A program made the position numbers and the translations under genes. Of a DNA stretch of 64,000 bases, positions 1-64,000 are shown piece after piece; position 1 is the first letter of the stretch, and the number at the start of each line of letters is the position of its first letter. Under the pieces are notes generated by a model. That model did no database searches. It was not told the origin of the DNA and was given only the letters and a program-made list of their open reading frames with translations. The stretch comes from Methanothrix sp. (GTDB lineage: Archaea > Halobacteriota > Methanosarcinia > Methanotrichales > Methanotrichaceae). The DNA lies in NCBI GenBank assembly GCA_963682135.1, contig OY821645.1:1056001-1120000 (forward strand), read 5' to 3'.

Positions 1-980
1 CGCAGAGGGTAAATGCCCGTCCCCTCTCTGCCTACATTTCCTGTGACCAGAGCGAGGTTGGCCAGGGCCTGAACGATGTCGGTCCCCTGAGCATGCTGGG
101 TGACACCCATGGCATAGACGATTGCCCCGCGCTTTGCTCCACCAAAGATCGATGCCGCCTTTTCAATATCTGCGGCGGCAATTCCCGAGATATCTTCTGC
201 CTTGTCGGCGGTGTAGGCTCTCGCCGCCTGCTGCGTCTCTTCGAATCCAACGGTACGCTCTTCGATGAATTGCCGGTCGATCAGGTCTTGCTCTACGATG
301 ATATTGAGGAGACTGTTGATCCAGACGACATCGGTTCCCGGCCGGGGTCTGAGCCAGAGGTCGGCCAGCTTTGCCAGGTGCGTTTCTCGTGGATCGGCAA
401 CAATTAGCTTTGCTCCTCTGGACCGGGCCCGGAGGATATAGGAGGCCACCAACGGATGCTGTTCGGTAGTGTTGGACCCGACAATCAGAATGGCGTCGGA
501 GTTCTCCAGACTGGAGATGCAGCCGGTCATAGCGCCGCTTCCCAAGGAAAATCCCAGGCCGGCAACCGTGGGAGCATGGCAGAGCCTGGCCACGTGGTCC
601 ACGTTGTTGGTCCCCAGCGCCCCGCGGCCCAGTTTCATGAGCAGATAGTTCTCCTCATTGGTTCCCTTGGCTGAGGTAAGAACGCCATAGGCCCGCGGTC
701 CGTACTCCTTCTGGATGCTTCGCAGGCTTGCCGCCGCCAGAGCGAGGGCTTCATCCCAGGTGGCTTTGATCATCTGGTCCCCTAGCCGCATCAGCGGATG
801 GACCAGCCGATCTGGATGGCCTACGAAATCGCCTGCCAGCCAGCCCTTGATGCACAAGCTGCCCTTCGACATAGGATGAGCGGGCGAGGGTGAGGCGCCC
901 ACGATCCGGCCAGCATCGATATGCAGGAATAGCCCGCAACCGCAGCCGCAATAAACACAGGTTGTATGAATTTTCTCCAT
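1..980 (-). CDS. fdhA: Formate dehydrogenase alpha subunit-like molybdopterin oxidoreductase (5' part; runs off the left edge)
   Basis: Manual translation from ATG at 980: MEKIHTTCVYCGCGCGL...KGSLCIKG...NEENYLLMKL...GTNNVDHVARLCHAPTVAGL...GNVGREGTGIYPLR. N-terminal 4Fe-4S motif; catalytic position is Cys (TGC). Absent from the ORF track because no stop lies in the window. Confidence 0.85.
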   Translation of the reverse strand, partial: MEKIHTTCVYCGCGCGLFLHIDAGRIVGASPSPAHPMSKGSLCIKGWLAGDFVGHPDRLVHPLMRLGDQMIKATWDEALALAAASLRSIQKEYGPRAYGVLTSAKGTNEENYLLMKLGRGALGTNNVDHVARLCHAPTVAGLGFSLGSGAMTGCISSLENSDAILIVGSNTTEQHPLVASYILRARSRGAKLIVADPRETHLAKLADLWLRPRPGTDVVWINSLLNIIVEQDLIDRQFIEERTVGFEETQQAARAYTADKAEDISGIAAADIEKAASIFGGAKRGAIVYAMGVTQHAQGTDIVQALANLALVTGNVGREGTGIYPL

Positions 981-1215
981 GAATTTCCAGGATAGATTTA
1001 TCCGGCAGGATATAACAACGTTTTGGCACACCGGGTACGGCCAAAAAAAAGCCAGCATGCCTCTTGTATTACCAAATCGAGCTTGAACAATAGTGTTGTT
1101 TCTCTTGGGGAGAACCAATTATCGCGATGTGATTATTCAACATTATTATTGTTGTTTATTAATTTGTTCTTGCATTCTGCATGTGATTGGCTTTGCAGAA
1201 ATTGGCGTGATGCCT

Positions 1216-1500
1216 TTAGAGCTTGATGTCACACAGACCGGGACGATCGCCGTTTGGAACCAGGAAGTAGACCTTTTCGTTAAGCTTGACCTCAACCTCG
1301 CTGCCTACCGGAGTAGCATCGTAATCATGGGTAACAAGGAAGAATGCCAGATCCTGGGAGTCAATGCCTCGGTCATCGAAGGAGGTAAGAAGATTCTTTA
1401 AACTGGAGATACTCTCCGTCTCGCCTGTTGCCATTACCGGATTCAAATAGACTGCAATTATGCAGATTGCCATCATTACCTTTAGCCATCTCATGATCAA
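1216..1500 (-). CDS. Small secreted hypothetical protein
   Basis: 94-aa ORF with hydrophobic signal-like N-terminus. Confidence 0.6.
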   Translation of the reverse strand: MIMRWLKVMMAICIIAVYLNPVMATGETESISSLKNLLTSFDDRGIDSQDLAFFLVTHDYDATPVGSEVEVKLNEKVYFLVPNGDRPGLCDIKL

Positions 1501-1800
1501 TCACATGGCATATACAGGATATATAGACGATTTAGAAAAGAGTATTTGCCCTAATACGTCCAGAGATGTTCAACTATGGTTATGGATTTGTCTGAAGAGA
1601 CAGATGGTAAGAGAAGGATTTGCGATCTCAGCATAATCGGCTACTATCGTATGATTGCACAGTTGGCGATATCCCAGATACCTCGCCTAATTTGAAAATG
1701 AGTTTGCAGTCTCATTGCCAAAGGTTTCATTTTCATTGATTTAAGAATGAAGTTGCGATGGACAGGAAGGCCTGGCCGTCCGGCTCAGGCACAGCCCCCA

Positions 1801-2532
1801 TCACCTCGGAAATCTCTCTTTTCCATTCCCCTGATTGCTCTTCCTTTTCGGTGAAACCCTGGCGGGCCGCATCTGCTGGCCGACGAGCGGTTGAAGATAG
1901 TCAAAGAACGGCTTCATGGCAGAGAATACCCTCAGGGCGTGGTCGGCGAAATTCTCCGCCAGCACCTGTTCATCGCTTAGCTGGTGGACGAGCGTGAATT
2001 GTTTGTGGCGCAGCAGATCGATTTGAGGATGGTCGGGGGCGTATCCTCGCGGCGCGCTCTTGAGACTCTCCCCGGAGATTTCGCCGAAATACCGGAGGAA
2101 TTCGGGCGCTTCGATCACCCTCTTTATCGGTGCGGGATCCTCGGCGATTGAAGCGCGGATGGCCTGCAGGTCTGCGGACGTAGGCATGTGCGCGCCGCCC
2201 GCCAGAAGCGAGCCGCCGGGCATGATGTGGATGTAGTAAGGCAGCCGCAGAGAGTGCCTGCCGCCGGGAGCGAGCACGGCGGAGAAGTGATCTTTGTAGG
2301 GTGGCTTGTTCTTGGCAAAGCGCATGTCGTTGTGGATGCGAAAGATGGCATCTTTGGCGGCGAGATCACCCAGGGGCTCGATGGCATCGAAGCGGAAGAT
2401 GAGGCCCTGGATGAAGTCCTCGAAGAGCGCTCTGGCTCCTTCGTACTCGGGGCGGTGGGCTGCAAACCACTCGTGGTTGTTGTTCTCACGAAGGCCGTGC
2501 AGGAAAGCGAAGATGGGCTGAAAGTCGGTCAT
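1801..2532 (-). CDS. DUF2461 / TIGR02453 family protein
   Basis: FLHGLRENNNHEWF, IFRIHNDMRFAKNKPPYK, LKSAPRGY...DLLRHK motifs; start placed at MTDFQ. Confidence 0.85.
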   Translation of the reverse strand: MTDFQPIFAFLHGLRENNNHEWFAAHRPEYEGARALFEDFIQGLIFRFDAIEPLGDLAAKDAIFRIHNDMRFAKNKPPYKDHFSAVLAPGGRHSLRLPYYIHIMPGGSLLAGGAHMPTSADLQAIRASIAEDPAPIKRVIEAPEFLRYFGEISGESLKSAPRGYAPDHPQIDLLRHKQFTLVHQLSDEQVLAENFADHALRVFSAMKPFFDYLQPLVGQQMRPARVSPKRKSNQGNGKERFPR

Positions 2533-2667
2533 GGGAATGAATAGGGTGGCAAGCTTTAGATAATTTTTTGCTTCATGGGGAAAGGCTGGGCGAAAAAGGA
2601 GAACGATCTTCAGACCTCCAATTGGCATCTAACCTGCTGGAAACCATGATCTTCCGGCCTATCTCAA

Positions 2668-4830
2668 TCAAGCCTCTTCTTGCAGCGATTTCATGTTACT
2701 CCTTATGATCTTTGTGTTAGGATGATCTTTTCCCAGGCGCTTTTCAAAAATTTTCAGCGCCCTCTCGATGCATCTTTTTGCGCCCTCGAGGTCTCCCTGA
2801 GCTTGCAGCACCGAGCCAAGGTTGTTTGCCATCGTGGCCACGCTGGTATGATCCGGCCCGAGGGCCTTCTCATCGATTGCCAGCGCCCTCTCGTAGCATC
2901 TTTTTGCGCCCGAAAGATCGCCCTGAGCTTTCAGCACCGAGCCGAGGTTGTTGACTCTTATGGCCACGCTGGTATGCTCCGGGCCGAGGGACTTCTCGTC
3001 GATTGTGAACGCCCTCTCGTAGCATCTTTTTGCGCCCTCGAGGTCGCCCTGAGCTTTCAGCACCAAGCCGAGGTTGTTTGCCATCGTGGCCACGCCGGTA
3101 TGCTCCGGCCCGAGGGCCTTCTCGTCGATTTCGAGCGCCCTCTCAAGTACGGATCTGGCTGAGGCAAGCTCCATTCGGTTGTTCAGATATCTTCCGAGGC
3201 TATTCAGGAGATTTGCGGTTTCAAGTGGTGAGATTTCCAGCTTTTCTGCATGCTCCGCTGCATAAAATGCGTGAGAGGAAAGCTTTGAGCACTTCGCCCA
3301 AGTTTCCTGGTCCAATTGATCAAAGGAGAATGCATCGTTTACCATCTTCAGTGCAGACTCAGCCCATAGCTTCTGTTCTTGCGGGCTCATTTTATCCTGA
3401 ACCACCGCCAGCACCAGCCTGTGAACGGAGATCATGCCATCCACCACATTGATCAGCGAATATCTGCTCAAAATGGCAATGCATTCATCGAGTTCAATGG
3501 CATTCTGCACGCAGGAGGCAAGAGGCTCCGGCAGGTGTCTTGCCCCACCTTCCAACATCGTCCTTGCAATGGCGTCCGGAGCCATAAATGCGCAGAGATT
3601 GAGTAGATCTCCTGCTACGGGCCGTTCTTTTTGCACTGCTTGAAAAGAAATCTCCCAGGTGGTGGCTACAGTATCAGGATAATTTAAGGGCTTGCCGTGC
3701 TTTAGCAACTTCTTCCGGTCTTTTCTAAACCGTTCCAGATAGTCTTGGAATGAGATCCCGGTATCCTTGATGTAGGCCCCGGCCTGCTCTAAAGCCAGAG
3801 GCAGGTCTCCCAGCTCTCTGGCGAGATAGGTCGCCTCATTTCTATCATTCTGCCCGGTCCTCCTGAGAAGAAATTCAACCGATTCATCCTGTTTTTCATC
3901 TCTCTGAAAGACGCCCACCTCCAGATTATTTGCCATGCCATCCCAGCCAGATAATCGAGAGGTTATTATTACTTGGCCGCTTCCTGCCACGGGGAGATAC
4001 CTCATCAAATCATCCGGCTTTTGGGCATTGTCAAATATAAGCAGCCAGCGGGAGTTGGTTTCACTTTCTAGCCATCGCTTCACTGCTTTTATAGTCTGGT
4101 CGGTATCCTTCAAGTCCCATCCCGGCAGCTTGAGGTCCTCGGCAATTCCAACATAGTCATCAAGAAGCGTTGCGGACTCTTCGGAGCGCAGCCACCAGAC
4201 ATACTTGAAGCCGTTTTCCTGTCTATGGGCGTGCTGCAATGCGATCTGAGTTTTGCCCATGCCACCGTTGCCCACCAGAGCGAAGATCGTGGGACGGGAG
4301 GCGGTTTGAATCAGTGGTTGTGCTAAAGCAGACAGGAATTTCTGGCGACCGGTGAAGTTGGGATTGGCGGGATGCAACTTGAATAAACTCTTGGGAGATT
4401 CCTTCTCAGAATTTGTTGTGTTTTTTATATCTTCCACATCATTATTTAAAAATCGTTCCCGCTTAAAAATTCTAATTATTTTATTTCTAATTAACCAGAG
4501 AAACAAGCCGGCCAAAATCGCTAAGATCGTAAGTAAGTTTGCACCATCGGAGAGAATCGAAGAGATATCTACTCCTTTGAATACATCTAAGAAAATTGTT
4601 CCAATATCTGCAGGGACGCTATTTGCTTGTACCTGGGATTCGTTTCCTGGAATTAAGCGATCATCATTGAATTGTGATTGAGATATACTATTATTACTAC
4701 TATTATTATCTGCTAATGAGTCGACAGTGAATATGAGAAGCAAAAGCGCAACTGATATGACCATCTTTGCGGTCAGTTTTGGGACCATCGTTTTAACTAA
4801 TTCACAATCTATCCACAAAAAGGTTTGCAT
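2668..4830 (-). CDS. NB-ARC/STAND-type ATPase with C-terminal 42-aa TPR repeats and N-terminal signal/TM segments
   Basis: NPNFTGR, Walker A GNGGMGKT, WLLIFDNA, IITSR, GDLPLALEQAGAYI, VHRLV; kinesin-light-chain-like TPRs. Confidence 0.9.
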   Translation of the reverse strand: MQTFLWIDCELVKTMVPKLTAKMVISVALLLLIFTVDSLADNNSSNNSISQSQFNDDRLIPGNESQVQANSVPADIGTIFLDVFKGVDISSILSDGANLLTILAILAGLFLWLIRNKIIRIFKRERFLNNDVEDIKNTTNSEKESPKSLFKLHPANPNFTGRQKFLSALAQPLIQTASRPTIFALVGNGGMGKTQIALQHAHRQENGFKYVWWLRSEESATLLDDYVGIAEDLKLPGWDLKDTDQTIKAVKRWLESETNSRWLLIFDNAQKPDDLMRYLPVAGSGQVIITSRLSGWDGMANNLEVGVFQRDEKQDESVEFLLRRTGQNDRNEATYLARELGDLPLALEQAGAYIKDTGISFQDYLERFRKDRKKLLKHGKPLNYPDTVATTWEISFQAVQKERPVAGDLLNLCAFMAPDAIARTMLEGGARHLPEPLASCVQNAIELDECIAILSRYSLINVVDGMISVHRLVLAVVQDKMSPQEQKLWAESALKMVNDAFSFDQLDQETWAKCSKLSSHAFYAAEHAEKLEISPLETANLLNSLGRYLNNRMELASARSVLERALEIDEKALGPEHTGVATMANNLGLVLKAQGDLEGAKRCYERAFTIDEKSLGPEHTSVAIRVNNLGSVLKAQGDLSGAKRCYERALAIDEKALGPDHTSVATMANNLGSVLQAQGDLEGAKRCIERALKIFEKRLGKDHPNTKIIRSNMKSLQEEA
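2750..3140 (-). repeat. About three tandem 126-bp TPR-coding repeats
   Basis: Recurring gccctctcgtagcatctttttgcgccc...ccctgagctttcagcacc.agccgaggttgtt at ~126-bp spacing. Confidence 0.85.
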
Positions 4831-4986
4831 CCCCTAATGAGTCATCGTTTGATGCAGGAAGTCTCGATCAGAAATTGTCCATCTCATCGGTCTTCGTAGC
4901 TTCTCGCCTTCGAGTGATACTGCGGATCTCACGCGAAGCCAGCAACCATGATCGATGCCCTCAAACGCTATCGAAAAGGAATAGAT

Positions 4987-5148
4987 TCACTCGGGAAATA
5001 GCCGCTTGAGACGATCGAAGATCTCGTCGTGCCTTTCTTTGTTTATTACCCAGACGATTTTGCCGTGGATGTCAGTGGCTCCCCCATACGGCATCTGGTT
5101 TTTGTTTGGATCGTAGTATTGCCCCACTACATCTTCTTCCGTTTCCAT
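4987..5148 (-). CDS. Small hypothetical protein (53 aa)
   Basis: METEEDVVGQYYDPNKNQMPYGGATDIHGKIVWVINKERHDEIFDRLKRLFPE, read manually; below the track cutoff. Confidence 0.45.
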   Translation of the reverse strand: METEEDVVGQYYDPNKNQMPYGGATDIHGKIVWVINKERHDEIFDRLKRLFPE

Positions 5149-5177
5149 CTTGACATCCTGTTAGGATTTATCTTTCT

Positions 5178-6830
5178 TTAAAAGTCAAACAGCGACTTCT
5201 GCTTCCTCGCAGCCGGCTTGGCCTCCGCCTTCCCCTCGCTCTCTACCTTCTTGGGCCTGCCCCTCTTGCGGCCCTCGGGCTTGGCTGCACTCCCCAGCTG
5301 GCGATCAGCAGCTTCCATCGTTTCCTCCGGCTGTGGCCCGACCGGCGGTGCTGCCTCCTCTCTGATCGACTCTGCCTGCACAGCACTCACATTTTCGGCG
5401 CTTGCTTGCACAGCCCCAGCCACGCCCGCGCCCACCTGCACTGCGTCCGCCTCCGCCTGCTCGGCCTGCGTCTGTGCAGACACCGCCCTCGTCAGCGCGG
5501 GCGCGAGCGGCTGCTGCGCCCTGTCCGTCCAGCCCAGCTCGATCTCCTCGAACTCCTCAGCCGCCCGCATCTTCATCGCTTCCTCGAAGATGTTCTGCAC
5601 CTTCTTGGTGGAGGAGGTGCTGCCCAAAAGAAGCGCTATCTCATCCGCATCCAATTGCAGCTCTGCCGCCAGGGGAACTGCTTTTTTCTTGTCGGCCAGG
5701 AGAAGCCCCACAAAGCCCATCAGCTCCGCCCGCACAAATGCCGCGGAGACGTGGCAATGCTTGCCGATCTTCTTTGCCGCAGAATCTCGAACGTTGCGCG
5801 CCTTCTTGGTCTGGCCCATGCGCCGCCAGCGGCTGGGAGGCCGGAAGGCCACGTAGCCGTGCCTGGCTGCGGCCTTGGCTGCCTGCACGCCGCCGGTCAT
5901 GAGAAAACCGGCATAGCGCCACAATCCGTAGTTCTGCCTGATGCGAACGCGCCCTAAGAATACATCCGCCCGCGCCAGCTGCTCATAACCCTGGCAGAGG
6001 TCTTCGTCCTTGTAGGCCAGCGGCAGATTCTCGTCCACCCAGTTGATGAGATCCTCCGGGCTCTCATCCAGTGCGTAAGAGGCCTGCAAAGCTTCCTGGG
6101 CGCTATTGCCTTTGAAGATGACCTCCAAAACCTTGAAGATGGACGACTTGACATCTCGCTCCGCCGTGGCCACATCCACCAACGCCAGGGCCGTCTGACC
6201 CTGGGCGGCAGCCTGCAGATCATTCACCCCGGAGCGCATATCTCCTCCGGCGCGCTCGGCAATCATCATCAACGCATCAGGATCGCATTCAACACCTTCC
6301 GTCCGGCAGATCTCCCGCAGAGCCTGAGCGATGGTGGTGGAGCGCACGGAGCGAAACTGTATGCCCTTGGCCGCATCCCGCAAGGGCTTTTCCATATCAT
6401 AATACTCGTTGGCAATGAGGAGAACGGGCTGACGGGTATCTTTGACCAGACGCAGCATGGCCGAGGCTCCCCCCCGGTCGGCTGTGCCGTGCAAATTGTC
6501 CGCCTCGTCCAAAATGACCAGCCGCGGCTTGCCAGAGAATGTCATGGAGCGCGAGGCCGGCCCGGCAATCTTCTGGATCATGCCTGCCGTGCGCGCATCT
6601 GAGGCATTCATCTCGATGTAGTCCCAGTCAAATTCCCGTGCCAGGGCCAAGGCTGCGGAGGTCTTGCCCGTACCAGCAGGTCCGTAGAGGATGACGGCCC
6701 CGGTGATGGGCGCTCCCTTCTCCCAGGACGCCGCCCAGGCCCTCAATTCCTCTATGGCCTTGCCGTTTCCTAAAACCTGTTTAAGCGTATCAGGCCGGTA
6801 CTTCTCAGTCCACTTCACAGCGGGGGGCAT
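5178..6830 (-). CDS. rfcL: Replication factor C large subunit
   Basis: WTEKYRP, GPAGTGKT, EMNASD, LDEAD; C-terminal PIP box QKSLFDF. Confidence 0.95.
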   Translation of the reverse strand: MPPAVKWTEKYRPDTLKQVLGNGKAIEELRAWAASWEKGAPITGAVILYGPAGTGKTSAALALAREFDWDYIEMNASDARTAGMIQKIAGPASRSMTFSGKPRLVILDEADNLHGTADRGGASAMLRLVKDTRQPVLLIANEYYDMEKPLRDAAKGIQFRSVRSTTIAQALREICRTEGVECDPDALMMIAERAGGDMRSGVNDLQAAAQGQTALALVDVATAERDVKSSIFKVLEVIFKGNSAQEALQASYALDESPEDLINWVDENLPLAYKDEDLCQGYEQLARADVFLGRVRIRQNYGLWRYAGFLMTGGVQAAKAAARHGYVAFRPPSRWRRMGQTKKARNVRDSAAKKIGKHCHVSAAFVRAELMGFVGLLLADKKKAVPLAAELQLDADEIALLLGSTSSTKKVQNIFEEAMKMRAAEEFEEIELGWTDRAQQPLAPALTRAVSAQTQAEQAEADAVQVGAGVAGAVQASAENVSAVQAESIREEAAPPVGPQPEETMEAADRQLGSAAKPEGRKRGRPKKVESEGKAEAKPAARKQKSLFDF

Positions 6831-6887
6831 TTTACCTCAGACCGAAAAACTCAGAGCGACACCAGAACACTGGAGACCGACAGCGCC

Positions 6888-7316
6888 TTACCAGACGCCC
6901 TCTCTGCCGGTCATTTCCTCAATCTCGATCTCCCAGATGGTCATGGGCATCCTTTCCAGCTCCTCGCGGGAGAACTTCTTGCCGCCATGCCCGCCCTGAC
7001 CCTTCTTGGTGAAAGCGTCAAACATCTTCTGCTTGGCCTCAACGCTATCCGACAATCGGCTGACGCCGGAGACGATGACGCTCGACCATCTCTCCTTTTC
7101 CAAAACATCTATCTGAAAACAGACTCGGGGATTATCTGTGGCATACTCGACCTTCTTTCCCATACCTTTGGAGTGCAGGTAGATCCTGCCCTCTTGATAG
7201 ACATAGGACATGGGAACGACATAAGGCCGATCGTCTTTGGACAGAGCCAGCCGGCCGTATCGAGCTGTAGAAAGAAGACTCGTGCACTCATCTTGAGATA
7301 GATCCCTGGGCTTCAT
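6888..7316 (-). CDS. Pyridoxamine 5'-phosphate oxidase / NimA-like flavin-binding protein
   Basis: YGRLAL...PYVVPMSY...G.K...NPRVCF...WSSVIV. Confidence 0.85.
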   Translation of the reverse strand: MKPRDLSQDECTSLLSTARYGRLALSKDDRPYVVPMSYVYQEGRIYLHSKGMGKKVEYATDNPRVCFQIDVLEKERWSSVIVSGVSRLSDSVEAKQKMFDAFTKKGQGGHGGKKFSREELERMPMTIWEIEIEEMTGREGVW

Positions 7317-7372
7317 AGCCGCAAAATTAGTCTATCATGCATTTTTAGTTTTTGCCTTCCGAAAATCGCCCC

Positions 7373-7615
7373 TCACGACCGGCCCGAAAAGAAAGCGCCC
7401 GCAATTAGCAGGACCATGCCTAAAGCAATCATGGGAACGCCCGGAAAAGCCGTCTCCACCTGAAACTTGGTGGCCCCTGCCTCCGCGCCTATCAGCTTGA
7501 AGCTCTCGCCTTGCAGCTCTCCGCCCTGGCTCTCCATCACCTGCACTCCCACCAGAGCGATTCCGGTGAGAATCACCAGCACCCCCATTACTGCAGCTAA
7601 ATTCACGTTAACCAT
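7373..7615 (-). CDS. Small two-TM membrane protein
   Basis: 80 aa with two hydrophobic segments. Confidence 0.6.
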   Translation of the reverse strand: MVNVNLAAVMGVLVILTGIALVGVQVMESQGGELQGESFKLIGAEAGATKFQVETAFPGVPMIALGMVLLIAGAFFSGRS

Positions 7616-7737
7616 TGTAGATCCCCTTCACAGTAAAATATTTAGCGCTATAGATATAATGCTTTGCCTACTATTATCGCATATCAACCCCGGTCCCGCC
7701 AAAAAGGTTTTACCTTGGCAGCGTCTTTCAACAGGGA

Positions 7738-9222
7738 ATGTTCAATAAGATCCTGATCGCCAACCGGGGAGAGATCGCCATCCGGGTGATGCGCGCCTGC
7801 CGGGAGCTGGGCATCTCGACAGTGGCCGTCTACTCCGAAGCGGACAAGAACGCCCTTTTCGCCAAATACGCAGACGAAGCAGTCTTCATCGGGCCGGCCC
7901 CCTCCCGCCAGAGTTACTTGAGGATAGACAATATCATTAAAGCCGCGCTTGATACCGGAGCTCAGGCCATCCATCCCGGATATGGCTTTCTTTCAGAAAA
8001 TACGCACTTCGCTGCTGCCTGCGTGGAGAACGGCATCGTCTTCATAGGCCCTCCGTCCTCGTCTATCGATGCCATGGGCTCCAAGATCACTGCCCGCCAG
8101 ACCATGAAAGAAGCGGGCGTGCCAATTGTGCCCGGCATCGAGGAGGGCATCAGCGATCCGGATGAAGCCGTTGATATCGCTGATAAGATTGGCTATCCCA
8201 TTATCCTCAAGCCGGCAGCGGGAGGCGGAGGAATCGGCATGAAGATCGTGCAGAGTCGCGAGGAGCTCTTGCCTGCTTTAACCTCTTCTCAGTCCGTAGC
8301 CAGGAGCGCCTTTGGTGATGACACCATCTACATCGAAAAATACCTGACAGAACCCAGACACATCGAGTTTCAGATCCTGGCCGACAATCATGGAAAGACC
8401 ATCTATGTCTCAGACCGGGAATGCTCCATCCAGCGCCGCCATCAAAAGCTGATTGAGGAGTCCCCTTCGCCCGTTATGACCGAGGAGCTGCGCGAGAGGA
8501 TGGGCTCCATCGCCGTTAAAGCTGCCAAAGCTATCGGCTATTCCAGTGCCGGCACAGTGGAGTTCATGTACTCGCGCGGCGACTTCTATTTCCTGGAGAT
8601 GAATACCAGGCTGCAAGTAGAGCACCCCATCACTGAGATGGTAACCGGCGTGGACCTGGCCAAAGAGCAGATCTTGGTGGCGGCGGGCTATCCTTTGGGA
8701 TATGATCAGTGCGACATGAAGATCAACGGCTGGGCTATCGAATGCCGCATAAATGCAGAGGACCCGCTAAACGATTTTGCTCCCTGTCCGGGAAAGATCA
8801 AGCGCTACCGCAGCCCGGGCGGTCCGGGCATAAGAGTGGACAGCGGAGTTTATACCGGCTATGTCATCCCCCCCTACTACGATTCTCTGATCTCCAAGCT
8901 GGTGGCCCACGGCAAAGACCGCAAAGAGGCCATCGCCCGAATGGAGCGCGCCCTCTTTGAGTACATTATTGTGGGTGTTAAAACCAATCTGATATTCCAC
9001 AAAGCAGTTCTCAGAAATAAGAGGTTTCGCAGCGGAGACATAAACACTCACTTCATCAAGGATGAGAATATCGTCGAGGCCGTCAAGGTTGTGGCAGATG
9101 AGGATTATGAGAAGGGCAAGTCTCTGGCTTCTGCTCTGGGTGCAGACAGCCGTCAGATCGCTGCTATCGCTGCGGCCGTGGGGTCCTACCTCAGCCAGAA
9201 CCGTTCCGAGGAGAAGAGCTGA
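7738..9222 (+). CDS. pycA: Biotin carboxylase (pyruvate carboxylase subunit A type)
   Basis: [49 protein letters not shown]; followed by biotin ligase. Confidence 0.9.
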
Positions 9223-9224
9223 AG

Positions 9225-10202
9225 TTGGCAGCTATCGAGGTCCTCTCATTCTTGACCTCAGGGGAGTGGGTATCCGGTGAAGAGATAGCCAAGAAGCTTG
9301 CCATCTCCCGTGCCGCCGTCTGCAAGCAGGTCCAAACTCTTCGCCAGAGGGGATACGAAATCTCCTCCTCTACCGGGAAGGGCTATCGATTGGACAAAAA
9401 AATCGATTTCTTAGATGCGGATCGCTTCTCTTGCAGCCTCAAGACAAAGTGGCTGGGAAGAGATATGCGCATCTATGACGAGGTCAGCTCCACCAATGCT
9501 GCCGCCTTAGCCGGGGTCCACGACTGTCCCAATGGCACTGTCATCCTGGCCGAGACCCAGACACAGGGCAGGGGAAGGCTCTCTCGACAATGGGCTTCGC
9601 CTCCCGGCGGAATCTGGATGAGTCTCGTCCTGAAGCCGGCAATGCCGCTCAATCATGTCTACCAGATAAACATGGCTGTGAGCGTCGCGCTCTGCCGGGC
9701 CCTCTCCTCTCAGTTCGGCCTGGATGCCGGCATCAAGTGGCCCAACGACCTTTTGATCCGGGAGCTGAAGATCTGCGGAATACTCATGGAGATAGGAGCA
9801 CAGGTGGACCGGCTGGACTATGCCGTGGTGGGATTGGGCCTGAATGCTAACAATGATATATCCCAATTTCCTGCTGAGTGGAGATCAACCACTCTGGCGA
9901 CACAGCTGGGCCACGACATCGACCGATGCGATCTTATCTGCAGAATTCTTGAGGAGATGGAAGTGGCATACGAAAATATGGGAGGCATTGAGATCTTTGA
10001 AGAATGGCGCAGCCGGTCGCTCACCCTGAATAAGCAGGTGCGTATTACCTCTGCGGCTGGCGACCTGGCAGGCGAAGCCGTGGACCTGGCAGAGGACGGT
10101 GCTCTTATCCTCCAAATAGGAGATGAGCAAAAAAGAGTACTGGCTGGAGACTGCATTCATCTGCGAGCCGCTCCGGCTGGGGCGACTGTGGGAGAACGAT
10201 GA
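9225..10202 (+). CDS. birA: Biotin-protein ligase with N-terminal HTH
   Basis: SGEEIA...SRAAV, STN, QTQGRGR..RQWASP, IKWPNDL, KICGIL. Confidence 0.93.
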   Translation: MAAIEVLSFLTSGEWVSGEEIAKKLAISRAAVCKQVQTLRQRGYEISSSTGKGYRLDKKIDFLDADRFSCSLKTKWLGRDMRIYDEVSSTNAAALAGVHDCPNGTVILAETQTQGRGRLSRQWASPPGGIWMSLVLKPAMPLNHVYQINMAVSVALCRALSSQFGLDAGIKWPNDLLIRELKICGILMEIGAQVDRLDYAVVGLGLNANNDISQFPAEWRSTTLATQLGHDIDRCDLICRILEEMEVAYENMGGIEIFEEWRSRSLTLNKQVRITSAAGDLAGEAVDLAEDGALILQIGDEQKRVLAGDCIHLRAAPAGATVGER

Positions 10203-10651
10203 GGCCGAGAAAGGTGCGCGGCATAGCCAGGGATACGCTGCGATTTATCTTGGAGGCGTCCCGCTCCTCTCTGCCCATGGAGTTCGCGGGGCTGCTTCAG
10301 GTTGATGAGGAGATCATCACCGAGGTCCTCATACTGCCCGGCACGGAAAGCTCCCGGATGAGTGCTCTGGTTCGGCTTTACATGCTGCCCAACATGGCTG
10401 TGGCTGGCTCAGCGCATAGCCATCCTTCCGGAGACCTCCGGCCATCTGAGCCGGACCTCATCTTTTTCTCACGTACCGGGGACTTCAACATCATAGTCGG
10501 TCCGCCTTTTGATGAGCAGAGCTTCGTTTGTTACGACGGTGCAGGAAGGCGGCGCGATCTGGCAATTTTAGATGTTGAGTTTAAGGATAGTGGCTTTGAT
10601 GAGGACTTTGAAGATGAATTTGATGATGAATTTAAAGAGGACAAGCCTTGA
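10199..10651 (+). CDS. JAB/MPN (JAMM) domain protein with acidic tail
   Basis: E...HSHPSGDLRPSEPD JAMM motif. Confidence 0.85.
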   Translation: MRPRKVRGIARDTLRFILEASRSSLPMEFAGLLQVDEEIITEVLILPGTESSRMSALVRLYMLPNMAVAGSAHSHPSGDLRPSEPDLIFFSRTGDFNIIVGPPFDEQSFVCYDGAGRRRDLAILDVEFKDSGFDEDFEDEFDDEFKEDKP

Positions 10652-11079
10652 CCCTGGTAGTGGCCACTGGCACCTTTGACCTTCTTCATCCCGGCCATGT
10701 CCTCTACCTGGAGCACTCGCGAGCTTTAGGCGACGAGCTGGTGGTTATTGTTGCCAGGGATGTGAATGTGCGCCACAAGCCCAAACCTATACTGCCTGAG
10801 CAGCAGAGGCTGAGGATGGTATCATCCCTCAAGGTCGTGGATAGTGCCGTGCTGGGCGAGGAGACGGATATCTTCCGCACGGTAGAGCAGCTCAAACCGG
10901 ATATAATCACTTTGGGTTATGATCAGCATTTTGATGAGGCGGCTTTGCAGGCGGAGCTGTTTCGTCGTGGCCTGAATCCCCAAATTGTGCGTATTGAGGA
11001 GCATGAGCCCTGCCCCCTTTGCAGCTCCAGCCGCATTGTAACCAAGGTCTTGGAGCGTTTTCGGGGGCGGCGAATCTGA
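10648..11079 (+). CDS. ribL: Archaeal FAD synthase
   Basis: ATGTFDLLHPGH, PDIITLGYDQ, CPLCSSSRI. Confidence 0.85.
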   Translation: MTLVVATGTFDLLHPGHVLYLEHSRALGDELVVIVARDVNVRHKPKPILPEQQRLRMVSSLKVVDSAVLGEETDIFRTVEQLKPDIITLGYDQHFDEAALQAELFRRGLNPQIVRIEEHEPCPLCSSSRIVTKVLERFRGRRI

Positions 11080-11130
11080 TCTCGGGTGATGCCGTCAAGT
11101 ACTTATACAGCTCTCTCGTTAGCGGGCCTG

Positions 11131-11595
11131 ATGGCCAGAGTTGCAGTGGGAGGAACCTTCGACCCCATTCATGATGGGCATATCTCCTTGCTGAGGCGTG
11201 CCTATGAGTTGGGAGGAGAGGGCGAGGTAGTAATTGGTCTCACCTCCGACGAGATGGCCAGAGAGAGCCGGACGCGCTTCGTGAGCAATTTTGAGGTACG
11301 AACGAAGAATCTGCGGGCGGTCTTAAAGAGGTGCTTTGGCATCGAGCACGCCAACATTATAAAGATAGACGACCAATGTGGATCATCCATCTATGATGAT
11401 TTTGATTTTATCGTCGTCTCTCCGGAGACTCTGCCCATGGCTGAGAAGATCAATCGGCTGAGGGCAAAAAAGAATTTAAAAGGCCTACAGATATCCATTG
11501 TTGAGTATCAGCTGGCTCAGGATCTTGTGCGCATCAGCTCCACTCGCATCTATGAAGGAAAGATTGACAAGCATGGCAAGGTTCTGATCGGTTAG
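11131..11595 (+). CDS. coaD: Phosphopantetheine adenylyltransferase
   Basis: VAVGGTFDPIHDGH, IVVSPET, ISSTRI. Confidence 0.88.
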   Translation: MARVAVGGTFDPIHDGHISLLRRAYELGGEGEVVIGLTSDEMARESRTRFVSNFEVRTKNLRAVLKRCFGIEHANIIKIDDQCGSSIYDDFDFIVVSPETLPMAEKINRLRAKKNLKGLQISIVEYQLAQDLVRISSTRIYEGKIDKHGKVLIG

Positions 11596-11657
11596 TTATT
11601 GATTGAATTTGCATCGATTTAGGTCAATTTTCCAGAAAAATTGTCTGCTTGAGACCC

Positions 11658-12560
11658 TTAAATCTTGACCGCCAGCATCCTCTCAATTGACCGGCGCGCC
11701 CTTATCGCAATCTCCTCAGGTACCATGACCTGCGGCTTCAGCGTTTGCAGCGCCCGCAAGACCTTATCAAGGTCGGTCTTCTTCATATTCTGGCAGATGG
11801 CGTTCTTGGCTAACGGATAAAACTCTTTTTCCGGATTTTCTTTCTTCAGCCGGTAGATCATTCCCTCTTCCGTGCCGATGATGAATTCCTTCGCTGCGCT
11901 GGATTTGGCATGTTTTCCCATCCCGGCAGTGCTGTAGGTGAAATCTGCCTCGTCAATGACCTCAGGCCGGCACTCCGGATGCACCAGCACCTCTGCCTGG
12001 GGATGCTCTGCGCGGGCGAGGCGCACCTCCTTTGCGGTCAGATGGTCGTGTACATAGCAGTAGCCGTTCCAGGGAATGATCTTCTTATCGGTAAAGCGGG
12101 CCACATAGGCCGCCAGATTTCTGTCCGGCACAAAGATAACCTCATTCTCAGAGAGTGAGGCCACCACCTGCACGCCGTTTGCGGAAGTGCAGCAGACATC
12201 GCTCTCTGCTTTGATCTCTGCCGTGGAGTTCACGTAGCAGACAACTGCCGCCTCAGGGTGGAGGGCTTTGAGGTCGCGCAGCTCTTCGGGCGAGATCATA
12301 TGGGCCATAGGGCACCAGGCACCCTTCTCAGGCAAAACTACCTTCTTTTGTGGGGAGAGAATGGCCGCAGTCTCTGCCATGAAGTCCACCCCGCAAAAGA
12401 TGATGACCTCTGTGTCCAGGCGGGCTGCCGCCCGGGAGAGCTCCAGGGAGTCGCCCACCAGGTCGGCTACATCCTGCACCTCGGGTATCTGATAGTTATG
12501 AGCCAGTATGGTCGCCTGACGCTCTTCTTTTAAAGCAAGAATCTCTTTTATCGCTGTCAT
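11658..12560 (-). CDS. nadA: Quinolinate synthase
   Basis: ILAHNYQ, FCGVDFMAE, CPMA, YVNS, CYVH, HPEC, CQNMK. Confidence 0.95.
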   Translation of the reverse strand: MTAIKEILALKEERQATILAHNYQIPEVQDVADLVGDSLELSRAAARLDTEVIIFCGVDFMAETAAILSPQKKVVLPEKGAWCPMAHMISPEELRDLKALHPEAAVVCYVNSTAEIKAESDVCCTSANGVQVVASLSENEVIFVPDRNLAAYVARFTDKKIIPWNGYCYVHDHLTAKEVRLARAEHPQAEVLVHPECRPEVIDEADFTYSTAGMGKHAKSSAAKEFIIGTEEGMIYRLKKENPEKEFYPLAKNAICQNMKKTDLDKVLRALQTLKPQVMVPEEIAIRARRSIERMLAVKI

Positions 12561-12715
12561 AGAATTGGCCCCATGCATGGAGAACCTATTATTTCAACCT
12601 TTTTAAATAGATATGCTTAATATTATTATCTCAAATAAAGTGAGATTGACTTACGTCTTAAGAGGATGAGACCGAGGTCTTGCTCATCCTCCGATGGCTG
12701 CGGGAAAAAGGACCA

Positions 12716-13378
12716 TTACGAACATCTTGCCATATCCTTAACTCTCTCCAGGGCCTGCACTGCATCCTCCATCTTGAAGTCGCGTTTGTCTTTGTCCAGG
12801 AATTCTCGAAAACGCTGCAGCTCCTTTTCCTTCACCAGGCCAAAGGCATCAGAAAGCATGCGCTCATAGCTCCGATCGGGAAAGTATTGGGCCTGTGCGC
12901 AATGGAAGAGCTTGTCTTTACAGGAAGCGCTAATTACCCCCATCTGCCAGGCCAAATCCAAATTGAAACGAATGTTCACCAGCGGCTCGGACCTGGGCTC
13001 ATAGGAGAATGGATCGAAGACCAGCGCCACCTCATCATCCGAGACCAGATGGCCGCTCTTGTAAGCCTGATAAATCCTGCCTATGCCCTCCATGCCGTAA
13101 ACGTCCAGCTCTGAGGCGCGCAGGGCTCCCATGCTGGAAGCGCCCAGTACCCTCGCTCCTGCCTCCAGGGCATAGATTACCTCCTTGTGGGCTACCGAGC
13201 ACTCCTGAAAGAAGACGCCATCGATGAGCAGGATGATCTTTGCTCCTTCTCTTGCCGCCTGGTAAATATCTCCTCTCTTGGCAGGAGGCCGATAATCAGC
13301 CTCCAATATCTGCTCCGCCTTATCCGGAGAGAGGCTTGGCCCTAGGAAGACGACTATTCCGGGCATTTTTGCGGGCAT
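12716..13378 (-). CDS. tfuA: TfuA-like protein
   Basis: VFLGPSL, PPAKRGD, IDGVF, GASSMGALRASEL, DDEVAL, SEPLVNIR. Confidence 0.92.
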   Translation of the reverse strand: MPAKMPGIVVFLGPSLSPDKAEQILEADYRPPAKRGDIYQAAREGAKIILLIDGVFFQECSVAHKEVIYALEAGARVLGASSMGALRASELDVYGMEGIGRIYQAYKSGHLVSDDEVALVFDPFSYEPRSEPLVNIRFNLDLAWQMGVISASCKDKLFHCAQAQYFPDRSYERMLSDAFGLVKEKELQRFREFLDKDKRDFKMEDAVQALERVKDMARCS

Positions 13379-14543
13379 CTTTGCACCTCTTTCCCACCCT
13401 TTCCGGGTCCACCGCTGAGATCTCAAGTCCCGGCACAATCACCCTGACCACAGGAAGGCCGATCTCCTCCCGAGTCAGATCAACCACTATGACCCGATCA
13501 AGGCCGGCTTCCTCCAGCTTCTTTACCATATATTTTATGTCTGCCAGGAAGTCGTCGCTCTCAAAAGATTCAATATCGGCAAATGCCTTCTTCTCAGATG
13601 CTTCAAACCAGTGCTGGTTGAGCCTCTTGGTCCTGTCGTAGCCTATCTGTTTTCTAAAATCAGCGATCGTAGTATCTTCTCTTGCCCCGTGAATCTGGGT
13701 AAGGCGGCTTTGCGCCACCTCAGTGAGAGCGCGCAGCACTGCCACGTTGGCGCTGGTATGCGTGCCCATGCCGGTAGTGAGAAGAGTCGGATCGCGCAGC
13801 CGGACATCATCTGCTGCAGCCGCGCAGGTAGGAATGCCAATGTCGCTGGTAATATCCCTCAGATAGACATCCACCTCGGCTGCCGCGAATTTCTCCAGAA
13901 GACCTTTTGCCTGTTCGTCCTCAACATCACAAATTAAGGGACCGGTCTTCCTCGTAGCTTCCACCAGTGCCCAGGCATCTCTTTCTATAACCTCGGCCAG
14001 GCCGTGGAATATCGCCTCTTCAATGACATTGCCTGAAGCCAGGCCACTGGTATTGGTTCTAAAGAGGCGTTTGTATTCGGAGGGCAAGGGATGAAAGACC
14101 GCGTTGGCCGGAACCAGAATCTCCTCATCGTTCATTATGTCCCATCCGGAGATCCAGGGTATCATGGCATCGTGCTCTGCACCCTGGGGCAGGATCAACT
14201 CGCGTGGGTCCAGTGCTCTGTCCAGATGGGAGAAGCAGTCTATCCTGAGCGTTCTGTCTCTTAATTCGGCAGAGTAGCGTTCCAGTCCTTCCATCATGGC
14301 CGATACTTTAGCTTCCGTGGGCGTGGCTCCCTTGCCGTTGTATACGGATATGGCACCTTTATCGGCCATAGGCCGGATGGAGGAGAATACAGGTATGCCG
14401 ATTCGGTCCAGATTGGTTATGTCCGCCACTCTGGTGATCCCGGCGGCAGGCAATTTGGCATCGGCACGCTTGAGTGTTTCCTCAGGAGGCATTGCCCGGT
14501 GGGTATCGTCTTTGTACTTCTTTATGCAGGACGCTAGTATCAT
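13320..14543 (-). CDS. ycaO: YcaO-family McrA thioamidation protein (methanogenesis marker 1)
   Basis: [35 protein letters not shown]...[23 protein letters not shown]; adjacent to tfuA. Confidence 0.93.
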
Positions 14544-14583
14544 CGCCAGATGTTTGGATCAGCAATGTAATATAAACTCTGCT

Positions 14584-15000
14584 TCAAAGGAAAGGCAATT
14601 TGTCCTTCTTTCGGTAGGCCAGAGACTGGCAGGTCGCGATCAACCTCCCATCTTCGCCTGTGACGGAAATCTGGCAGGCCGAGATCTTTCGGGAGCGATT
14701 GATCTCACGCCCTTCCGCCAGCAATCTCTCGCCAGGAAGGGGCGCATTGAGATAATTCATATTCACGCCTAATGCCACAGCCACTGTGCCATGCGAGTTG
14801 ACGGTCAGCTCGAAGGTGGCATCCACCAGCGAGAAGATGGCAGCACCATGGATAGTGCCTAAGAGATTGTTCATTTTATCAGAAGTCAACATCTTGAGAA
14901 TGGCATGGCCCGCCTCAAGTTCTACAATCTCTATGCCGAAGATCTTGGCATAAGGCTCCTCACAGAATTGTCTCTCTAATGCTGCCAGACATTGATCCAT
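14584..15000 (-). CDS. PaaI-family hotdog thioesterase
   Basis: N.LGTIHGAAIFSLVD motif. Confidence 0.88.
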   Translation of the reverse strand: MDQCLAALERQFCEEPYAKIFGIEIVELEAGHAILKMLTSDKMNNLLGTIHGAAIFSLVDATFELTVNSHGTVAVALGVNMNYLNAPLPGERLLAEGREINRSRKISACQISVTGEDGRLIATCQSLAYRKKDKLPFL

Positions 15001-15068
15001 AGTATAATTCCTCGAACCAAGGATTATTCTCGAAACGGTTATATTGGCTACGCTCGATCTAAGGAGCT

Positions 15069-15572
15069 ATGCCCAGCTCCCCAGGCAACAGGCAAGAGCC
15101 GGTCTCCATTGAGGTGAGCGGCCCAGCGGTGTCCATTGTCCTAACCCAGGGCGCTATCAATATCTGGTTTGGAAAAAAATTTGATAAATCAATTATCGCC
15201 AAGATTCTCTTGATTATCTCAAAGGTGGATGGAACTGCGGAGCACGAGAAGGAGGTCTTATGCCCTTTCGAGAAGATCAGCGAGTTCGAGAACAACGGCT
15301 ACATCCTCACCTCCTACGCCCGCAAGAAAGAGAAGTACAGGGCCATATTTGTCGTTCCGTTCTCCAATTCACGTGCGCTGGAGATGTTCATGGAGTCCAT
15401 CTCCCAGGAGACGGAGAAAGAGGATGTTAAGATCACCCTTTACTGGAGGGGAGGCAGAATCAGGATGAATCTGATAAAAGAGGAGCTGTCCAGGCTCAAT
15501 TGTTTTGGCACACTAAATGTGATTTATAAGGATGAGCTGATGGGAGCTGTTAGCAGGAGAGAGGAGTCATGA
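15069..15572 (+). CDS. Hypothetical protein
   Basis: 167-aa ORF; ATGA overlap with downstream aminotransferase. Confidence 0.7.
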   Translation: MPSSPGNRQEPVSIEVSGPAVSIVLTQGAINIWFGKKFDKSIIAKILLIISKVDGTAEHEKEVLCPFEKISEFENNGYILTSYARKKEKYRAIFVVPFSNSRALEMFMESISQETEKEDVKITLYWRGGRIRMNLIKEELSRLNCFGTLNVIYKDELMGAVSRREES

Positions 15573-16672
15573 GATTTGCAAGCTGCACGGAAAAAATTGA
15601 GATATCAGGCATAAGGAAATGTTTTGAGGGAGCGGCCCCTGGGTCAGTTAATTTAGGGCTGGGCCAGCCGGACTTCGACACGCCGGAGCATATCAAGAAG
15701 GCGGCAATTGTTGCTATTGAAAAGGGACTGTGCGGCTATACTCCCAACTGTGGCGTGCCACAACTTCGCACTGCCATCGCGGAAAAGTTCTGCTCCGAGA
15801 ACCGGATCGATTGCATTGCCGAGGATATTATGGTAACCAGCGGGGCCAGCGAAGCCCTCTTCCTGGTTATAGCCGCTCTGGTCGACCGGGGCGAGGAGGT
15901 TCTGATAGGCGATCCGAGTTTCCTCTCCTATGCTGAGCTGACCCGCCTGGTGGGAGGCAGACCGGTGAGCGTTCCTCTTGATGATCATCTTCGTCTCGCG
16001 CCAGAGGATATTTCACAGAGGATTACAGACAATACCCGCCTGATAATAGTAAATTCGCCCTCCAATCCCACGGGTTCGGTGGCAACACCCCAGCAAATGC
16101 GCGCCATTGCAGAAATCGCCGAGGATAGAGGCATTTGGGTGCTCTCCGATGAGGTCTATGAGCATTTCATCTACCAGGGAGCGCATGTCAGCCCCGGCCA
16201 GTTCTCTGATAACGTCATCACCGTGAATGCCGTCTCCAAGACCTATGCTATGACCGGCTGGAGACTGGGCTATCTGGCTGCCAAAGGTGATGCTCTCGAG
16301 CAACTGCTCAAGATTCACCAGTATGTTCAGGCATGCGCCAGCTCCATCTCTCAGGCCGCGGCTCTGGAGGCCATCACCGGGCCGCAGGAGTGCGTAGCCC
16401 AGATGAGAGACGAATTCAAAGCCCGCCGGGATCTGCTGGTTAAAGGCTTCCGGGAGATGGGTATAGATATCATTGAGCCGGATGGCGCTTTCTACCTTTT
16501 CCCCCGAGTAGGAGACGGGGACGCGGTCGCTGCCCGCCTGGGCAAAGCGGGTGTCATCGCTGTTCCAGGATCGGCCTTTGGGCCGGGCGGAAAAGAGCAC
16601 ATCCGAATCTCTTATGCCGCGGCACGCTCTCAGCTTGAGGAAGCAATGCGACGCATGAAAGACATCCTTTAA
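15569..16672 (+). CDS. PLP-dependent class I/II aminotransferase
   Basis: LGLGQPDF, NSPSNPTG, SDEVY, SKTYAMTGWRLG. Confidence 0.93.
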   Translation: MRFASCTEKIEISGIRKCFEGAAPGSVNLGLGQPDFDTPEHIKKAAIVAIEKGLCGYTPNCGVPQLRTAIAEKFCSENRIDCIAEDIMVTSGASEALFLVIAALVDRGEEVLIGDPSFLSYAELTRLVGGRPVSVPLDDHLRLAPEDISQRITDNTRLIIVNSPSNPTGSVATPQQMRAIAEIAEDRGIWVLSDEVYEHFIYQGAHVSPGQFSDNVITVNAVSKTYAMTGWRLGYLAAKGDALEQLLKIHQYVQACASSISQAAALEAITGPQECVAQMRDEFKARRDLLVKGFREMGIDIIEPDGAFYLFPRVGDGDAVAARLGKAGVIAVPGSAFGPGGKEHIRISYAAARSQLEEAMRRMKDIL

Positions 16673-16707
16673 ATAGGAGAGTTGCATTCGTCGCTAGGAG
16701 TGATGAA

Positions 16708-17091
16708 ATGAAGGAGCAGGTTGAGGTTAGAGAGCTGAAAGAAGGAAGATACGTTATCATTGACGAAGAGCCATGCATAATCAAGAGCATATCCCATTCC
16801 AAGCCCGGCAAACATGGCAGTGCCAAGGCTAGAGTGGATGCGATAGGCATCTTCGACAACCAGAAGAAGTCCATCGTTCAGCCGGTTACCACCAAGATTT
16901 ATGTGCCTACTGTGGAGCGCAAGACAGGACAGGTTCTCTCCATAAGCGATACCTCGGTGCAGCTCATGGATCTGGGTAGCTTCGCCACAGTCGACATTCC
17001 CATAACTGCGGATCAGAAGGAAAAGATCGAGGAAGGAAAAGAGGTTCCCTATCTCTTTGTCATGGGCAGGAGCAAGCTGGACCTGCGCTAA
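16708..17091 (+). CDS. eif5a: Translation factor aIF-5A
   Basis: SKPGKHGSAK hypusine-site motif. Confidence 0.96.
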   Translation: MKEQVEVRELKEGRYVIIDEEPCIIKSISHSKPGKHGSAKARVDAIGIFDNQKKSIVQPVTTKIYVPTVERKTGQVLSISDTSVQLMDLGSFATVDIPITADQKEKIEEGKEVPYLFVMGRSKLDLR

Positions 17092-17114
17092 AAGATCCTT
17101 CAAAATCTATTTTC

Positions 17115-17981
17115 ATGTTCCAAAGGTGCGGTTTTGCCGACGCCGATGCAGATTTGCAGGATGCGGACTACGTAGTGTTGGGGCTTCCCTTCGACGCAAC
17201 CGCATCTTTTCGATCCGGTTCGCGGGACGGACCGGATGCCATTCGTCTTGCCTCTTTTAACTTCGAGAGCTATGACTGCAATTATGACCTGGACTTGGCC
17301 ACTCTCGCCATTTGCGATCTGGGAAATATGGATCTAGGTGCAGATCCCGCTTATGCCGAGGAGACCATAAAGGAGGGCATTGTCCTGCTGCCCAAAGCTG
17401 CCGTTCCTGTCTTTTTAGGTGGAGAGCATTCCATTACCCCGCCAATTGTAGAGGGCCTGGCGCAGAAAAGCAGAGACGGAGCACTGGGCGTGCTGGTACT
17501 GGACGCACACCTGGATCTGCGCGAACAGTTCGGCAACACCAGATACAGCCATGCCTGCGCCAGCCGCAGAATCCTGGAGAAGAAGGGCATCGGCGCTTTT
17601 GCCTCCATCGGCATTCGCAGTGGCTGCAAAGAGGAGTTCACCTTCGCGAAGGAGAACGGCATATCGTACCACACTTCACGCGAAGTATTTGAGAGAGGCA
17701 TCGATTATGTTCTGGACGACGCATTGGAAAGACTGAATTGCGAGCGGCTCTACCTGTCCATCGACCTGGATGCTCTTGATCCGGCATTTGCGCCGGCGGT
17801 GGGCAACCCGGAGCCCTTTGGCCTCACCTCCTGGGATGTGTCGAGGGTCATTGAGCGTGTTGCACCACGGGCAGTGGGATTGGATATAAACGAGCTGACC
17901 CCGGCCTACGATCACGGCGAGACGGCGCTTCTGGCGGCAAGGCTCGCGCGGGAGTTCATAGCAGCAAAGGCAAAAAGATGA
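17115..17981 (+). CDS. speB: Agmatinase
   Basis: GGEHSIT, DAHLD, SIDLDALDPAFAP. Confidence 0.92.
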   Translation: MFQRCGFADADADLQDADYVVLGLPFDATASFRSGSRDGPDAIRLASFNFESYDCNYDLDLATLAICDLGNMDLGADPAYAEETIKEGIVLLPKAAVPVFLGGEHSITPPIVEGLAQKSRDGALGVLVLDAHLDLREQFGNTRYSHACASRRILEKKGIGAFASIGIRSGCKEEFTFAKENGISYHTSREVFERGIDYVLDDALERLNCERLYLSIDLDALDPAFAPAVGNPEPFGLTSWDVSRVIERVAPRAVGLDINELTPAYDHGETALLAARLAREFIAAKAKR

Positions 17982-18673
17982 GATTGATATGTGCATTGTT
18001 CATCCTTTTTCTCGCATTGATGTTGCAAGCAAGCGGTCAGCAGAACGCTGAAGGATGGCTGAGCATGCAGGGTCCAAATACGGCTCTATCCTTGATAGAC
18101 AAAGGCGTTGCCCTCGGGGACCAGGGCAAGTTCGATGAGGCCATCAAAGCTCTTGACGAGGCCATCAGGCTGGACACCAATTATGCCTATGCCTGGAACA
18201 GCAAAGGCATTATTCTCCATAACCAGGGTAGGTACGATGAGGCCATAAAATGCGTTAATGAGGCCATAAGGCTGGACCCCAATTATGCCTATGCTTGGAA
18301 CATCAAAGGCGTCATTCTCAGGAACCAGGGTGCGGCTCTCGATGACCCTGATATCAGTCTCGATGGCCAGGACAAGTACGATGAGGCTATGAGATGTTTT
18401 GATGAGGCCATCAGACTTAATCCCAACCTCACCCAGGCCTGGATCGACAAAGGCATAGCTCTCCTGGGCCAGGGTCGTGCCCTCATCCGTCTCGGTTTTA
18501 ATGGCAATAGTGAGTATGATAAGGCCATAAAATGCTTTGATGAGGCCATCAGTCTAAATCCTGACAATGCCGTGGTCTGGAATCAAAAAGGCGCTGCTCT
18601 TTATAAAATGGGCCGCGACACAGAGGCAGAAACTGCCTTTTCCAGAGCCAGGGAATTGGGGGGTAAAGGCTGA
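17978..18673 (+). CDS. Secreted TPR protein
   Basis: Signal peptide; repeated DEAI..DP/NP...AW.NKG. Confidence 0.88.
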   Translation: MRLICALFILFLALMLQASGQQNAEGWLSMQGPNTALSLIDKGVALGDQGKFDEAIKALDEAIRLDTNYAYAWNSKGIILHNQGRYDEAIKCVNEAIRLDPNYAYAWNIKGVILRNQGAALDDPDISLDGQDKYDEAMRCFDEAIRLNPNLTQAWIDKGIALLGQGRALIRLGFNGNSEYDKAIKCFDEAISLNPDNAVVWNQKGAALYKMGRDTEAETAFSRARELGGKG

Positions 18674-18692
18674 TTGCAGAAATGCTGCCAGT

Positions 18693-19661
18693 CTATTCAG
18701 GCGTCGTGATTTCTTTGTAACAGGTGCAATCGAATACGCTTTTTGTGTCAGCAGCAAACCCCTTTTTATCGAAGGGCATCATGTCTTTCCAGCCCGCAAA
18801 GCAGCATGGTAACCAACTGTTTGCTTTGTCGTCAGGGTCATCGGATCTATCGAATACGGTCTTCATATTTATCTTTCGCGTCAGATCATATGTGCCCCAA
18901 TATCGTTCTTCTCCCATACTGAATGCAGGATAATTCTGGTGTTTGGCATCGTACTCTGTATCTCTGAACCGATAGCTTAAATCTGCGATTCCCGTGGAGT
19001 TAGATTTGATTTCGTAACCCAAATATTTTGTCGGCTTGAACTCTGCAAAGATGGTGGAATCATCTACCGCCTGGACGGTAGCATTCATCCTTTGCAGCCA
19101 CATAATAGTTTTTTGTTCCTTAGATAGTTCACGGTTATATAGGAAGCTTGAACCCACAAAGTCTCCATTATTCCCCTCAAAATCTCGGTCATTTATTCCC
19201 TGACCAGAGTAATCGAGGGTTCTATTGCTCTTTATGAAGACAGGCCATTTCTCAGTCTCGTACTCGATTGTATATATATCAGTTCCAGCCGGCTTATCAA
19301 CTGTGATATTGATTTCGTCCGGGTAGATAGCAGACTGCATCATTATCAGGTCTGTCGATTTGTAGCTGCCTTCGAGAGAACTTGTCCTCTGCCTGAACCG
19401 AACGTCATTATTTCCTACTTCTGCATAATAGGACTGGTACGAATGCAGTATTCTACTACGCGCCTTTACTGGTGATATGTCTATAGGAGAAACGTTGCCT
19501 TTCACTGAGCTTGACAGGTCAAAACTGATATTACTACTCTGGCGATAGATGGACCAGTGAGACGCGTTGGTGTCGACGCTGCTCGCCCAGAAGATTGCAC
19601 TCGCGTTTGAATGAAGTGCAAATATCACTATCAATAGGAGTGCCAAAGGCCCATATTTCAT
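18693..19661 (-). CDS. Secreted hypothetical protein with Cys-containing C-terminus
   Basis: Signal peptide; ends WLPCC...FDCTC. Confidence 0.75.
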   Translation of the reverse strand: MKYGPLALLLIVIFALHSNASAIFWASSVDTNASHWSIYRQSSNISFDLSSSVKGNVSPIDISPVKARSRILHSYQSYYAEVGNNDVRFRQRTSSLEGSYKSTDLIMMQSAIYPDEINITVDKPAGTDIYTIEYETEKWPVFIKSNRTLDYSGQGINDRDFEGNNGDFVGSSFLYNRELSKEQKTIMWLQRMNATVQAVDDSTIFAEFKPTKYLGYEIKSNSTGIADLSYRFRDTEYDAKHQNYPAFSMGEERYWGTYDLTRKINMKTVFDRSDDPDDKANSWLPCCFAGWKDMMPFDKKGFAADTKSVFDCTCYKEITTPE

Positions 19662-19662
19662 A

Positions 19663-20301
19663 TCAGGGGCAGGGCAAGGTCAAGAGAGATGCATTGCCGC
19701 TCTCCAGTGACATCCTCATATTCAGGTATCCGGAATAGGCACCGCTCATGACATAGATAGGCACCGCTGCGGAGCTTTTTTGCACCCGCGCTCCTACTCT
19801 GGCCGTTCCCTCTACCTCGGAATGAATGCTGTAGACAGAGTTGTTGTCCGTCTGGCTGACGGATGTATCCTTGATCAGCTCCACCAGGCCTGAATAACTC
19901 TCCGAGTAGACCGATCCCACCTCATAATTCTTGGCGCATAGCGCGTTCTTTAGCTCGCTATTGGTTATGGGCGCACTGTATCTGGACGGCCTGTTCTGAT
20001 ATACACCCCATTCGTTCGACATGATCTCATTGTAGCCGTCTTCAAAGCCGCCGTAGACCTGTGTATTAATCGTTCGGGAGACGGTACCGGTGCCTCTTGT
20101 TCCTATGACCAGCTTCTGTCCATGAAGACCGGCTTCCGACTGGTAAATGCGCATTTCGTCTGTGGTTCCCTGACTGTAGATCCAGGAATGCTCAGTGAGA
20201 TTCTGGGGCACTTTTGCGGCATTAACAACAAGAACGCTTGTGCTGGCAATAACAGATATTATCACTAATCCGAAAATCAACGATCCGGGCCACCATCTCA
20301 T
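19663..20301 (-). CDS. Secreted hypothetical protein
   Basis: Signal peptide; co-oriented, 1 bp from next gene; ends LPCP. Confidence 0.75.
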   Translation of the reverse strand: MRWWPGSLIFGLVIISVIASTSVLVVNAAKVPQNLTEHSWIYSQGTTDEMRIYQSEAGLHGQKLVIGTRGTGTVSRTINTQVYGGFEDGYNEIMSNEWGVYQNRPSRYSAPITNSELKNALCAKNYEVGSVYSESYSGLVELIKDTSVSQTDNNSVYSIHSEVEGTARVGARVQKSSAAVPIYVMSGAYSGYLNMRMSLESGNASLLTLPCP

Positions 20302-20357
20302 CTGAACACCTCAACCACAGAGCCTTCATAGCCGGGCATTGAATATAAATGTGATCC

Positions 20358-21224
20358 CTATTTTCGCTTATTGCGTCCTCGCTGCTTGATTTCTCTCAGG
20401 CGGGTTTCCAGAGATGTCTGCAGATGCAAAGAGGGGCCGGCTGCGAATTGGTCCAGGCGAGCAGCGATGGCCAGCTTTGCCGCCAGGGTGCGAGCCACAC
20501 GCCCCCTCAGCTTTTTAGCGGACCCTATCACGGCGGGATGGCGAAAGATTATGCCGTGCTTGGGAGAAGGTGCTTGGCCCTTGAGATGCTTGAAGAGAGA
20601 CTTTTCTGCGCCTAAGACCTGTATTCGACTGGAAGGCATCTTTGCCAAATAACATAGCCCGCCTGCCCGGGAGATGAGCCGCGCCGCCAGGATGGGGCCC
20701 GCGAGAGCTGAGAGATTGGGGGCCAGAGTCTGCACCGTGGCAGAGACGTCTGCTTGCGTGGCATTGCGTGACTCTCGCAGGTTCAGGATCGCTTTGGCCA
20801 GTGTGCCCATATTCTCGTCTTCTTTTAATCCTTGAGCCAGATCATTTCCATGAACGATCTCCTGGCTGTGCAGGCGGGACCATTCGTAGAGACTCTCGTC
20901 GAGCAGATTGATCGCCTGGGAGAAATTATCCAGGGCCTGCATGGCCTGAAGAAGATCCTGCTCAACCGTGCTGCCCGACAGAATGCTTCGGCGCACCAGG
21001 CCCAGGGCAGTTTCTCGCAGCAGCTTGTTATATTCTTCGTCGTCAGAGGCAAAGTTGCAGCTCTTGGCCAGGGCGCGCAGGTCGGGCTGAGGAAGAGGAA
21101 AGACATTGTCCGGATCCTGCTCGATCTTCAGTTTTCCTTCTGATCCTTCTCTGCCAGGCAAGCTTTCAGTCAGCAAGCATCCTGTCTGCAGGTCAACTCT
21201 TCCAAACCAGGTCAAAAGCTCCAT
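20358..21224 (-). CDS. Nop5/Nop56-family C/D box RNP protein
   Basis: APNLSALAGP..AARLI, MPSSRIQVLGAEK, PSPKHGIIF. Confidence 0.9.
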   Translation of the reverse strand: MELLTWFGRVDLQTGCLLTESLPGREGSEGKLKIEQDPDNVFPLPQPDLRALAKSCNFASDDEEYNKLLRETALGLVRRSILSGSTVEQDLLQAMQALDNFSQAINLLDESLYEWSRLHSQEIVHGNDLAQGLKEDENMGTLAKAILNLRESRNATQADVSATVQTLAPNLSALAGPILAARLISRAGGLCYLAKMPSSRIQVLGAEKSLFKHLKGQAPSPKHGIIFRHPAVIGSAKKLRGRVARTLAAKLAIAARLDQFAAGPSLHLQTSLETRLREIKQRGRNKRK

Positions 21225-21344
21225 TTGCTAATACTCCTGCCCGATCTGGAATAGATTACTTTCGCCCCGCGGTGATTCAGCTTAAATACTTCCAGGGCAA
21301 GTTACAGTCACCTCTCAATAAAAAAATTAGGGGGCATATTGTCT

Positions 21345-22574
21345 ATGAAAGAACTGGTTGATCAGATAAAAACTCGTCTCAGGGATCAGAAGATCGAGGT
21401 CTCTGATGAGGATATCGAGTCTCGTCTAAAGAAGCTCATCGTGGATTTTCGTGTTCCCGAGAGCGAAGCGAGAAGATCGGTTTTAAATTACTTCTTCAAA
21501 GAGCACGGCATAGTGCCTCAGGTCAGGGCCGGCTCGGATAAGGTCAAGATCGCCGATATCAAGGAGGCGGGCAAATGGGTGGATCTGGAGGTCAAGGTTC
21601 TGGATCTCTGGGAGCCGGCAGCCGAGACCATCTCTCAGACGGGACTATTGGGCGATGCGACCGGGTCCATCAAATTTGTGAAGTGGACCAAGTCTGATCT
21701 GCCCAATCTGGAGCTGGGCCGTAGCTATATCTTAAAAAAATTGGTCACGGATGAGTTTCAGGGCAGGTTTTCCGTAAAACTGAATCGCACCAGCCAGATC
21801 GAGCCGTTAGATGTCGATGTGGAGGCAAAGCCTGCTAGCAGAGCCCCGCAGCAAGTAACGGTGGCACAGATCAATGAGCCCGGCCTATGGGTTGACCTGA
21901 AGGTTAAGGTGGCACAGCTCTGGGAGACGAACAGCGAAGCCATCTCTCAGTCAGGATTGGTGGGCGACGAAACCGGAGCCATAAAATTTGTGAAGTGGAC
22001 TAAGGCTGATTTGCCGGATCTGGAGGATGGCAAGAGCTACCTTCTCAAGAACCTGGTAACAGATGAGTTTCAGGGCAGGTTTTCTGTAAAACTAAATCGC
22101 ACCAGCCAGATCGAACCGTTAGATGTCGATGTAGAGATAGGCTCCATCGCCGCAGAGTTTTCAGGTGCCCTGGTAGATGTGCAGAAGGGCTCCGGGCTGA
22201 TCAAACGTTGCCCGGTTTGCAAGCGCTCTCTGGCCAAGGGTGTCTGCAGCGAACATGGAAAGGTGGACGGCACTTATGATCTGCGCATTAAAGCCGTGCT
22301 GGACGACGGCCGCCGGGTTCAGGATCTGCTGGTCAATCGGGAGACCACGGAGAGGCTACTGAATCTCACATTAGAAGAGGCAAAGCAGATGGCCATGGAA
22401 GCGCTCGATCATGAGGTGGTGCACTCATTAATTGAGAGCAAACTGATGGGAAGATACTATTCCATAACAGGTCCGAGGATTGATCGCTATCTTCTTGTGG
22501 AAAGCATCAACGAAATCCCGCCGGTATCAGCGGCGCAGGTGGACGAGCTAATGGCTGCAATGGAGGTGGCATAA
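21345..22574 (+). CDS. Replication protein A (two OB folds plus Zn finger)
   Basis: Duplicated OB folds (GDATGSIKF / GDETGAIKF), CPVC...C.EHG, DLRIKAVLDDG. Confidence 0.9.
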   Translation: MKELVDQIKTRLRDQKIEVSDEDIESRLKKLIVDFRVPESEARRSVLNYFFKEHGIVPQVRAGSDKVKIADIKEAGKWVDLEVKVLDLWEPAAETISQTGLLGDATGSIKFVKWTKSDLPNLELGRSYILKKLVTDEFQGRFSVKLNRTSQIEPLDVDVEAKPASRAPQQVTVAQINEPGLWVDLKVKVAQLWETNSEAISQSGLVGDETGAIKFVKWTKADLPDLEDGKSYLLKNLVTDEFQGRFSVKLNRTSQIEPLDVDVEIGSIAAEFSGALVDVQKGSGLIKRCPVCKRSLAKGVCSEHGKVDGTYDLRIKAVLDDGRRVQDLLVNRETTERLLNLTLEEAKQMAMEALDHEVVHSLIESKLMGRYYSITGPRIDRYLLVESINEIPPVSAAQVDELMAAMEVA

Positions 22575-22576
22575 AA

Positions 22577-23437
22577 ATGGCAGGAATGGCAGGGTTTTCG
22601 CGAGAAGTGGCAAAGAGGATCTTCGCCGAGGAGCTGAAGAGTTCCAACTACTCTTTCCGTGACGGGGAGGATCAGCACCAATATGCACCTTCATATCTTC
22701 TTACCCCCACGGGGGCTAAATGCAATCGCGTTTTCGTAGTGGGCACCCTCACAGAGAAGGATGACATCGGCAGCGATACGGAGTACTGGCGGGGAAGAGT
22801 GGTAGATCCCACGGGAAGCATACTGATCTATGCCGGTCAGTACCAGCCTGAGGCGGCACAGATACTTGCCTGCATGGAGGCGCCCTCATATGTCGCCGTG
22901 GTAGGCAAGCCCAATCTCTACCAGACCGATGACGGAAATATCATCATATCTCTGCGTGCGGAGTCCATTTCGCGGGTGGATGAGAATACCAGAAACCAGT
23001 GGATAATTGACACCGCTCGCCGTACCTTGGAGAGACTGGATACCCTCAAGAATGCCAGCTCCATCCCGGCATCCAGCGATTTTACCACTGCTGATAATGT
23101 GCCTGCTTCCACTTCCTCGTCGACTCCCGCACAGGACGCCGATAAAGCTTTGCAGCATTATCAAACCGATATAGGTCACTTCCGAGAGATGGTCCTTCGC
23201 GCGCTTACCTCATTGAGGGCGGAACTGGTCAAGAGCGACGAACATTCGGAAACGATAGCTTCCAAGAGTGCAGTTGCCCAGGGCGTGAAGAAGACCGCAG
23301 CCGCTGCGCCAGCGTCGGCGGAAGAGATGCCTTCTTCCCGAAAAAACAAGCCCAAGAAGAGCGAGACTTTTGATGCCTGGCCGCAGTCTGGGGATGAGGA
23401 TGAGGTAGAGACCATTAACATCGGCAAGAAGAGCTGA
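22577..23437 (+). CDS. RPA-associated OB-fold protein
   Basis: REVAKRIFA.E, LLTPTGAKCNRVF, DPTG...YAGQYQPEA. Confidence 0.85.
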   Translation: MAGMAGFSREVAKRIFAEELKSSNYSFRDGEDQHQYAPSYLLTPTGAKCNRVFVVGTLTEKDDIGSDTEYWRGRVVDPTGSILIYAGQYQPEAAQILACMEAPSYVAVVGKPNLYQTDDGNIIISLRAESISRVDENTRNQWIIDTARRTLERLDTLKNASSIPASSDFTTADNVPASTSSSTPAQDADKALQHYQTDIGHFREMVLRALTSLRAELVKSDEHSETIASKSAVAQGVKKTAAAAPASAEEMPSSRKNKPKKSETFDAWPQSGDEDEVETINIGKKS

Positions 23438-23484
23438 AAAGTTTTAAATAATGTGTGGAGGCTCTACAACATGGGTGAATCAAT

Positions 23485-23715
23485 ATGGTAATTGGAGTAA
23501 CGATGGTAAAGGTGGTGCCAGGACAGGAGAAGACCGTCTACAATGCCTTGCAGGAGATAGACGGCATTAAGGATGTCTACCATGTCTTCGGCGAATTCGA
23601 CTTCGTAGTCATCATCGAGGTTGAGGGTCTGAGCATGTTGAATAAGCTTGTGGACGTTATCCGTGAGATCGATAACGTAACCGCTACCCAAACCGTAGTC
23701 GGGGCTGAACTTTAG
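23485..23715 (+). CDS. Stand-alone Lrp/AsnC ligand-binding domain protein
   Basis: VKVVPG.E...[10 protein letters not shown]; upstream of top6B. Confidence 0.85.
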
Positions 23716-23732
23716 CCCTTTTTCCCTTTTTT

Positions 23733-25568
23733 ATGGAAATTGCCGAGGAGCTGGCCAAGCAGCAAAAAGCCATCTCTGTAGCTGAATTTTTTGAGAAGAA
23801 TCGCCAGATCCTGGGATTCGACTCAGCGCCGCGAGCCCTCATTACCTGTGTGAAAGAGGCTGTAGACAATTCCCTGGATGCCTGTGAGGATGCCGGGATA
23901 CTGCCGGATATTTTTGTGCAGATAAAGAAGAGCGGCGAATACTATCAGGTTATTGTTGAGGATAACGGACCGGGCATTGTGCAAGAGGAGATCCCGCGCG
24001 TTTTCGCCAAATTGCTCTATGGATCGCGTTTTCATACTCTGCGCCAGAGCCGCGGCCAGCAGGGCATAGGCATATCTGCCGCGGTGCTTTATTCCCAGCT
24101 CACCAGCGGCAGGCCTACTAAGGTCATCTCCAAAATCGCTGCGAACAGACCGGCTCGTTACTGCGAGCTGCTGATAAATACAGCTAAAAACGAGCCTGAG
24201 ATTTTAAAATCAGAGGATATGGACTGGGAACGCCCCAGAGGCACGCGCGTGGAGCTGGAGATGGAGGGCACCTATGTGCGAGGTCGCCGCCAGTCGGTCT
24301 ACGGCTCGCTGAAGAGCACAGCCATTGTCAATCCCCATGCGCGCTTGACTCTGGTGGAGCCGGAGGGCAATGTAGAGGTCTTCGAGAGGGTCACAGAGAG
24401 TCTGCCCAAAAAAGCCTATGCCATTTCCCCTCATCCGGAAGGAATTGAGCTGGGCGAGCTGATCAAACTATTGCGCTACACTGACAAGAAGAAGATGCGC
24501 GTCTTCTTAAAAGAGACCTTCTCTTCCATAGGTGCAATCTCCGCTCAGGAGCTATGCAGCCGGGCGGACCTGGACCCGGAAGAGGCCCCTACCAACCTGG
24601 ATCACGATGCTGCAGCGCGCCTGCACCGTGCCTTCAAACAGATCAAGGTCAAGTCACCTCCTGTGGACTGCCTGTCACCCATAGGCGAGGAGCTGGTCAA
24701 GGCCGGATTGGAGAAGGAGTACAGGCTGGACTATATCGCCACCACAGTCCGGCCGGTATCAGTCTATTCGGGCAACCCCTTCCTGGTCGAGGTGGGACTG
24801 GGGTACGGAGGAGAGCTGGAGAAGGAGAGCCGCGTTGAACTCTTGCGCTTTGCCAATCGCGTTCCTCTTGTCTATCAGCAGGGTGCCTGTGCCATAACTC
24901 ACGCTGTGGAGAGCGTCTCTTGGAAGAACTATTCCCTGAGTCAACCCACGGGAAGCGGTGTGCCGGTCGGTCCGGTAGTGTTGCTGGTTCATATCGCCTC
25001 CACCAATATTCCGTTCACCTCGGAGAGCAAAGATGCGCTGGCCGATATGCCGGAGATTTTGACAGAGATTGATCTGGGGCTGAAAGAGGTAGCAAGAAAG
25101 CTGCGTCGTTACCTGGGCAGGCAGAGCCTTCTCTCGGAAAGACGTGAGAAGGAGGAGATCATAAGAAAGATCCTGCCGCGTATCGCCCAGAAGCTCTCCG
25201 ACGTTCTGGAAAAGGATCTGCCGGATATCGGGCCGGTAGTGGCCAAGATCATGGGCAATCTTCTCGTCTTGCGCAAGGTGGAGAGGAATAACGGACAGTT
25301 GTCCGTCAAAATCCTGGTAGAAAATCATAGCGAAGTGTTGCGTTCCTTTAAGCTGCATGAGGTGCTGGCAGTGCAGGCCGAGAGCGTCTCGCCTGCTGCT
25401 AGAGTTGTTCCTCTGGGTGAGAGTTATGATTATCACTGGAAGCTCGCAATTGCACCGGGCCAGGCTGCCACCCTCAGTTACAGCGTCACGGCAGAAGGCG
25501 TGGCCCTGAAAGAGCCGGTGATCGAGGGTCTGGATGCAGAAATTGTCACAGGGGCCAGGGTGATCTAG
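23733..25568 (+). CDS. top6B: DNA topoisomerase VI subunit B
   Basis: [36 protein letters not shown]. Confidence 0.97.
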
Positions 25569-25571
25569 CCA

Positions 25572-26684
25572 ATGGAAAAATCCGACGAGATTATAAAGAA
25601 AGCTGAAAAATCAAAAATAGCTCAGGAGAATCTGCTTATCCTTGCGGATACTCTTTACAACCAGTTTCAGCAGGGCATAGTGCCCCATATCTCCCTGCCC
25701 TCTCGAACCAAAGGAAACATAGAGTTTTCCACCAAGGAAGATGTCTGGATTTATGGAGACCAGGAGACGACACGCAGCGTCAAGACCGTGCGGGGAGCCA
25801 AGACACTGCTCAAGACGGTCCACCTGGCTGAGCTTCTCATCAAAGAGCATCTCAAAAACAATCGCGGCTCGACTTTGAGAGAGATCTATTACATCTCCGA
25901 GAACTGGGATATCGCCAAATTTCATGAGCAAGCGGAAAGTGACCGGCTGATCGAGGATCTGGAGATCGTTACCTCTCTGCACCGCGAGGACTTTCACGTC
26001 CGGCCGGAAGAGGATGGCGCAGCCGTCTTCGGGCCTCTGCGCCTCAAAGAGCAAACTCGACGCGGCGAGCGGGAGATGCACTGCCAGGAGGATGTGGGGG
26101 AGGCCGGCTACCAGATACCCTTCAATGTGGATAACATCGAATTTTTGAGCCATGATGCTAGAATGGTCATGGCCATTGAGACGGGCGGAATGTATGCCCG
26201 GCTGATCGAGAACGGCTTTGATGAGGAGTACAATGCCATTCTGGTTCATATCAAAGGCCAGCCGGCCCGGTCCACGCGCCGCATCATAAAAAGGCTGAAT
26301 GCGGAACTGAACATTCCGGTGGTGGTCTTTACGGATGGCGATCCCTGGTCCTATCGCATCTTTGCCAGCATAGCCTACGGAGCCATCAAGAGCGCTCACC
26401 TCTCCGAGCACCTGGTCACTCCCGGGGCGCGTTTCCTGGGGGTGCAGCCCAGCGACATCGTGGACTACAATCTCTCTACAGACAAGCTGACCGATAAGGA
26501 TCTACAGGCCCTGCGCAGCGAGCTGACCGACCCCCGGTTCAATACTCCTTACTGGGAAAAGCAGATCCGGCTGCAGCTGGACCTCAAGCAGAAAGCAGAG
26601 CAGCAGGCCTTTGCCGGCAAGGGCCTGGATTATGTGACCAAGACCTACCTGCCGGAGAGGCTCACTGAGATGGGGATAATTTGA
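25572..26684 (+). CDS. top6A: DNA topoisomerase VI subunit A
   Basis: [29 protein letters not shown]. Confidence 0.97.
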
Positions 26685-27490
26685 GTATAGTCATCGATTT
26701 TCACACACACATCTATCCGCAATGGGTGGCGGCCAAGATCCTGCCTGCGGCTAAAAGAAAGCTGAAGGTAGCAGTGCCCGGCACAGGCTCGCCGGAAGAT
26801 CTGCGTCGCATGATGCAAGCAGCAGGTATTGCCGGATCAGTGCTCCTGCCCCTGGCCAAAGGCAGGGAGGACGTCTCCAGCCTCAATGACTGGATCTTAT
26901 CCGTTTCTAGAGAGAACCATGAGCTGACAGCCTTTGGCGCTGTGCACCCCTTCATGCAAAACCTGGAGGCGGAGCTGGACCGGCTGGCAGCCTGGGGCGT
27001 TAAGGGAGTGAAGATGATGCCCCTCTTGCAGGAGGTCTATCCTGATGATCCGCGCTGTGGCCGGCTTTTCGAGGCATTGATAGAGAGAAAAATGATCCTG
27101 GTGGCTCATGCAGGCCGGGATCCATTGGACCGGCCCGAGGTCTTTGGCACGCCGGATCGCTTCGCCAGGACAATTGAATGCTATCCGGACCTCAGACTGG
27201 TGCTGGCTCATCTGGGGGGTCTGCGCATGTGGGATGATGTGCGCCGCTACCTGCTCTCCGCCGGCGGAAATGTCTATTTCGACACAGCTTACGTCTCCTT
27301 TTACATGGGACGGGACGAGATGGGGGAGTTGATAAGGGATATCGGGCCAGAGAGAGTCATATTTGGCAGTGATTACCCCTGGGAGGAGCCGGGAAGGGCG
27401 GCGGAGATCATTAAGGGCCTGGGACTCTGTGAGGCGGAAGAACAGGCAGTTCTCGGCAAAAATGCGGCCAAGCTCCTGGATGTTGGTTAG
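26681..27490 (+). CDS. Amidohydrolase family protein
   Basis: DFHTH, LAHLGG, FGSDYP. Confidence 0.88.
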
Positions 27491-27565
27491 AGCTTACTGC
27501 TAACGCCTTGGACAAAAGAGATTGAGCCAAAGGTTTATACTTCTTTACAATAGATGTGCCGATCC

Positions 27566-27748
27566 ATGAAACACGATCTTCTTGACATTTTAGCCTGTCC
27601 GCTATGCAAGGGTGACCTCACTATCGAGGTGTTCGAAGAGAATGAGAAGGAGATAGTGACGGGAAAGCTCTGCTGTCAGGCCTGTAAGGAATGCTATCCC
27701 ATTGAAGACGGCATTCCCAATATGCTGCCGCCCGATCTGAGAGATTAG
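27566..27748 (+). CDS. Trm112-like methyltransferase activator
   Basis: LLDILACPLCK...C..C...YPIEDGIPNML. Confidence 0.9.
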   Translation: MKHDLLDILACPLCKGDLTIEVFEENEKEIVTGKLCCQACKECYPIEDGIPNMLPPDLRD

Positions 27749-27824
27749 TCTTCCCTGCAGTCTAACTCACTAGCAAAATATTTATATAATATTATGTGAT
27801 ATAGGATAAGGGGGAGCATCGGCA

Positions 27825-29132
27825 TTGGATCATGTTGTTCACATCAACAATGGCAGCGGGGCGGCTAAACCAATCGTCTTGCGTCTTCTTCCCGGCGAGG
27901 AGACCATATTCAATCTCAAAGTCCTCAATGACGGGGAGCCTTCTAACATCTCTTTGCTGGCCAGCAGCCCCGTCTTCAAGGCGGTGCGTTTGAAGAAGCC
28001 GGATCATTACGTGGTCCTTGAGGAGATCATACCCATACTTGCCAGGATGCCGGCCGACAAGAAGCGTCTGGATGGCGAGATTCTCCTTTCCAGCAGCGAC
28101 GGAGAAAGCCGGGTGCCCATTACTCTGCTGCGTGATTCGGAAGATCCGGGCGATGATCTGGAAGAGCCCGGTCTGCAGGGGGACGAGGAATTGAGGGACG
28201 ATGAAGCTTATGAAGATGATGAGGATGTCGATCTAACGGGTCGGCAGAGTTCCGGCAGGGACCGGGGTGATGCTGATGATGCCGATGATGACGATGATGA
28301 GTATGACTATGAAAGTGTCAAGCGAGTGAAGCGCAGCGATGAAGATGAGGATGAGGACGAGAGTGAAGAGACGGAGAAGGAACCGCGGCGCATAGCCTTC
28401 TCTCGCGACAAAGATCTGCAAAGATATCGGTCTGCTACCCGTCCGCAAAGAGCCGGCGGGATAGAAAGCCGCAGCGAGAAGCGCCTTCAAAAACCGGTAA
28501 AAGGCCGTTTAGATAAGGATCGCATAGACACTGATGATGATAACATCCGCATTGAAAATCGTTCTCGGGCTCGTATTGACGATCGTTTCGTAGACCCCGG
28601 CAATAGAGAGGACGATGGCCCGCGTTTTATTCCCCGGCAGCCACCTTCAGTGGAGCCGGAAGAATGGAAGGAAGTGCGAAATGAAGAGCGTACGCAGGAG
28701 TGGGCGGAAGAGGGACGGGAAGAGAGACGAGAAGAGAGAACGCAGGAAAGAATAAGGCCTGCTTCCGGCTATGAGGATCGCTACCATGGTTTTCGCCAGG
28801 GTTTTGACGGTGAGGCTGAGGCGCGAGCAGTTCCCACTTCTGACGCCGAGACTGCCGCCGAGAGACAGGAAAGGCTCCCTGAGGGGCCGGAGGCCTACGC
28901 CGAACAGGAGCAGGATGATGGGGCAGAGTCCATCTATCTGGACCGATTGGGCAGCTTTGGCGGCGTGGGCACACTCAAGGTCATCCCTGTAGTCCTATTT
29001 CTGGCGCTGGTTATCGTCCTGGTTATGACGTTTATTACGCAGAGCATTCCCGAGTTTCCCGGCGCTCTGGCATCGTCCATACTGATCGTCACCCTTATCA
29101 TATACGGAGCGGCTACGCTCCTCAAGGCGTGA
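27825..29132 (+). CDS. Hypothetical protein: N-terminal beta domain, long acidic/charged low-complexity linker, two C-terminal TM helices
   Basis: 435-aa ORF with D/E-rich middle and hydrophobic C-terminus. Confidence 0.75.
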   Translation: MDHVVHINNGSGAAKPIVLRLLPGEETIFNLKVLNDGEPSNISLLASSPVFKAVRLKKPDHYVVLEEIIPILARMPADKKRLDGEILLSSSDGESRVPITLLRDSEDPGDDLEEPGLQGDEELRDDEAYEDDEDVDLTGRQSSGRDRGDADDADDDDDEYDYESVKRVKRSDEDEDEDESEETEKEPRRIAFSRDKDLQRYRSATRPQRAGGIESRSEKRLQKPVKGRLDKDRIDTDDDNIRIENRSRARIDDRFVDPGNREDDGPRFIPRQPPSVEPEEWKEVRNEERTQEWAEEGREERREERTQERIRPASGYEDRYHGFRQGFDGEAEARAVPTSDAETAAERQERLPEGPEAYAEQEQDDGAESIYLDRLGSFGGVGTLKVIPVVLFLALVIVLVMTFITQSIPEFPGALASSILIVTLIIYGAATLLKA

Positions 29133-29142
29133 GATGTAATTT

Positions 29143-30744
29143 ATGAGATATATTGTGGTCACAGGCGGGGTTATGAGTGGGCTTGGCAAGGGCATTACTG
29201 CGGCGTCCATTGGCAGGCTGCTCATGAACAGAGGCTATAAGGTTACAGCTATCAAAATCGATCCTTACATCAACATCGATGCCGGGCTCATGAGTCCCTT
29301 TCAGCATGGGGAGGTTTATGTCCTCAAGGATGGGGGCGAGGTAGACCTGGATCTGGGCAACTACGAACGCTTTTTGGATGTAGAACTGACCCGCGACCAC
29401 AACATCACCACCGGCAAGGTTTACAGCACTGTCATTGAAAAAGAGCGCAGAGGCGAGTATCTGGGCAAGACTGTGCAGATCATCCCCCACATCACTGAGG
29501 AGATCAAGAGGCGCATTCGCCAGGTCTCCCGGGACGGGGGCTGCGAGATCTGTCTAATCGAGGTTGGCGGGACAGTAGGTGACATTGAGTCCATGCCTTT
29601 CCTGGAGGCCATGCGCCAGCTCAAGTATGAGGAGACGGGCAATATCTTCTTCGTTCACGTCACTCTGGCTCCTTCCACCATAGACGGCGAGCAGAAAACC
29701 AAGCCCACCCAGCACAGCGTGAAAGAGATGCGCCAGCTGGGTCTACAGCCCGACATGATAGTAGTACGCTGCGAGCATCCCCTCCTGGAGGAGACCAAGC
29801 ACAAGATAGCCCACTTCTGCGATGTGCCCATGGAGGCTGTGATCAGCGCCCACAATGCTGACGACATCTACCGCGTGCCTTTGCAGATGGAGGCAGAGGG
29901 CCTGGCCAGGTACCTCATGAAGGCCATGCGGCTCTTCCCCCTGGAAGAGAGGAAGGACTGGGATGAGTTCGTGCAGAAGATGGACGCCGTGGAGGGCGTG
30001 GTGAAGGTGGCCATTGTGGGCAAATACACCGTGGGCTCGCAGTGTGCCGACCCCATGGAGGATGCCTACCTCTCCATTCGAGAGTCCCTCAAGCACGCCG
30101 GAATTGAGGCAGGAGTGAAGACGGATGTGCAGTGGATTGATGCCGAGGAGCTGGAGCACGGCTCGGCTGACATCATCTTGCGAGAGGCGGACGGCATTCT
30201 GGTTCCGGGCGGCTTTGGCTCCCGCGGCACGGAGGGCAAGATTAAGGCAGTGCAGTATGCCAGGGAGATGAAGGTTCCCTACCTGGGGCTGTGCTTCGGC
30301 ATGCAATTGGCCGTGATCGAGTACGCCAGAAACGTCTGCGGTTTGCAGGGGGCGAGCAGCACTGAGTTCGGGGCCACGCCTAACCCAGTGATCGCTCTAT
30401 TGCCGGAGCAGGAGAAGATCAGGCACATGGGCGCCACCATGCGGCTGGGCAACTATCCGGCCCACCTCAAGGAAGGCAGCCTGGCGCACAGGATTTACGG
30501 CACGGATGAGATCGTGGAGAGGCACCGGCACCGCTACGAGGTCAATCCCGCTTACATCTCCCAGATTGAGGAGAAAGGCATGATCTTTTCAGGAACCAAC
30601 GGGGATCTGATGGAGATCTGCGAGATACCGGAGCATCCTTTCTTCTTTGCTTCGCAATTCCACCCGGAGATGAAGTCACGACCGGGCAAGCCGTCGCCGC
30701 CGTTTCTGGCTTTTGTGGAAGCGATGAAGGGGAAAGCGAAATAA
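29143..30744 (+). CDS. pyrG: CTP synthase
   Basis: [48 protein letters not shown]. Confidence 0.98.
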
Positions 30745-30788
30745 ATAATATTTTTACAATCTTTTATTGGAGGGAGGGATGCTAATTT

Positions 30789-33700
30789 ATGTGGACCGTC
30801 AGGGTTGAAGATGTTAAAAATATTGGCCGGACTCCTGGAGGGGATCATTTTACAGAATTTGTAAATTCTCTAATTCGTGGTTGGTCGCATTTGCACGGGT
30901 TGCCATGCTCAGAAATATTTGATAATCAACGCACCAATAAACAAGATGGTGGAGTTGATACCGAAGTTTGCAGATCGATTCTAAACGATCCTTTAGGATG
31001 GATGGGCAATCCAACCATTTGGCAGTATAAAGCCACAGATTCGAGCGAGGTCTCTGAAAGTAAATTGGTAACTGAAATTAAAAAGTGGTATGTTGTTGAA
31101 TGCATTAATCAAGGTTATGCTTATCGATTTTGCATATGTGATAGCATTCCTAGCTATATGAAGAAATCCTGGGAAGACATCTTGAACAGAGAAATTAAAA
31201 GAATAAATGCAAATGCGCCTAATGCTAAGGTTTTAACTGCTGAGGATTTGGCGCAATGGGCTAGTCGTCTACCCGCAATAAATCTGCGTTATTTCCATCC
31301 GAGAATAGCTACATTAGGTTTGCATTTCGAAGCATGGGGAAAAAGTATTACAGAAATCACTCCCGAGTTCGTAAGATATCCCGCAATAGATGGAATCATA
31401 AATGAGATCCAAAATCACGTCAATTTTGGGATAATCGCGCCAAATGTAGTGTTACCTGTATCCGGTCTATCGGGTGTTGGCAAAACTAGACTCGTCTATG
31501 AGAGTTTGCTATTGTGTGATGGTACTAAATCACTTGTAATTTTCACTAACGATGAGTATAAAGCCGTTGAAATAGCGATGACTATCTCAAACAATTCTAT
31601 GATAAATGCGATTCTTGTAGCAGACGAGTGCGGACTCAATGGACGTTTGAGATTAATCGATTTGCTGCGCGGTCACAAAGATAGAGTTCGGGTTATTACA
31701 ATAGATAATTCCGGAGTACGACCGGATACTGGTTCACCAGAATTATGGATCGAAAAAATGCCTCCCGAAATTGTGGACGAAATCTTAGTTAAGAACTATC
31801 CAGGTGTGCCTATTGGGCGGAGGAGAGCTTATACTGATTTGTCTAAGGGATTTGTTAGGTTTGCTGCGGATTTATGTCGAAATGATAATATGATTGCATC
31901 GTCTGGGTGCGTGGACCCTGCTCTACGCGATATCAGAGAATACCTTAGAAAAAGATTCTCTTCAGAAGAATTGAAAGTGATTCAAGCATTATCTTTGGTA
32001 AAGAAAATCGGGTATTTGGGCGATGTTTCCCATGAATTATCGGCATTATGCGAGACAGTTAACCTAGAACCTGAAAACTTCAAAGAAATCGCAACGCGGA
32101 TCCACAATGGTCCAGGATTTATTTCGAAAGCAGGAAGATATCTTTATGTAACACCAGAAATTATCGCGCAGACGGGATTTGATCTGGCATGGAACAATTG
32201 GATCAGTGATGATCCCGAAAGCTTTCTTAAAAAGTTGCCGAAAATACTACTTGAATCATTTTATTTGCGAACAAGGGAAAGCGCATCGGAGGTGGTCAGA
32301 ACCACAATTGGGGACTTCTTTCGAAAATGGTCATTCGAACTCAGACATAGCCAACTCAATTCGGTCGAAGCGGTCAATCGCCTAATAACTCTAATCGAAG
32401 TTGAACCTAGAATTTATTTGCCAGTCCTTCGAAACCTTATTGAACAATCAACACTAGAAGAACTCAAGAGTATAAGTGGGAAAAATAGGGATGGCAATTA
32501 CGGCCCAAGACGTTCCATTGTATGGCTGGCCGAGAGGATTGCAGCATTTCCTGAATACTTCGATGATGCCGAGAACATTTTGCTTAGATTGGGTTTAGCC
32601 GAATCGGAGAAAAATATAGGAAATAATGCAACCGCTATTTGGAGACAACTTTATAGGATCGCGTTGTCAGGCACTGCGGTACCCTTTTTGGCTCGATTAA
32701 ATCGACTTGAGCTGAGAATCTTATCATATGAAGATGAAACCTCTCATTTTGCTATTGGTGCGCTAGATGGAATACTAAATGATCATGCAATGCGTAGGGC
32801 AGGGCCTTCAATAGTCGCAGGAAAAATACCTCCCGAGGAGTACGTCCCAAATACTAATGATGAATATATCAAGTGTATATCTGAGACTTTTAAATTATTG
32901 CGTAGAATAATTAACCATGCTAGCATTCCGGATGACATAAAAAGGAGCGCTAAATATACGGTAGTAGATAATACAAGAACTTTACTTAATTTAGGTTTAG
33001 CGGACGAGTTACAGGTTACACTTTCTGAAAGAAATATTGATAACGACTTAAGAGCGAAATTGATTGAAAACATTGAAACGTTCTTGCACTTTGATATTAA
33101 AGCCAAATGGGGACGACCAGCACTTGCTGATGATTACGTAAAAAAAGTGGATATGTATCTTGCAAACCTAAAGCCGTCTGACGTTGGAGGACGAATTAGT
33201 ATTGTTGTAGGAACTTGCCGAGGTCATTACTCAATTTTGGGTAACGAAGATAAATTGGAATCGGAAGTAGAGTCGCTTGCCAAAGAATTCTTAGAGCACC
33301 CAGAAAACTTAAAGCAAGAGATTGAGACACTATTTTCCCCAGATGCTAAGAATGCCTCAAGCTTCGGCTACGGTCTTGGCAAATTAGATAAAAATGCTAT
33401 ATTTTTAGATTTCATAATTGAGTCGAGTATTAAATATAATTCCACAGAATTCGGCAGAGGATATCTGAGTGGTATTTTGGATTCATATCCGAGCCATGCG
33501 GATTTCATTAATAAAAAATTTGATGAAATCCAAATGGAATACCCCGTTTTAGCTTATGAATTATTCATGACGAGAATTGAATTAACTAATGCATTGGAAA
33601 GGGCACTTAAATTAGTCGATTTAGGAAAACTGGGACCCATCTACCTGGGTCGATTTATTTATGGTAAAGGGGAACACCAATTATCACAAAATAGTTTTAG

Positions 33701-34502
33701 AAATATACTTCAGAGACTGGTTGGTGCTGCTATTAAAGGGGATGCGCCCTCAATTAAGGCCGCGTTAGAATTTATCTCGTTTAGGATATTTAGCGAAAAG
33801 GAAGGTAAAATAGGACAAATATTAGATCAAGATGATATCAGGTCACTCGCTTGGAGGCTTATTGAAATCACTCCTAAGAAGGCCAAGTCATACGAATGGA
33901 CACAAATAATTGAGGCATTGTCAAAATATGACCCAGATCGAGCTGCAAAGTTGGCGGTTCTTGGACTAGCCGAAGGAGACCTTTTGCAATTGGGTGATTT
34001 TATCTCTTTTTTTACATCCTTGGCAAAGATGCATCCTGAATTAGTAATGCAGAGGCTCGGAGAAGTAATGCTCGACGAAGAAAAGGGATGGATTTTCTAC
34101 ACATACAAATTTAGTCCATTTTTCAAAGCCATTCCGGATGAGTCTATAATTAAATGGGTGAAGGATCATGGAGTCGAAGGAGCACGCCGATTAGCAAACC
34201 ACTTGCCTGCGCCTTACGTTTCCGACAATGGAGATGCAATTGTTCCAAATATTACTCAATTTATCCTAGATAATTATGGGGATGATGATAGAGTATTTAA
34301 TCAGTTTGCACTTGGTATGCATTCATTTCAATTATATTCTGGAGATATAGCTTCTCAGCACGACAGAGAAGCTGAAATCGCTCGAACATTTTTAAGCCAT
34401 CCTTCTGAGAGAATAAGGAAGTGGGCTCAAATGGAAGAAGAGAATGCAATTTCTGAAGCCAAAAGATGGAGGCAATTCGAAGAAGAAAGACAACTTGATT
34501 AG
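30789..34502 (+). CDS. Large putative defence protein: N-terminal PD-(D/E)xK-like nuclease, P-loop NTPase, long helical C-terminus
   Basis: DGGVD...IWQYKA, Walker A GLSGVGKT, Walker B ILVADE; visibly AT-richer than flanking genes. Confidence 0.7.
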   Translation: MWTVRVEDVKNIGRTPGGDHFTEFVNSLIRGWSHLHGLPCSEIFDNQRTNKQDGGVDTEVCRSILNDPLGWMGNPTIWQYKATDSSEVSESKLVTEIKKWYVVECINQGYAYRFCICDSIPSYMKKSWEDILNREIKRINANAPNAKVLTAEDLAQWASRLPAINLRYFHPRIATLGLHFEAWGKSITEITPEFVRYPAIDGIINEIQNHVNFGIIAPNVVLPVSGLSGVGKTRLVYESLLLCDGTKSLVIFTNDEYKAVEIAMTISNNSMINAILVADECGLNGRLRLIDLLRGHKDRVRVITIDNSGVRPDTGSPELWIEKMPPEIVDEILVKNYPGVPIGRRRAYTDLSKGFVRFAADLCRNDNMIASSGCVDPALRDIREYLRKRFSSEELKVIQALSLVKKIGYLGDVSHELSALCETVNLEPENFKEIATRIHNGPGFISKAGRYLYVTPEIIAQTGFDLAWNNWISDDPESFLKKLPKILLESFYLRTRESASEVVRTTIGDFFRKWSFELRHSQLNSVEAVNRLITLIEVEPRIYLPVLRNLIEQSTLEELKSISGKNRDGNYGPRRSIVWLAERIAAFPEYFDDAENILLRLGLAESEKNIGNNATAIWRQLYRIALSGTAVPFLARLNRLELRILSYEDETSHFAIGALDGILNDHAMRRAGPSIVAGKIPPEEYVPNTNDEYIKCISETFKLLRRIINHASIPDDIKRSAKYTVVDNTRTLLNLGLADELQVTLSERNIDNDLRAKLIENIETFLHFDIKAKWGRPALADDYVKKVDMYLANLKPSDVGGRISIVVGTCRGHYSILGNEDKLESEVESLAKEFLEHPENLKQEIETLFSPDAKNASSFGYGLGKLDKNAIFLDFIIESSIKYNSTEFGRGYLSGILDSYPSHADFINKKFDEIQMEYPVLAYELFMTRIELTNALERALKLVDLGKLGPIYLGRFIYGKGEHQLSQNSFRNILQRLVGAAIKGDAPSIKAALEFISFRIFSEKEGKIGQILDQDDIRSLAWRLIEITPKKAKSYEWTQIIEALSKYDPDRAAKLAVLGLAEGDLLQLGDFISFFTSLAKMHPELVMQRLGEVMLDEEKGWIFYTYKFSPFFKAIPDESIIKWVKDHGVEGARRLANHLPAPYVSDNGDAIVPNITQFILDNYGDDDRVFNQFALGMHSFQLYSGDIASQHDREAEIARTFLSHPSERIRKWAQMEEENAISEAKRWRQFEEERQLD

Positions 34503-34589
34503 ACTTGGGGATTGATAACTATATAAATTTTTCACATCCTTTGATATATCCATCAATCCTCCCTCGCACTTCTCTCAGGTTCCAGGCCC

Positions 34590-34668
34590 TTTTTGCCGGG
34601 GCCCCAGGGCGGCCACGGGCACCCGTGCCCGTGCGCCCGCGCGTGCACCTGCGGGTGGGCGGGGCCAA
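34590..34668. repeat. GC-rich structured intergenic repeat, copy A
   Basis: Contains perfect inverted repeat cacgggcac-cc-gtgcccgtg; ends gcacctgcgggtgggcggggcc, similar to 37066-37082. Confidence 0.6.
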
Positions 34669-34794
34669 CCGACTTAATCTGAATATGGGCGTTTACGCTA
34701 AACATATTCCCGTTCAAGCCTAAAGCTATTTTAACTCGTTTCGCCATCTTCTGGAAGAGATGCGGTAAGATAATTTGCCAAGAGGGAGCTGCAA

Positions 34795-35889
34795 ATGACC
34801 CGAAAGTACTGGCTGGATCTTTTTACAGGAACAACCTGGGAGGAATTCCTGGAGCACGGCGCAAAAGTAAGCGGCTTTAGGGAGAGCAGGAAAAAATCGG
34901 CGCAGAGGATCTCCCCAGGCGATTATCTCCTCTGCTACTTAACCGGCATTTCACGGTTTGTCGGCATCCTGGAAGTCAAGTCAAAATGCTATTCAGATAC
35001 CACCCCAATCTGGAAAGATGAGCTTTTCCCGATCCGCTTTGAGGTCGAGCTGGTGGAAAGATTGGAGGCAAAAACGGCGATTCCCGTCCTCAGCCTCAAA
35101 GATGAACTGGAGCTATTCAAGGGGCTGAAGTCCAGGAATGCCTGGACGGGATTTTTCAGGGGATCTCCTGCCGAATTTAACCCAAAGGACGGAGAAATAA
35201 TTTCCAGTGCCATCAGAAACGCCGTTAAAAATCCGGTTGAACTGGAATACGACGAGCGGAAGTACCGCCGCAAAACTAAGACATACGAATCAAAGATCGG
35301 CGTGGTGACAGTGCCCGAGGATCATGAGGAGGATACCAAGAAGGCCCCGCTCGAAGAGACCACTCATGAAGAGATCCAGTTTCTATTGCTCAAGCTAGGC
35401 TCGGACCTGGGCCTGGATGTGTGGGTTGCCAGGAACGACCGCAACCGCAATTACAATGGAATCAATTTTCAGGACGTTGCTAATCTGAGAAGGGAGCTTC
35501 CCAGGCAGTTTGATGATGCCACCAACAGAACCATTGAACTGATTGACGTTCTCTGGCTGCAAGGCGATGCCATAATAGCCGCCTTCGAGGTGGAGCATAC
35601 CACGGCCATTTACTCAGGCTTGCTGCGGATGTCGGACCTGGTGAGCATGCAGCCCAATATCAAGCTCGATCTCTTCATGGTCGCACCGGATGAGCGGCGA
35701 GAGAAGGTGTTCTACGAGATCAACCGGCCCACCTTCGCCAGGCTTAAGCCTCCCCTCCCGAAGATCTGCCGGTTCATTCCATATTCAGAGCTGAAGAGGG
35801 AAGTAGAGCAGATCGGAAGCAGAATGCGCTACATGAAGCCGGAGTTCATCTCTGAGATTGCAGAAAGCTGCGAGCCGGAGGATTCGTGA
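34795..35889 (+). CDS. EVE-domain protein with C-terminal restriction-endonuclease-like domain
   Basis: KYWL...TWEEF...ISPGDYLLCY (EVE/PUA-like); IDVLW...AAFEVEHTT..YSGLLRMSDL (PD-(D/E)xK-like). Confidence 0.8.
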   Translation: MTRKYWLDLFTGTTWEEFLEHGAKVSGFRESRKKSAQRISPGDYLLCYLTGISRFVGILEVKSKCYSDTTPIWKDELFPIRFEVELVERLEAKTAIPVLSLKDELELFKGLKSRNAWTGFFRGSPAEFNPKDGEIISSAIRNAVKNPVELEYDERKYRRKTKTYESKIGVVTVPEDHEEDTKKAPLEETTHEEIQFLLLKLGSDLGLDVWVARNDRNRNYNGINFQDVANLRRELPRQFDDATNRTIELIDVLWLQGDAIIAAFEVEHTTAIYSGLLRMSDLVSMQPNIKLDLFMVAPDERREKVFYEINRPTFARLKPPLPKICRFIPYSELKREVEQIGSRMRYMKPEFISEIAESCEPEDS

Positions 35890-36027
35890 GCGTGGACGGG
35901 CGGGCGGGGATGGCTGGAGCGCCCTGGATTCGCGGGACCAGGCCCGCGCGCGAGTCATCCGCTAATTCCAGGCGACAAAATGGTCCAGGAGCTTGCTGGA
36001 TAAAACCAGAGGTTAGATCCTGGAGGG

Positions 36028-36291
36028 CTATCGTCCCTGCACATATCCTCGCTCCCTGAGAAATGCGTTTTGGACCCATACCGTTGCATCCTCCACAAAA
36101 TACTCAAATCGGTGCTCACCGATTCTCAGGCGATAGACATCATGCGTCTTGCCTTTGAGCTTCTTGATATCCAGACCGCTTCTGGATGTAAATGGGTCAT
36201 CGCCCAATCTGGCAAGTCCTTCTTTTAGTCTCTCTTTTTCACCGCTCTCATCCAGGTACTTCTTGACTCTAGGATGGACTTGAACCTGCAT
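36028..36291 (-). CDS. RelE/ParE-family toxin
   Basis: DIKKLKG...YRLRIGEHR; start at MQVQV overlaps antitoxin stop. Confidence 0.85.
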   Translation of the reverse strand: MQVQVHPRVKKYLDESGEKERLKEGLARLGDDPFTSRSGLDIKKLKGKTHDVYRLRIGEHRFEYFVEDATVWVQNAFLRERGYVQGR

Positions 36292-36494
36292 CAGACTTCT
36301 TCCAGAGGTATGAAATCCGTCTTCTCTTTCTGCAGCCGCTCCCATCTGGCCTCGATGATCTCCTCCAGATCACCTTCCTCATAGAATCTGATCAGCCTCT
36401 GCAAGACTTCATCTTCTGTCTCACTGCCACGAGCCAGAAGCTTTAAGCGGATCTTGATGTCTTCATTGACGTGAATCGTTGCGCCCATTGTCAC
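36291..36494 (-). CDS. Putative RHH-type antitoxin
   Basis: ATIHVNEDIKIRL...SETEDEVLQRLI...FIPLEEV; directly upstream of toxin. Confidence 0.8.
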   Translation of the reverse strand: MTMGATIHVNEDIKIRLKLLARGSETEDEVLQRLIRFYEEGDLEEIIEARWERLQKEKTDFIPLEEV

Positions 36495-36654
36495 ACCATA
36501 CCAGGGTTCATTTTGCCGCTTTTCTCAGTTAAACGTTTTCATGGCCTCCGATAAAAATTATTTTGTAATAGGCCATAATGCCATATGACTGCACTATGCA
36601 TTTTCATGATCGACCCCCTGAAGTGAGGCCCATCATGGCCATCTACCCTGGCCT

Positions 36655-36892
36655 GCCCAACATCAAGCTCGATCTCTTCATGGTCGCACCGGATGAGCGG
36701 CGGGAGAAGGTGTTCTACGAGATCAACCGGCCCACCTTCGCCAGGCGTAAGCCGCCCCTCCCGAAGATCTGCCGGTTCATTCCTTACTCGGAACTGAAGA
36801 AGGAAGTCGAGCAGATCGGGAGCAGAATGCGCTACATGAAGCCGGAGTTCATCTCTGAGATTGCGGAAAGCTGCGAGCCGGACTACTCATGA
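36655..36892 (+). repeat. Diverged 238-bp copy of the 3' end of the EVE-nuclease gene (35652..35889)
   Basis: Manual alignment: gap-free, 15 codons differ, 11 of them synonymously. Confidence 0.95.
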
Positions 36893-36974
36893 ATTGCCGC
36901 TGTGCTTCCAGCTCGGCCACCATTTTTGACCGATCCAATCCAACTGCCACCTAGATTTTCGGGACTGCAAAGCC

Positions 36975-37083
36975 CTGCGCCCTTACCCCACGCCCCTGAT
37001 TTCCGCCGACGGGCTGCCCACGCTGCTCCCGGGCACGCGCCCGCACACCTGCCAGCGCACCCGTGGGTGGGCGGAGGGCCGCC
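36975..37083. repeat. GC-rich structured intergenic repeat, copy B
   Basis: cgcccttacccc...gatttccgccg...ggcacgcgcccg...cccgtgggtgggcgg, shared with copy C. Confidence 0.75.
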
Positions 37084-37134
37084 TGGCATCGCAAGTTAGT
37101 AGTAATAATGCCAACACATTCAATTCTGACGATC

Positions 37135-37494
37135 ATGATTCTCACTTCCAAGAAAATCCTGGACATCCACGAGCTGATAATCAGCAATTTTGGCGGTTTG
37201 GACGGAGTTCTTTGTCAGGGTACGATCGATTACCTGGTCGATCAGATAAATGCAGAGTCTGATCATTTTCGCAAAGCGGCTCTCGCTCTGCATATCGTGG
37301 CTAACTGCCACCCATTCCTGGATGGAAACAAGAGATCGGCCTTTCAAATAGCAGAATTAATCCTGAGCAGTGAAGGATACGCCATCATCGCAAAAGATGA
37401 TGAAATAATCCATATGCTTCTAAGAATCGCCAGTTACCAGTGCCAGGTTGATGAAGTCAAATTCTGGCTTCTAAAGAACACCGCTCAACTCTGA
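37135..37494 (+). CDS. Doc/Fic-family toxin
   Basis: HPFLDGNKRSA motif; ILDIHE...FGG..GV N-terminus. Confidence 0.9.
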   Translation: MILTSKKILDIHELIISNFGGLDGVLCQGTIDYLVDQINAESDHFRKAALALHIVANCHPFLDGNKRSAFQIAELILSSEGYAIIAKDDEIIHMLLRIASYQCQVDEVKFWLLKNTAQL

Positions 37495-37498
37495 GCAC

Positions 37499-37645
37499 TC
37501 ACATTTCGGCTAAACGCTTCATTAGTTTTTCATTGCGCCGCATGCTTTCTTCAAGGCGCTGTCTCTCGCCAGGGCTTAGGCCTTCAATTTTATTTGCAGA
37601 TATCTCTTGCTCCCTCCTTGATCCAGGAGTTGGTTGCCCTGACAT
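37499..37645 (-). CDS. Small putative antitoxin-like protein (48 aa), convergent with doc
   Basis: MSGQPTPGSRREQEISANKIEGLSPGERQRLEESMRRNEKLMKRLAEM, read manually; degenerate second copy near 39150-39200. Confidence 0.55.
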   Translation of the reverse strand: MSGQPTPGSRREQEISANKIEGLSPGERQRLEESMRRNEKLMKRLAEM

Positions 37646-37668
37646 GAAACACTACAGGCTTGCTGGGA

Positions 37669-38052
37669 TTAAATAGCTATTTGCGAGACGATCCTGGCCG
37701 CGTACCCAATCGCCGCCCGCACATCCTCCTGCTCTATCCTATACTCTCGGGCAGTTTCCTCGATCTGCATGCCTCCGGCCAGCGCGCCCAGGATGACAAC
37801 CACAGGAACCCGCGTTCCTCGTATGACGGGCTTGCCATGCGCGATCTCAGAATCGAGGACGATCCGCTCATCTCGCTGCAGGGGAATATCCCAGCCCTCA
37901 TAGCCGCTCTCCTCCCAGTCACGGTGGAGTTCTTCTATAAACGCCTCATTGTAATTGGTCTCGCCCACAAAGCCGCAAAACTTACTGGTTTTTGATTGCC
38001 TGCAAGCTGCGGCCTTGTCACCTGCAATTTCATCTTCAGTCTCATCGGTCAT
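37669..38052 (-). CDS. DUF433-domain protein with apparently unrelated N-terminal part (chimera)
   Basis: RIVLDSEIAHGKPVIRGTRVPV...EDVRAAIGYA. Confidence 0.75.
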   Translation of the reverse strand: MTDETEDEIAGDKAAACRQSKTSKFCGFVGETNYNEAFIEELHRDWEESGYEGWDIPLQRDERIVLDSEIAHGKPVIRGTRVPVVVILGALAGGMQIEETAREYRIEQEDVRAAIGYAARIVSQIAI

Positions 38053-38434
38053 ATTGGCGGCATCCTGTTTTCTCTTTTTTCATCCACTCGATTCCCAGAA
38101 AGATCTCGTCAATTGTAAGATCGCAAACATGAGAGCGCTCTTTGCTGTAGTCGCCTTTCCCAGAATTTTGGCTCTGCCAAAGGCGAGTAGCATCTACCAT
38201 GCTATGGCATTCTTCATGCGGGTCAGGGTGTTTTTCATTGCTGTTCGCAGTCGCTTCGCTATCATCGTCATCATAATTCCAGATTTCCGACTCGATGATC
38301 TCATCAATCAGCTTCTGGTCGTCAAGCTGAATCGAACCTGCCAGCCGCTCAGCGATGCTCAATTTCTTGTCCATTACTACCGCCAACTCCATATCCAATT
38401 CTATTCCAGCCCCAGTGCCTATGCGAGCCCGCAC
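38042..38434 (-). pseudogene. Mosaic ORF of antitoxin fragments
   Basis: LAGSIQLDDQKLIDEIIESE duplicates the C-terminus of the AbrB ORF at 38574; GKGDYSKER...DLTIDEI resembles another small antitoxin-like family. Confidence 0.55.
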
Positions 38435-38573
38435 GCAGCCGCAAGCGGTGTCGATGATGGGCAGATGCTATTATGGTTTATAAATGCAAATATCTTCTGC
38501 TTGCTGAAAATCGTTATCATTATCTATAAGTATCTTGGATTGGGGCATAGCAAATCCAGAGAGCCAATCACAG

Positions 38574-38786
38574 CTAATCCTCGGATTCGATAATCTCTTC
38601 TATAAGTTTTTGATCGTCTAATTTGATTGAGCCTGTAAGTTGATCAGTAAGGCTTTTGATCGGCTTGATGAGCAATTCTCCACCATTCACACTCAAAGCT
38701 ACTCGTTTGCCTTCACAAAGGTCGATCTCAGACAATATTGAACTGGGAAGCTCAATTATCCCGCCTTTCTTAACAATAACCTCCAT
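38574..38786 (-). CDS. AbrB/MazE/SpoVT-family antitoxin
   Basis: VKKGGIIELPSSI...L.EG.RV...GELLIKP. Confidence 0.8.
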   Translation of the reverse strand: MEVIVKKGGIIELPSSILSEIDLCEGKRVALSVNGGELLIKPIKSLTDQLTGSIKLDDQKLIEEIIESED

Positions 38787-38917
38787 CGATCTCACCAACA
38801 TTACTAATATGCCCCTGCCTATAAAAATAGATTTCCAAATTATGAGTGCCTAGGCGAGACGGACAGGCAAAATAGGTCGTCTTCCAGACCAGCAGCCATC
38901 CCCCGGCAGTGGCCCGA

Positions 38918-39014
38918 CCGCGCCCTTCCCCCCCGCGCCACCGGATTTCTGCCGGGAGATCGCCCCGCCGCCCCAGGCACGCGCCCGGCCCCCGTGCGTG
39001 CGCTCCCGTGGGTG
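38918..39014. repeat. GC-rich structured intergenic repeat, copy C
   Basis: cgcccttcccccc...gatttctgccgg...ggcacgcgcccg...cccgtgggtg aligns with copy B. Confidence 0.75.
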
Positions 39015-39045
39015 AACATGTAGCGTTCCAATGGACGCAACCGCA

Positions 39046-39312
39046 AGATAATCCAAATGCTGCTAAGAATCGCCAGTTACGAGTGCCGGGTCGATGAAGT
39101 CAAAATCTGTCTTGAGAAAAACGCGGGCGGAATCTGAAAGGAACGCTTGCATTTCGGCTGAACGCTTCATGAGTTTTTCATTGCGCTGCATGCTTTCTTT
39201 AATTTCTGTCTTCTCGTTCTTCAGATGGGCTTTGATCTGCTTGGATTAAATAGCTTCTTGAGAGACGATCTTTGCCGCGTACCCGATCGCCGCCCGCACA
39301 TCCTCTTGCTCC
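39046..39312. pseudogene. Degraded second copy of doc 3' end + small antitoxin 3' end + DUF433 3' end
   Basis: Aligns in order with ~37403-37494, ~37502-37550 and ~37666-37733. Confidence 0.85.
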
Positions 39313-39348
39313 TTCTGGTGAGGCAAGCAGCAATAAATATCAGAAGTA

Positions 39349-40098
39349 ATGAGGCATATCCGTATGGAAAACACCATTATTAGGCAAAGGATCCGGAAGA
39401 TGTTGATTATTCTCTCATTTGTCCTATTGCCGGCTACATTTGTATATATATCCTGTCCGATAATAATACAAGGCGCATCTGAAGGGATTGTTACCGGTGG
39501 CCTGATCCTCTTTATCCTCCTCTTTATCAGTTCCCTATTCCTGGGCAGGCTCTGGTGCGGCTGGCTCTGTCCAGGAGGCGGTCTGCAAGAGATTTATTTT
39601 GATATAAATAATAAAAATGTCAAAGCAAGCAGGCTAAACTGGCTTAAGTATCTCATATTCCTTGCAGTTATTCTCATCCCCCTCATCTCTGCAATTCGCT
39701 CCGCGGGAGGATTTACCACTATTGATCTTTTTTATAACACAGATCATGGAATCTCAATCGCCAAACAGGGAGCGTACGTAATATTCTTCGTCCAAATCGC
39801 TTTCTTTACCGTATTTGCCATGCTGGGCGGAAAACGGGGTTTCTGTCATTATTTCTGCCCGATCGCAGTGATAATTATCACCGGAAGGAAGATTCGAAAT
39901 CTGATCCGCTGGCCGGCTCTTCACCTCTCAGCTATTGGGAGCCGTTGCACCGACTGAAATAAATGCTCAATAAACTGCCCCATGGGGCTTGATGTGAACA
40001 TCATGGTCCGACAAGGGCGAATGGAAAACACGGAGTGCATACTCTGTGGCGTCTGCGCGGATGTCTGCCCGAAACAAGCGATCCACTATGAATTATAA
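39349..40098 (+). pseudogene. Membrane 4Fe-4S binding (polyferredoxin/NapH-like) protein interrupted by in-frame TGA at 39955
   Basis: GRLWCGWLCP, FCHYFCP, then CTD-TGA-NKCSINCP...ECILCGVCADVCP to TAA at 40096-40098. Confidence 0.85.
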
Positions 40099-40126
40099 TT
40101 TGCCGGCCTCATGAAGCCGGCAATAG

Positions 40127-41323
40127 TCATTGATTCGGCTTTGATCCCTCCGGCATTGCAGCCAACGTATCCTCCATGATCTTTCCATAAATATAACGGA
40201 ATATCAATCGTCCCGTAGCAATCATTGGCGTGGCCAGGAGCGCCCCCATTATGCCAAATGCATCAGCACCGGCAATGACGCCGATCAGGACTACCAGGGG
40301 AGGAAGATCGACCGCACTGCCCATGATCTTTGGCACCAGGAATTGATTTTCCAGCATCTGGACGAGCGTATAGAAAGCAATCACTATCAGCGCAAAAGTC
40401 AGATGGCTGAATGCCAGATGTGTTGATCCGAAGAGCAGGGCGACCAGAACCGCCGGAACAGCCGCCAGAACCGGGCCAACATTGGGGATCAACTCCATGA
40501 ATCCCGCAATGACGCCCAGGAAAAATGCCTGCGGCAATCCCAAGATAATGCCTCCTATCCAGGTGAAAAGGCCGACCGCCAGCATGAGCTGCATTTGACC
40601 ACGCAAAAAACCCGTCCAGGTCATATGGATATCTGCAAACAGCAGGTGAAGCTCCGGTCCGTGGCCGGGAGGTATCAAGCCAGAAAACCAATTCTTAAAC
40701 TCACCCGCTGCAAGAGTCATTTGCAGCGCCATGAGCAGCGTGAACAATACCGAAGCTAACCCAGAAAAGGTCGGTCCCAAAAACCCGGCCACTGTGCCCA
40801 GTGCCCTTCCCAGCCTGCTGCTCAAGTCGGCAACCGACATCTGTATGGCGGGAGCAGGAGTCTGGGCGGATGATGCAGAATAATTCAGAGCCGTGAGCAA
40901 GGAATCAATTGCAGGATTCAATATGCCTGCTAGCCACTGGTGGGCTTGCAGCTGTGTGGAAACTGATTGGACAAAGTCGATCAGTCTCTGGATAATCAGA
41001 TTGGGATCAATTTTCAGGGCAAAATTGGCCGCCTCCACCAGCGGCTGGATCAAAAGCAAGGGGACTAAGAGCAGCATGACCACGACGAATAAATAGGTAA
41101 TTACAATTGCCAGGGTCCTATTCATCCGCAGACGCACGGCCAGGAACCGAATAATTGGATCAACTATTAAGGCCAGCAGTGCGGCAGATAATACCAACGG
41201 AATGGCTGATCGACCTATGTAGACAACGAGCAGCCCTACCAGGAGCAGGAACACGCCCATGATATTACGAGAGGGTTCACTCCAACGGCTGCCAGAAGGC
41301 GCTTGAACCGAATCCACAGTCAT
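40127..41323 (-). CDS. AI-2E family transporter
   Basis: Multi-TM; FLRGQ, LIPNVGP, QMLENQFLVPKIMG, GALLATP. Confidence 0.9.
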   Translation of the reverse strand: MTVDSVQAPSGSRWSEPSRNIMGVFLLLVGLLVVYIGRSAIPLVLSAALLALIVDPIIRFLAVRLRMNRTLAIVITYLFVVVMLLLVPLLLIQPLVEAANFALKIDPNLIIQRLIDFVQSVSTQLQAHQWLAGILNPAIDSLLTALNYSASSAQTPAPAIQMSVADLSSRLGRALGTVAGFLGPTFSGLASVLFTLLMALQMTLAAGEFKNWFSGLIPPGHGPELHLLFADIHMTWTGFLRGQMQLMLAVGLFTWIGGIILGLPQAFFLGVIAGFMELIPNVGPVLAAVPAVLVALLFGSTHLAFSHLTFALIVIAFYTLVQMLENQFLVPKIMGSAVDLPPLVVLIGVIAGADAFGIMGALLATPMIATGRLIFRYIYGKIMEDTLAAMPEGSKPNQ

Positions 41324-41392
41324 AACTACAGGATTGCGGGTTTAGGAAGATAACCTTTGTGACGGGCTGCAGGGCGACAAGGCTCCTGAGTT

Positions 41393-41884
41393 TTACTGCA
41401 AATAATTCTCGATACTGATCAACTTATCCACATCGCTCTTGCTGATGCTCGACTCTGAGACGACCTTCTCCTGCACCTCGATAGGGGCATGGCTCCTCAG
41501 AGCCAGGGCCAGACAGTCGGAGGGCCGGGCATCTATCTCGCTCTGTTTGCTCTCGCTCTTAAGGGTGAGACGAGCATAGTAGATGCCGCCGTCCAGATCA
41601 TCGATGAGCACATTGGTGATGCTGGCGGAAAGGCATTCCAGGACGGAGATGAAGAGATCGTGAGTCATGGGCCGGGGCGACAGCTCCCCGGAGAGAGCAT
41701 GATGAATGGAGACCGCCTCGGAGAGCCCCACAAATATGGGCACAATCCTCGCCTTCTCATCTTCCAGGAGGACCACGGGTACAGGCGCGCTTCCTTCTGA
41801 TTCGGCGATGTAGACTCCTTTAACCCTGACTGGAACAGGTGCCCGGGTGACTTCGTCCTCCATGCTCATTTTATAAGACTCCAA
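41393..41884 (-). CDS. Bifunctional nuclease (DUF151) family protein
   Basis: PIFVGLSEA, RPMTHDL, IDARPSDCLALA. Confidence 0.9.
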   Translation of the reverse strand: MESYKMSMEDEVTRAPVPVRVKGVYIAESEGSAPVPVVLLEDEKARIVPIFVGLSEAVSIHHALSGELSPRPMTHDLFISVLECLSASITNVLIDDLDGGIYYARLTLKSESKQSEIDARPSDCLALALRSHAPIEVQEKVVSESSISKSDVDKLISIENYLQ

Positions 41885-41904
41885 TCATCTCTGCTTCATT
41901 CACA

Positions 41905-44900
41905 TTATGCTGCCCGATCTATGCCGATTCTCACACAGATCCCCTCTATATCCCAGTCTTTAACCAACTTTCCCTGTAGCTCCAGGCCCAGGCCCAACTG
42001 GAAATTTGCGGCTCGAACCTCGCTGGCAATATGATCCTTCTTTCGCATTGCTAAGTCGAGGATCGGCTTGCTCTCGATATCGACAACAGCCCGGATCTGA
42101 TCTTCCACGCGCAGATCCAGCTCCTTTCTCATGTCCTGAATGCGACGAATGATCTCTCGGGCATACCCTTCTGCCTCCAGCTCAGGTGTGAGGGTGATAT
42201 CCACGTAGACGAATCCCCGGGAAAACTCAGCCGCCGGCAAATTTTGGGGCGGTAGTTCCTTGATCGCCACCATCTCAGCAGTTATTTTATAATCCTTTCC
42301 TGCGAACGATATGGTCGCATCACCGCTGTCCAGTTGCCTCTTGACCTCAAAGGGATCGGCGGCAGCTATGGCCTCGACAACCGCTTTGGCTTCGCCCTTA
42401 TAAACCGGCCCGATCTTCTTATGAACCGGAGCCATCTCCAGGTCCATCTTTGGCTTTTCTCCCGCAGCCAGCACAGTTATCTTCTTGGAGTTGGTCTGGC
42501 CCTTGAGAACTTTTTCCAGGCCGCCCAGGTCCAGGACCTCTTTAGCCGGAGCAATCACGATCTCTGAGACCGGCCAGCGCAATTTCCTGCCACCTTTTTG
42601 GCGAGCATTGGAAGCCGCCATGGAAGCCTCCCTTACCAGCCCCATGCTCTCTTCCAGGCGCTTGTCTATCCGCTCCTTTTGGGCCTGAGGCCACTGGCAC
42701 ATATGCACCGACTGAGGTGCACCCTCGTCCAGGCCCTTCACCAGATTCTGATAGATGGACTCGGAGATGAAGGGAGCAAACGGAGCCATAATCTGGCTGA
42801 GTTTGACCAAAACCTCATAGATGGTGGCGTAGGCGGCCAGCTTGTCCGGATCATCCTGCTCAATCCAGGTGCGAGGCCGCACCAGCTGGATGTACCAGCG
42901 AGAGAGATCTTCCAGAATGAAGTCGGAGATGGAGCGTACAATGCGGTGCAGCTGGTAGCCCTCCATCTCTGCTGTGACATCCTCTATCAGGCTGTTTACC
43001 CGGGACAGAATCCAGCGATCCTCGGGACGCAGATTGCTCTCGTACCTGGATAGATCTGCCTTGCCGCCGTCAAACTTATCCAGGACCATGTAGGGCAGAG
43101 CAAAACGATAAGCATTCCAGAAGATGTTGAGCATGCGGCCGGTGTTCTCCACGCCGTCCCAGGAGAAGTGCAGATCCTCCCAGGGTGCATTGGCTCCCAG
43201 CACATAGAAGCGCAGGATGTCGGCCCCGAACTTTTGCACAACCTCTTCCGGCTGGACGATATTGCCTATGCTCTTGGACATCTTCCTGCCCTGGTCGTCC
43301 AAGGTGAAGCCGTGCATGAGAACGCTCTTGTAAGGCGCCCGGCCAAAGGAGACCATGGAGGCTCCCAGTTGAGAGTAGAACCAGCCGCGCGTCTGGTCGT
43401 GCCCTTCTGTGATGAAATCGGCCGGCCACCAGTCCGAGAATTCCTCCTTGTGACTGGGGAAACGCAATGTGGCCCAGGAGGCAACCGCACTGTCAAACCA
43501 GACATCAAAGACATCAGGCGAGCGCGCCATCTTGCCGCCGCAGGGGCAGTCCAGGAAGACATGGTCCACATCCGGCCGGTGCAGATCGGCGAGCTTCCGG
43601 CCGCTTCGCTCCTCGAGCTCTGCTGCCGTGCCGATAACCTCCAGATGACCGCAAGTCGGGCAGGTCCAGATGGGCAGGGGAATTCCCCAGTATCTCTGCC
43701 GGGAGATACACCAGTCGCGGGCATTGTTGATCCAGTCAGCGAAGCGAGCCGATCCGGCCCAATCCGGATACCAGGTTATGCGCGAGACCTCATCGAGCAT
43801 TTTGTCCCGCAGATCGGATATTCGCAAGAACCACTGGCTAGTGGCGATGAAAATTATGGGCGTCTTGCAGCGCCAGCAATGGCCGTAGCGGTGCGCGAGC
43901 CGTCCCGAAGCCAGCAGCCGTCCCTGCTCCTCCAGATCGGTGATAACTTCGCTATCAGCTTCCTTAACGTACAGGCCCTGATACTTCGTGCCTGCCTCAG
44001 CCGTATAGCGTCCGTCTCCTCCTACCGGGCAGAATATCTCCATATGATTTTTCATTCCCAGCTCGTAGTCCTCAAGACCGTGGCCGGGAGCGATGTGCAC
44101 GCAGCCGGTGTTCTCTGCCGTCACGAAGTCGGCGGCATAAACCTTGTGCAAGATATCTTTTTGGCGGGGGACCATATCGCCCAGAGGGTGGCTGTAGGTG
44201 AGCTTTTGCATCTGCTCGGCCGACAGAGAGGAAAACAGCTCATAGTCCTGATAGCGGCCGATCTTGAGAACCGACTCAACCAGGTCCGAGGCCATGATGA
44301 GGATCTCCGCCTTTCCGTCTTTCCAGGCTCTGACCCTGGAATATTGGAAGGAGGGGTTCACAGCCACGCCCACGTTGGCGGGAATGGTCCAGGGTGTGGT
44401 GGTCCAGATGACAATGTAGGTATTCTCTTCGCCCAGCACCGGGAACTTGACATAGATGGAGTAGTCGGTCTCATCCCAGTACTCCACCTCGGAGTCGGCA
44501 ATGGCCGTCTGGCAGCGCGGGCACCAATTCACCACCCGCAGACCTCTCTCCAGGAGGTTATTCTCATGCGCTTTTTTCAGAGTCCACCAGGCAGCCTCCA
44601 GATACTCGTTCTTGAGTGTCATGTAGGGATCTTCCCAGTCCAGCCAGGCCCCCAGGATCTGAAACTGAGCAGTCATGTCGTCTTTTTGGCGCAGCGCGAA
44701 CTCCTTGCAGCGGGCGATGAACTTATCGACGCCATAAGCCTCGATATCCTTCTTGTTTCTAAAGCCGAAGGACTCCTCTACCTTGACCTCGATGGGCAGG
44801 CCGTGCATATCCCAGCCCGCCCGGTCCTTGACCTCAAAACCATTCATGGACTTGTAGCGCAAAACGCAGTCCTTGATCACCTTATTCCAGGCGGTGCCCA

Positions 44901-45066
44901 GATGAATGCGACCCGTGGTGTAAGGCGGTCCGTCCACAAAGAAAAATTTCTTGCCGCCCACCCGCAGCTTGCGAACCGTGCGATAGGTATCTTCCCTCTC
45001 CCACAACAATCTGATCTGGCTTTCCAGATCCTTTGCATTATACTGCCCAGCCACCTCGCTGATCAT
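41905..45066 (-). CDS. ileS: Isoleucine-tRNA ligase
   Basis: DGPPYTTG.IHLG, WCISRQRYWG, EGHDQTRGWF, KMSKS. Confidence 0.98.
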   Translation of the reverse strand: MISEVAGQYNAKDLESQIRLLWEREDTYRTVRKLRVGGKKFFFVDGPPYTTGRIHLGTAWNKVIKDCVLRYKSMNGFEVKDRAGWDMHGLPIEVKVEESFGFRNKKDIEAYGVDKFIARCKEFALRQKDDMTAQFQILGAWLDWEDPYMTLKNEYLEAAWWTLKKAHENNLLERGLRVVNWCPRCQTAIADSEVEYWDETDYSIYVKFPVLGEENTYIVIWTTTPWTIPANVGVAVNPSFQYSRVRAWKDGKAEILIMASDLVESVLKIGRYQDYELFSSLSAEQMQKLTYSHPLGDMVPRQKDILHKVYAADFVTAENTGCVHIAPGHGLEDYELGMKNHMEIFCPVGGDGRYTAEAGTKYQGLYVKEADSEVITDLEEQGRLLASGRLAHRYGHCWRCKTPIIFIATSQWFLRISDLRDKMLDEVSRITWYPDWAGSARFADWINNARDWCISRQRYWGIPLPIWTCPTCGHLEVIGTAAELEERSGRKLADLHRPDVDHVFLDCPCGGKMARSPDVFDVWFDSAVASWATLRFPSHKEEFSDWWPADFITEGHDQTRGWFYSQLGASMVSFGRAPYKSVLMHGFTLDDQGRKMSKSIGNIVQPEEVVQKFGADILRFYVLGANAPWEDLHFSWDGVENTGRMLNIFWNAYRFALPYMVLDKFDGGKADLSRYESNLRPEDRWILSRVNSLIEDVTAEMEGYQLHRIVRSISDFILEDLSRWYIQLVRPRTWIEQDDPDKLAAYATIYEVLVKLSQIMAPFAPFISESIYQNLVKGLDEGAPQSVHMCQWPQAQKERIDKRLEESMGLVREASMAASNARQKGGRKLRWPVSEIVIAPAKEVLDLGGLEKVLKGQTNSKKITVLAAGEKPKMDLEMAPVHKKIGPVYKGEAKAVVEAIAAADPFEVKRQLDSGDATISFAGKDYKITAEMVAIKELPPQNLPAAEFSRGFVYVDITLTPELEAEGYAREIIRRIQDMRKELDLRVEDQIRAVVDIESKPILDLAMRKKDHIASEVRAANFQLGLGLELQGKLVKDWDIEGICVRIGIDRAA

Positions 45067-45219
45067 AGGAAATCCTCCAAAAAACAGTTTTGCCATCATG
45101 TTTCACATCTATATTTAGCCTTTGTTGCCTTGCCACAAATCAGATGATACGCCGGCCAGCTCATTGCAGCAATATTGATATAATGACAGCACGAACCATT
45201 TTCTCAGGAGGAGTTATTC

Positions 45220-46182
45220 ATTAAAGAGGAGATCTGGATCGAGAAGTACCGGCCGGAAAAGCTGGATGACATTGTGGGCCAGGACGAGATAATCCGCCGT
45301 CTCAAGTCCTATGTAAAGACCAGAAACCTGCCGCATCTTCTGTTTTCAGGGCCGCCGGGCGTGGGCAAGACGGCAGCATCCATCTCCATTGTCAAAGAGA
45401 TCTTCGGCGAGACCTGGCGCAATAATTTCATCGAGCTGAATGCCAGCGATGAGAGAGGCATAGATATCATCCGCCACAAAGTCAAGGACTTCGCCCGCAT
45501 GGCCCCCTTAGGTGAAGCAGATTTCAAGGTTATATTTCTAGACGAGGCCGACGCCCTGACCAATGACGCCCAGAGCGCTCTGCGGCGCACTATGGAGCGC
45601 TATTCGGCCACAACCAGGTTCATATTATCCTGCAACTACTCCTCCAAGATCATTGAGCCCATCCAGTCTCGCTGTGCCGTCTACCGCTTCAAGCCCCTCT
45701 CGGCAGCAGCCGTCAAGAAGCGCGTCAAATTTATCGCAGATGAAGAAAAGCTGATAGTATCCGAGGAAGGGCTTTCTGCCATTGAATATGTTGCCGGCGG
45801 AGATATGCGAAAAGCCATCAATGCCCTGCAGGCGGCGGCCCTTCTGGGCGATAAGGTGGACGAGGAGACGATTTACCAGATCACATCCACTGCTAAGCCA
45901 GAGGAGATTCGAAATTTCATAAAGACGGCTCTTTCCGGAGACTTCGTGGGAGCGCGTGCGGCACTGGACGATCTGCTGCTCTCCAAGGGGCTCTCCGGCC
46001 AGGATGTGGTGGTGCAGATTCACCGGGCCATGCTGGACCTGGATATACCGGACAGGGACAAGGTCAGACTGATCGACCGTATCGGAGAGATCGATTTTCG
46101 CATGACGGAAGGCGCTAACGAGAGAATTCAGCTGGAAGCACTGCTGGCTTACTTTGCCTTGAGTAAATCAAATACACAGTAA
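45220..46182 (+). CDS. rfcS: Replication factor C small subunit (probable ATT start)
   Basis: WIEKYRP lies upstream of the first canonical start; [24 protein letters not shown]. Confidence 0.92.
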
Positions 46183-46191
46183 CTAAAATCT

Positions 46192-46929
46192 ATGCAGCCC
46201 ACGGGACGAATATTCATGGAGATGACCAGATATGACCGCCTTTCCCGCGCGGATCAGTTCCTAGGTCTTCCAGCCCCTTCACTTGAGAAGCCTGCTCCGG
46301 AAGATTGCAGGTTCATTTCGCTACCTTCGCCGGAGGAAATATCCACATCTCCATTGGAACTTCGCTTCGCCATTGAATCGCGAAGATCGATTCGCAGGTA
46401 TGCCGGCGATCCTCTGACCATGCAGGAACTGGCTTACCTTCTCTGGTGTACACAAGGGATTTTAGAGCAGCATGAACCATATGCCACTTTTCGTAATGTT
46501 CCTTCTGCCGGGGGCCGCCATGCCTTTGAGACCTATTTGCTGGTTAATCGGGTGAGAGGCCTTGAGCCCGGACTCTATCGCTATTTAGCATTCTCTCATG
46601 GTCTCATGCCCATCGAGATTAACCCTGGTGTGGCGGATAAGATCATGGATGCTTGTCTCAGGCAGGCCATAGTAAGGGACTCGGCGGTCACATTCATCTG
46701 GTCTTGTGTCATCTATCGCATGTCATGGAGGTATAGCGAACGTGCCTATCGGTTGGTTCACCTCGATGCTGGCCATGTGTGCCAGAACCTCTATCTTGCC
46801 GCTGAGCAGATCAGTTGCGGCGCTTGTGCAATTGGAGCTTTTGATGATGAGCTAATGGCTGGGCTGCTTGGGATCGATGGAGTGGAGGAGTTTGTTATCT
46901 ACTGTGCAACGGTCGGAAGGAAGGTTTGA
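46192..46929 (+). CDS. SagB/ThcOx-type nitroreductase family protein
   Basis: RRSIRRY, RNVPSAGGRH, DAGHVCQNLYL. Confidence 0.9.
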   Translation: MQPTGRIFMEMTRYDRLSRADQFLGLPAPSLEKPAPEDCRFISLPSPEEISTSPLELRFAIESRRSIRRYAGDPLTMQELAYLLWCTQGILEQHEPYATFRNVPSAGGRHAFETYLLVNRVRGLEPGLYRYLAFSHGLMPIEINPGVADKIMDACLRQAIVRDSAVTFIWSCVIYRMSWRYSERAYRLVHLDAGHVCQNLYLAAEQISCGACAIGAFDDELMAGLLGIDGVEEFVIYCATVGRKV

Positions 46930-47066
46930 GATCAATCCAAAATTTTTTAGCTCATCCGAAAGGCAGAAAAAAGTGAAAGCAGCGAAAGAGGAATCACCCC
47001 GCATATGCTGATGCACAGATTATACGCTTTTTTGGCTCTTCGCTGTTTCATCAAGTCAACATGCCT

Positions 47067-47957
47067 CTATGCACCGTATCCCTTATACGCCTTCTTCAAC
47101 ACTTCGATGTCAAACTTTTTCATTTTGAGAAACGCCTCAGTCACTCGTGCCAACTTCTCTCGATCTTTATCCTTGAGCATTTCTTCCATAACCGTGGGAA
47201 CAATCTGCCACGAGACGCCGTATCTATCCTTCAGCCAGCCGCATTGTTCCGCCTTTGGGTCTGCGGAAAGCTTGTCCCAATAGTAATCAATCTCCTCCTG
47301 CGTCTCGCAGTGCACTATGAACGAAATGGCTTCATTGAAAGAAAAATTGTGGATACGCGCGCTGTCCATAGCAGCAAATTCCTGCCCCTCAAGCTCGAAA
47401 GCGGCATGCTTTATTGTTCCTTCTTCGTCCGGGTCTTCACCTTTAGTGTAACGGAGTATATCGCCCACTCTTGCGTTGTGGAACAGCGTTGTGTAAAAAT
47501 TGATCGCTTCTTCTGCTTTTCCCGCATTCTTGCCGACAAACATAAGCGTCGGAGTGATCTTCTGCTTTATTTCATGCCCACCCATGAACATCACTTGCCA
47601 CGAAAGGCCGTACCTGTCCTGCACCCACCCATATCTTTCACTGAATGGATATTCGCCAAGCTCCATGAGTGTCGTGCCTCCATCCGAGAGTTTTTCCCAT
47701 AATGCACCGACCTCGTCCTTTGTCTTGCAGGCGACAAGAAATGATATAGATGGATTGAATTTAAAAAGTGGGCCTGCGCTGATGAGCGTGAATTCCTGCC
47801 CCGAAAGTTCAATGGTAACAATATCTACCGTGCCTGAAGGGGTGTTATTGAGCCTTGTCATTTCATTGATTTTCGAGTCATCAAAAACCGAAGCATAGAA
47901 CTGGGCTGCCTCTTCAGCATCTCTATCGAACCACAGATGCGAGGTGATTTTTTGCAT
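47067..47957 (-). CDS. Tandem VOC (PhnB/3-dmu-9 3-methyltransferase-like) protein
   Basis: Twice KIT..L.F...AEEA..FY...GW..DRYG.SWQ. Confidence 0.9.
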   Translation of the reverse strand: MQKITSHLWFDRDAEEAAQFYASVFDDSKINEMTRLNNTPSGTVDIVTIELSGQEFTLISAGPLFKFNPSISFLVACKTKDEVGALWEKLSDGGTTLMELGEYPFSERYGWVQDRYGLSWQVMFMGGHEIKQKITPTLMFVGKNAGKAEEAINFYTTLFHNARVGDILRYTKGEDPDEEGTIKHAAFELEGQEFAAMDSARIHNFSFNEAISFIVHCETQEEIDYYWDKLSADPKAEQCGWLKDRYGVSWQIVPTVMEEMLKDKDREKLARVTEAFLKMKKFDIEVLKKAYKGYGA

Positions 47958-47959
47958 GG

Positions 47960-48223
47960 TTATTGCACCTCCTTAAGCCGTTTACGGCGAGCAAGTTCTG
48001 CCTCATTTGGCGTTTCCAAGGCAAACGACCCTGTCTTGACTTTCCCTGCACGCTCATAAGTGGCAACTATGACACCTGTGTTTGAAGTTTTACTGTCAAC
48101 GAGCTTGAAGCCCGCCGGAATAGTGCCATCGCCAAAAAGGCGCTTGCCTGTGCCGAGTGTAAGCGGGAATATCTTTAAGCGAAACTCGTCAATCAGGTCA
48201 TGTTTCAAGATTAGTTTTCTCAT
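47960..48223 (-). pseudogene. RibD_C/dihydrofolate reductase-family gene with large internal deletion
   Basis: N-terminal MRKLI joined directly to C-terminal LKHDLIDEFRLKIFPLTLGTGKRLF. Confidence 0.7.
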
Positions 48224-48352
48224 TTCAATTTCTCCGCTCCAGCTATTCTTCACTTCAAATAAGCTATGAATATGGTTGACATTGTTTATAAAATTTTTTT
48301 ATAAGATGTTAATATAAAATTGTATACATTGCCGTTGAAGGCTTCCTGAAAA

Positions 48353-49036
48353 TCATCTCACCAAGACGGCTCGCACCGGAGAAGCTTCTGCATCCGGTAT
48401 GCTCAGGGGAAGACAAATTAGAGAATATCTGCCGCATGGGACATCGGCAAGATCGATGCCCTCCAGAATGAGAACATCATTTTCCAGAAGGGCGCGATGA
48501 ACGGACAAAGAGTCGTCCCCATATTTATCTACGGATAGGTAGTCAATCCCCAACAAACTGGCCCCCTCGGCGACGCAAAGCCGGGCTACGTCTAACGAAA
48601 GGCAGACGAAATCTTCCGAGAAGGCGGCCTGATGCATGAGCCTCTTCCTGGAATTGTCGGTCTTAAAGAGCAGAGCCTGGCCCGCTTCGATCTTGCAGCC
48701 CTGCAAGCTGCACGGCAGGACCGGTCCTTCCCCCGAGGCGCAGACGACCTCAGCCGGCATGATGAAGCGCTTTAGAGGATATTTATCCAAGGATGCGCCG
48801 CTCTCCAGCAGATGGGAAGGAAAATCCAGATGAGTGCCGGCATGCGATCCCAGGGCTAAGGCGGATAAATTATAGCCGCTGCCCTTATCCAGCCTTGCTA
48901 TCCACTCGCGGAAATACAAGCGATCTCCGGGATAGATGGGCGCCTTGTTCAAGGGCGCACTTATATCGTACACTTGCTTAAGATCCAAGAGACTATCAGG
49001 GCCGATTTCAGATGCAAGAGGCATAAGAGAAAACAT
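48353..49036 (-). CDS. Cyclase (kynurenine formamidase-like) family protein
   Basis: HAGTHLDFPSH, GIDYLS, HRALL...ILE, ASPVRAV. Confidence 0.9.
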   Translation of the reverse strand: MFSLMPLASEIGPDSLLDLKQVYDISAPLNKAPIYPGDRLYFREWIARLDKGSGYNLSALALGSHAGTHLDFPSHLLESGASLDKYPLKRFIMPAEVVCASGEGPVLPCSLQGCKIEAGQALLFKTDNSRKRLMHQAAFSEDFVCLSLDVARLCVAEGASLLGIDYLSVDKYGDDSLSVHRALLENDVLILEGIDLADVPCGRYSLICLPLSIPDAEASPVRAVLVR

Positions 49037-49144
49037 TTTTCATACTATTTATAATGGACAATTGGACAACAACCGGGGAATCGTTATCTTCCAATGCCTC
49101 TTCGCCTCCAAAGACTTATAACGCCAAAGAAGACAATCATCCAC

Positions 49145-49747
49145 ATGAAGAATCTGGGCACAATGGACCGGCTTCTGAGGGTAATTCTGGCTGAGATATG
49201 CATCCTTGTGGCCTTCTTTTGGGTGACTGTGGAGTGGCAGATCCCCCTTTACCTGATCGCCGGAGTGATGCTGCTTCAGGCTGGCACGGCTACATGCAGC
49301 GTCTACACCTTGCTTGGCTGGAATAATTGCCGAATAGTCCGCCGCACGGACAAGAATCTGATGACTGCCTTTGTTGTCGCGGCTCTGCTGCTGGCTGTAG
49401 CTGGCAGCTATGGCAGCGCGATGCTGACCAAGAGCATCTTTCTGGAGGATTTGGGAAGCGTAAACGATTCCTATAACCTGGCGCTGCATTCCCTCGATCA
49501 GGGTCAGAGAGATAATATGGCAACGCACTACGGAAATCTGGATAGCGCCTTCGCCGCCTTTTCTATGAAGTATAGCAAATACGAGCCGCTAACGATAAAG
49601 TTTGACGGCAATTTCACATCTCAGATGAATAATATCTCTGCGGCAATTGCCGGGTCAAAGCAAGACGTGGCTTTAGGCAATCTCACCTCTGCTCATAAGG
49701 AGCTGAAGAAGGTCGGGCCGATCATTGAGAAGATGCAGGACAGATAG
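49145..49747 (+). CDS. DUF2892-domain membrane protein with C-terminal extension
   Basis: MKNLGTMDRLLR...CSVYTLLG.N. Confidence 0.8.
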   Translation: MKNLGTMDRLLRVILAEICILVAFFWVTVEWQIPLYLIAGVMLLQAGTATCSVYTLLGWNNCRIVRRTDKNLMTAFVVAALLLAVAGSYGSAMLTKSIFLEDLGSVNDSYNLALHSLDQGQRDNMATHYGNLDSAFAAFSMKYSKYEPLTIKFDGNFTSQMNNISAAIAGSKQDVALGNLTSAHKELKKVGPIIEKMQDR

Positions 49748-49780
49748 GCATTACTGAGAAAAATAATAGATTAGATATTT

Positions 49781-50065
49781 TTATTTCCGATCCAGAACCT
49801 TGATGAGATGGTAGCCGAACTGGCTCTTCACCGGCCCCAGGATCTTGCCCTTCTCGCCCTCGAAGGCGGCCTTCTCAAACTCAGGGACCATTTTGCCCTT
49901 GCCAAACCATCCCAGGTCCCCGCCACTCTTGCTGGATGGGCAGGTCGAGTATTTGCGAGCCATCTCGGCAAAGTTCTCCTGGCCCATGGCCAGCTTTTCT
50001 GCAACTTCTTTTGCCTTCTTTTCCGTCTTGCAAAGGATGTGAGCAGCATGTACTTCTTTTACCAT
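49781..50065 (-). CDS. Parvulin-type peptidyl-prolyl isomerase
   Basis: AAHIL, S.CPS...GGDLG.F, MVPEFE, QFGYHLI. Confidence 0.93.
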   Translation of the reverse strand: MVKEVHAAHILCKTEKKAKEVAEKLAMGQENFAEMARKYSTCPSSKSGGDLGWFGKGKMVPEFEKAAFEGEKGKILGPVKSQFGYHLIKVLDRK

Positions 50066-50097
50066 AGGCAGGGTGTGGAAATCATAGAGATAAAAAG

Positions 50098-50304
50098 CTA
50101 TTCGATGATCTCCGCCACCCGGCCCACCTGGCCATCCTGAAGCCTTACTTTGATGCCGTGCGGATGGGTGGGGGAACTGGTCAAAAGCTCCTTGACGATG
50201 CCGCGCGTCCGCTTGCCGGTGCGCTGGTCATTCTTGAGGACTACGTCCACGGTCAGGCCGGGGCGGACGTCCTTGCGGTTTTTTCCACTTTTTGCGAGTG
50301 ACAT
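50098..50304 (-). CDS. YwbE / DUF2196 family protein
   Basis: VLK.DQRTGK.T.G.V..LLT.S..HPHGIKVRL.DGQVGRV. Confidence 0.9.
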   Translation of the reverse strand: MSLAKSGKNRKDVRPGLTVDVVLKNDQRTGKRTRGIVKELLTSSPTHPHGIKVRLQDGQVGRVAEIIE

Positions 50305-50548
50305 TTAACCTCATAATCGTTCTCTAATTGCACATATGTTTTAATTTTCTATTGATCATTGGAAACAAGAGTATTATCTTGAAGCCTTCAGTCTCAGCTT
50401 TATATAATTATCGTATACTTTGGATTCAGACTACATCACAAATACAAGATTCGAAGAGCCTGGTAAAGTTTATCATTATTGAATGTAATAATAACTACCA
50501 AGGAGTTTTGCGGCTTATCGATTAGGTAGGAACGAAATTAATAGAGGA

Positions 50549-51883
50549 TTGGGTATGTGTAAATTGAAAACGATGATATCAGATAAACAGCTGCATGCCA
50601 TTGTTTTTTTGTTGCTGGTGACTTTTATATTCGCTGCAGCGGCACAAGATCAGCAGTCTCCTTTGAATGACAAGGAGAAGAAGCTTGCTGATGGGATCAA
50701 CCAATATCGTACACAGAACGGTCTTTCGGCGGTTCCGATCACGAACTCGCTCACTAAAGTCGCCAGAACACACATTGCTGACCTCAATACATATCATCCC
50801 GACACAAAGAACTATGGAAACGGCGACTGCAATACCCATAGCTGGTCTAATAAAGGTGATTGGACCGCGGTATGTTATGCCGGTTCTGCCCAACAATTGC
50901 AGATGCATAACAAGCCTGGTGAGATTACCGAGAGTTATGATAGTAATGGTTACGAAATAGCATCTTGGAGTAGTGGCGAGGCAACTGCGCAAGGCGCTAT
51001 TGACGGGTGGAAGAGCAGCAGCGATCATAGCGATGTCATCCTCGAACGCAACATATGGGCGAATTCAGCCTGGAAGGCTATGGGTGTTGGCATCGAGGGC
51101 AACTACGCGGTTGTCTGGTTTGGCATGATCGCAGATCCTGCTGGGAGGGTTCCAACTTCCAACACATTCACCAGCGAAGACTATCCGGATATTAGAGGTC
51201 CGGCTTGCACAGAATCGTACTGTACCGATGTCAATCTATTGCATGGATGCGATCAAAATATTGAAACCATAGAACCACAAGGATGCTTCCTTGGCTTATT
51301 TGGTCCACCCAACGAGCAATTCAGAGTTGGTAACGGGCCTAATGCATTTGCCGATGTTTATTATGCAGAATTCAATGTGGCCATTGTTGGTGGGACCGGC
51401 CAGGCACAGGCAGCACGAGATGCACCCAGGTTAGTGATTCTAATTGATAAGACATTGAGCAACGGCCTTGATTTAACACAAGATAGCGAGCTGCAAATAA
51501 ATGATAAGCCGGCAATAAAGCTAAAAGACTACAGTAGCAAGACAACCGATGAAGGCAAAGACAAATTCCTATACAAATTGCCGGTATCGTACCTGAAAAC
51601 GGGCGAGAATACTCTAAAGATCAAGCCTAAAGGAGATGAATTCGCCATATACAAAATATGGATAGAGAATGCAAAAGGAGAACGGATTTGGCGAGAGAAG
51701 AATGATCCATGCTCATATCAGAGCGTATGCAGATTTGATGTCAAGTACAATCCGGACCAACTTGCATGTGATTTTACAGCAGCTGTGCAGGTATGCAAAG
51801 AGAAAAAAGGGTCCGGCAAACCATGTGATAAGAACTTCGAATGTGTGTCGGGAGGGTGTTCTGCAAGCCACACCTGCACCTAG
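50549..51883 (+). CDS. Secreted CAP/SCP-domain protein with Cys-rich C-terminus
   Basis: INQYR..NGL, VARTH, WKSS..H, MGVGI; ends C...GKPC..NFEC.SGGC....C. Confidence 0.8.
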   Translation: MGMCKLKTMISDKQLHAIVFLLLVTFIFAAAAQDQQSPLNDKEKKLADGINQYRTQNGLSAVPITNSLTKVARTHIADLNTYHPDTKNYGNGDCNTHSWSNKGDWTAVCYAGSAQQLQMHNKPGEITESYDSNGYEIASWSSGEATAQGAIDGWKSSSDHSDVILERNIWANSAWKAMGVGIEGNYAVVWFGMIADPAGRVPTSNTFTSEDYPDIRGPACTESYCTDVNLLHGCDQNIETIEPQGCFLGLFGPPNEQFRVGNGPNAFADVYYAEFNVAIVGGTGQAQAARDAPRLVILIDKTLSNGLDLTQDSELQINDKPAIKLKDYSSKTTDEGKDKFLYKLPVSYLKTGENTLKIKPKGDEFAIYKIWIENAKGERIWREKNDPCSYQSVCRFDVKYNPDQLACDFTAAVQVCKEKKGSGKPCDKNFECVSGGCSASHTCT

Positions 51884-51952
51884 GCACACATCACTTTTTT
51901 TAGTTTTTACTCTTTTATTCTTGTCTTGCTCAGCAATCCCCGGATTCCAATT

Positions 51953-52702
51953 TCAGGCTAGCGAGACACCACGGAGATACAAGAAAAAAATGATCACCGG
52001 CTGGTGGGCCAGGTAGACGGCCAGCGAGTTTCGTCCCAGGAATGCGAGCGAGCGAACAAAGGGCGACCCGGCAAAATCCGGCACCGCAATTCTGCGCCGG
52101 TAGCCGGGATAGAGCCGGTCGCCCAGGCCCATCCCCACCAGAATCACCCCGAACCAGGGAAAGACGGGAAAGTAGTCCACCGAATAGAAACCCGTCGGGG
52201 CCAGCCCCAGCCAGAGCAGCCAGGGAAAGCCGACGGTGATGTTTTGCAGATATAGTCCAAATAATATAAATAATAGGCCGAAAATGAAGTTCGCTTTTTG
52301 CAGCCGGAGAAAGGGATAAGCCAGCAGCAGCGAGAGGCCGATGAGGTGCAGCACTCCGAAGACGATGAAGCCTTTGCCGATGAAGAGATAGGTTACGACG
52401 CTTATGCCCAGGGCCAGGCTCAGTATCCAGGCGCTCCGCTTCAGGAGGCGAGAGAAATATGCTTCTTCCAGGCCCAGCAGCCGGGCGCGGGAGTGGCTCA
52501 GGGTGAGGGAGAGCCCCACCAGGAGGAGGAAGAGCGAGGCAGCGGCGCGGGCCACCATAAGCCAGAAACCGGATGATGCATCAATATCGTAGACGGCGAA
52601 ATAGTTGAGATCAAAGACCAGGTGGTAGAGGACCATCAGAACGATGGCACAGCCACGCAGGAAGTCCACCTCCCAGAAACGGGACGTCCGGCTCTCGACC
52701 AT
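51953..52702 (-). CDS. DUF1624 / heparan-alpha-glucosaminide N-acetyltransferase-like membrane protein
   Basis: RFWEVDFLRG.AI.LM..YH, FGVLH, DYFPVFPW, GRNSL..YLAHQP. Confidence 0.88.
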   Translation of the reverse strand: MVESRTSRFWEVDFLRGCAIVLMVLYHLVFDLNYFAVYDIDASSGFWLMVARAAASLFLLLVGLSLTLSHSRARLLGLEEAYFSRLLKRSAWILSLALGISVVTYLFIGKGFIVFGVLHLIGLSLLLAYPFLRLQKANFIFGLLFILFGLYLQNITVGFPWLLWLGLAPTGFYSVDYFPVFPWFGVILVGMGLGDRLYPGYRRRIAVPDFAGSPFVRSLAFLGRNSLAVYLAHQPVIIFFLYLRGVSLA

Positions 52703-52821
52703 TTTAGGAGATTTTAATTGGTTCTTTCGGCACAATTCCTTGATTGACTCCAATCATCTTCAGAGGCCATCAATAATTTGCTTTGAATAAATTAGAATAT
52801 TTGTGTCCAGTAGATATTTTT

Positions 52822-53034
52822 TCATACTCTCATCCATTCTTCCCTCAAAGCAGCGCTCTCTTTTTTGACATCCACCTTCAAGTCCTTGTACATTCCCCTA
52901 TATTTCGACGGATCCCAATTGGTTTTCTCCTCTTGGTCCCGGCTGACCAGATAGCTTATTTTGTTCCATAGATTGATTGGAATAATTACCCCTGTCTTCC
53001 TGCCATCTTCATCATAAACATATTGCACTTCCAT
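52822..53034 (-). CDS. Small hypothetical protein, antitoxin-like
   Basis: QYVYDEDGRKTGVIIPI..W...LREEW. Confidence 0.6.
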   Translation of the reverse strand: MEVQYVYDEDGRKTGVIIPINLWNKISYLVSRDQEEKTNWDPSKYRGMYKDLKVDVKKESAALREEWMRV

Positions 53035-53107
53035 TTCAATCACAACCGGGCGGTATTTTTAAATATACTTAATATAACTAATCATATATTAAACAGTTGC
53101 GTTTCCA

Positions 53108-53264
53108 TTATTTTGCCGCTTCCTCCACAATCCCGATCTCTTCTTCCGTCAGGTCGTAAAGCTCGTACACCAGCATGTCGATCTGCCGGTCGGTGGCCTC
53201 GATCCGGCGGACGAGCAGCGTCCTGTCGTGATCGGTGCCTGATGATGCCTGCTTGTGAAGATCG
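53108..53264 (-). pseudogene. 3' fragment of type IIG (Eco57I/TaqI-C-like) restriction-modification gene, copy 2
   Basis: RRIEATDRQIDMLVYELYDLTEEEIGIVE, the characteristic type IIG C-terminus. Confidence 0.8.
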
Positions 53265-53525
53265 TCATATGTTGTATGCGTAATCGTGATGATCAAAGTT
53301 AACGAACCAGACTTCTGCGATAATAATCTTATAAATGATAACCCAATTTCCGACATGGGCGCTTCGATAACCAGCAAGGTTTTGCGTAAGTGTTTCTCCA
53401 ATATCAGGATTTTGCAGGATATCTCTAATCTTTTTAAGAGTTCTTTCTTTCAAAACGGCATTCTTTTTGGTCAGGCGCTTAAAATTTTTGTCGAAAAGAG
53501 GTGACGATTGCGGCGAATAATTCAT
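53265..53525 (-). CDS. RelE/StbE-family toxin
   Basis: F.KNFKRL...NPDIGE.L...LAGYRSAHVGNWVIIY...DHHDYAY. Confidence 0.85.
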   Translation of the reverse strand: MNYSPQSSPLFDKNFKRLTKKNAVLKERTLKKIRDILQNPDIGETLTQNLAGYRSAHVGNWVIIYKIIIAEVWFVNFDHHDYAYNI

Positions 53526-53531
53526 GCAAAT

Positions 53532-53696
53532 CTACAAGTTTGAAAGGTGCTCTATGAATTCGTCCGCATTTTTAAAGCGCTTTCCAAGACCCGCCCGAAG
53601 CTCTGCATCTCCTTTTAAGGTATTGGCTACGATGCGCTCATCATCTTCGATAGACCTGTATTTCGTTTCTGGCTTCTTGATAGTCTTTGCCATCAT
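53532..53696 (-). CDS. Putative antitoxin (54 aa)
   Basis: MMAKTIKKPETKYRSIEDDERIVANTLKGDAELRAGLGKRFKNADEFIEHLSNL, read manually; 6 bp upstream of toxin. Confidence 0.75.
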   Translation of the reverse strand: MMAKTIKKPETKYRSIEDDERIVANTLKGDAELRAGLGKRFKNADEFIEHLSNL

Positions 53697-53752
53697 TTAG
53701 GATCGCCAAATATGTACTTCGACTCTCCGCTTTAAAGACTTTCGCCGGACAT

Positions 53753-54000
53753 TTACCTGCTCGCTTCCTACACAATCCCTATCTCTTCATCTGTCAGGTC
53801 GTAAAGCTCGTACTACCTGCCTGTCGATCTGCCGGTCGGTGGCCTCGATCCGGCGGGCGAGGAGCGTCTTGTCGTGATCGGTGCCGGTGGAGGCAAGCTT
53901 GTGAAGATCGAGCATGGTCTGCACCAGCTCCACCAGGCGGTCGTGGCGGGCGACGTCTGCAGGGTCGGAGAAGTCGATGGTGCGGATCGGGAGTGGTGAC
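53753..54000 (-). pseudogene. 3' fragment of type IIG restriction-modification gene, copy 1 (frameshift plus amber stop)
   Basis: LPIRTIDFSDPAD.ARHDRLVELVQTMLDLHK...IEATDRQID, then 1-nt insertion before YELYDLTDEEIGIV-TAG. Confidence 0.8.
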
Positions 54001-54184
54001 ACGTATTGATGCATCTCACGCGGTGCAGACACGGCAACATATCCCTCATTCAGCGCTCCATGGATAGAAGATACGAAAAAGGTTTTGCTGGCTGATAAAA
54101 TTCATTCGTGTAAATAAAAACGTTTAATTGTAATAGTAGAAAGAGGAACAAAATTTGATACAAAAAAGCTAAAAACTAATAAAA

Positions 54185-54232
54185 TAGAAAAGCTGATAGA
54201 AAAGCTGTTCAGCTTTTCTATCAGTTTTTCTA
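54185..54232 (-). terminator. 23-bp inverted repeat downstream of cold-shock gene
   Basis: tagaaaagctgatagaaaagctg-tt-cagcttttctatcagtttttcta (22/23 matched), followed by T-rich tracts on the minus strand. Confidence 0.6.
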
Positions 54233-54253
54233 CTATGCTATCACTGCGAGTAT

Positions 54254-54448
54254 TTACTGCTTCTCTACTTTGTCAGCCTTGGGGCCTTTCTCGCCCTCAA
54301 TGACTTCGAAGCTTACCTTGTCACCCTCATCGATAGTGACACCGGGCTTCAAGCCAGTTACGTGTACAAAATAGTCCTTACCATCGTCGCCTGCTATGAA
54401 TCCAAAGCTCTTGACTCTGTTGAAAAACTTAACTGTTCCATTTACCAT
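54254..54448 (-). CDS. Cold-shock domain protein
   Basis: GTVKFFN..KSFGFI...DYFVH...KGP.A. Confidence 0.95.
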   Translation of the reverse strand: MVNGTVKFFNRVKSFGFIAGDDGKDYFVHVTGLKPGVTIDEGDKVSFEVIEGEKGPKADKVEKQ

Positions 54449-54571
54449 TTTTGATTCCTCTGATTGGGTTAGCATGGGTACCATGAGCTACCTGTACTTA
54501 TAGTTTCTGGCTGATCAACAAAACCAGGCCATTGGACGCCCAGGAACAATCGTATGCTGTCGTATTTTGGG

Positions 54572-54588
54572 GAAACTCTTTTATAGAA
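54572..54588 (+). promoter_or_regulatory. TATA box flanked by GAA elements (archaeal heat-shock-type promoter)
   Basis: GAA-actct-TTTATA-GAA about 60 bp upstream of the chaperonin start; resembles the GAA-flanked TATA of haloarchaeal cct promoters. Confidence 0.55.
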
Positions 54589-54647
54589 GATCAAATACTG
54601 TGAACCTGAGAATTCGCAAATAAGCAATTACTGGAGGATTATCAAAA

Positions 54648-56330
54648 ATGGCAGGAATGGGCGGATCGCCAATTATCATTTTAAAGGACACCCGCAGAGA
54701 GTCGGGCAAAGATGCTATCTCGAATAACATCATGGCTGCCCGCGCCGTGGCCAATGCGGTGAGGAGCACCCTGGGCCCCAAAGGCATGGATAAATTACTG
54801 GTGGACTCCATTGGAGACGTGACCATCACCAACGATGGCGTGACTATCCTAAAAGAGATGGACGTACAGCATCCTGCGGCTAAAATGCTTATCGAGGCCG
54901 CCAAGACCCAGGATAAAGAGGTAGGCGACGGCACCACCACCGTGGCTGTCCTGGCTGGCGAGCTGCTCAAGAAAGCCGAGATGCTCATAGACCAGAAGGT
55001 TCACCCCACCATGATTGTGCAGGGGTACAGAATGGCTGCCAAAAAGGCGGTGCAGATTGTCAAATCCATCTCCATTGATGCCTCGGAAAAAGATCGCGCT
55101 CTCCTGGAGAAAATCGCCGAGACCGCCATGACCGGAAAGCTGGCTGAGTCTGCGGACAGCAAGATGGCCAGTTATGCCGTTGACCTGGTCCTCAATGCCA
55201 TTGAAGACTATGGCGGCAAGAAGAGCTTTGATATGGACCGGGTCAATGTGGAGAAGAAGGTTGGCGAGAGCACCCTGGATTCTCAGATTATTGAAGGCAT
55301 AGTAATCGATAAGGAGATCGTCCACCAAAATATGCCCCGCAAGATTGTGAATGCCAAGATTGCCCTTCTCTCTACAGCCATCGAATCCAAGGAAACCGAG
55401 ACCAAAACCGAGCTGCAGATAACATCCTCCACTCAGTTCCAGCAATTCATGGACCATGAGAAAATGAGGATAAAAGAGGCAGCAGATAAAGTGATCTCCA
55501 GCGGTGCTACAGTGGTCTTCTGCCAAAAAGGCATCGATGATCTGGCCCAGCATCACCTGGCCAATGCCGGAATTCTGGCTATGCGTCGCGTCATCAAAAA
55601 GGACATGGACAAGCTGGCAAAAGCCACAGGCGCTAACATTGTAACGGGCCTGGATGAGCTGAAGCCCAGCGATCTGGGCACAGCCGCCCTGGTAGAGGAG
55701 AAGCGCCTGGGGAGCGGCATCATGACCTTTGTCACCGGCACCAAGAACACTTCTGCCACCCTTCTGCTACGCGGGGGCACTCAGCAGGTTCTAAACGGCC
55801 TGGAAAGAGCCTTGGATGATGCTCTTCACGCCGTGGCCGATGTGGTGGAGGATGGCAAAATGGTGGCGGGCGGGGGAGCCCCTGAGATTGAACTTGCCAT
55901 GCTCCTGCGGGAGTATGCATCTACTTTGAAGGGCCGCGAGCAACTGGCTGTCACCAAGTTCGCCGAAGCCATGGAGATCGTGCCCAAGACTCTGGCAGAA
56001 AATGCCGGCTTTGATGCCATCGACAAGACTATCGAACTGAAGAACCGGCATGGCATGAACAAGAACATGGGCCTAAACGCCTATACCGGCGAGATCCAGG
56101 ACATGCTGGGAATGGGTGTGGTCGAGCCGCTGCGCGTTAAGATTCAGGCACTATTATCTGCTACTGATGCCGCCTGCCTCATCCTGCGCATCGATGATGT
56201 TCTCGCTTCAACCAAGACGCCCCCACCGCGCGGCGCAGGCGGAATGCCGCCGGGTATGGGTGGCATGGGTGGTATGGGAATGCCGCCAGGCATGGGCGGA
56301 ATGGGCGGCATGCCGCCTGGGATGTTTTAG
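54648..56330 (+). CDS. Thermosome (group II chaperonin) subunit
   Basis: [29 protein letters not shown]; GGM-repeat tail. Confidence 0.97.
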
Positions 56331-56517
56331 ACGATAAATATCCCATTTTTTTAATTAATCTATTTTTAGCCCATAAAAATAGGGGCGTTTTTTTGGCCAT
56401 AGCCAATGCAATTTATCATTTTTATATGAAAATAAGAAATATATACAAAAATATAGTGTGTGTATATTGATTACATTATCTTTATATAACTTGCATGAGA
56501 GACATTTCAGAAGGTCG

Positions 56518-57354
56518 ATGGAAATGGAGGGCTACTTGATATGGCTGATCTTTCTAGCGTTGGCGATATCCTCAGTAAGCATCATCCAGCTCCAGGAAGG
56601 CAGAATCCGGAGACTGCAAGAAGATTACGGGCAGATGCAAAAAAACCTTCTCCTCTGGCAGGACAAACTGAGGAAAAAAGAAGGCAGCATTGATCAGTTG
56701 CAGCGCAGTTTAGCCCAATTGCTCAAATGGAAAGAGCAGGCTCTGGAACTTGAAGCGGAGCTAAAAAGAGTCAAGCATACGCAAGATTATGCCAGCGCAG
56801 AGCGGCTGCAGTTCTTGGAGGATTCCATCGCAAAATCTCAAAAAATTCCCGACATTTTCCTGGTCACCTCACCTTTCCAGGGACGGCACACATTCGAGGA
56901 CAGACTTTGCCGCATGCTGGAAGATGCCAAATTCGAGATAGTAATCGTGTCGCCCTGGATAAAAAGACAGACCTGGAACAGAATAAAAGGACCGCTGCGA
57001 AAATTCACCAGAAGAGGAGGAAAGCTGAGCGTATTCATGCGGGGAAGCGAGTCGGACTACTCTCTGGGACTGAGTGACAATTTAAAGGGGGAGATCTCAG
57101 ACCTGGGAGGTGAGACTATTCTGGTAGACTTGCTTCATGCCAAGATTTACATGGTTGACAGAAAAGAGGCCATAATTACCTCTGCCAACCTCACCAAAGG
57201 CGGCACAGAGAGCAACTATGAAGGCGGAATCTGGGTGAACGACCCCATTGTTTTGAGAGATATATGCGAGTTCATGGACGACATCCGCCGCATAGGGGCA
57301 GCCGCCAATACGCGTACTTATCCTCCGCTAAGCGACCGCAGGGGAACGATGTAG
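56518..57354 (+). CDS. Membrane-anchored coiled-coil protein with phospholipase D-like domain
   Basis: N-terminal TM, coiled coil, IVSPWI, HAKIYMVD...SANLT...NYE. Confidence 0.8.
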   Translation: MEMEGYLIWLIFLALAISSVSIIQLQEGRIRRLQEDYGQMQKNLLLWQDKLRKKEGSIDQLQRSLAQLLKWKEQALELEAELKRVKHTQDYASAERLQFLEDSIAKSQKIPDIFLVTSPFQGRHTFEDRLCRMLEDAKFEIVIVSPWIKRQTWNRIKGPLRKFTRRGGKLSVFMRGSESDYSLGLSDNLKGEISDLGGETILVDLLHAKIYMVDRKEAIITSANLTKGGTESNYEGGIWVNDPIVLRDICEFMDDIRRIGAAANTRTYPPLSDRRGTM

Positions 57355-58094
57355 GGCCTGCCCAGAGCATTCATGACCATAGCCTCGATGCCATAAACTC
57401 GGCTGATATTGGCCTCGCTGAGAAGGGCTTTCGGTTCGCCTGCAGCATAGACCTTTCCTTCCTTTAGCATGACAAGTTTGTCGGAGAAACGGGAGGCTAA
57501 ATTGAGATCGTGAATAGCCATGACTGCGGATATGCTCTTCTCTTTGACCAGGCTACTTACCGTCTCCATTACTTCCAGTTGATGGAGCATATCCAGATTA
57601 GAGGTCGGCTCATCCAACAAGAGCACAGCCGGCTCCTGGGCCAGGGCACGGGCAATGAGCACCTTTTGCTTTTGGCCGCCGGAAAGCTGAGAAAAGTCGC
57701 GCATAGCCAGATCTTCCAGGTGCAACCTCTCCAAGACCTCGGCCACCTTATTCAGGTCAAAGTCAGTTACCCTCCAGCTGATGTGTGGCCTTCTGCCCAT
57801 AAGGACCGTATCAAAAACCGTAGTGGCCAGGGGTGTGGAGCTGGACTGAGGTACATATCCTATCTGTCTGGCCACCTCCTGGCGGCTCATTCTCTCCAGT
57901 TCCCGGCCATCAAGGAGAATGCTGCCCATAGGTTTGAGGATGCGATCGATGCACTTGATGAGCGTCGTCTTTCCCGAGCCGTTCGGTCCAACCAAGCTCA
58001 AAATCTCAGAGTTCTCGATAACGACATTGAGATCATCGAGGATCTTGTGACTATTGTAGCTGAATGTGAGGTCCTTGATTGTGATATTTACCAA
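57318..58094 (-). CDS. ABC transporter ATP-binding protein (iron-siderophore/cobalamin type)
   Basis: [29 protein letters not shown]. Confidence 0.92.
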
Positions 58095-58948
58095 TTTACT
58101 TACCTCCGGAAGGTATCATGTCTTGTGCTAAACCGTCTGCCGTGCAAATAATACATAAAGTAATAAGTCTTAATTGAGACATAATATCTAGTACGAAACT
58201 ACCAGGAAGCATATGAAGTACATGCTTAATAAATGCATCTATTGTAACACCTTCCTTTGAATATGAAGATCAGAGATTACTTGATATGATAGCGATAATC
58301 TACATTTTCATCACCTTAAACCCAACCTATGTTGGCGACAAATGGTCGATCTTGGAAGAAGTGGAACAAATACATACATCTACCTCCTGCGTAATACTGT
58401 TGATTAGCGACAAAGCTCACGAATAAATTTTAAGAGATTATGATGAAAAATAATAATATATCAAAAAAAGTGCATTGTCGTCCTTTATATATCATTCATA
58501 CTAATAGCAAAAGATTTATTACTATGTACGAGGATGTCGTGGATGTGGGCGAGTCGTGCAAAGGCCTCCTTTACCATATTGCTCTTGCAGCGCTCACTTG
58601 CCAAAAAGGGATGAATGATGTGCCCTGGCCATCTGCCATTGGCCGCCCAGAGGTAGTGCGGCTTACGGTCGGGGCGCTCCTCTTCTGTTACAGCTCATAA
58701 TTTCAACTCCAGACCAGGAATAAATTCACGGAATTCGTGCTTAGCCTCTTTAACCCAGGTTTTGTACTCCCTGCCGCCTCTCTTTCTCGTGGTTTTCTCT
58801 TCTTCGATTAAGCAGGAAAGAAACTCAATTTCAAGCTCAGCATTTCACGATACTTCATTTTTTATATTCTCGCGAATGAGGTTGTGTATTTGTATCTAAT
58901 TCAACCTGGTATGATCTTATATCGGAGGAGTTGTATTGTCAAAGAACA

Positions 58949-60304
58949 ATGAGCGAATTAGGGACCCATCTCGGACCAGGACACAACATCCCTGCTATTC
59001 TCATCGCGGGAACCCACAGCGGCGTGGGCAAGACCACAGTTACTCTGGGCCTCATGGCCGCACTTCGTGCCCGCGGCCTGAAGGTGCAGCCCTTCAAGGT
59101 AGGCCCTGACTTCATCGATCCCTCTCATCATACCGCCATATGCGGTCGTACCTCGCGCAATCTCGATCCCTTCATGATGGGCGAGGAGGGAGTACGCCGC
59201 TCTTTTTGCTCGGCCCTTGCAGGCGCTGATGTGGCTGTGGTGGAAGGAGTTATGGGCCTTTACGATGGCATGGACGGAACAGAGATCGGCAGCTCTGCCC
59301 AGGTGGCCAAAATACTCGACCTTCCGGTTCTGTTAGTCATAAATGTGCACGGCATGTCGCGCAGTGCTGCTGCCCTGGAGAAGGGCTTTGCAGAATATGA
59401 CAGGGGTGTGCGCCTGGCTGGCACAATTCTCAATCAGGTGGGAAGTGAGCGGCACCTGGCTATGCTGAAGAGTTGCCTGGAGAGCCCAGTTTTTGCCGCT
59501 CTGCCGCGAGAGAGAGAGATGGAGATGAAAAGCCGCCACCTGGGGCTGGTGATGGGCTTTGAGAAAGAGCACGATGTCGCCTCCCTGGCAGCCTTGCTGG
59601 AAAAGCATGCCGCCATCGATGAGATACTGTCGCTTCGCGTTTTGGCCTGTTCGGCTGAGAAGGAGAAGGCCAATGTGGAGAAATCCGTGCGCATAGGCAT
59701 TGCCCAGGATGAAGCCTTCTGCTTTTATTACTACGATAATCTGCGCGAGCTGGAAAGGCGTGGCGCAGATCTGGTCTTTTTCAGCCCGTTAGATGATGAT
59801 CTGCCTGATGTGGACGGCCTCTACATTGGAGGAGGCTATCCGGAGCTGCATGCCGCCCGGCTGGAGAAGGCTCCCGCCAGAAGGCAGATTAAGAAAGCAT
59901 CCGAAGATGGAATGCCCATTTATGGAGAGTGCGGCGGCCTGATGTACCTGGGGCGCGCCATAGAAATGGAGACGGGCTCATTTAGGATGGTGGGGGCACT
60001 GCCCGGTTCTACTATCATGACAAAACGGCTTGCGGCTCTGGGGTATGTTCAGGCAGAGATAGTAGGAGAAAATCCTATTGCTGCGCTGGGCAAGATCCTT
60101 CGCGGACACGAGTTTCATTACTCGCGCTACAGTTGCGACCGGGACGCTCGCTTTGCTTACCGGCTATGCAGAGGCAAAGGCATCCAGGACGGCTGGGACG
60201 GCCTGGTGGAGCACAACACAGTAGGCGGGTACCTGCATGCACATTTCTATTCATTTTCTGTGGAACGGTTCATCGAGTGCTGCAAGAATTACAAAAAAAA
60301 ATAG
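58949..60304 (+). CDS. cbiA: Cobyrinate a,c-diamide synthase family (CbiA; the CfbB paralogue cannot be excluded)
   Basis: SGVGKTT, FKVGPDFIDP, EGVMGLYDG, SRHLGLV, GGGYPE, GECGGLMYL, GHEFHYS. Confidence 0.85.
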   Translation: MSELGTHLGPGHNIPAILIAGTHSGVGKTTVTLGLMAALRARGLKVQPFKVGPDFIDPSHHTAICGRTSRNLDPFMMGEEGVRRSFCSALAGADVAVVEGVMGLYDGMDGTEIGSSAQVAKILDLPVLLVINVHGMSRSAAALEKGFAEYDRGVRLAGTILNQVGSERHLAMLKSCLESPVFAALPREREMEMKSRHLGLVMGFEKEHDVASLAALLEKHAAIDEILSLRVLACSAEKEKANVEKSVRIGIAQDEAFCFYYYDNLRELERRGADLVFFSPLDDDLPDVDGLYIGGGYPELHAARLEKAPARRQIKKASEDGMPIYGECGGLMYLGRAIEMETGSFRMVGALPGSTIMTKRLAALGYVQAEIVGENPIAALGKILRGHEFHYSRYSCDRDARFAYRLCRGKGIQDGWDGLVEHNTVGGYLHAHFYSFSVERFIECCKNYKKK

Positions 60305-60612
60305 CTAGGGAATGACAAAGCTTATTTAAGTCGATAAATCCTAAACACAGGGGGTCCTAAATAAAAATTTCGTAGATTAAATAATATTTAAGATCATCCT
60401 TTCGATAATATTCGTTTTCTGAGAAAAGTTATTTCTTCTTTCGAGAATAATTTAACGTTATCTTAGATGCAAAACACAGGGTCCAATCGTTTTCTATTTA
60501 GTGTAATATCTTGATCATTTGTGCATTATGGAATATATAGATCATTTCCAGAGAAAAGTTTAAATGCAGGTCCATGTTCATTTAGGACCATAACGCAAAT
60601 GGAGTGTAAACT

Positions 60613-60825
60613 ATGAGCAAAATTAATAGTGGACTTGTGCTCTTCTCTCTCCTGATGGTTCTCTCTCTGGGAGTCGCCATTGGTGAGGAAGTTGTCGCTG
60701 CTGAGAATGCAAGTGAAAATGTAACTGAGAACGCAACTGAGAACGTTACCATCAACGCAACCGAGAACGTTACCATCAACGCCACAGAGAACGCTTCCGT
60801 TGAGACAACCGAAGCTAAGGCTTAG
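60613..60825 (+). CDS. Small secreted protein made of N-x-S/T repeats
   Basis: Signal peptide followed by ENASENVTENATENVTINATENVTINATENAS. Confidence 0.8.
   Translation: MSKINSGLVLFSLLMVLSLGVAIGEEVVAAENASENVTENATENVTINATENVTINATENASVETTEAKA
60730..60798 (+). repeat. 24-bp tandem repeat (NATENVTI)
   Basis: aacgcaacYgagaacgttaccatc twice plus a partial third copy. Confidence 0.85.
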
Positions 60826-60955
60826 GTAGGCTTGATTGTCATTCCGTCCTGTTGGGCGGAAAGCTGGGCAGGTTCTTCCTGCCGATAATTTTTCTTATAA
60901 CTAGGGATTTTTTAGAAAGGCTTATATTTTTCTTAGAAAAAGCATTGTTTGAGGT

Positions 60956-61663
60956 ATGAATATGAGATGTTTAAGTGCGTTGATACTACTAGCTGCATTA
61001 GTAACCTTATCATCGGGATGCGTCCTGGCACAGGATGCCTCGAATGCTACAACTGACATGAATGCCACAAATGAAATGGCTGTTGCAGACGTTGCGCCTG
61101 TTGTTGAAGCTGCAGCACCTCTGACAGAGACCGCAGAGGCCACGCAAGCTGCACCTCAAGAGACGTTGTCGAGGTTCAAGCAGCTCTCCACCTTTGTTAA
61201 GGGGGCCACCACGGTTCTGGGAAAGAATACCGCCCAGGAATACACGGACGTGTCCAAGACAGCCAATCGTGATACAGTATTCACCCGTGAGGCAGGCGTT
61301 TCCACTCCTGCTGTAAAGGTCGGTATCACAAAGGTCAATACAGCAGAAGACAAGTATGTCCAGGTAACCAACCAGGCCGTAGGGTCCTGGGATCTGATGG
61401 GATGGACACTGGCCTCTGCCGGAAACACCACCTTTACCTTCCCGTCGCTGACTCTGGAAGAGAAAGCTATTGTGCGTGTCCATGAGGGAGAAGGTGCGGG
61501 CAGCGTGACCGATATTTATACCAATGGCACAGGACCACTCTGGATCGATAATCTGGTGTCCCTGCAGAATGCAGATGGAACTATCATCTCCACTTATGAC
61601 GTCTCCACCGCTCCTGCAGCAAGTGCGTGGGTCGATCCTCTGGCCAGCCAGATTCAGTACTAG
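60956..61663 (+). CDS. Secreted lamin-tail-domain-like protein
   Basis: Signal peptide; YVQVTN....WDLMGWTL......FTFP...L......VH.GEG. Confidence 0.75.
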   Translation: MNMRCLSALILLAALVTLSSGCVLAQDASNATTDMNATNEMAVADVAPVVEAAAPLTETAEATQAAPQETLSRFKQLSTFVKGATTVLGKNTAQEYTDVSKTANRDTVFTREAGVSTPAVKVGITKVNTAEDKYVQVTNQAVGSWDLMGWTLASAGNTTFTFPSLTLEEKAIVRVHEGEGAGSVTDIYTNGTGPLWIDNLVSLQNADGTIISTYDVSTAPAASAWVDPLASQIQY

Positions 61664-61818
61664 AACGCAAAGCCCCAATTTTGGGGCGACATAACTTTTT
61701 TCTAAAGAAATTGGAATATCAATTCCTTGCAACCATCTGGAAATCAGTTCAGAGCATCAGAAAGATTGGGCCTCAAGGAGGCTCTCAAGTTGCACCGATC
61801 ATTGAGCCAGGCTCTTAT

Positions 61819-62553
61819 CTAGATATAGATCGCATATCCCGGTTCGACATTGATTATTTTTGTGCCGCCCCTCTCGAAGAACATCGTCTTCGGGTAGTTG
61901 AACTGACCGTCGTAGACCCGGATATCATGGTTGCGACCACCAACCACACTGAAGCTGAACTTTCCATCAAGCGGATCTCCACTAGTTCCTTCCGTGCCGA
62001 TGTAATTTTCATCCAGGAATACCTGATACCCCCTCATGCCTTGAGATACTATTGTGGCAGTGGAGTCGCCTGTGGCGGGAGCAGAAGACTGCGTGGCTGC
62101 AATGGATGCGGGAATTTGTACGACTGGATATGTTGAGGTTGGCCTTGGGTATACTCTTACGGACGATTTTGTTTGGGCATAATCCAGGGTCTTTTCCCAG
62201 TTCTTTTGGAATGGCTGCCATGTCATTGCAGCTAAAGAGTTCAATCTAAAGTCGGAATAATACGGCGATGGATAATATGGGTATATTCCATAGGGTCCTG
62301 GGTAGGTGCTGTTCCTGAATTGATACGGATATGCATAATCTCTGAAGAACTCAGCGCCAAAGTAGGGGTAGTAAATGTGTTCCCTGGTCTGGCCTTGGTT
62401 GGGGGAGAAGATCGGATCTGTGAAGTATTGGGCGATATCACCACCATAAGGGCCGACATATCCTCCATCAAGCCATTCCTCCCCACATGCCATGCTAATC
62501 AGCAAGCACAAAGTTAATACAGTTAGATGCGGCAAACATTTTCTGGACATCAT
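61819..62553 (-). CDS. Secreted hypothetical protein (Tyr/Pro-rich N-half, PEGA-like C-terminal domain)
   Basis: Signal peptide; YQVFLDENYIGTEG...HDIRV. Confidence 0.7.
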   Translation of the reverse strand: MMSRKCLPHLTVLTLCLLISMACGEEWLDGGYVGPYGGDIAQYFTDPIFSPNQGQTREHIYYPYFGAEFFRDYAYPYQFRNSTYPGPYGIYPYYPSPYYSDFRLNSLAAMTWQPFQKNWEKTLDYAQTKSSVRVYPRPTSTYPVVQIPASIAATQSSAPATGDSTATIVSQGMRGYQVFLDENYIGTEGTSGDPLDGKFSFSVVGGRNHDIRVYDGQFNYPKTMFFERGGTKIINVEPGYAIYI

Positions 62554-62609
62554 GGTTTTTCACAAAGGTACCTCTATCACTAATGGAATTTAACTTGTAG
62601 GGTCGGAAA

Positions 62610-62745
62610 GGACAAAGCGAGAAGTCCCTATCCTTCAGGGAGGAGATGAAAGCGGAGCCTTTTGCCCGGATCACTTTCGCCCCACGCGGATAATTATATT
62701 TGGATTCGCAAGACGATTCCACATAGTAGGGAGGGGACACCCCGA
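62610..62745 (+). mobile_element. Possible non-autonomous IS200/IS605-family remnant
   Basis: gaagtccctatccttcagggaggagatgaaagcg resembles IS605-type terminal hairpins; gtagggaggggacaccccgaa resembles the stem at tnpB 3' ends; no transposase ORF. Confidence 0.35.
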
Positions 62746-62896
62746 ACCAGTCCGACGAGATCCGAACCACTGCAATCGACTTGAGAGAAGAATAAGGCGA
62801 TGTCAAGGCATTGGGAGGGACCCGGTTTACCTCGACTATCGCCGTATCGTCTGTAAACATTCGACGATATAAAGGCTGCGCTCGACTACAACCATT

Positions 62897-63153
62897 TTAC
62901 CATCTCGGTCCCGCCAAAGCCCGTTTCCCTTGATTTGTTAGTCTGGTCGCATATATGCCGTTGGGGAGGCTAAAACCTTCTGTATCCATTTCGCTCTGGT
63001 TATTGACATATCCCTGCATCTCCAAGACCCCTAGGCGTGCCCCGAGTTCTTCCGGATCAAGTTTTACCAGCGAATTAATGCGATCAGCTCTTGGGTAGGC
63101 AACCAGGAGGTCGGCTATTGCTTTCAGGATCTCAAAATCGATAGTGTCCGTTA
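62897..63153 (-). pseudogene. Frameshifted small winged-helix-like gene
   Basis: IDFEILKAI...LDPEELG / frameshift / RLGVLEMQGYV...RLTNQGKRAL; no intact start codon. Confidence 0.5.
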
Positions 63154-63279
63154 TCTATCACCACAGGTTAAACAGATTGCAGCCCAATTATAGTTATCGT
63201 TTACAAGTGTTTGAGGACCCTCAATTGGCCTGCGGTCTTTGTCGAAATGATTTTATTGGTAGAGGACCACATTAAACTC

Positions 63280-63435
63280 ATGGCTATCGAGAGAAGTATT
63301 AAGAACTTAGTTTTGCTGGTTCTTGCAATCATAATCGTTGCTTTCCTCTGGAAGACCATGTGGTTTTTAGGTGGATTGGCGATATTCGCAATTTTGGTCT
63401 ATTTCGTTTACCTGTTACTCAAAGGCAACCTCTAA
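63280..63435 (+). CDS. Small membrane protein
   Basis: 51 aa, two hydrophobic helices. Confidence 0.6.
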   Translation: MAIERSIKNLVLLVLAIIIVAFLWKTMWFLGGLAIFAILVYFVYLLLKGNL

Positions 63436-63520
63436 TCTGTCCACTTTCGTGGCATTACAGGAATCGCTCAATTTGGTGTTACCGACAGCCATATTGAGCG
63501 AGATCGAATTAATGAGCATA

Positions 63521-64000
63521 TTACGGTTGGGTGTGATGTCGGCCCTTACTGCAAGCCTCCAGAGCGGCCCTAAGCATCTCTATCTTGACGGGCTTGCTCA
63601 CGTAGTCATCCATGCCTGCTGCTAGGCAAGCCTCTCGATCACCCTTGAGGGCAGAAGCAGTCATGGCGATGATCACTGGCGTCTCTCCATCCGCCCATCT
63701 TTGACGTATCACCCGAGTAGCTTCAAGTCCGTCCATTTCCGGCATCTGTACGTCCATTAACACTACATCGTAATGCTGGCGCTCCAGGGCTTGCAAGACT
63801 TCAAATCCGTTGGCAGCCATGTCCGATCGATATCCCAGCTTGCTGAGCATCCTCTGAGTAACAATCTGATTAACCAAATTATCTTCCGCGAGCAATATGC
63901 TCATACTCTTATCGAGATTTCCCGGGACATCACCCCTCGATGCAGGCCTGTCGATTTCAATAGGATCGCAGGAGGTAGGTTCTGCCACAATTGTGAAATG
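63521..64000 (-). CDS. Receiver domain, probably C-terminus of a hybrid histidine kinase (5' part outside window)
   Basis: [37 protein letters not shown]. Confidence 0.85.

Follow-up and report, generated by a model that had tools for sequence, protein, structure and literature searches.

Methanothrix is a major lineage of acetoclastic methanogens, and CALINs are clusters of attC sites without an integrase. Archaeal integrons, mostly CALINs, have been described, and a spacing below 4 kb has been quoted as a criterion for attC clusters (PMC9668308); a full-text search of that article returned no mention of Methanothrix. The locus analyzed here lies in a 64,000-nucleotide stretch of Methanothrix sp. 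DNA (GCA_963682135.1 OY821645.1:1056001-1120000; hereafter "the window"), in an island of toxin-antitoxin (TA) and defence genes. Like attC sites in a CALIN, at least two copies of a repeat, referred to as the element, lie there in one orientation, less than 4 kb apart, and delimit cassettes. Full-text literature searches, whose coverage does not extend to subscription journals and supplements, returned no paper describing this junction repeat. Three copies (A, B and C), a further GC-rich patch (D) and the neighboring genes are located as follows, in window coordinates.

29143-30744, plus strand: pyrG (CTP synthase), conserved left border of the island (Pfam CTP_synth_N, E 8e-124)
30789-34502, plus strand: ORF of 1237 aa, variable first gene of the island (no Pfam family)
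34566-34668, plus strand: element A, probably degenerate, with about the 3′ two-thirds of the core left (nhmmer profile positions 52-145, E 0.12)
34795-35889, plus strand: EVE-domain gene of 364 aa, a cassette on the element strand (Pfam EVE, E 5e-7)
35890-35954, no strand assigned: GC-rich patch D, no detectable family member (no profile match on either strand)
36028-36494, minus strand: TA-like pair made of a PIN-like ORF (36028-36345) and a DUF7557 ORF (36291-36494; DUF7557, E 2e-5)
36578-36892, plus strand: second copy of the EVE gene 3′ end (35652-35889 against 36655-36892, 93% over 238 nt)
36925-37081, plus strand: element B (core profile 36925-37074, E 3e-20)
37063-37494, plus strand: Fic/Doc gene, just 3′ of B (Pfam Fic, E 1e-9)
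37669-38052, minus strand: DUF433 antitoxin-like gene (Pfam DUF433, E 5e-19)
38042-38434, minus strand: ORF of 130 aa without Pfam match, with a 27-nt repeat in common with the neighboring AbrB-like gene (family D16)
38574-38801, minus strand: AbrB/MazE-like antitoxin gene, VapB type (MazE_antitoxin, E 0.005, below the curated cut-off)
38829-39023, plus strand: element C, full-length copy (relatives-only profile, E 2.4e-26, profile positions 4-196)
39048-39311, plus strand: decayed second copy of the post-B module (3′ end of Fic plus the sequence beyond it), collinear with B and C

GC-rich patches are present at all four places where the first-pass annotation had seen them; a genome-wide list of GC-rich 60-mers contains 441 patches and is uninformative without gene calls. 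From the window alone, the relatedness that had been claimed for A, B and C is weak. A 17-kb self-comparison aligned B to C at 74% over 97 nt and A to B at 69% over 77 nt, and in leave-one-out nhmmer searches of the whole genome the left-out copy scored E 1.8-17, ranking amid unrelated GC-rich matches. Undetectable from the three copies of this genome, the family becomes plain once relatives are compared. A profile made from 37 copies of other genomes, with no window sequence in it, was scanned against the 3.04 Mb genome. Besides C, it matched B at 36976-37081 (E 1.2e-15, profile positions 96-199), the 5′ part of B being diverged and carrying an internal deletion, and A at 34618-34667 (E 0.12), a match that ranks third genome-wide, the next one having an E-value of 3.3. 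On these relatives-only E-values, therefore, B and C are classed with certainty as members of the family, while A is probably a degenerate 3′ remnant of such an element. The blastn-short and nhmmer searches identified no further copies in the genome; A, B and C are the sole ones and all fall within 4.5 kb, which confirms their reported absence from the housekeeping parts of the window.

Patch D, originally listed as a related patch, was matched by neither family profile, whichever strand was searched, even when all filters were disabled and E-values up to 1000 allowed, and the 11-mer common to D and the stretch preceding C looks like a chance occurrence. The possibility that D is an inverted or degenerate copy was rejected on the same profile result, an alignment to the positionally equivalent copy being also unconvincing. 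In another genome, the position of D is taken by a truncated element that runs on into the downstream sequence also present here.

The element reaches further 5′ than first described: instead of 80-110 bp, its core measures 146 nt, and in extended form it spans about 200 nt. The element has a G+C content of 75%, with 45% C and 30% G on the plus strand (GC skew -0.21), and is not palindromic as a whole. Conserved blocks (GCCCGACCGCG, CCAGGCA, GCGCCCGC and CCCGCGGGTGGGC) are separated by variable spacers, the best conserved pair being GCCCGACCGCG at core positions 42-52 (conservation 0.94) and CGCGGGTGGGC at positions 133-143 (0.88). Truncated and internally deleted copies are common. Six-frame translation of the patches yielded no conserved ORF, and the indels between copies are not multiples of three.

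Several genes of the island have counterparts elsewhere. The 1237-aa ORF has a GC content of 0.38-0.40, against 0.50 for the genome, and its position is held in other genomes by unrelated genes (KAP NTPase, pentapeptide protein, 631-aa ORF). Homologues of the EVE gene in other arrays are directly followed by an element. The 105-aa PIN-like ORF of the TA-like pair is 95% identical to a cassette in another genome and clusters with "PIN-b" proteins, whose representative matches PIN (E 2.8e-4); the AbrB/MazE-like gene clusters with 18 VapB-like ORFs, partners of PIN genes in other arrays. The GTG listed for the Fic/Doc gene overlaps B and the true start is therefore probably further downstream; the element-then-Fic junction is found in other genomes as well. 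Finally, segmental duplicates in a state of decay adjoin the elements: they comprise the B and C modules, where 37405-37568 matches 39048-39216 (79%) and 37661-37734 matches 39238-39311 (89%), and the 3′ end of the EVE gene.

The first-pass annotation had counted a lack of further copies against its reading. That lack is real inside this genome; among relatives, 29 of 59 genomes of the genus Methanothrix carry copies. None were found in 16 genomes from other families of the class, in viral contigs or in plasmids, and a pattern scan of 185,579 species genomes returned 12 matches, all in records titled Methanothrix or Methanotrichaceae. The repeat is Methanothrix-specific and intergenic, confined to this lineage and to one locus. 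Seventy copies were recovered at E≤1e-3, in 27 loci plus the window; the mapped set comprises 71 copies from 22 genomes.

At every mapped locus all copies lie on one strand, as do A, B and C in agreement with their initial description. Spacing between copies has a median of 1063 bp and falls between 850 and 1250 bp in 30 of 43 cases. Elements are downstream of pyrG wherever the flank is visible, pyrG preceding the first element on the same strand at seven mapped loci (the window included) and on one metagenome contig. Homology between genomes ends no more than a few nucleotides from the pyrG stop codon; an attI-like conserved site was looked for after pyrG and none was seen. The placement at module boundaries and the association with TA and defence genes, both proposed from the window, are borne out in the mapped arrays, where the element separates cassettes encoding VapBC, DUF433 with PIN or DUF5615, Fic, EVE, TIR, HEPN, helicase-HNH, KAP NTPase, AAA_15/21 and YhcG nuclease proteins; an SBP-deaminase fusion is also among the genes flanked by it. 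Left and right neighbors form 50 distinct combinations among the 71 copies, and all 92 TA-type ORFs are opposite in strand to the element.

Copies are on average 77.5% identical within a genome and 73.1% between genomes, and 48 of 60 copies have their closest relative in another genome; little concerted evolution has therefore taken place. Identity between copies is nearly independent of whether they share a neighbor. In pairs sharing the left flank only, high identity stops at or before core position 32 in 20 of 21 cases, and in pairs sharing the right flank only it starts at or after position 126 in 12 of 18, which places the limits of cassette-level homology at the edges of the element. Inside elements, BLAST matches between arrays break off at many different positions. 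Contigs from four sequencing runs covering 33500-40500 are identical in sequence and contain no joints. In one partly matching run, contig divergence sets in at 36931/36935 and 38961, positions at or within B and C; this is a hint only, because the contigs come from a mixed sample.

The reading that we favor, tentatively and at somewhat less than an even chance, is that A, B and C are cassette-junction repeats serving as recombination substrates of a single hypervariable TA/defence array, integrase-less and integron-like, that begins directly after pyrG. From the comparisons above we infer homologous, and not site-specific, recombination in or at the repeats. It would be as DNA that the repeats function, providing direct-repeat substrates; cassettes would be duplicated, deleted, truncated and reshuffled through unequal crossing-over, gene conversion and inter-repeat exchange with related DNA, with the polarity of the array preserved. 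Four observations sit uneasily with this proposal or fall beyond it. The identity between copies is low for efficient homologous recombination, a process deduced here from comparison. The combination of conserved blocks and variable spacers looks like sequence-specific constraint, which favors a role, site-specific or regulatory, that involves the binding of a protein. A uniform polarity of TA cassettes would also be expected from directional site-specific insertion. The first entry of a new gene into the array is outside what the proposal explains.

Some of these features would be accounted for if the elements were double-strand sites for a recombinase encoded elsewhere, an unlikely alternative. 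A minimal site of about 110 nt would be bounded by an imperfect inverted repeat and the crossover would occur near a palindromic 3′ end. Complementarity between GCCCGACCGCG and CGCGGGTGGGC at 8-9 of 11 positions in 28 of 38 copies is consistent with such a site, and so are the fixed orientation at one locus, the single polarity of the TA ORFs, at least eight 5′-truncated copies that start a few nucleotides before the left block, cassette-specific sequence beginning no more than about 20 nt from the right block (directly after CCCGCGGG in 8 of 39 aligned copies) and CACCCGCGGGTG, a 12-bp palindrome. However, the inverted repeat was chosen post hoc, in sequence with 75% G+C, and compensatory changes in it are nearly absent; the right boundary is not one fixed position and match ends are scattered over the element. 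No recombinase gene was found among the ORFs scanned in or beside the arrays. Nor does a tyrosine recombinase or HUH gene, for which the first-pass annotation had suggested a co-location test, lie nearby: in this genome the nearest are at least 178 kb and about 53 kb from the island, respectively, and the HUH genes, seven Y1 transposases (Y1_Tnp) of IS200/605-like multicopy type, are all outside it.

A role in transcription appears rather improbable. The element would be an insulator, a terminator or an RNA-level device, with a G-quadruplex (G4) or R-loop halting read-through between autoregulated TA modules. Such structures could arise because all TA operons run into the element, whose G-rich strand their RNA would carry; a minus-strand TA operon ends 3′ at the element in about 39 of the 71 copies. 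The strand asymmetry in C and G points the same way, as does the constraint implied by the conserved blocks. Canonical G4 motifs are found on the G-rich strand of 24 of 39 copies (11.2 expected from shuffles) and on the other strand of none, an excess that is not an independent count because the copies are homologous. Archaeal intrinsic termination uses a T-run, but the element sequence has none. Moreover, elements also occur upstream of plus-strand genes, in at least 11 copies, and downstream of others, in no constant relation to transcription units, and no conserved RNA structure was detected (see below).

We consider it improbable, and slightly more so, that the elements are a passive relic without a role of their own, derived from the intergenic stretch of an ancestral TA unit through tandem duplication of that unit. 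Copies with unalignable flanks are still 70-82% identical over most of the core, and genes as unrelated as EVE, Fic, TIR, helicase-HNH, KAP NTPase and the SBP-deaminase fusion are flanked by the same element; this would require repeated replacement of exactly the DNA between elements. What speaks for a relic is that many cassettes are paralogous VapBC or DUF433-PIN pairs of about 1 kb, that the copies behave as old paralogues with little homogenization, and that degenerate or truncated copies such as A are tolerated.

The first-pass annotation had also emphasized internal inverted repeats and, from these, had likened the elements to folded attC sites, structured RNAs or REP/MITE elements. The inverted repeats do not exceed what base composition alone would produce: on both strands, the fold z-scores of A to D range from -0.34 to +1.34 (dinucleotide shuffles were also used), those of D being -0.12 and -0.06. 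With mononucleotide-shuffle controls, mean z-scores over 39 full copies are close to zero (DNA plus strand 0.12, DNA minus strand 0.21, RNA plus strand 0.28, RNA minus strand -0.10), z falling below -2 in at most two of the 39; the 45% C and 30% G of the plus strand limit self-pairing. RNAalifold predicted 9 pairs (-2.11 kcal/mol), covariation did not exceed that of shuffles (score 0.122 against 0.115, reached by 47 of 500 shuffles), and Rfam 15 gave no match at E≤1 in window positions 30000-45000. Canonical attC ends (RYYYAAC...GTTRRRY), for which the first-pass annotation had looked in vain, were absent from all 71 copies when searched with flanks on both strands at spacings of 30-130 nt. 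No integron integrase (IntI, TIGR02249) scored above cut-off in the 59 genus genomes, the best match in this one reaching 47 bits against a cut-off of 265 and lying 1.7 Mb away; this alone does not exclude a CALIN, because CALINs by definition lack IntI. REP/BIME elements were rejected, the three copies lying within 4.5 kb rather than as dispersed palindromes and no Y1_Tnp gene being in the island; so were MITEs, since in each genome the copies are confined to a single locus and a single orientation, with only a weak inverted repeat, and by-eye inspection revealed no target-site duplication. Hence, even with an architecture and a TA cargo resembling sedentary integrons and a length of 110-200 nt close to that of attC, this group of explanations is very improbable; only the placement part of the attC analogy (one array, one orientation, cassettes of about 1 kb) holds.

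The data show that, in about half of species-level Methanothrix genomes, the TA and defence genes are gathered in a single modular array that has its own junction sequence. If, as the homologous-recombination reading has it, the junctions drive cassette exchange, this would be an archaeal gene-cassette system working without integron machinery, and the assembly of archaeal defence islands could then be studied through a concrete sequence open to testing. A bolder version, to which we assign a low probability, is that Methanothrix possesses a second, integrase-independent cassette platform, in which oriented, strand-asymmetric junctions of about 110-200 nt direct capture, duplication and loss at the pyrG hotspot. 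Such junctions would combine conserved protein-binding blocks with a G-rich strand prone to G4 or R-loop formation, and the agent at work could be a recombinase with double-stranded target sites or, alternatively, class-switch-like recombination driven by transcription.

Compared with known systems, the array resembles integron arrays, above all CALINs and sedentary chromosomal integrons, in occupying one chromosomal locus, in its repeats of about 100-200 nt in one orientation, in its one- or two-gene cassettes of about 1 kb rich in TA pairs, and in the variation of cassette order and content among related genomes. It differs from integrons in lacking IntI, R″/R′ consensus ends and an imperfect-palindrome fold; the element, strand-asymmetric and conserved in its central part, is the reverse of attC, and its boundaries are imprecise. 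With REP/BIME elements and MITEs it shares the form of a short, GC-rich intergenic repeat with a weak terminal inverted repeat, but not their dispersal, palindromic character or linked RAYT or transposase. As an analogy only, immunoglobulin class-switch regions also place oriented, repetitive DNA with a G-rich non-template strand between cassettes, from which a transcript would be G-rich; the Methanothrix elements have no homology to them and show no sign of R-loops or of a deaminase-driven mechanism. Lastly, like defence islands, the locus gathers variable TA and defence genes at a constant position adjoining a housekeeping gene, in this case pyrG. An oriented repeat between all modules is, to our knowledge, no described feature of defence hotspots, whereas in Methanothrix each module is separated from the next by the same oriented repeat.

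GC-rich patches are present at all four places in the window where the first-pass annotation saw them, three of them as related intergenic repeats. The repeats, here called elements, separate toxin-antitoxin (TA) and defence cassettes downstream of pyrG:

29143-30744, + strand: pyrG
30789-34502: first gene after pyrG, a 1237-aa ORF with no Pfam family and 38-40% G+C, versus 50% for the genome
34566-34668: element A, a probable degenerate 3′ remnant
35890-35954: GC-rich patch D
36976-37081: element B
38829-39023: element C

Evidence for their kinship from the organism's own genome (a single contig of 3.04 Mb, 50% G+C, with the window at 1,056,001-1,120,000) is thin. Self-comparison over 17 kb aligned B with C (74% over 97 nt) and A with B (69% over 77 nt). 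No further copies were detected in this genome by blastn-short, a profile of A, B and C recovered those three only, and leave-one-out scans placed the omitted copy at E values of 1.8 (B), 11 (A) and 17 (C), amid unrelated GC-rich matches. A profile built from 37 copies outside the window retrieved C (E 2.4e-26), B (E 1.2e-15, its 5′ part having diverged) and, third best in the genome, A (34618-34667; E 0.12, the next match being at 3.3). Patch D, previously noted as a fourth GC-rich patch, gave no match to the family on either strand with all filters off; in another genome, its position is taken by a truncated element that runs into the same downstream sequence.

Queried with 4.9 kb of the region, 16 of 24 genomes of the genus gave matches, as against none of 16 in the class's other families; sequence surrounding C matched several times per relative genome, about 1 kb apart. 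Applied to the regions fetched from relatives, a profile of the 146-position core detected 70 copies (E≤1e-3) in the window and 27 other loci. In 39 aligned full copies, the conserved stretch continues some 45 nt beyond the core on its 5′ side, so that the long form measures about 200 nt. A 166-nt copy used as query matched 29 of 59 genomes of the genus, the matches within a genome nearly always falling close together on a single contig. An exact pattern, sought in 185,579 species (one genome each), returned 12 stretches, every one of them from a record with the title Methanothrix sp. or Methanotrichaceae archaeon. The element had no matches in viral contigs or plasmids, and the same arrays are visible in eight metagenome stretches.

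The mapped set comprises 71 copies (A included) at 28 loci in 22 genomes. Most relatives are fragmentary metagenome-assembled genomes (MAGs), in which arrays often stop at contig ends; ORFs were called mechanically, the nearest being taken as the neighbour, and the counts are descriptive as the copies are phylogenetically related. Copies at a given locus always share one strand, their median spacing being 1063 bp (850-1250 bp in 30 of 43 cases). Wherever the left flank is visible (seven loci including the window, and one metagenome contig), pyrG precedes the array and shares its strand. Between genomes, homology stops within a few nucleotides of the pyrG stop codon, the gene directly after it is variable, and no conserved site was seen just after pyrG in this comparison. 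The 1237-aa ORF may be a horizontally acquired defence gene; relatives carry unrelated large genes at its position (a KAP NTPase, a pentapeptide protein, a 631-aa ORF).

Cassettes are mostly TA pairs, either PIN/VapC with AbrB-like VapB or DUF433 with PIN or DUF5615. Other cargo includes Fic/Doc, EVE-domain, TIR, HEPN, helicase-HNH and pentapeptide proteins, KAP NTPase, AAA_15/21 ATPase, YhcG nuclease and a fusion of a solute-binding domain (SBP_bac_3) with a cytidine/dCMP deaminase domain. The fusion has elements on both sides in two arrays (L026, oriented, 13203-14333; L052:1650-2804), so that a housekeeping-looking gene behaves as a cassette. The EVE-domain protein (364-390 aa) recurs in the window (34795-35889) and at relatives' loci L021 (1125-2297) and L034 (oriented, 6836-7948); its EVE match is confined to the N-terminal 100 or so residues, the conserved C-terminal two-thirds having no family. 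At the end of another relative's array lies an IS605 OrfB/TnpB-like fragment with a Cas12f1-like TNB domain (L013:10185-11009). All 92 TA-type ORFs run opposite to the element strand (45% C, 30% G), and several non-TA genes lie on it; the TA operons, all of them, would yield RNA from the G-rich strand.

Left and right neighbours occur in 50 different combinations among the 71 copies. Since unrelated genes are swapped exactly between oriented copies across 22 genomes, we infer that rearrangements occur at or in the elements. Across most of the core, 70-82% identity persists between copies taken from different genomes even when their flanks cannot be aligned, and a common neighbour lifts identity by a few points only (the four classes of pairs number 1321, 68, 55 and 4). 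By change-point analysis, in which pairs are non-independent, high identity is lost no later than core position 32 in 20 of 21 pairs with only the left flank in common; in those with only the right flank in common, it sets in at or beyond position 126 in 12 of 18, and the remaining six change at positions 42-101. Cassette-level homology thus ends at the element edges, the core having its own history. Identity averages 77.5% among copies of one genome and 73.1% between genomes, and for 48 of 60 copies the closest relative is found in a different genome; the copies are old paralogues. Truncation and internal deletion are common among them.

We tentatively favour, at not far short of an even chance, recombination between these direct repeats, homologous or by short homology, with gene conversion. 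It is preferred because breakpoints are not fixed (BLAST matches between arrays stop at many positions within elements), because no recombinase is linked, and because decayed duplications adjoin elements in the window itself. There, B and C lie in collinear decayed duplications (37405-37568 versus 39048-39216, 79%; 37661-37734 versus 39238-39311, 89%), and the 3′ end of the EVE gene is duplicated immediately before B (93%). Contigs from one partially matching DNA run, a mixed sample, follow the window to 36931-36935, the 5′ edge of B, and to 38961, inside C, and then diverge; given the mixed sample, this is no more than a hint of strain variants breaking at elements. Direct repeats unrelated to the elements occur at 2732-3144, 18113-18593, 21543-22136 and 53117-53910, their types being a 126-nt unit in three tandem copies, TPR-like repeats spaced 102-144 nt, a 312-nt repeat pair and a duplicated segment 645 nt apart (89-92% identity).

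The main rival, itself unlikely, makes the element a double-strand site for an unlinked recombinase. Its fixed polarity would suit such a site, as would a recurrent left end immediately before GGCCCGACCGCG (at least eight copies) and the conserved blocks, the best being GCCCGACCGCG (core positions 42-52; 0.94) and CGCGGGTGGGC (positions 133-143; 0.88); at the other end, the cassette's own sequence starts no more than about 20 nt from CCCGCGGGTGGGC, and a minimal element would run from GGCCCGACCGCG to CCCGCGGGTGGGC. Tyrosine recombinase genes of this genome lie at 912, 1635 and 2807 kb, the island being at 1090 kb. There is a small chance that the element acts as insulator or terminator through its G-rich strand, where a canonical G4 motif occurs in 24 of 39 aligned copies versus 11.2 expected from shuffles (other strand, 0 of 39), an excess that is a lead and not a statistic because the copies are related. 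A slim one is left for the element as a purely passive relic.

The mechanisms first proposed (attC-like hairpin, structured RNA, REP/MITE) are highly improbable, the tests run having gone against each. A-D fold no better than dinucleotide shuffles on either strand (z -0.34 to +1.34), nor do the 39 full copies as DNA or RNA (both strands; mean z -0.10 to +0.28). RYYYAAC...GTTRRRY ends occur in none of 71 copies, and no integron integrase scored above cut-off in this genome or the 59 genus genomes. RNAalifold gave 9 pairs at -2.11 kcal/mol; the best derivable structure has 13 pairs changed on both sides versus 10.5 ± 2.1 expected, and its covariation score (0.122) is not above that of shuffles (0.115). 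In 28 of 38 copies, GCCCGACCGCG and CGCGGGTGGGC form a weak inverted repeat with 8-9 of 11 positions complementary; this was noticed after the fact, and the two show no covariation. Rfam and tRNA scans were empty, and no reading frame is conserved. As for REP/MITE elements, the copies share a single locus and orientation, and the seven HUH Y1 genes are all located away from it. These IS200/IS605-type transposase genes (e.g., C1:36224, 410374, 1037554; none in the island) include several with identical scores, suggesting an active or recent IS family.

Searching full texts, with subscription journals and supplements outside the scope, turned up no account of these repeats. Archaeal integrons are exemplified by 75 MAGs from nine phyla, mostly CALINs (PMC9668308), a source in which full-text search returned no mention of Methanothrix. 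In architecture the Methanothrix array comes closest to a CALIN or sedentary integron; however, it lacks the defining attC features and is therefore not filed as an integron. We regard it as a cassette array whose junction sequence is of a different type.

Follow-up and report, generated by a model that had tools for sequence, protein, structure and literature searches.

The stretch of Methanothrix DNA analysed here (the window, 64 kb in length) carries a variable island of defence and toxin-antitoxin (TA) genes on the downstream side of pyrG, and within that island a candidate RelE-type TA module lies between an intact nuclease gene and a second copy of the 3' end of the same gene. We think it somewhat probable that this arrangement is an old recombination scar, whose gene remnant has been kept gene-like by conversion from the intact gene, and that it does not represent a new cassette-capturing system. 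Sequence comparison with other Methanothrix assemblies is most simply read as pointing to one old event behind the junction between the TA module and codon 254 of the remnant, and the gene tails cluster according to genome and not according to position, which indicates that the intact gene has acted as a source of gene conversion. The interpretation given in the preliminary description is borne out in part.

Organization of the island and its repeats

The island is anchored on its left by the conserved pyrG gene (CTP synthase; 29143..30744, + strand; Pfam CTP_synth_N and GATase), which, in 7 of the 16 related loci that made up our comparison set (L002, L003, L004, L005, L012, L015 and L016, among L001-L016, all from metagenome bins), precedes the nuclease gene or what remains of it. 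It is followed by a 1237-aa ORF (30789..34502, + strand), a candidate defence gene that matches the PADLOC profile PD-Lambda-4_A (E 3.3e-18), gave no match in Pfam and NCBIfam scans, and has a GC content of 0.38-0.40 against about 0.52 in its surroundings. In other loci this slot between pyrG and the nuclease gene is filled by other genes. The nuclease gene itself (34795..35889, + strand) is intact and encodes 364 aa, with an EVE domain (Pfam EVE, E 5.4e-7) and a PD-(D/E)xK-type nuclease region (residues 190-318; PADLOC REase_II, E 8.5e-18). There are 6456 homologues at E<=1e-3, with 65-97% identity among the 120 matches listed, and the tail of the family is highly conserved. Over codons 1-286 the allele in the window (allele A) stands at dS 0.9-1.25 from other alleles. 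The right flank of the island was not conserved among the fetched loci.

The last 238 nt of this gene (copy A, 35652-35889) recur as a direct repeat at 36655-36892 (copy B, + strand), without gaps, at 93% identity and at a distance of 1003 nt, a match whose length, continuity and identity rule out a chance origin. Copy B covers codons 287-364 and forms the final 238 nt of a nuclease remnant that sits in the ancestral downstream context. The copies differ at 16 of 238 nt, in 15 codons, 11 of which are changed synonymously and 4 not; the preliminary description had given the same gap-free repeat and the same codon count, and recomputation returned its values. Counted by the Nei-Gojobori method, there are 12 synonymous and 4 nonsynonymous changes (dS 0.29, dN 0.022), a synonymous excess over neutral expectation with a binomial p of 6.6e-6. 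The encoded tails differ at 4 of 78 residues, copy B carries L317R at a nearly invariant position, and the longest exact run shared by the copies, taken from the listed positions of difference, is 44 nt.

Between the two copies, on the - strand, lies a module (35964..36585, upstream region included) in which profile scans and PDB similarity point to a RelE/YoeB-like toxin and a DUF7557-like antitoxin. Similarity of the toxin ORF (36028-36345, 105 aa) is weak, with TIGR02116 at E 8e-4 (19.6 bits against a cut-off of 51.8) and the PDB structures of archaeal RelE3 and aRelE at E 0.078 and E 0.15, respectively; the antitoxin ORF (36291-36494, 67 aa) scores 24.4 bits against a cut-off of 25. The two ORFs are co-oriented and overlap by 55 nt. 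Where a complete RelE-type pair had been announced, two overlapping minus-strand ORFs are indeed present, but both family matches fall below cut-off.

GC-rich non-coding elements stand between the modules of the island, on one strand throughout. These are copy a (34572..34681, core 34645-34660), the truncated copy b (35890..35963), copy c (36893..37100, core 37057-37072) and copy d (core 39002-39017), all on the + strand; 12 of the 13 core matches are on that strand, all inside the island. A coding role was rejected on the ground that near-related copies differ by 1-nt indels in alignment, as judged by eye. In alignments, copy b breaks off where the TA module begins on its left side, at GCGCGCG/AGTCATCC (the stroke marks the junction), and this junction falls inside the element core and is the same in L001. 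The stretch that joins the stop codon of the copy A gene to the module (35905-35938) is spanned by no other contig compared.

The same architecture had been reported to occur independently at 53108-53910 and, in nested form, at 36900-39312. Repeats do exist at both places. At the nearer one, 37405-37734 and 39048-39311 form a direct repeat with 80-89% identity in and beside a group of TA-type genes (37063..38801) that comprises Doc/Fic (37063-37494, + strand), a 48-aa ORF (37499-37645, - strand), DUF433 (37669-38052, - strand), a 130-aa ORF (38042-38434, - strand) and an AbrB/MazE-like gene (38574-38801, - strand), with syntenic homologues in L002, L004, L013 and L016. The segment at 38840..39311 (+ strand) is a degraded second copy of the unit 36893-37734, in which GC-rich copy d is followed by the tails of Doc, the 48-aa ORF and DUF433; the Doc tail repeat shows 6 synonymous and 12 nonsynonymous changes. 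At the more distant place (site 2), 53117-53264 and 53762-53910 are 89-92% identical and flank a ParE/YafQ-type toxin gene (53265-53525, - strand; Pfam ParE_toxin, TIGR00053) with a small upstream ORF (53532-53696, - strand, 54 aa), which found no family match in profile scans and is a putative antitoxin because of its position. Here the likeness to site 1, the repeat of the nuclease gene end, does not hold in full: each copy is an orphan end derived from a type IIG restriction-methylase gene, and no intact gene is attached to either. Copy 1 (53108..53272, - strand), a C-terminal end of 54 aa, comes directly after the ParE stop codon and matches the last positions of the PADLOC profile REase_MTase_IIG (E 9.3e-7); copy 2 (53753..54032, - strand) is a longer end of the same gene (REase_MTase_IIG, E 7.5e-9) with a 1-nt frameshift and an in-frame stop. 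With 9.2 synonymous and 15.8 nonsynonymous changes, site 2, like the Doc tail, lacks the strong synonymous bias that is found at site 1 only. In the window, all three of the long diverged non-genic direct-repeat pairs flank TA genes.

As the preliminary description had stated, no integrase is encoded nearby: scans of the 81 ORFs in the window found no integrase or transposase family. A search for possible integration targets found no tRNA gene and no known RNA family (Rfam, gathering threshold) in the 64 kb, and a search for a plasmid or phage origin of 34500-39400 gave no blastn match in plasmid or phage collections.

The remnant and its counterparts in related loci

Homology of copy B to the nuclease gene reaches upstream to 36586, which corresponds to codon 254, so that the whole remnant covers 36586-36892 and codons 254-364. 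Its first ~70 nt (36586..36654, + strand, codons 254 to ~276) are only ~65-69% identical to the gene and contain a 30-nt deletion, with a local alignment score of 35 against 21.7 +/- 3.1 for shuffled sequences (maximum 32). In this edge 11 of 36 positions differ, whereas the tail has 16 differences in 238 nt (Fisher p 1.3e-4). Because the corresponding protein region is near-invariant in 20 full-length homologues, we take the divergence of the edge to be decay and not natural variation, and a decayed edge suggests that copy B is old. Two other accounts of the remnant were rejected. A full tandem copy, internally deleted with its 5' end kept, would have left traces in 36495-36585, which gives only chance matches of 7-9 nt to the promoter and 5' part of the nuclease gene. 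Nor does a generally low synonymous divergence of the gene tail account for the similarity of A and B, because tail dS is no lower than that of the rest of the gene: against L002, L003 and L004, allele A has dS 1.2-1.4 in the same 78 codons and 0.98-1.25 elsewhere.

Empty sites were looked for among the related loci and found. In eight of them (L002, L004, L006, L007, L008, L009, L010 and L011), tblastn detected neither RelE nor the antitoxin in the 1.6-10 kb downstream of the nuclease gene, and in L004, L013 and L015 the tail is present once and leads into the same flank as copy B does in the window, with 36655-36988 aligning to the single gene end and flank of each. As one example, L004 10858-11193 aligns to 36655-36988, its only nuclease gene (9919-11085) aligns to 34707-35879, and no RelE or antitoxin gene lies within 10 kb downstream. 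The cargo likewise varies, as had been predicted: in L001 and L014, whose join rests on an exact 55-nt contig overlap, a PIN-antitoxin pair accompanies the RelE pair between gene and tail.

The window and L014 have in common the junction of the TA module with codon 254, including the same 30-nt deletion; the end of the TA module, up to 36613, recurs in L012, and the L013 contig starts within 2 nt of the same boundary. The L013 remnant also starts at codon 254 and, with its in-frame stop and changes at invariant residues, is a pseudogene. A junction shared together with its decayed zone and deletion argues for one old event and against repeated capture, and it led us to reject the idea that the TA module entered the window and L014 in separate insertions. 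That the junction is shared between species marks it as old. Identity between the window and L014 is 312/318 in the toxin, 147/149 in the antitoxin, 117/123 in the upstream region, 25/34 in the decayed zone and 219/238 in the tail, and pyrG of the window is 87% identical to that of L012, which belongs to the same assembly as L014. The stretch shared recently between the genomes is the TA module alone (95-98% identity); it ends at 35939 and ~36619 and excludes both tails, copy B being 92% identical to the L014 tail.

Elsewhere remnants begin at other codons (237 in L012a, ~257 in L010, ~301 in L015), and because these breakpoints differ there is no att-like point, contrary to the earlier suggestion that defence-gene ends serve as att-like landing pads. 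The truncated tail is preceded by non-TA sequence in L015 and L012a, and in L010 a HepT toxin gene is directly followed by the remnant. All five orphan fragments away from contig edges (the L010 fragment, L012a, L012b, L014 and L015) come from the 3' side of the gene, with no 5' fragment among them.

The tails of the other assembly are 5-8 nt apart among themselves and 15-24 nt from the copies in the window, with 21 of 238 positions differing between copy A and the L001 tail. In a quartet comparison, 9 sites pair the two window copies against L014 and L001, 1 supports the positional grouping and 0 the third arrangement; bootstrap support for the window pair is 57% on the 238 nt. Gene conversion from the intact gene would explain both this grouping and the synonymous bias between A and B. 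The preliminary description had seen in copy B the tail of a different, once-functional allele; copy B is indeed unlike a freely decaying recent duplicate, but its synonymous bias is better explained by conversion. Any such conversion is not recent, because 16 sites still differ, and the 11 of these 16 at which copy A holds states of its own need a further assumption, such as a later allele exchange in A.

Origin of the arrangement

We propose a single event, in a common ancestor of several present-day lineages, that placed a RelE-type TA module after the EVE-nuclease gene and ahead of a duplicate of its 3' part, which would have extended from codon 254 through the stop codon into the GC-rich downstream element; formally this would be an insertion with target duplication of ~0.4-0.6 kb. 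The second copy would have been a pseudogene whose 5' edge decayed neutrally and whose last 238 nt were repeatedly overwritten by conversion from the intact gene 1 kb upstream, with the 30-nt deletion as the 5' limit of the conversion tract. Such overwriting would leave a remnant that resembles the tail of a functional allele, with differences that are mostly synonymous. Further change in the island may have come from homologous exchange between repeated segments (gene tails and GC-rich elements) and from illegitimate deletions that truncated genes from the 5' side, and the TA module would have been exchanged between lineages recently. The mechanism of the original insertion is one that we infer, and TA addiction may have favoured the retention of flanking scraps.

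The model put forward in the preliminary description, in which a gene tail and its TA cargo move together by recombination and TA arrays grow at defence-gene ends, appears to us unlikely. Spelled out, the flanking tails would recombine with the help of host functions to release a circle, and the circle would re-enter an intact gene by single crossover, as a TA counterpart of the life cycle proposed for restriction-modification genes that insert with long target duplication. The model draws on the order of longer copy, TA genes and 5'-truncated tail at sites 1 and 2, the existence of empty sites and variable cargo, the HepT gene adjoining a remnant from ~codon 257 in L010, the TA genes flanked by every long diverged non-genic repeat pair in the window, a TA module with 98% identity in genomes that share only 87% identity in pyrG, and the lack of an integrase among the window ORFs. 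The incoming units were supposed to leave the gene intact, but site 2 has no intact gene, the recently shared stretch excludes both tails, and the shared junction and 30-nt deletion trace the copies in the window, L014 and L012b to a single event; remnant breakpoints differ, and truncated tails in L015 and L012a have non-TA neighbours. The general proposal that TA pairs of this archaeal lineage propagate as such units by host homologous recombination alone, with defence-gene ends and GC-rich elements as portable homology, excision through the repeats giving a circle, TA killing penalizing loss and re-entry recreating the duplication, we regard as quite doubtful; under it, remnant boundaries at codons 254-257 beside two TA types (the RelE pair in the window and HepT in L010) would mark a preferred entry region. 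Rather improbable, too, is a one-sided allelic replacement, in which DNA of another strain, bearing a full nuclease allele and a downstream TA pair, entered by homologous recombination on the side of pyrG and by an illegitimate join within the resident nuclease gene, whose 3' end became copy B. This mechanism, homology-facilitated illegitimate recombination, is known from the bacterial literature. The account bears on how the scar arose and leaves room for gene conversion afterwards. Copy B in its ancestral flank, the different defence genes in the pyrG-nuclease slot, the truncation of the L015 and L012a nuclease genes from the 5' side by unrelated upstream DNA, the finding that the orphan fragments are all 3' parts and the divergence of allele A over codons 1-286 all agree with such a replacement. 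The junction, however, is older than the split of at least two lineages that now have different full-length alleles, so that allele A need not have come with the TA pair, and the donor arrangement (TA pair followed by non-tail sequence) was not found in the 16 loci.

Three further readings are much less probable than the scar and conversion that we favour. That the tail is a working small gene, a C-terminal nuclease peptide of ~56-104 aa expressed from the region upstream of the antitoxin under purifying selection, would be a surprise, even though all three remnants of this junction type have an ATG-started frame running into the tail, on which selection for a small protein could instead have acted: an in-frame ORF at 36578-36892 in the window, an ORF at 589-876 in L014 whose frame is restored by a 1-nt deletion and a 1-nt insertion, and in L012 an ATG exactly at the start of high identity. 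Differences between copy B and its positional counterpart in L014 are also mostly synonymous (15.5 against 3.5), but the tails group by genome, the starts of the three ORFs differ, copy B has L317R and the L013 remnant has its in-frame stop and altered invariant residues. We give very little credence to an assembly artefact, in which versions of a single gene end from different strains were stitched into one contig. The related records come from metagenome bins, the L001, L012, L013 and L014 contigs begin or end in or beside the tail, and repeated GC-rich elements could mislead an assembler; against this, the junction of antitoxin-upstream DNA, remnant and tail is found on contigs of another assembly (L014 and L012), the longest exact A/B run is 44 nt, and the remnant has a decayed edge and deletion of its own that strain mixing would not be expected to produce. 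Least credible, and largely refuted, is an integron-like array in which the GC-rich elements are attC-type sites for an integrase encoded elsewhere. The same-strand elements between modules and the TA junction inside their core, in the window and in L001, are what such an array might show, and archaeal integron cassettes commonly carry TA and restriction functions, according to the sections of PMC9668308 on which we draw. CALINs and chromosomal integron arrays with TA cassettes, archaeal ones included (PMC9668308), likewise have small TA modules parted by a non-coding element in one orientation without an adjacent integrase. The island differs from them in having no attC boxes, no attC-like hairpin and no integrase, and its repeated flanks are gene ends. 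A search for attC sites, taken as R'' (RYYYAAC) and R' (GTTRRRY) boxes that are complementary and separated by 40-130 nt, gave no pair in 34500-39400, and the single pair in the window falls within the 1237-aa ORF; the consensus of the elements folds into a stem of 6 bp with no compensatory change, the elements are alike in extended sequence and not merely in structure, no intI or tyrosine-recombinase integrase is found among the ORFs of the 64 kb, and the archaeal integron paper (PMC9668308) makes no mention of Methanothrix (0 occurrences).

Relation to known systems

The closest known case is the "insertion with long target duplication" of restriction-modification gene complexes. As set out in the passages of Furuta, Abe and Kobayashi (2010; PMC2853133, which cites Nobusato et al. 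2000) that we used, an addiction-type pair is flanked by long direct repeats of 46-423 bp that are single copy in the empty-site genome, with no transposase or integrase; the repeats often take in the 3' end of a neighbouring gene, and the proposed cycle is one of insertion, amplification through the repeats and release. The operational criteria given there are repeats >30 bp that both align to one copy in an insert-free relative, no other mobile-element genes, an insert <20 kb, and R and M homologues inside it. In the window the repeat is 238 nt at 93% identity, or ~307 nt of gene end with the decayed edge, plus part of a GC-rich element; L004 has the single copy; and the insert is ~0.6-1.0 kb, with no integrase or transposase family in the 81 ORFs. 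The two cases are alike in the addiction-type pair, the long direct repeats, the single empty-site copy, the lack of transposase and integrase and the use of a gene 3' end. They differ in cargo, which is R and M genes there and a candidate type II TA pair here (RelE/YoeB-like toxin, DUF7557-like antitoxin), in repeat identity (94-100% there, 80-93% here), in that the similarity at site 1 is best explained by later gene conversion, and in host, which here is an archaeon, whereas no archaeal case survived selection in the screen as reported in those passages of PMC2853133.

The island may also be compared with loci exchanged through their flanks and with silent-copy systems. Examples of the former, in which variable defence genes lie between conserved neighbours and homologous recombination in the flanking DNA exchanges them, are a Streptococcus suis locus (PMC5398294) and the Neisseria "minimal mobile elements". 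The present island resembles them in that a conserved anchor gene, here pyrG, is followed by a slot whose defence genes vary from genome to genome, without mobility genes. It differs in that its right flank is not conserved among the fetched loci and that replacement repeatedly cut into the next gene, leaving 3' remnants. An integrative element with the gene 3' end as att does not fit a window with no integrase, a longest exact run of 44 nt and differing breakpoints. In pilE/pilS-type systems, an expressed gene is in concerted evolution with 5'-truncated silent copies. Our locus resembles these in having a 5'-truncated copy near an intact gene and exchange by gene conversion, and differs in that the likely direction is from gene to remnant; unlike silent cassettes, whose variant copies alter the expressed protein, it generates no diversity, because the two encoded tails are nearly identical (differences at 4 of 78 residues).

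In the literature searched we came across no report of archaeal TA pairs that lie between diverged repeats of a gene end. The locus gives a base-by-base view of how a methanogen defence and TA island is remodelled without dedicated mobility genes: genes are truncated one-sidedly, and their ends persist beside addiction modules, apparently kept similar to the live gene by conversion. It also shows that a gene fragment with low dN/dS relative to the intact gene nearby need not have been functional recently, and that assemblies of metagenomes break predictably at such repeats. Should the mobile reading hold, the concept of "insertion with long target duplication" would reach beyond bacterial restriction-modification genes to archaeal TA pairs, and this locus would supply the first example, for TA pairs and for archaea, of a life cycle like the one hypothesised for restriction-modification genes.

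The duplicated nuclease tail and the module it encloses

The intact nuclease gene, an ORF of 364 amino acids at 34795-35889, combines an EVE domain with a C-terminal half that is restriction-endonuclease-like (PADLOC REase_II), and it belongs to a very large, conserved family (6456 matches at E<=1e-3; 65-97% identity among the 120 matches listed). For comparison we used 16 related loci (L001-L016), all of them from metagenome bins. The gene is degraded in L016 (10001-10858; four matching pieces, 44-84% identity) and apparently frameshifted close to codon 320 in L010 (2935-4036), so it would seem to be dispensable in some lineages.

The preliminary description had noted that the end of this gene (copy A, 35652-35889) recurs as copy B at 36655-36892, and we reproduced its figures: 238 nt aligned without gaps at 93% identity, spaced by 1003 nt, with 16 nucleotide differences across 15 codons, 11 of which are synonymous. 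The dN/dS comparison that it called for gave 12 synonymous and 4 nonsynonymous changes (Nei-Gojobori; dS 0.29, dN 0.022), an excess of synonymous change with a binomial p of 6.6e-6. The 78 codons of the tail are not generally slow at silent sites: allele A differs from those of L002, L003 and L004 with a dS of 1.2-1.4.

Copy B is the well-preserved portion of a longer nuclease fragment, whose homology reaches back to 36586 (codon 254; local alignment score 35, against 21.7 +/- 3.1 and a maximum of 32 in 200 shuffles). Positions 36586-36654 are approximately 65-69% identical to the nuclease gene and have lost 30 nt; 11 of the 36 aligned positions adjoining the repeat differ, against 16 of 238 within it (p 1.3e-4). 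Since the matching protein stretch (AAFEVEHTTAIYSGLLRMSDLVSMQ) is near-invariant across 20 full-length homologues drawn from several phyla, this low identity reflects decay, not allelic variation. Copy B has the same 3' flank as the single-copy gene of L004, L013 and L015, and so occupies the ancestral position.

The space between the copies is filled by two overlapping minus-strand ORFs, both weakly assigned: the toxin resembles YoeB/Txe (E 8e-4) and archaeal RelE structures (E 0.08-0.15), and the antitoxin matches DUF7557 slightly below the cut-off. On its left the toxin-antitoxin (TA) module adjoins a truncated GC-rich element, one copy of a recurring non-coding sequence that normally comes after the nuclease gene. 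The left junction, GCGCGCG joined to AGTCATCC, is identical in the window and L001, and the window contig is the only one to span 35905-35938, between the stop codon of the copy A gene and the module. Formally, the module is an insertion with a duplicated segment that starts at codon 254 and reaches as far as the core of this GC-rich sequence.

This element is present in the window at 34572-34681, 35890-35963, 36972-37097 and 38875-39029, and in L001 (2536), L002 (11176), L004 (12853), L007 (1069), L012 (8668), L013 (561), L014 (1109), L015 (9622) and L016 (14241). Its matches, 12 of 13 on the plus strand, are confined to the island, where they usually sit between TA modules or 80-240 nt past the stop codon of the nuclease gene. 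A core of some 45 nt (...GGCACGCGCCCGCACGC...GCGCGC[T/A]CCCG[C/T]GGGTGGGC) is conserved, and the consensus fold is a 6-bp stem in which covariation is absent.

Origin of the junction and later exchange

The junction, the decayed zone and the 30-nt deletion are all the same in L014. L012 has the module end in common with the window to 36613, followed by an extra deletion and a scrambled stretch of its own, with high identity to the tail starting again near codon 309; contig L013 starts within 2 nt of the window's remnant boundary and carries, from W254 on, a pseudogene with an in-frame stop and changed invariant residues. Because it is common to these genomes, the junction is older than the divergence of lineages with 87-90% identity in pyrG, and we attribute it to one old event and not to the repeated cassette capture proposed in the preliminary description. 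An ATG-started frame leads into the tail in all three same-junction remnants (window 36578-36892, L014 589-876, L012 ~9735-9880); in L014 a 1-nt deletion is offset by a 1-nt insertion, and in L012 an ATG stands in place of the codon precisely where high identity starts. These frames could have arisen by chance or could hint at expression.

When the window is compared with L014, identity is 312/318 (98.1%) in the toxin, 147/149 (98.7%) in the non-overlapping part of the antitoxin and 117/123 (95.1%) in the antitoxin upstream region, then 25/34 (73.5%) in the decayed zone, 219/238 (92.0%) in the tail and 53/116 (45.7%) downstream. The stretch recently shared with L014 and L001 (~35939-36619, 95-98% identity) leaves both tails outside. 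The near-identical module belongs to another Methanothrix assembly, whose pyrG is only 87% identical to that of the window, which indicates recent horizontal exchange of the RelE-antitoxin module alone. This pattern fits the exchange of a homologous patch among genomes in which the architecture was already present, and does not fit a travelling unit of defence-gene tail plus TA cargo, as had been suggested.

The synonymous bias had been read as the mark of a once-functional second allele; the bias stands, but gene conversion explains it better. By position, the L014 tail is the counterpart of window copy B, yet nine informative sites join copy B with copy A against L014 and L001, one supports the positional grouping and none the third. 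Within the other assembly the tails are 5-8 nt apart, and 15-24 nt separate them from the copies in the window; the maximum-likelihood tree unites the window copies with 57% support and L014, L007, L012a (a fragment of L012) and L001 with 80%. Because tails group by genome instead of position, the pattern, with modest bootstrap values, is that expected where gene conversion copies the intact resident gene into the remnant. Such conversion would import sequence evolved under purifying selection, accounting for the bias, and the 30-nt deletion would set a natural 5' limit to conversion tracts, accounting for the sharp identity step at 36655. As 16 sites still differ, 11 of them with states peculiar to copy A, either conversion was not recent or copy A has exchanged sequence since.

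The alternative that gene tails serve as att-like landing pads, where tail-plus-TA units build arrays with no integrase, is favoured by several observations. Empty-site alleles exist, the RelE pair being absent from 8 loci for which 1.6-10 kb past the nuclease gene was retrieved. Cargo between tails also varies: L001 and L014, joined by an exact 55-nt overlap, read nuclease, GC-rich element, PIN-antitoxin pair, partial GC-rich element, RelE pair, remnant. In L010 a HepT toxin stop codon is directly followed by a decayed remnant from about codon 257, and each of the three long, diverged, non-genic repeat pairs of the window encloses TA genes. Against an att-like system, no integrase or transposase family was found among 81 window ORFs or 64 scanned locus ORFs, and remnant boundaries scatter where an att-like point would be fixed: that of L012a lies at codon 237 (a recent copy, 515/532 identical to L001) and that of L015 near codon 301 (378/437 identical to L004; full gene absent from the locus), and in both the upstream neighbours are not TA genes. 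No attC-type boxes and no plasmid or phage matches were found at 34500-39400, nor tRNA genes or Rfam families in the window; membership in an integron fails on attC boxes and integrase. We therefore consider landing pads unlikely and favor one old insertion followed by conversion and patch exchange.

Among phenomena described in the literature searched, the nearest is the insertion of restriction-modification genes with a long target duplication, in which 46-423 bp direct repeats flank the genes (PMC2853133; summary in PMC3874152), relatives have empty sites and mobility genes are absent; no archaeal case survived the screen (PMC2853133). The nuclease locus is structurally alike, but differs in its cargo and in that its own repeats are older and reshaped.

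Two further repeats in the window

The same architecture had been claimed at two other sites, and at both, repeats do flank TA genes; at 53108-53910, however, there is no intact gene beside the tail. Both copies there correspond to the C-terminal end of one type IIG restriction-methylase gene (PADLOC), neither joined to an intact gene, in the minus-strand order longer fragment, 54-aa ORF, ParE-type toxin, short tail. Copy 2 has one frameshift and one stop, and the copies differ by 9.2 synonymous and 15.8 nonsynonymous changes. Just 3' of the short tail is a RelB-like antitoxin ORF (52822-53043; Pfam E 1.8e-4, below cut-off) with no recognisable toxin partner adjacent. At 36893-39311, a GC-rich element, Doc, a 48-aa ORF and a DUF433 end recur 1.6 kb downstream with internal deletions, the Doc tail showing 6 synonymous and 12 nonsynonymous changes. 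Both sites resemble ordinary duplicates undergoing decay, or alleles that have been replaced. A 130-aa ORF (38042-38434), whose N-terminal segment (…L.GSI.LDDQKLI.EIIESE…) corresponds to the C-terminus of the AbrB/MazE-like antitoxin next to it (38574-38801), looks like another deletion-derived fusion; the PIN toxin gene that comes after this antitoxin in relatives is absent at this site.

A variable island beside pyrG

Archaeal genes in the window include topoisomerase VI, RFC, thermosome, Nop56/58 and YcaO-TfuA, and its nearest counterparts in the genome collection come from metagenome bins of Methanothrix or Methanotrichaceae. A nuclease gene or remnant lies downstream of pyrG in 7 of the 16 loci. 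The defence-type genes in the slot between the two differ from genome to genome: a Gabija-like pair in L002 (5889-9583; an OLD-family ATPase/TOPRIM gene adjoining a UvrD-type helicase gene), an AbiJ-like protein in L004, an AAA_15/AAA_21 ATPase in L012 and a pentapeptide-repeat protein in L015. In the window it holds a 1237-aa ORF (30789-34502) of low GC (~0.39, against a window average of ~0.52) whose sole match is PADLOC PD-Lambda-4_A (E 3.3e-18), and which probably represents a recent defence-gene acquisition. Relatives have AbrB-PIN, Doc and DUF433 modules on the downstream side of the nuclease gene. Because the slot genes differ and the downstream TA modules vary, we interpret the region as a variable defence and TA island.
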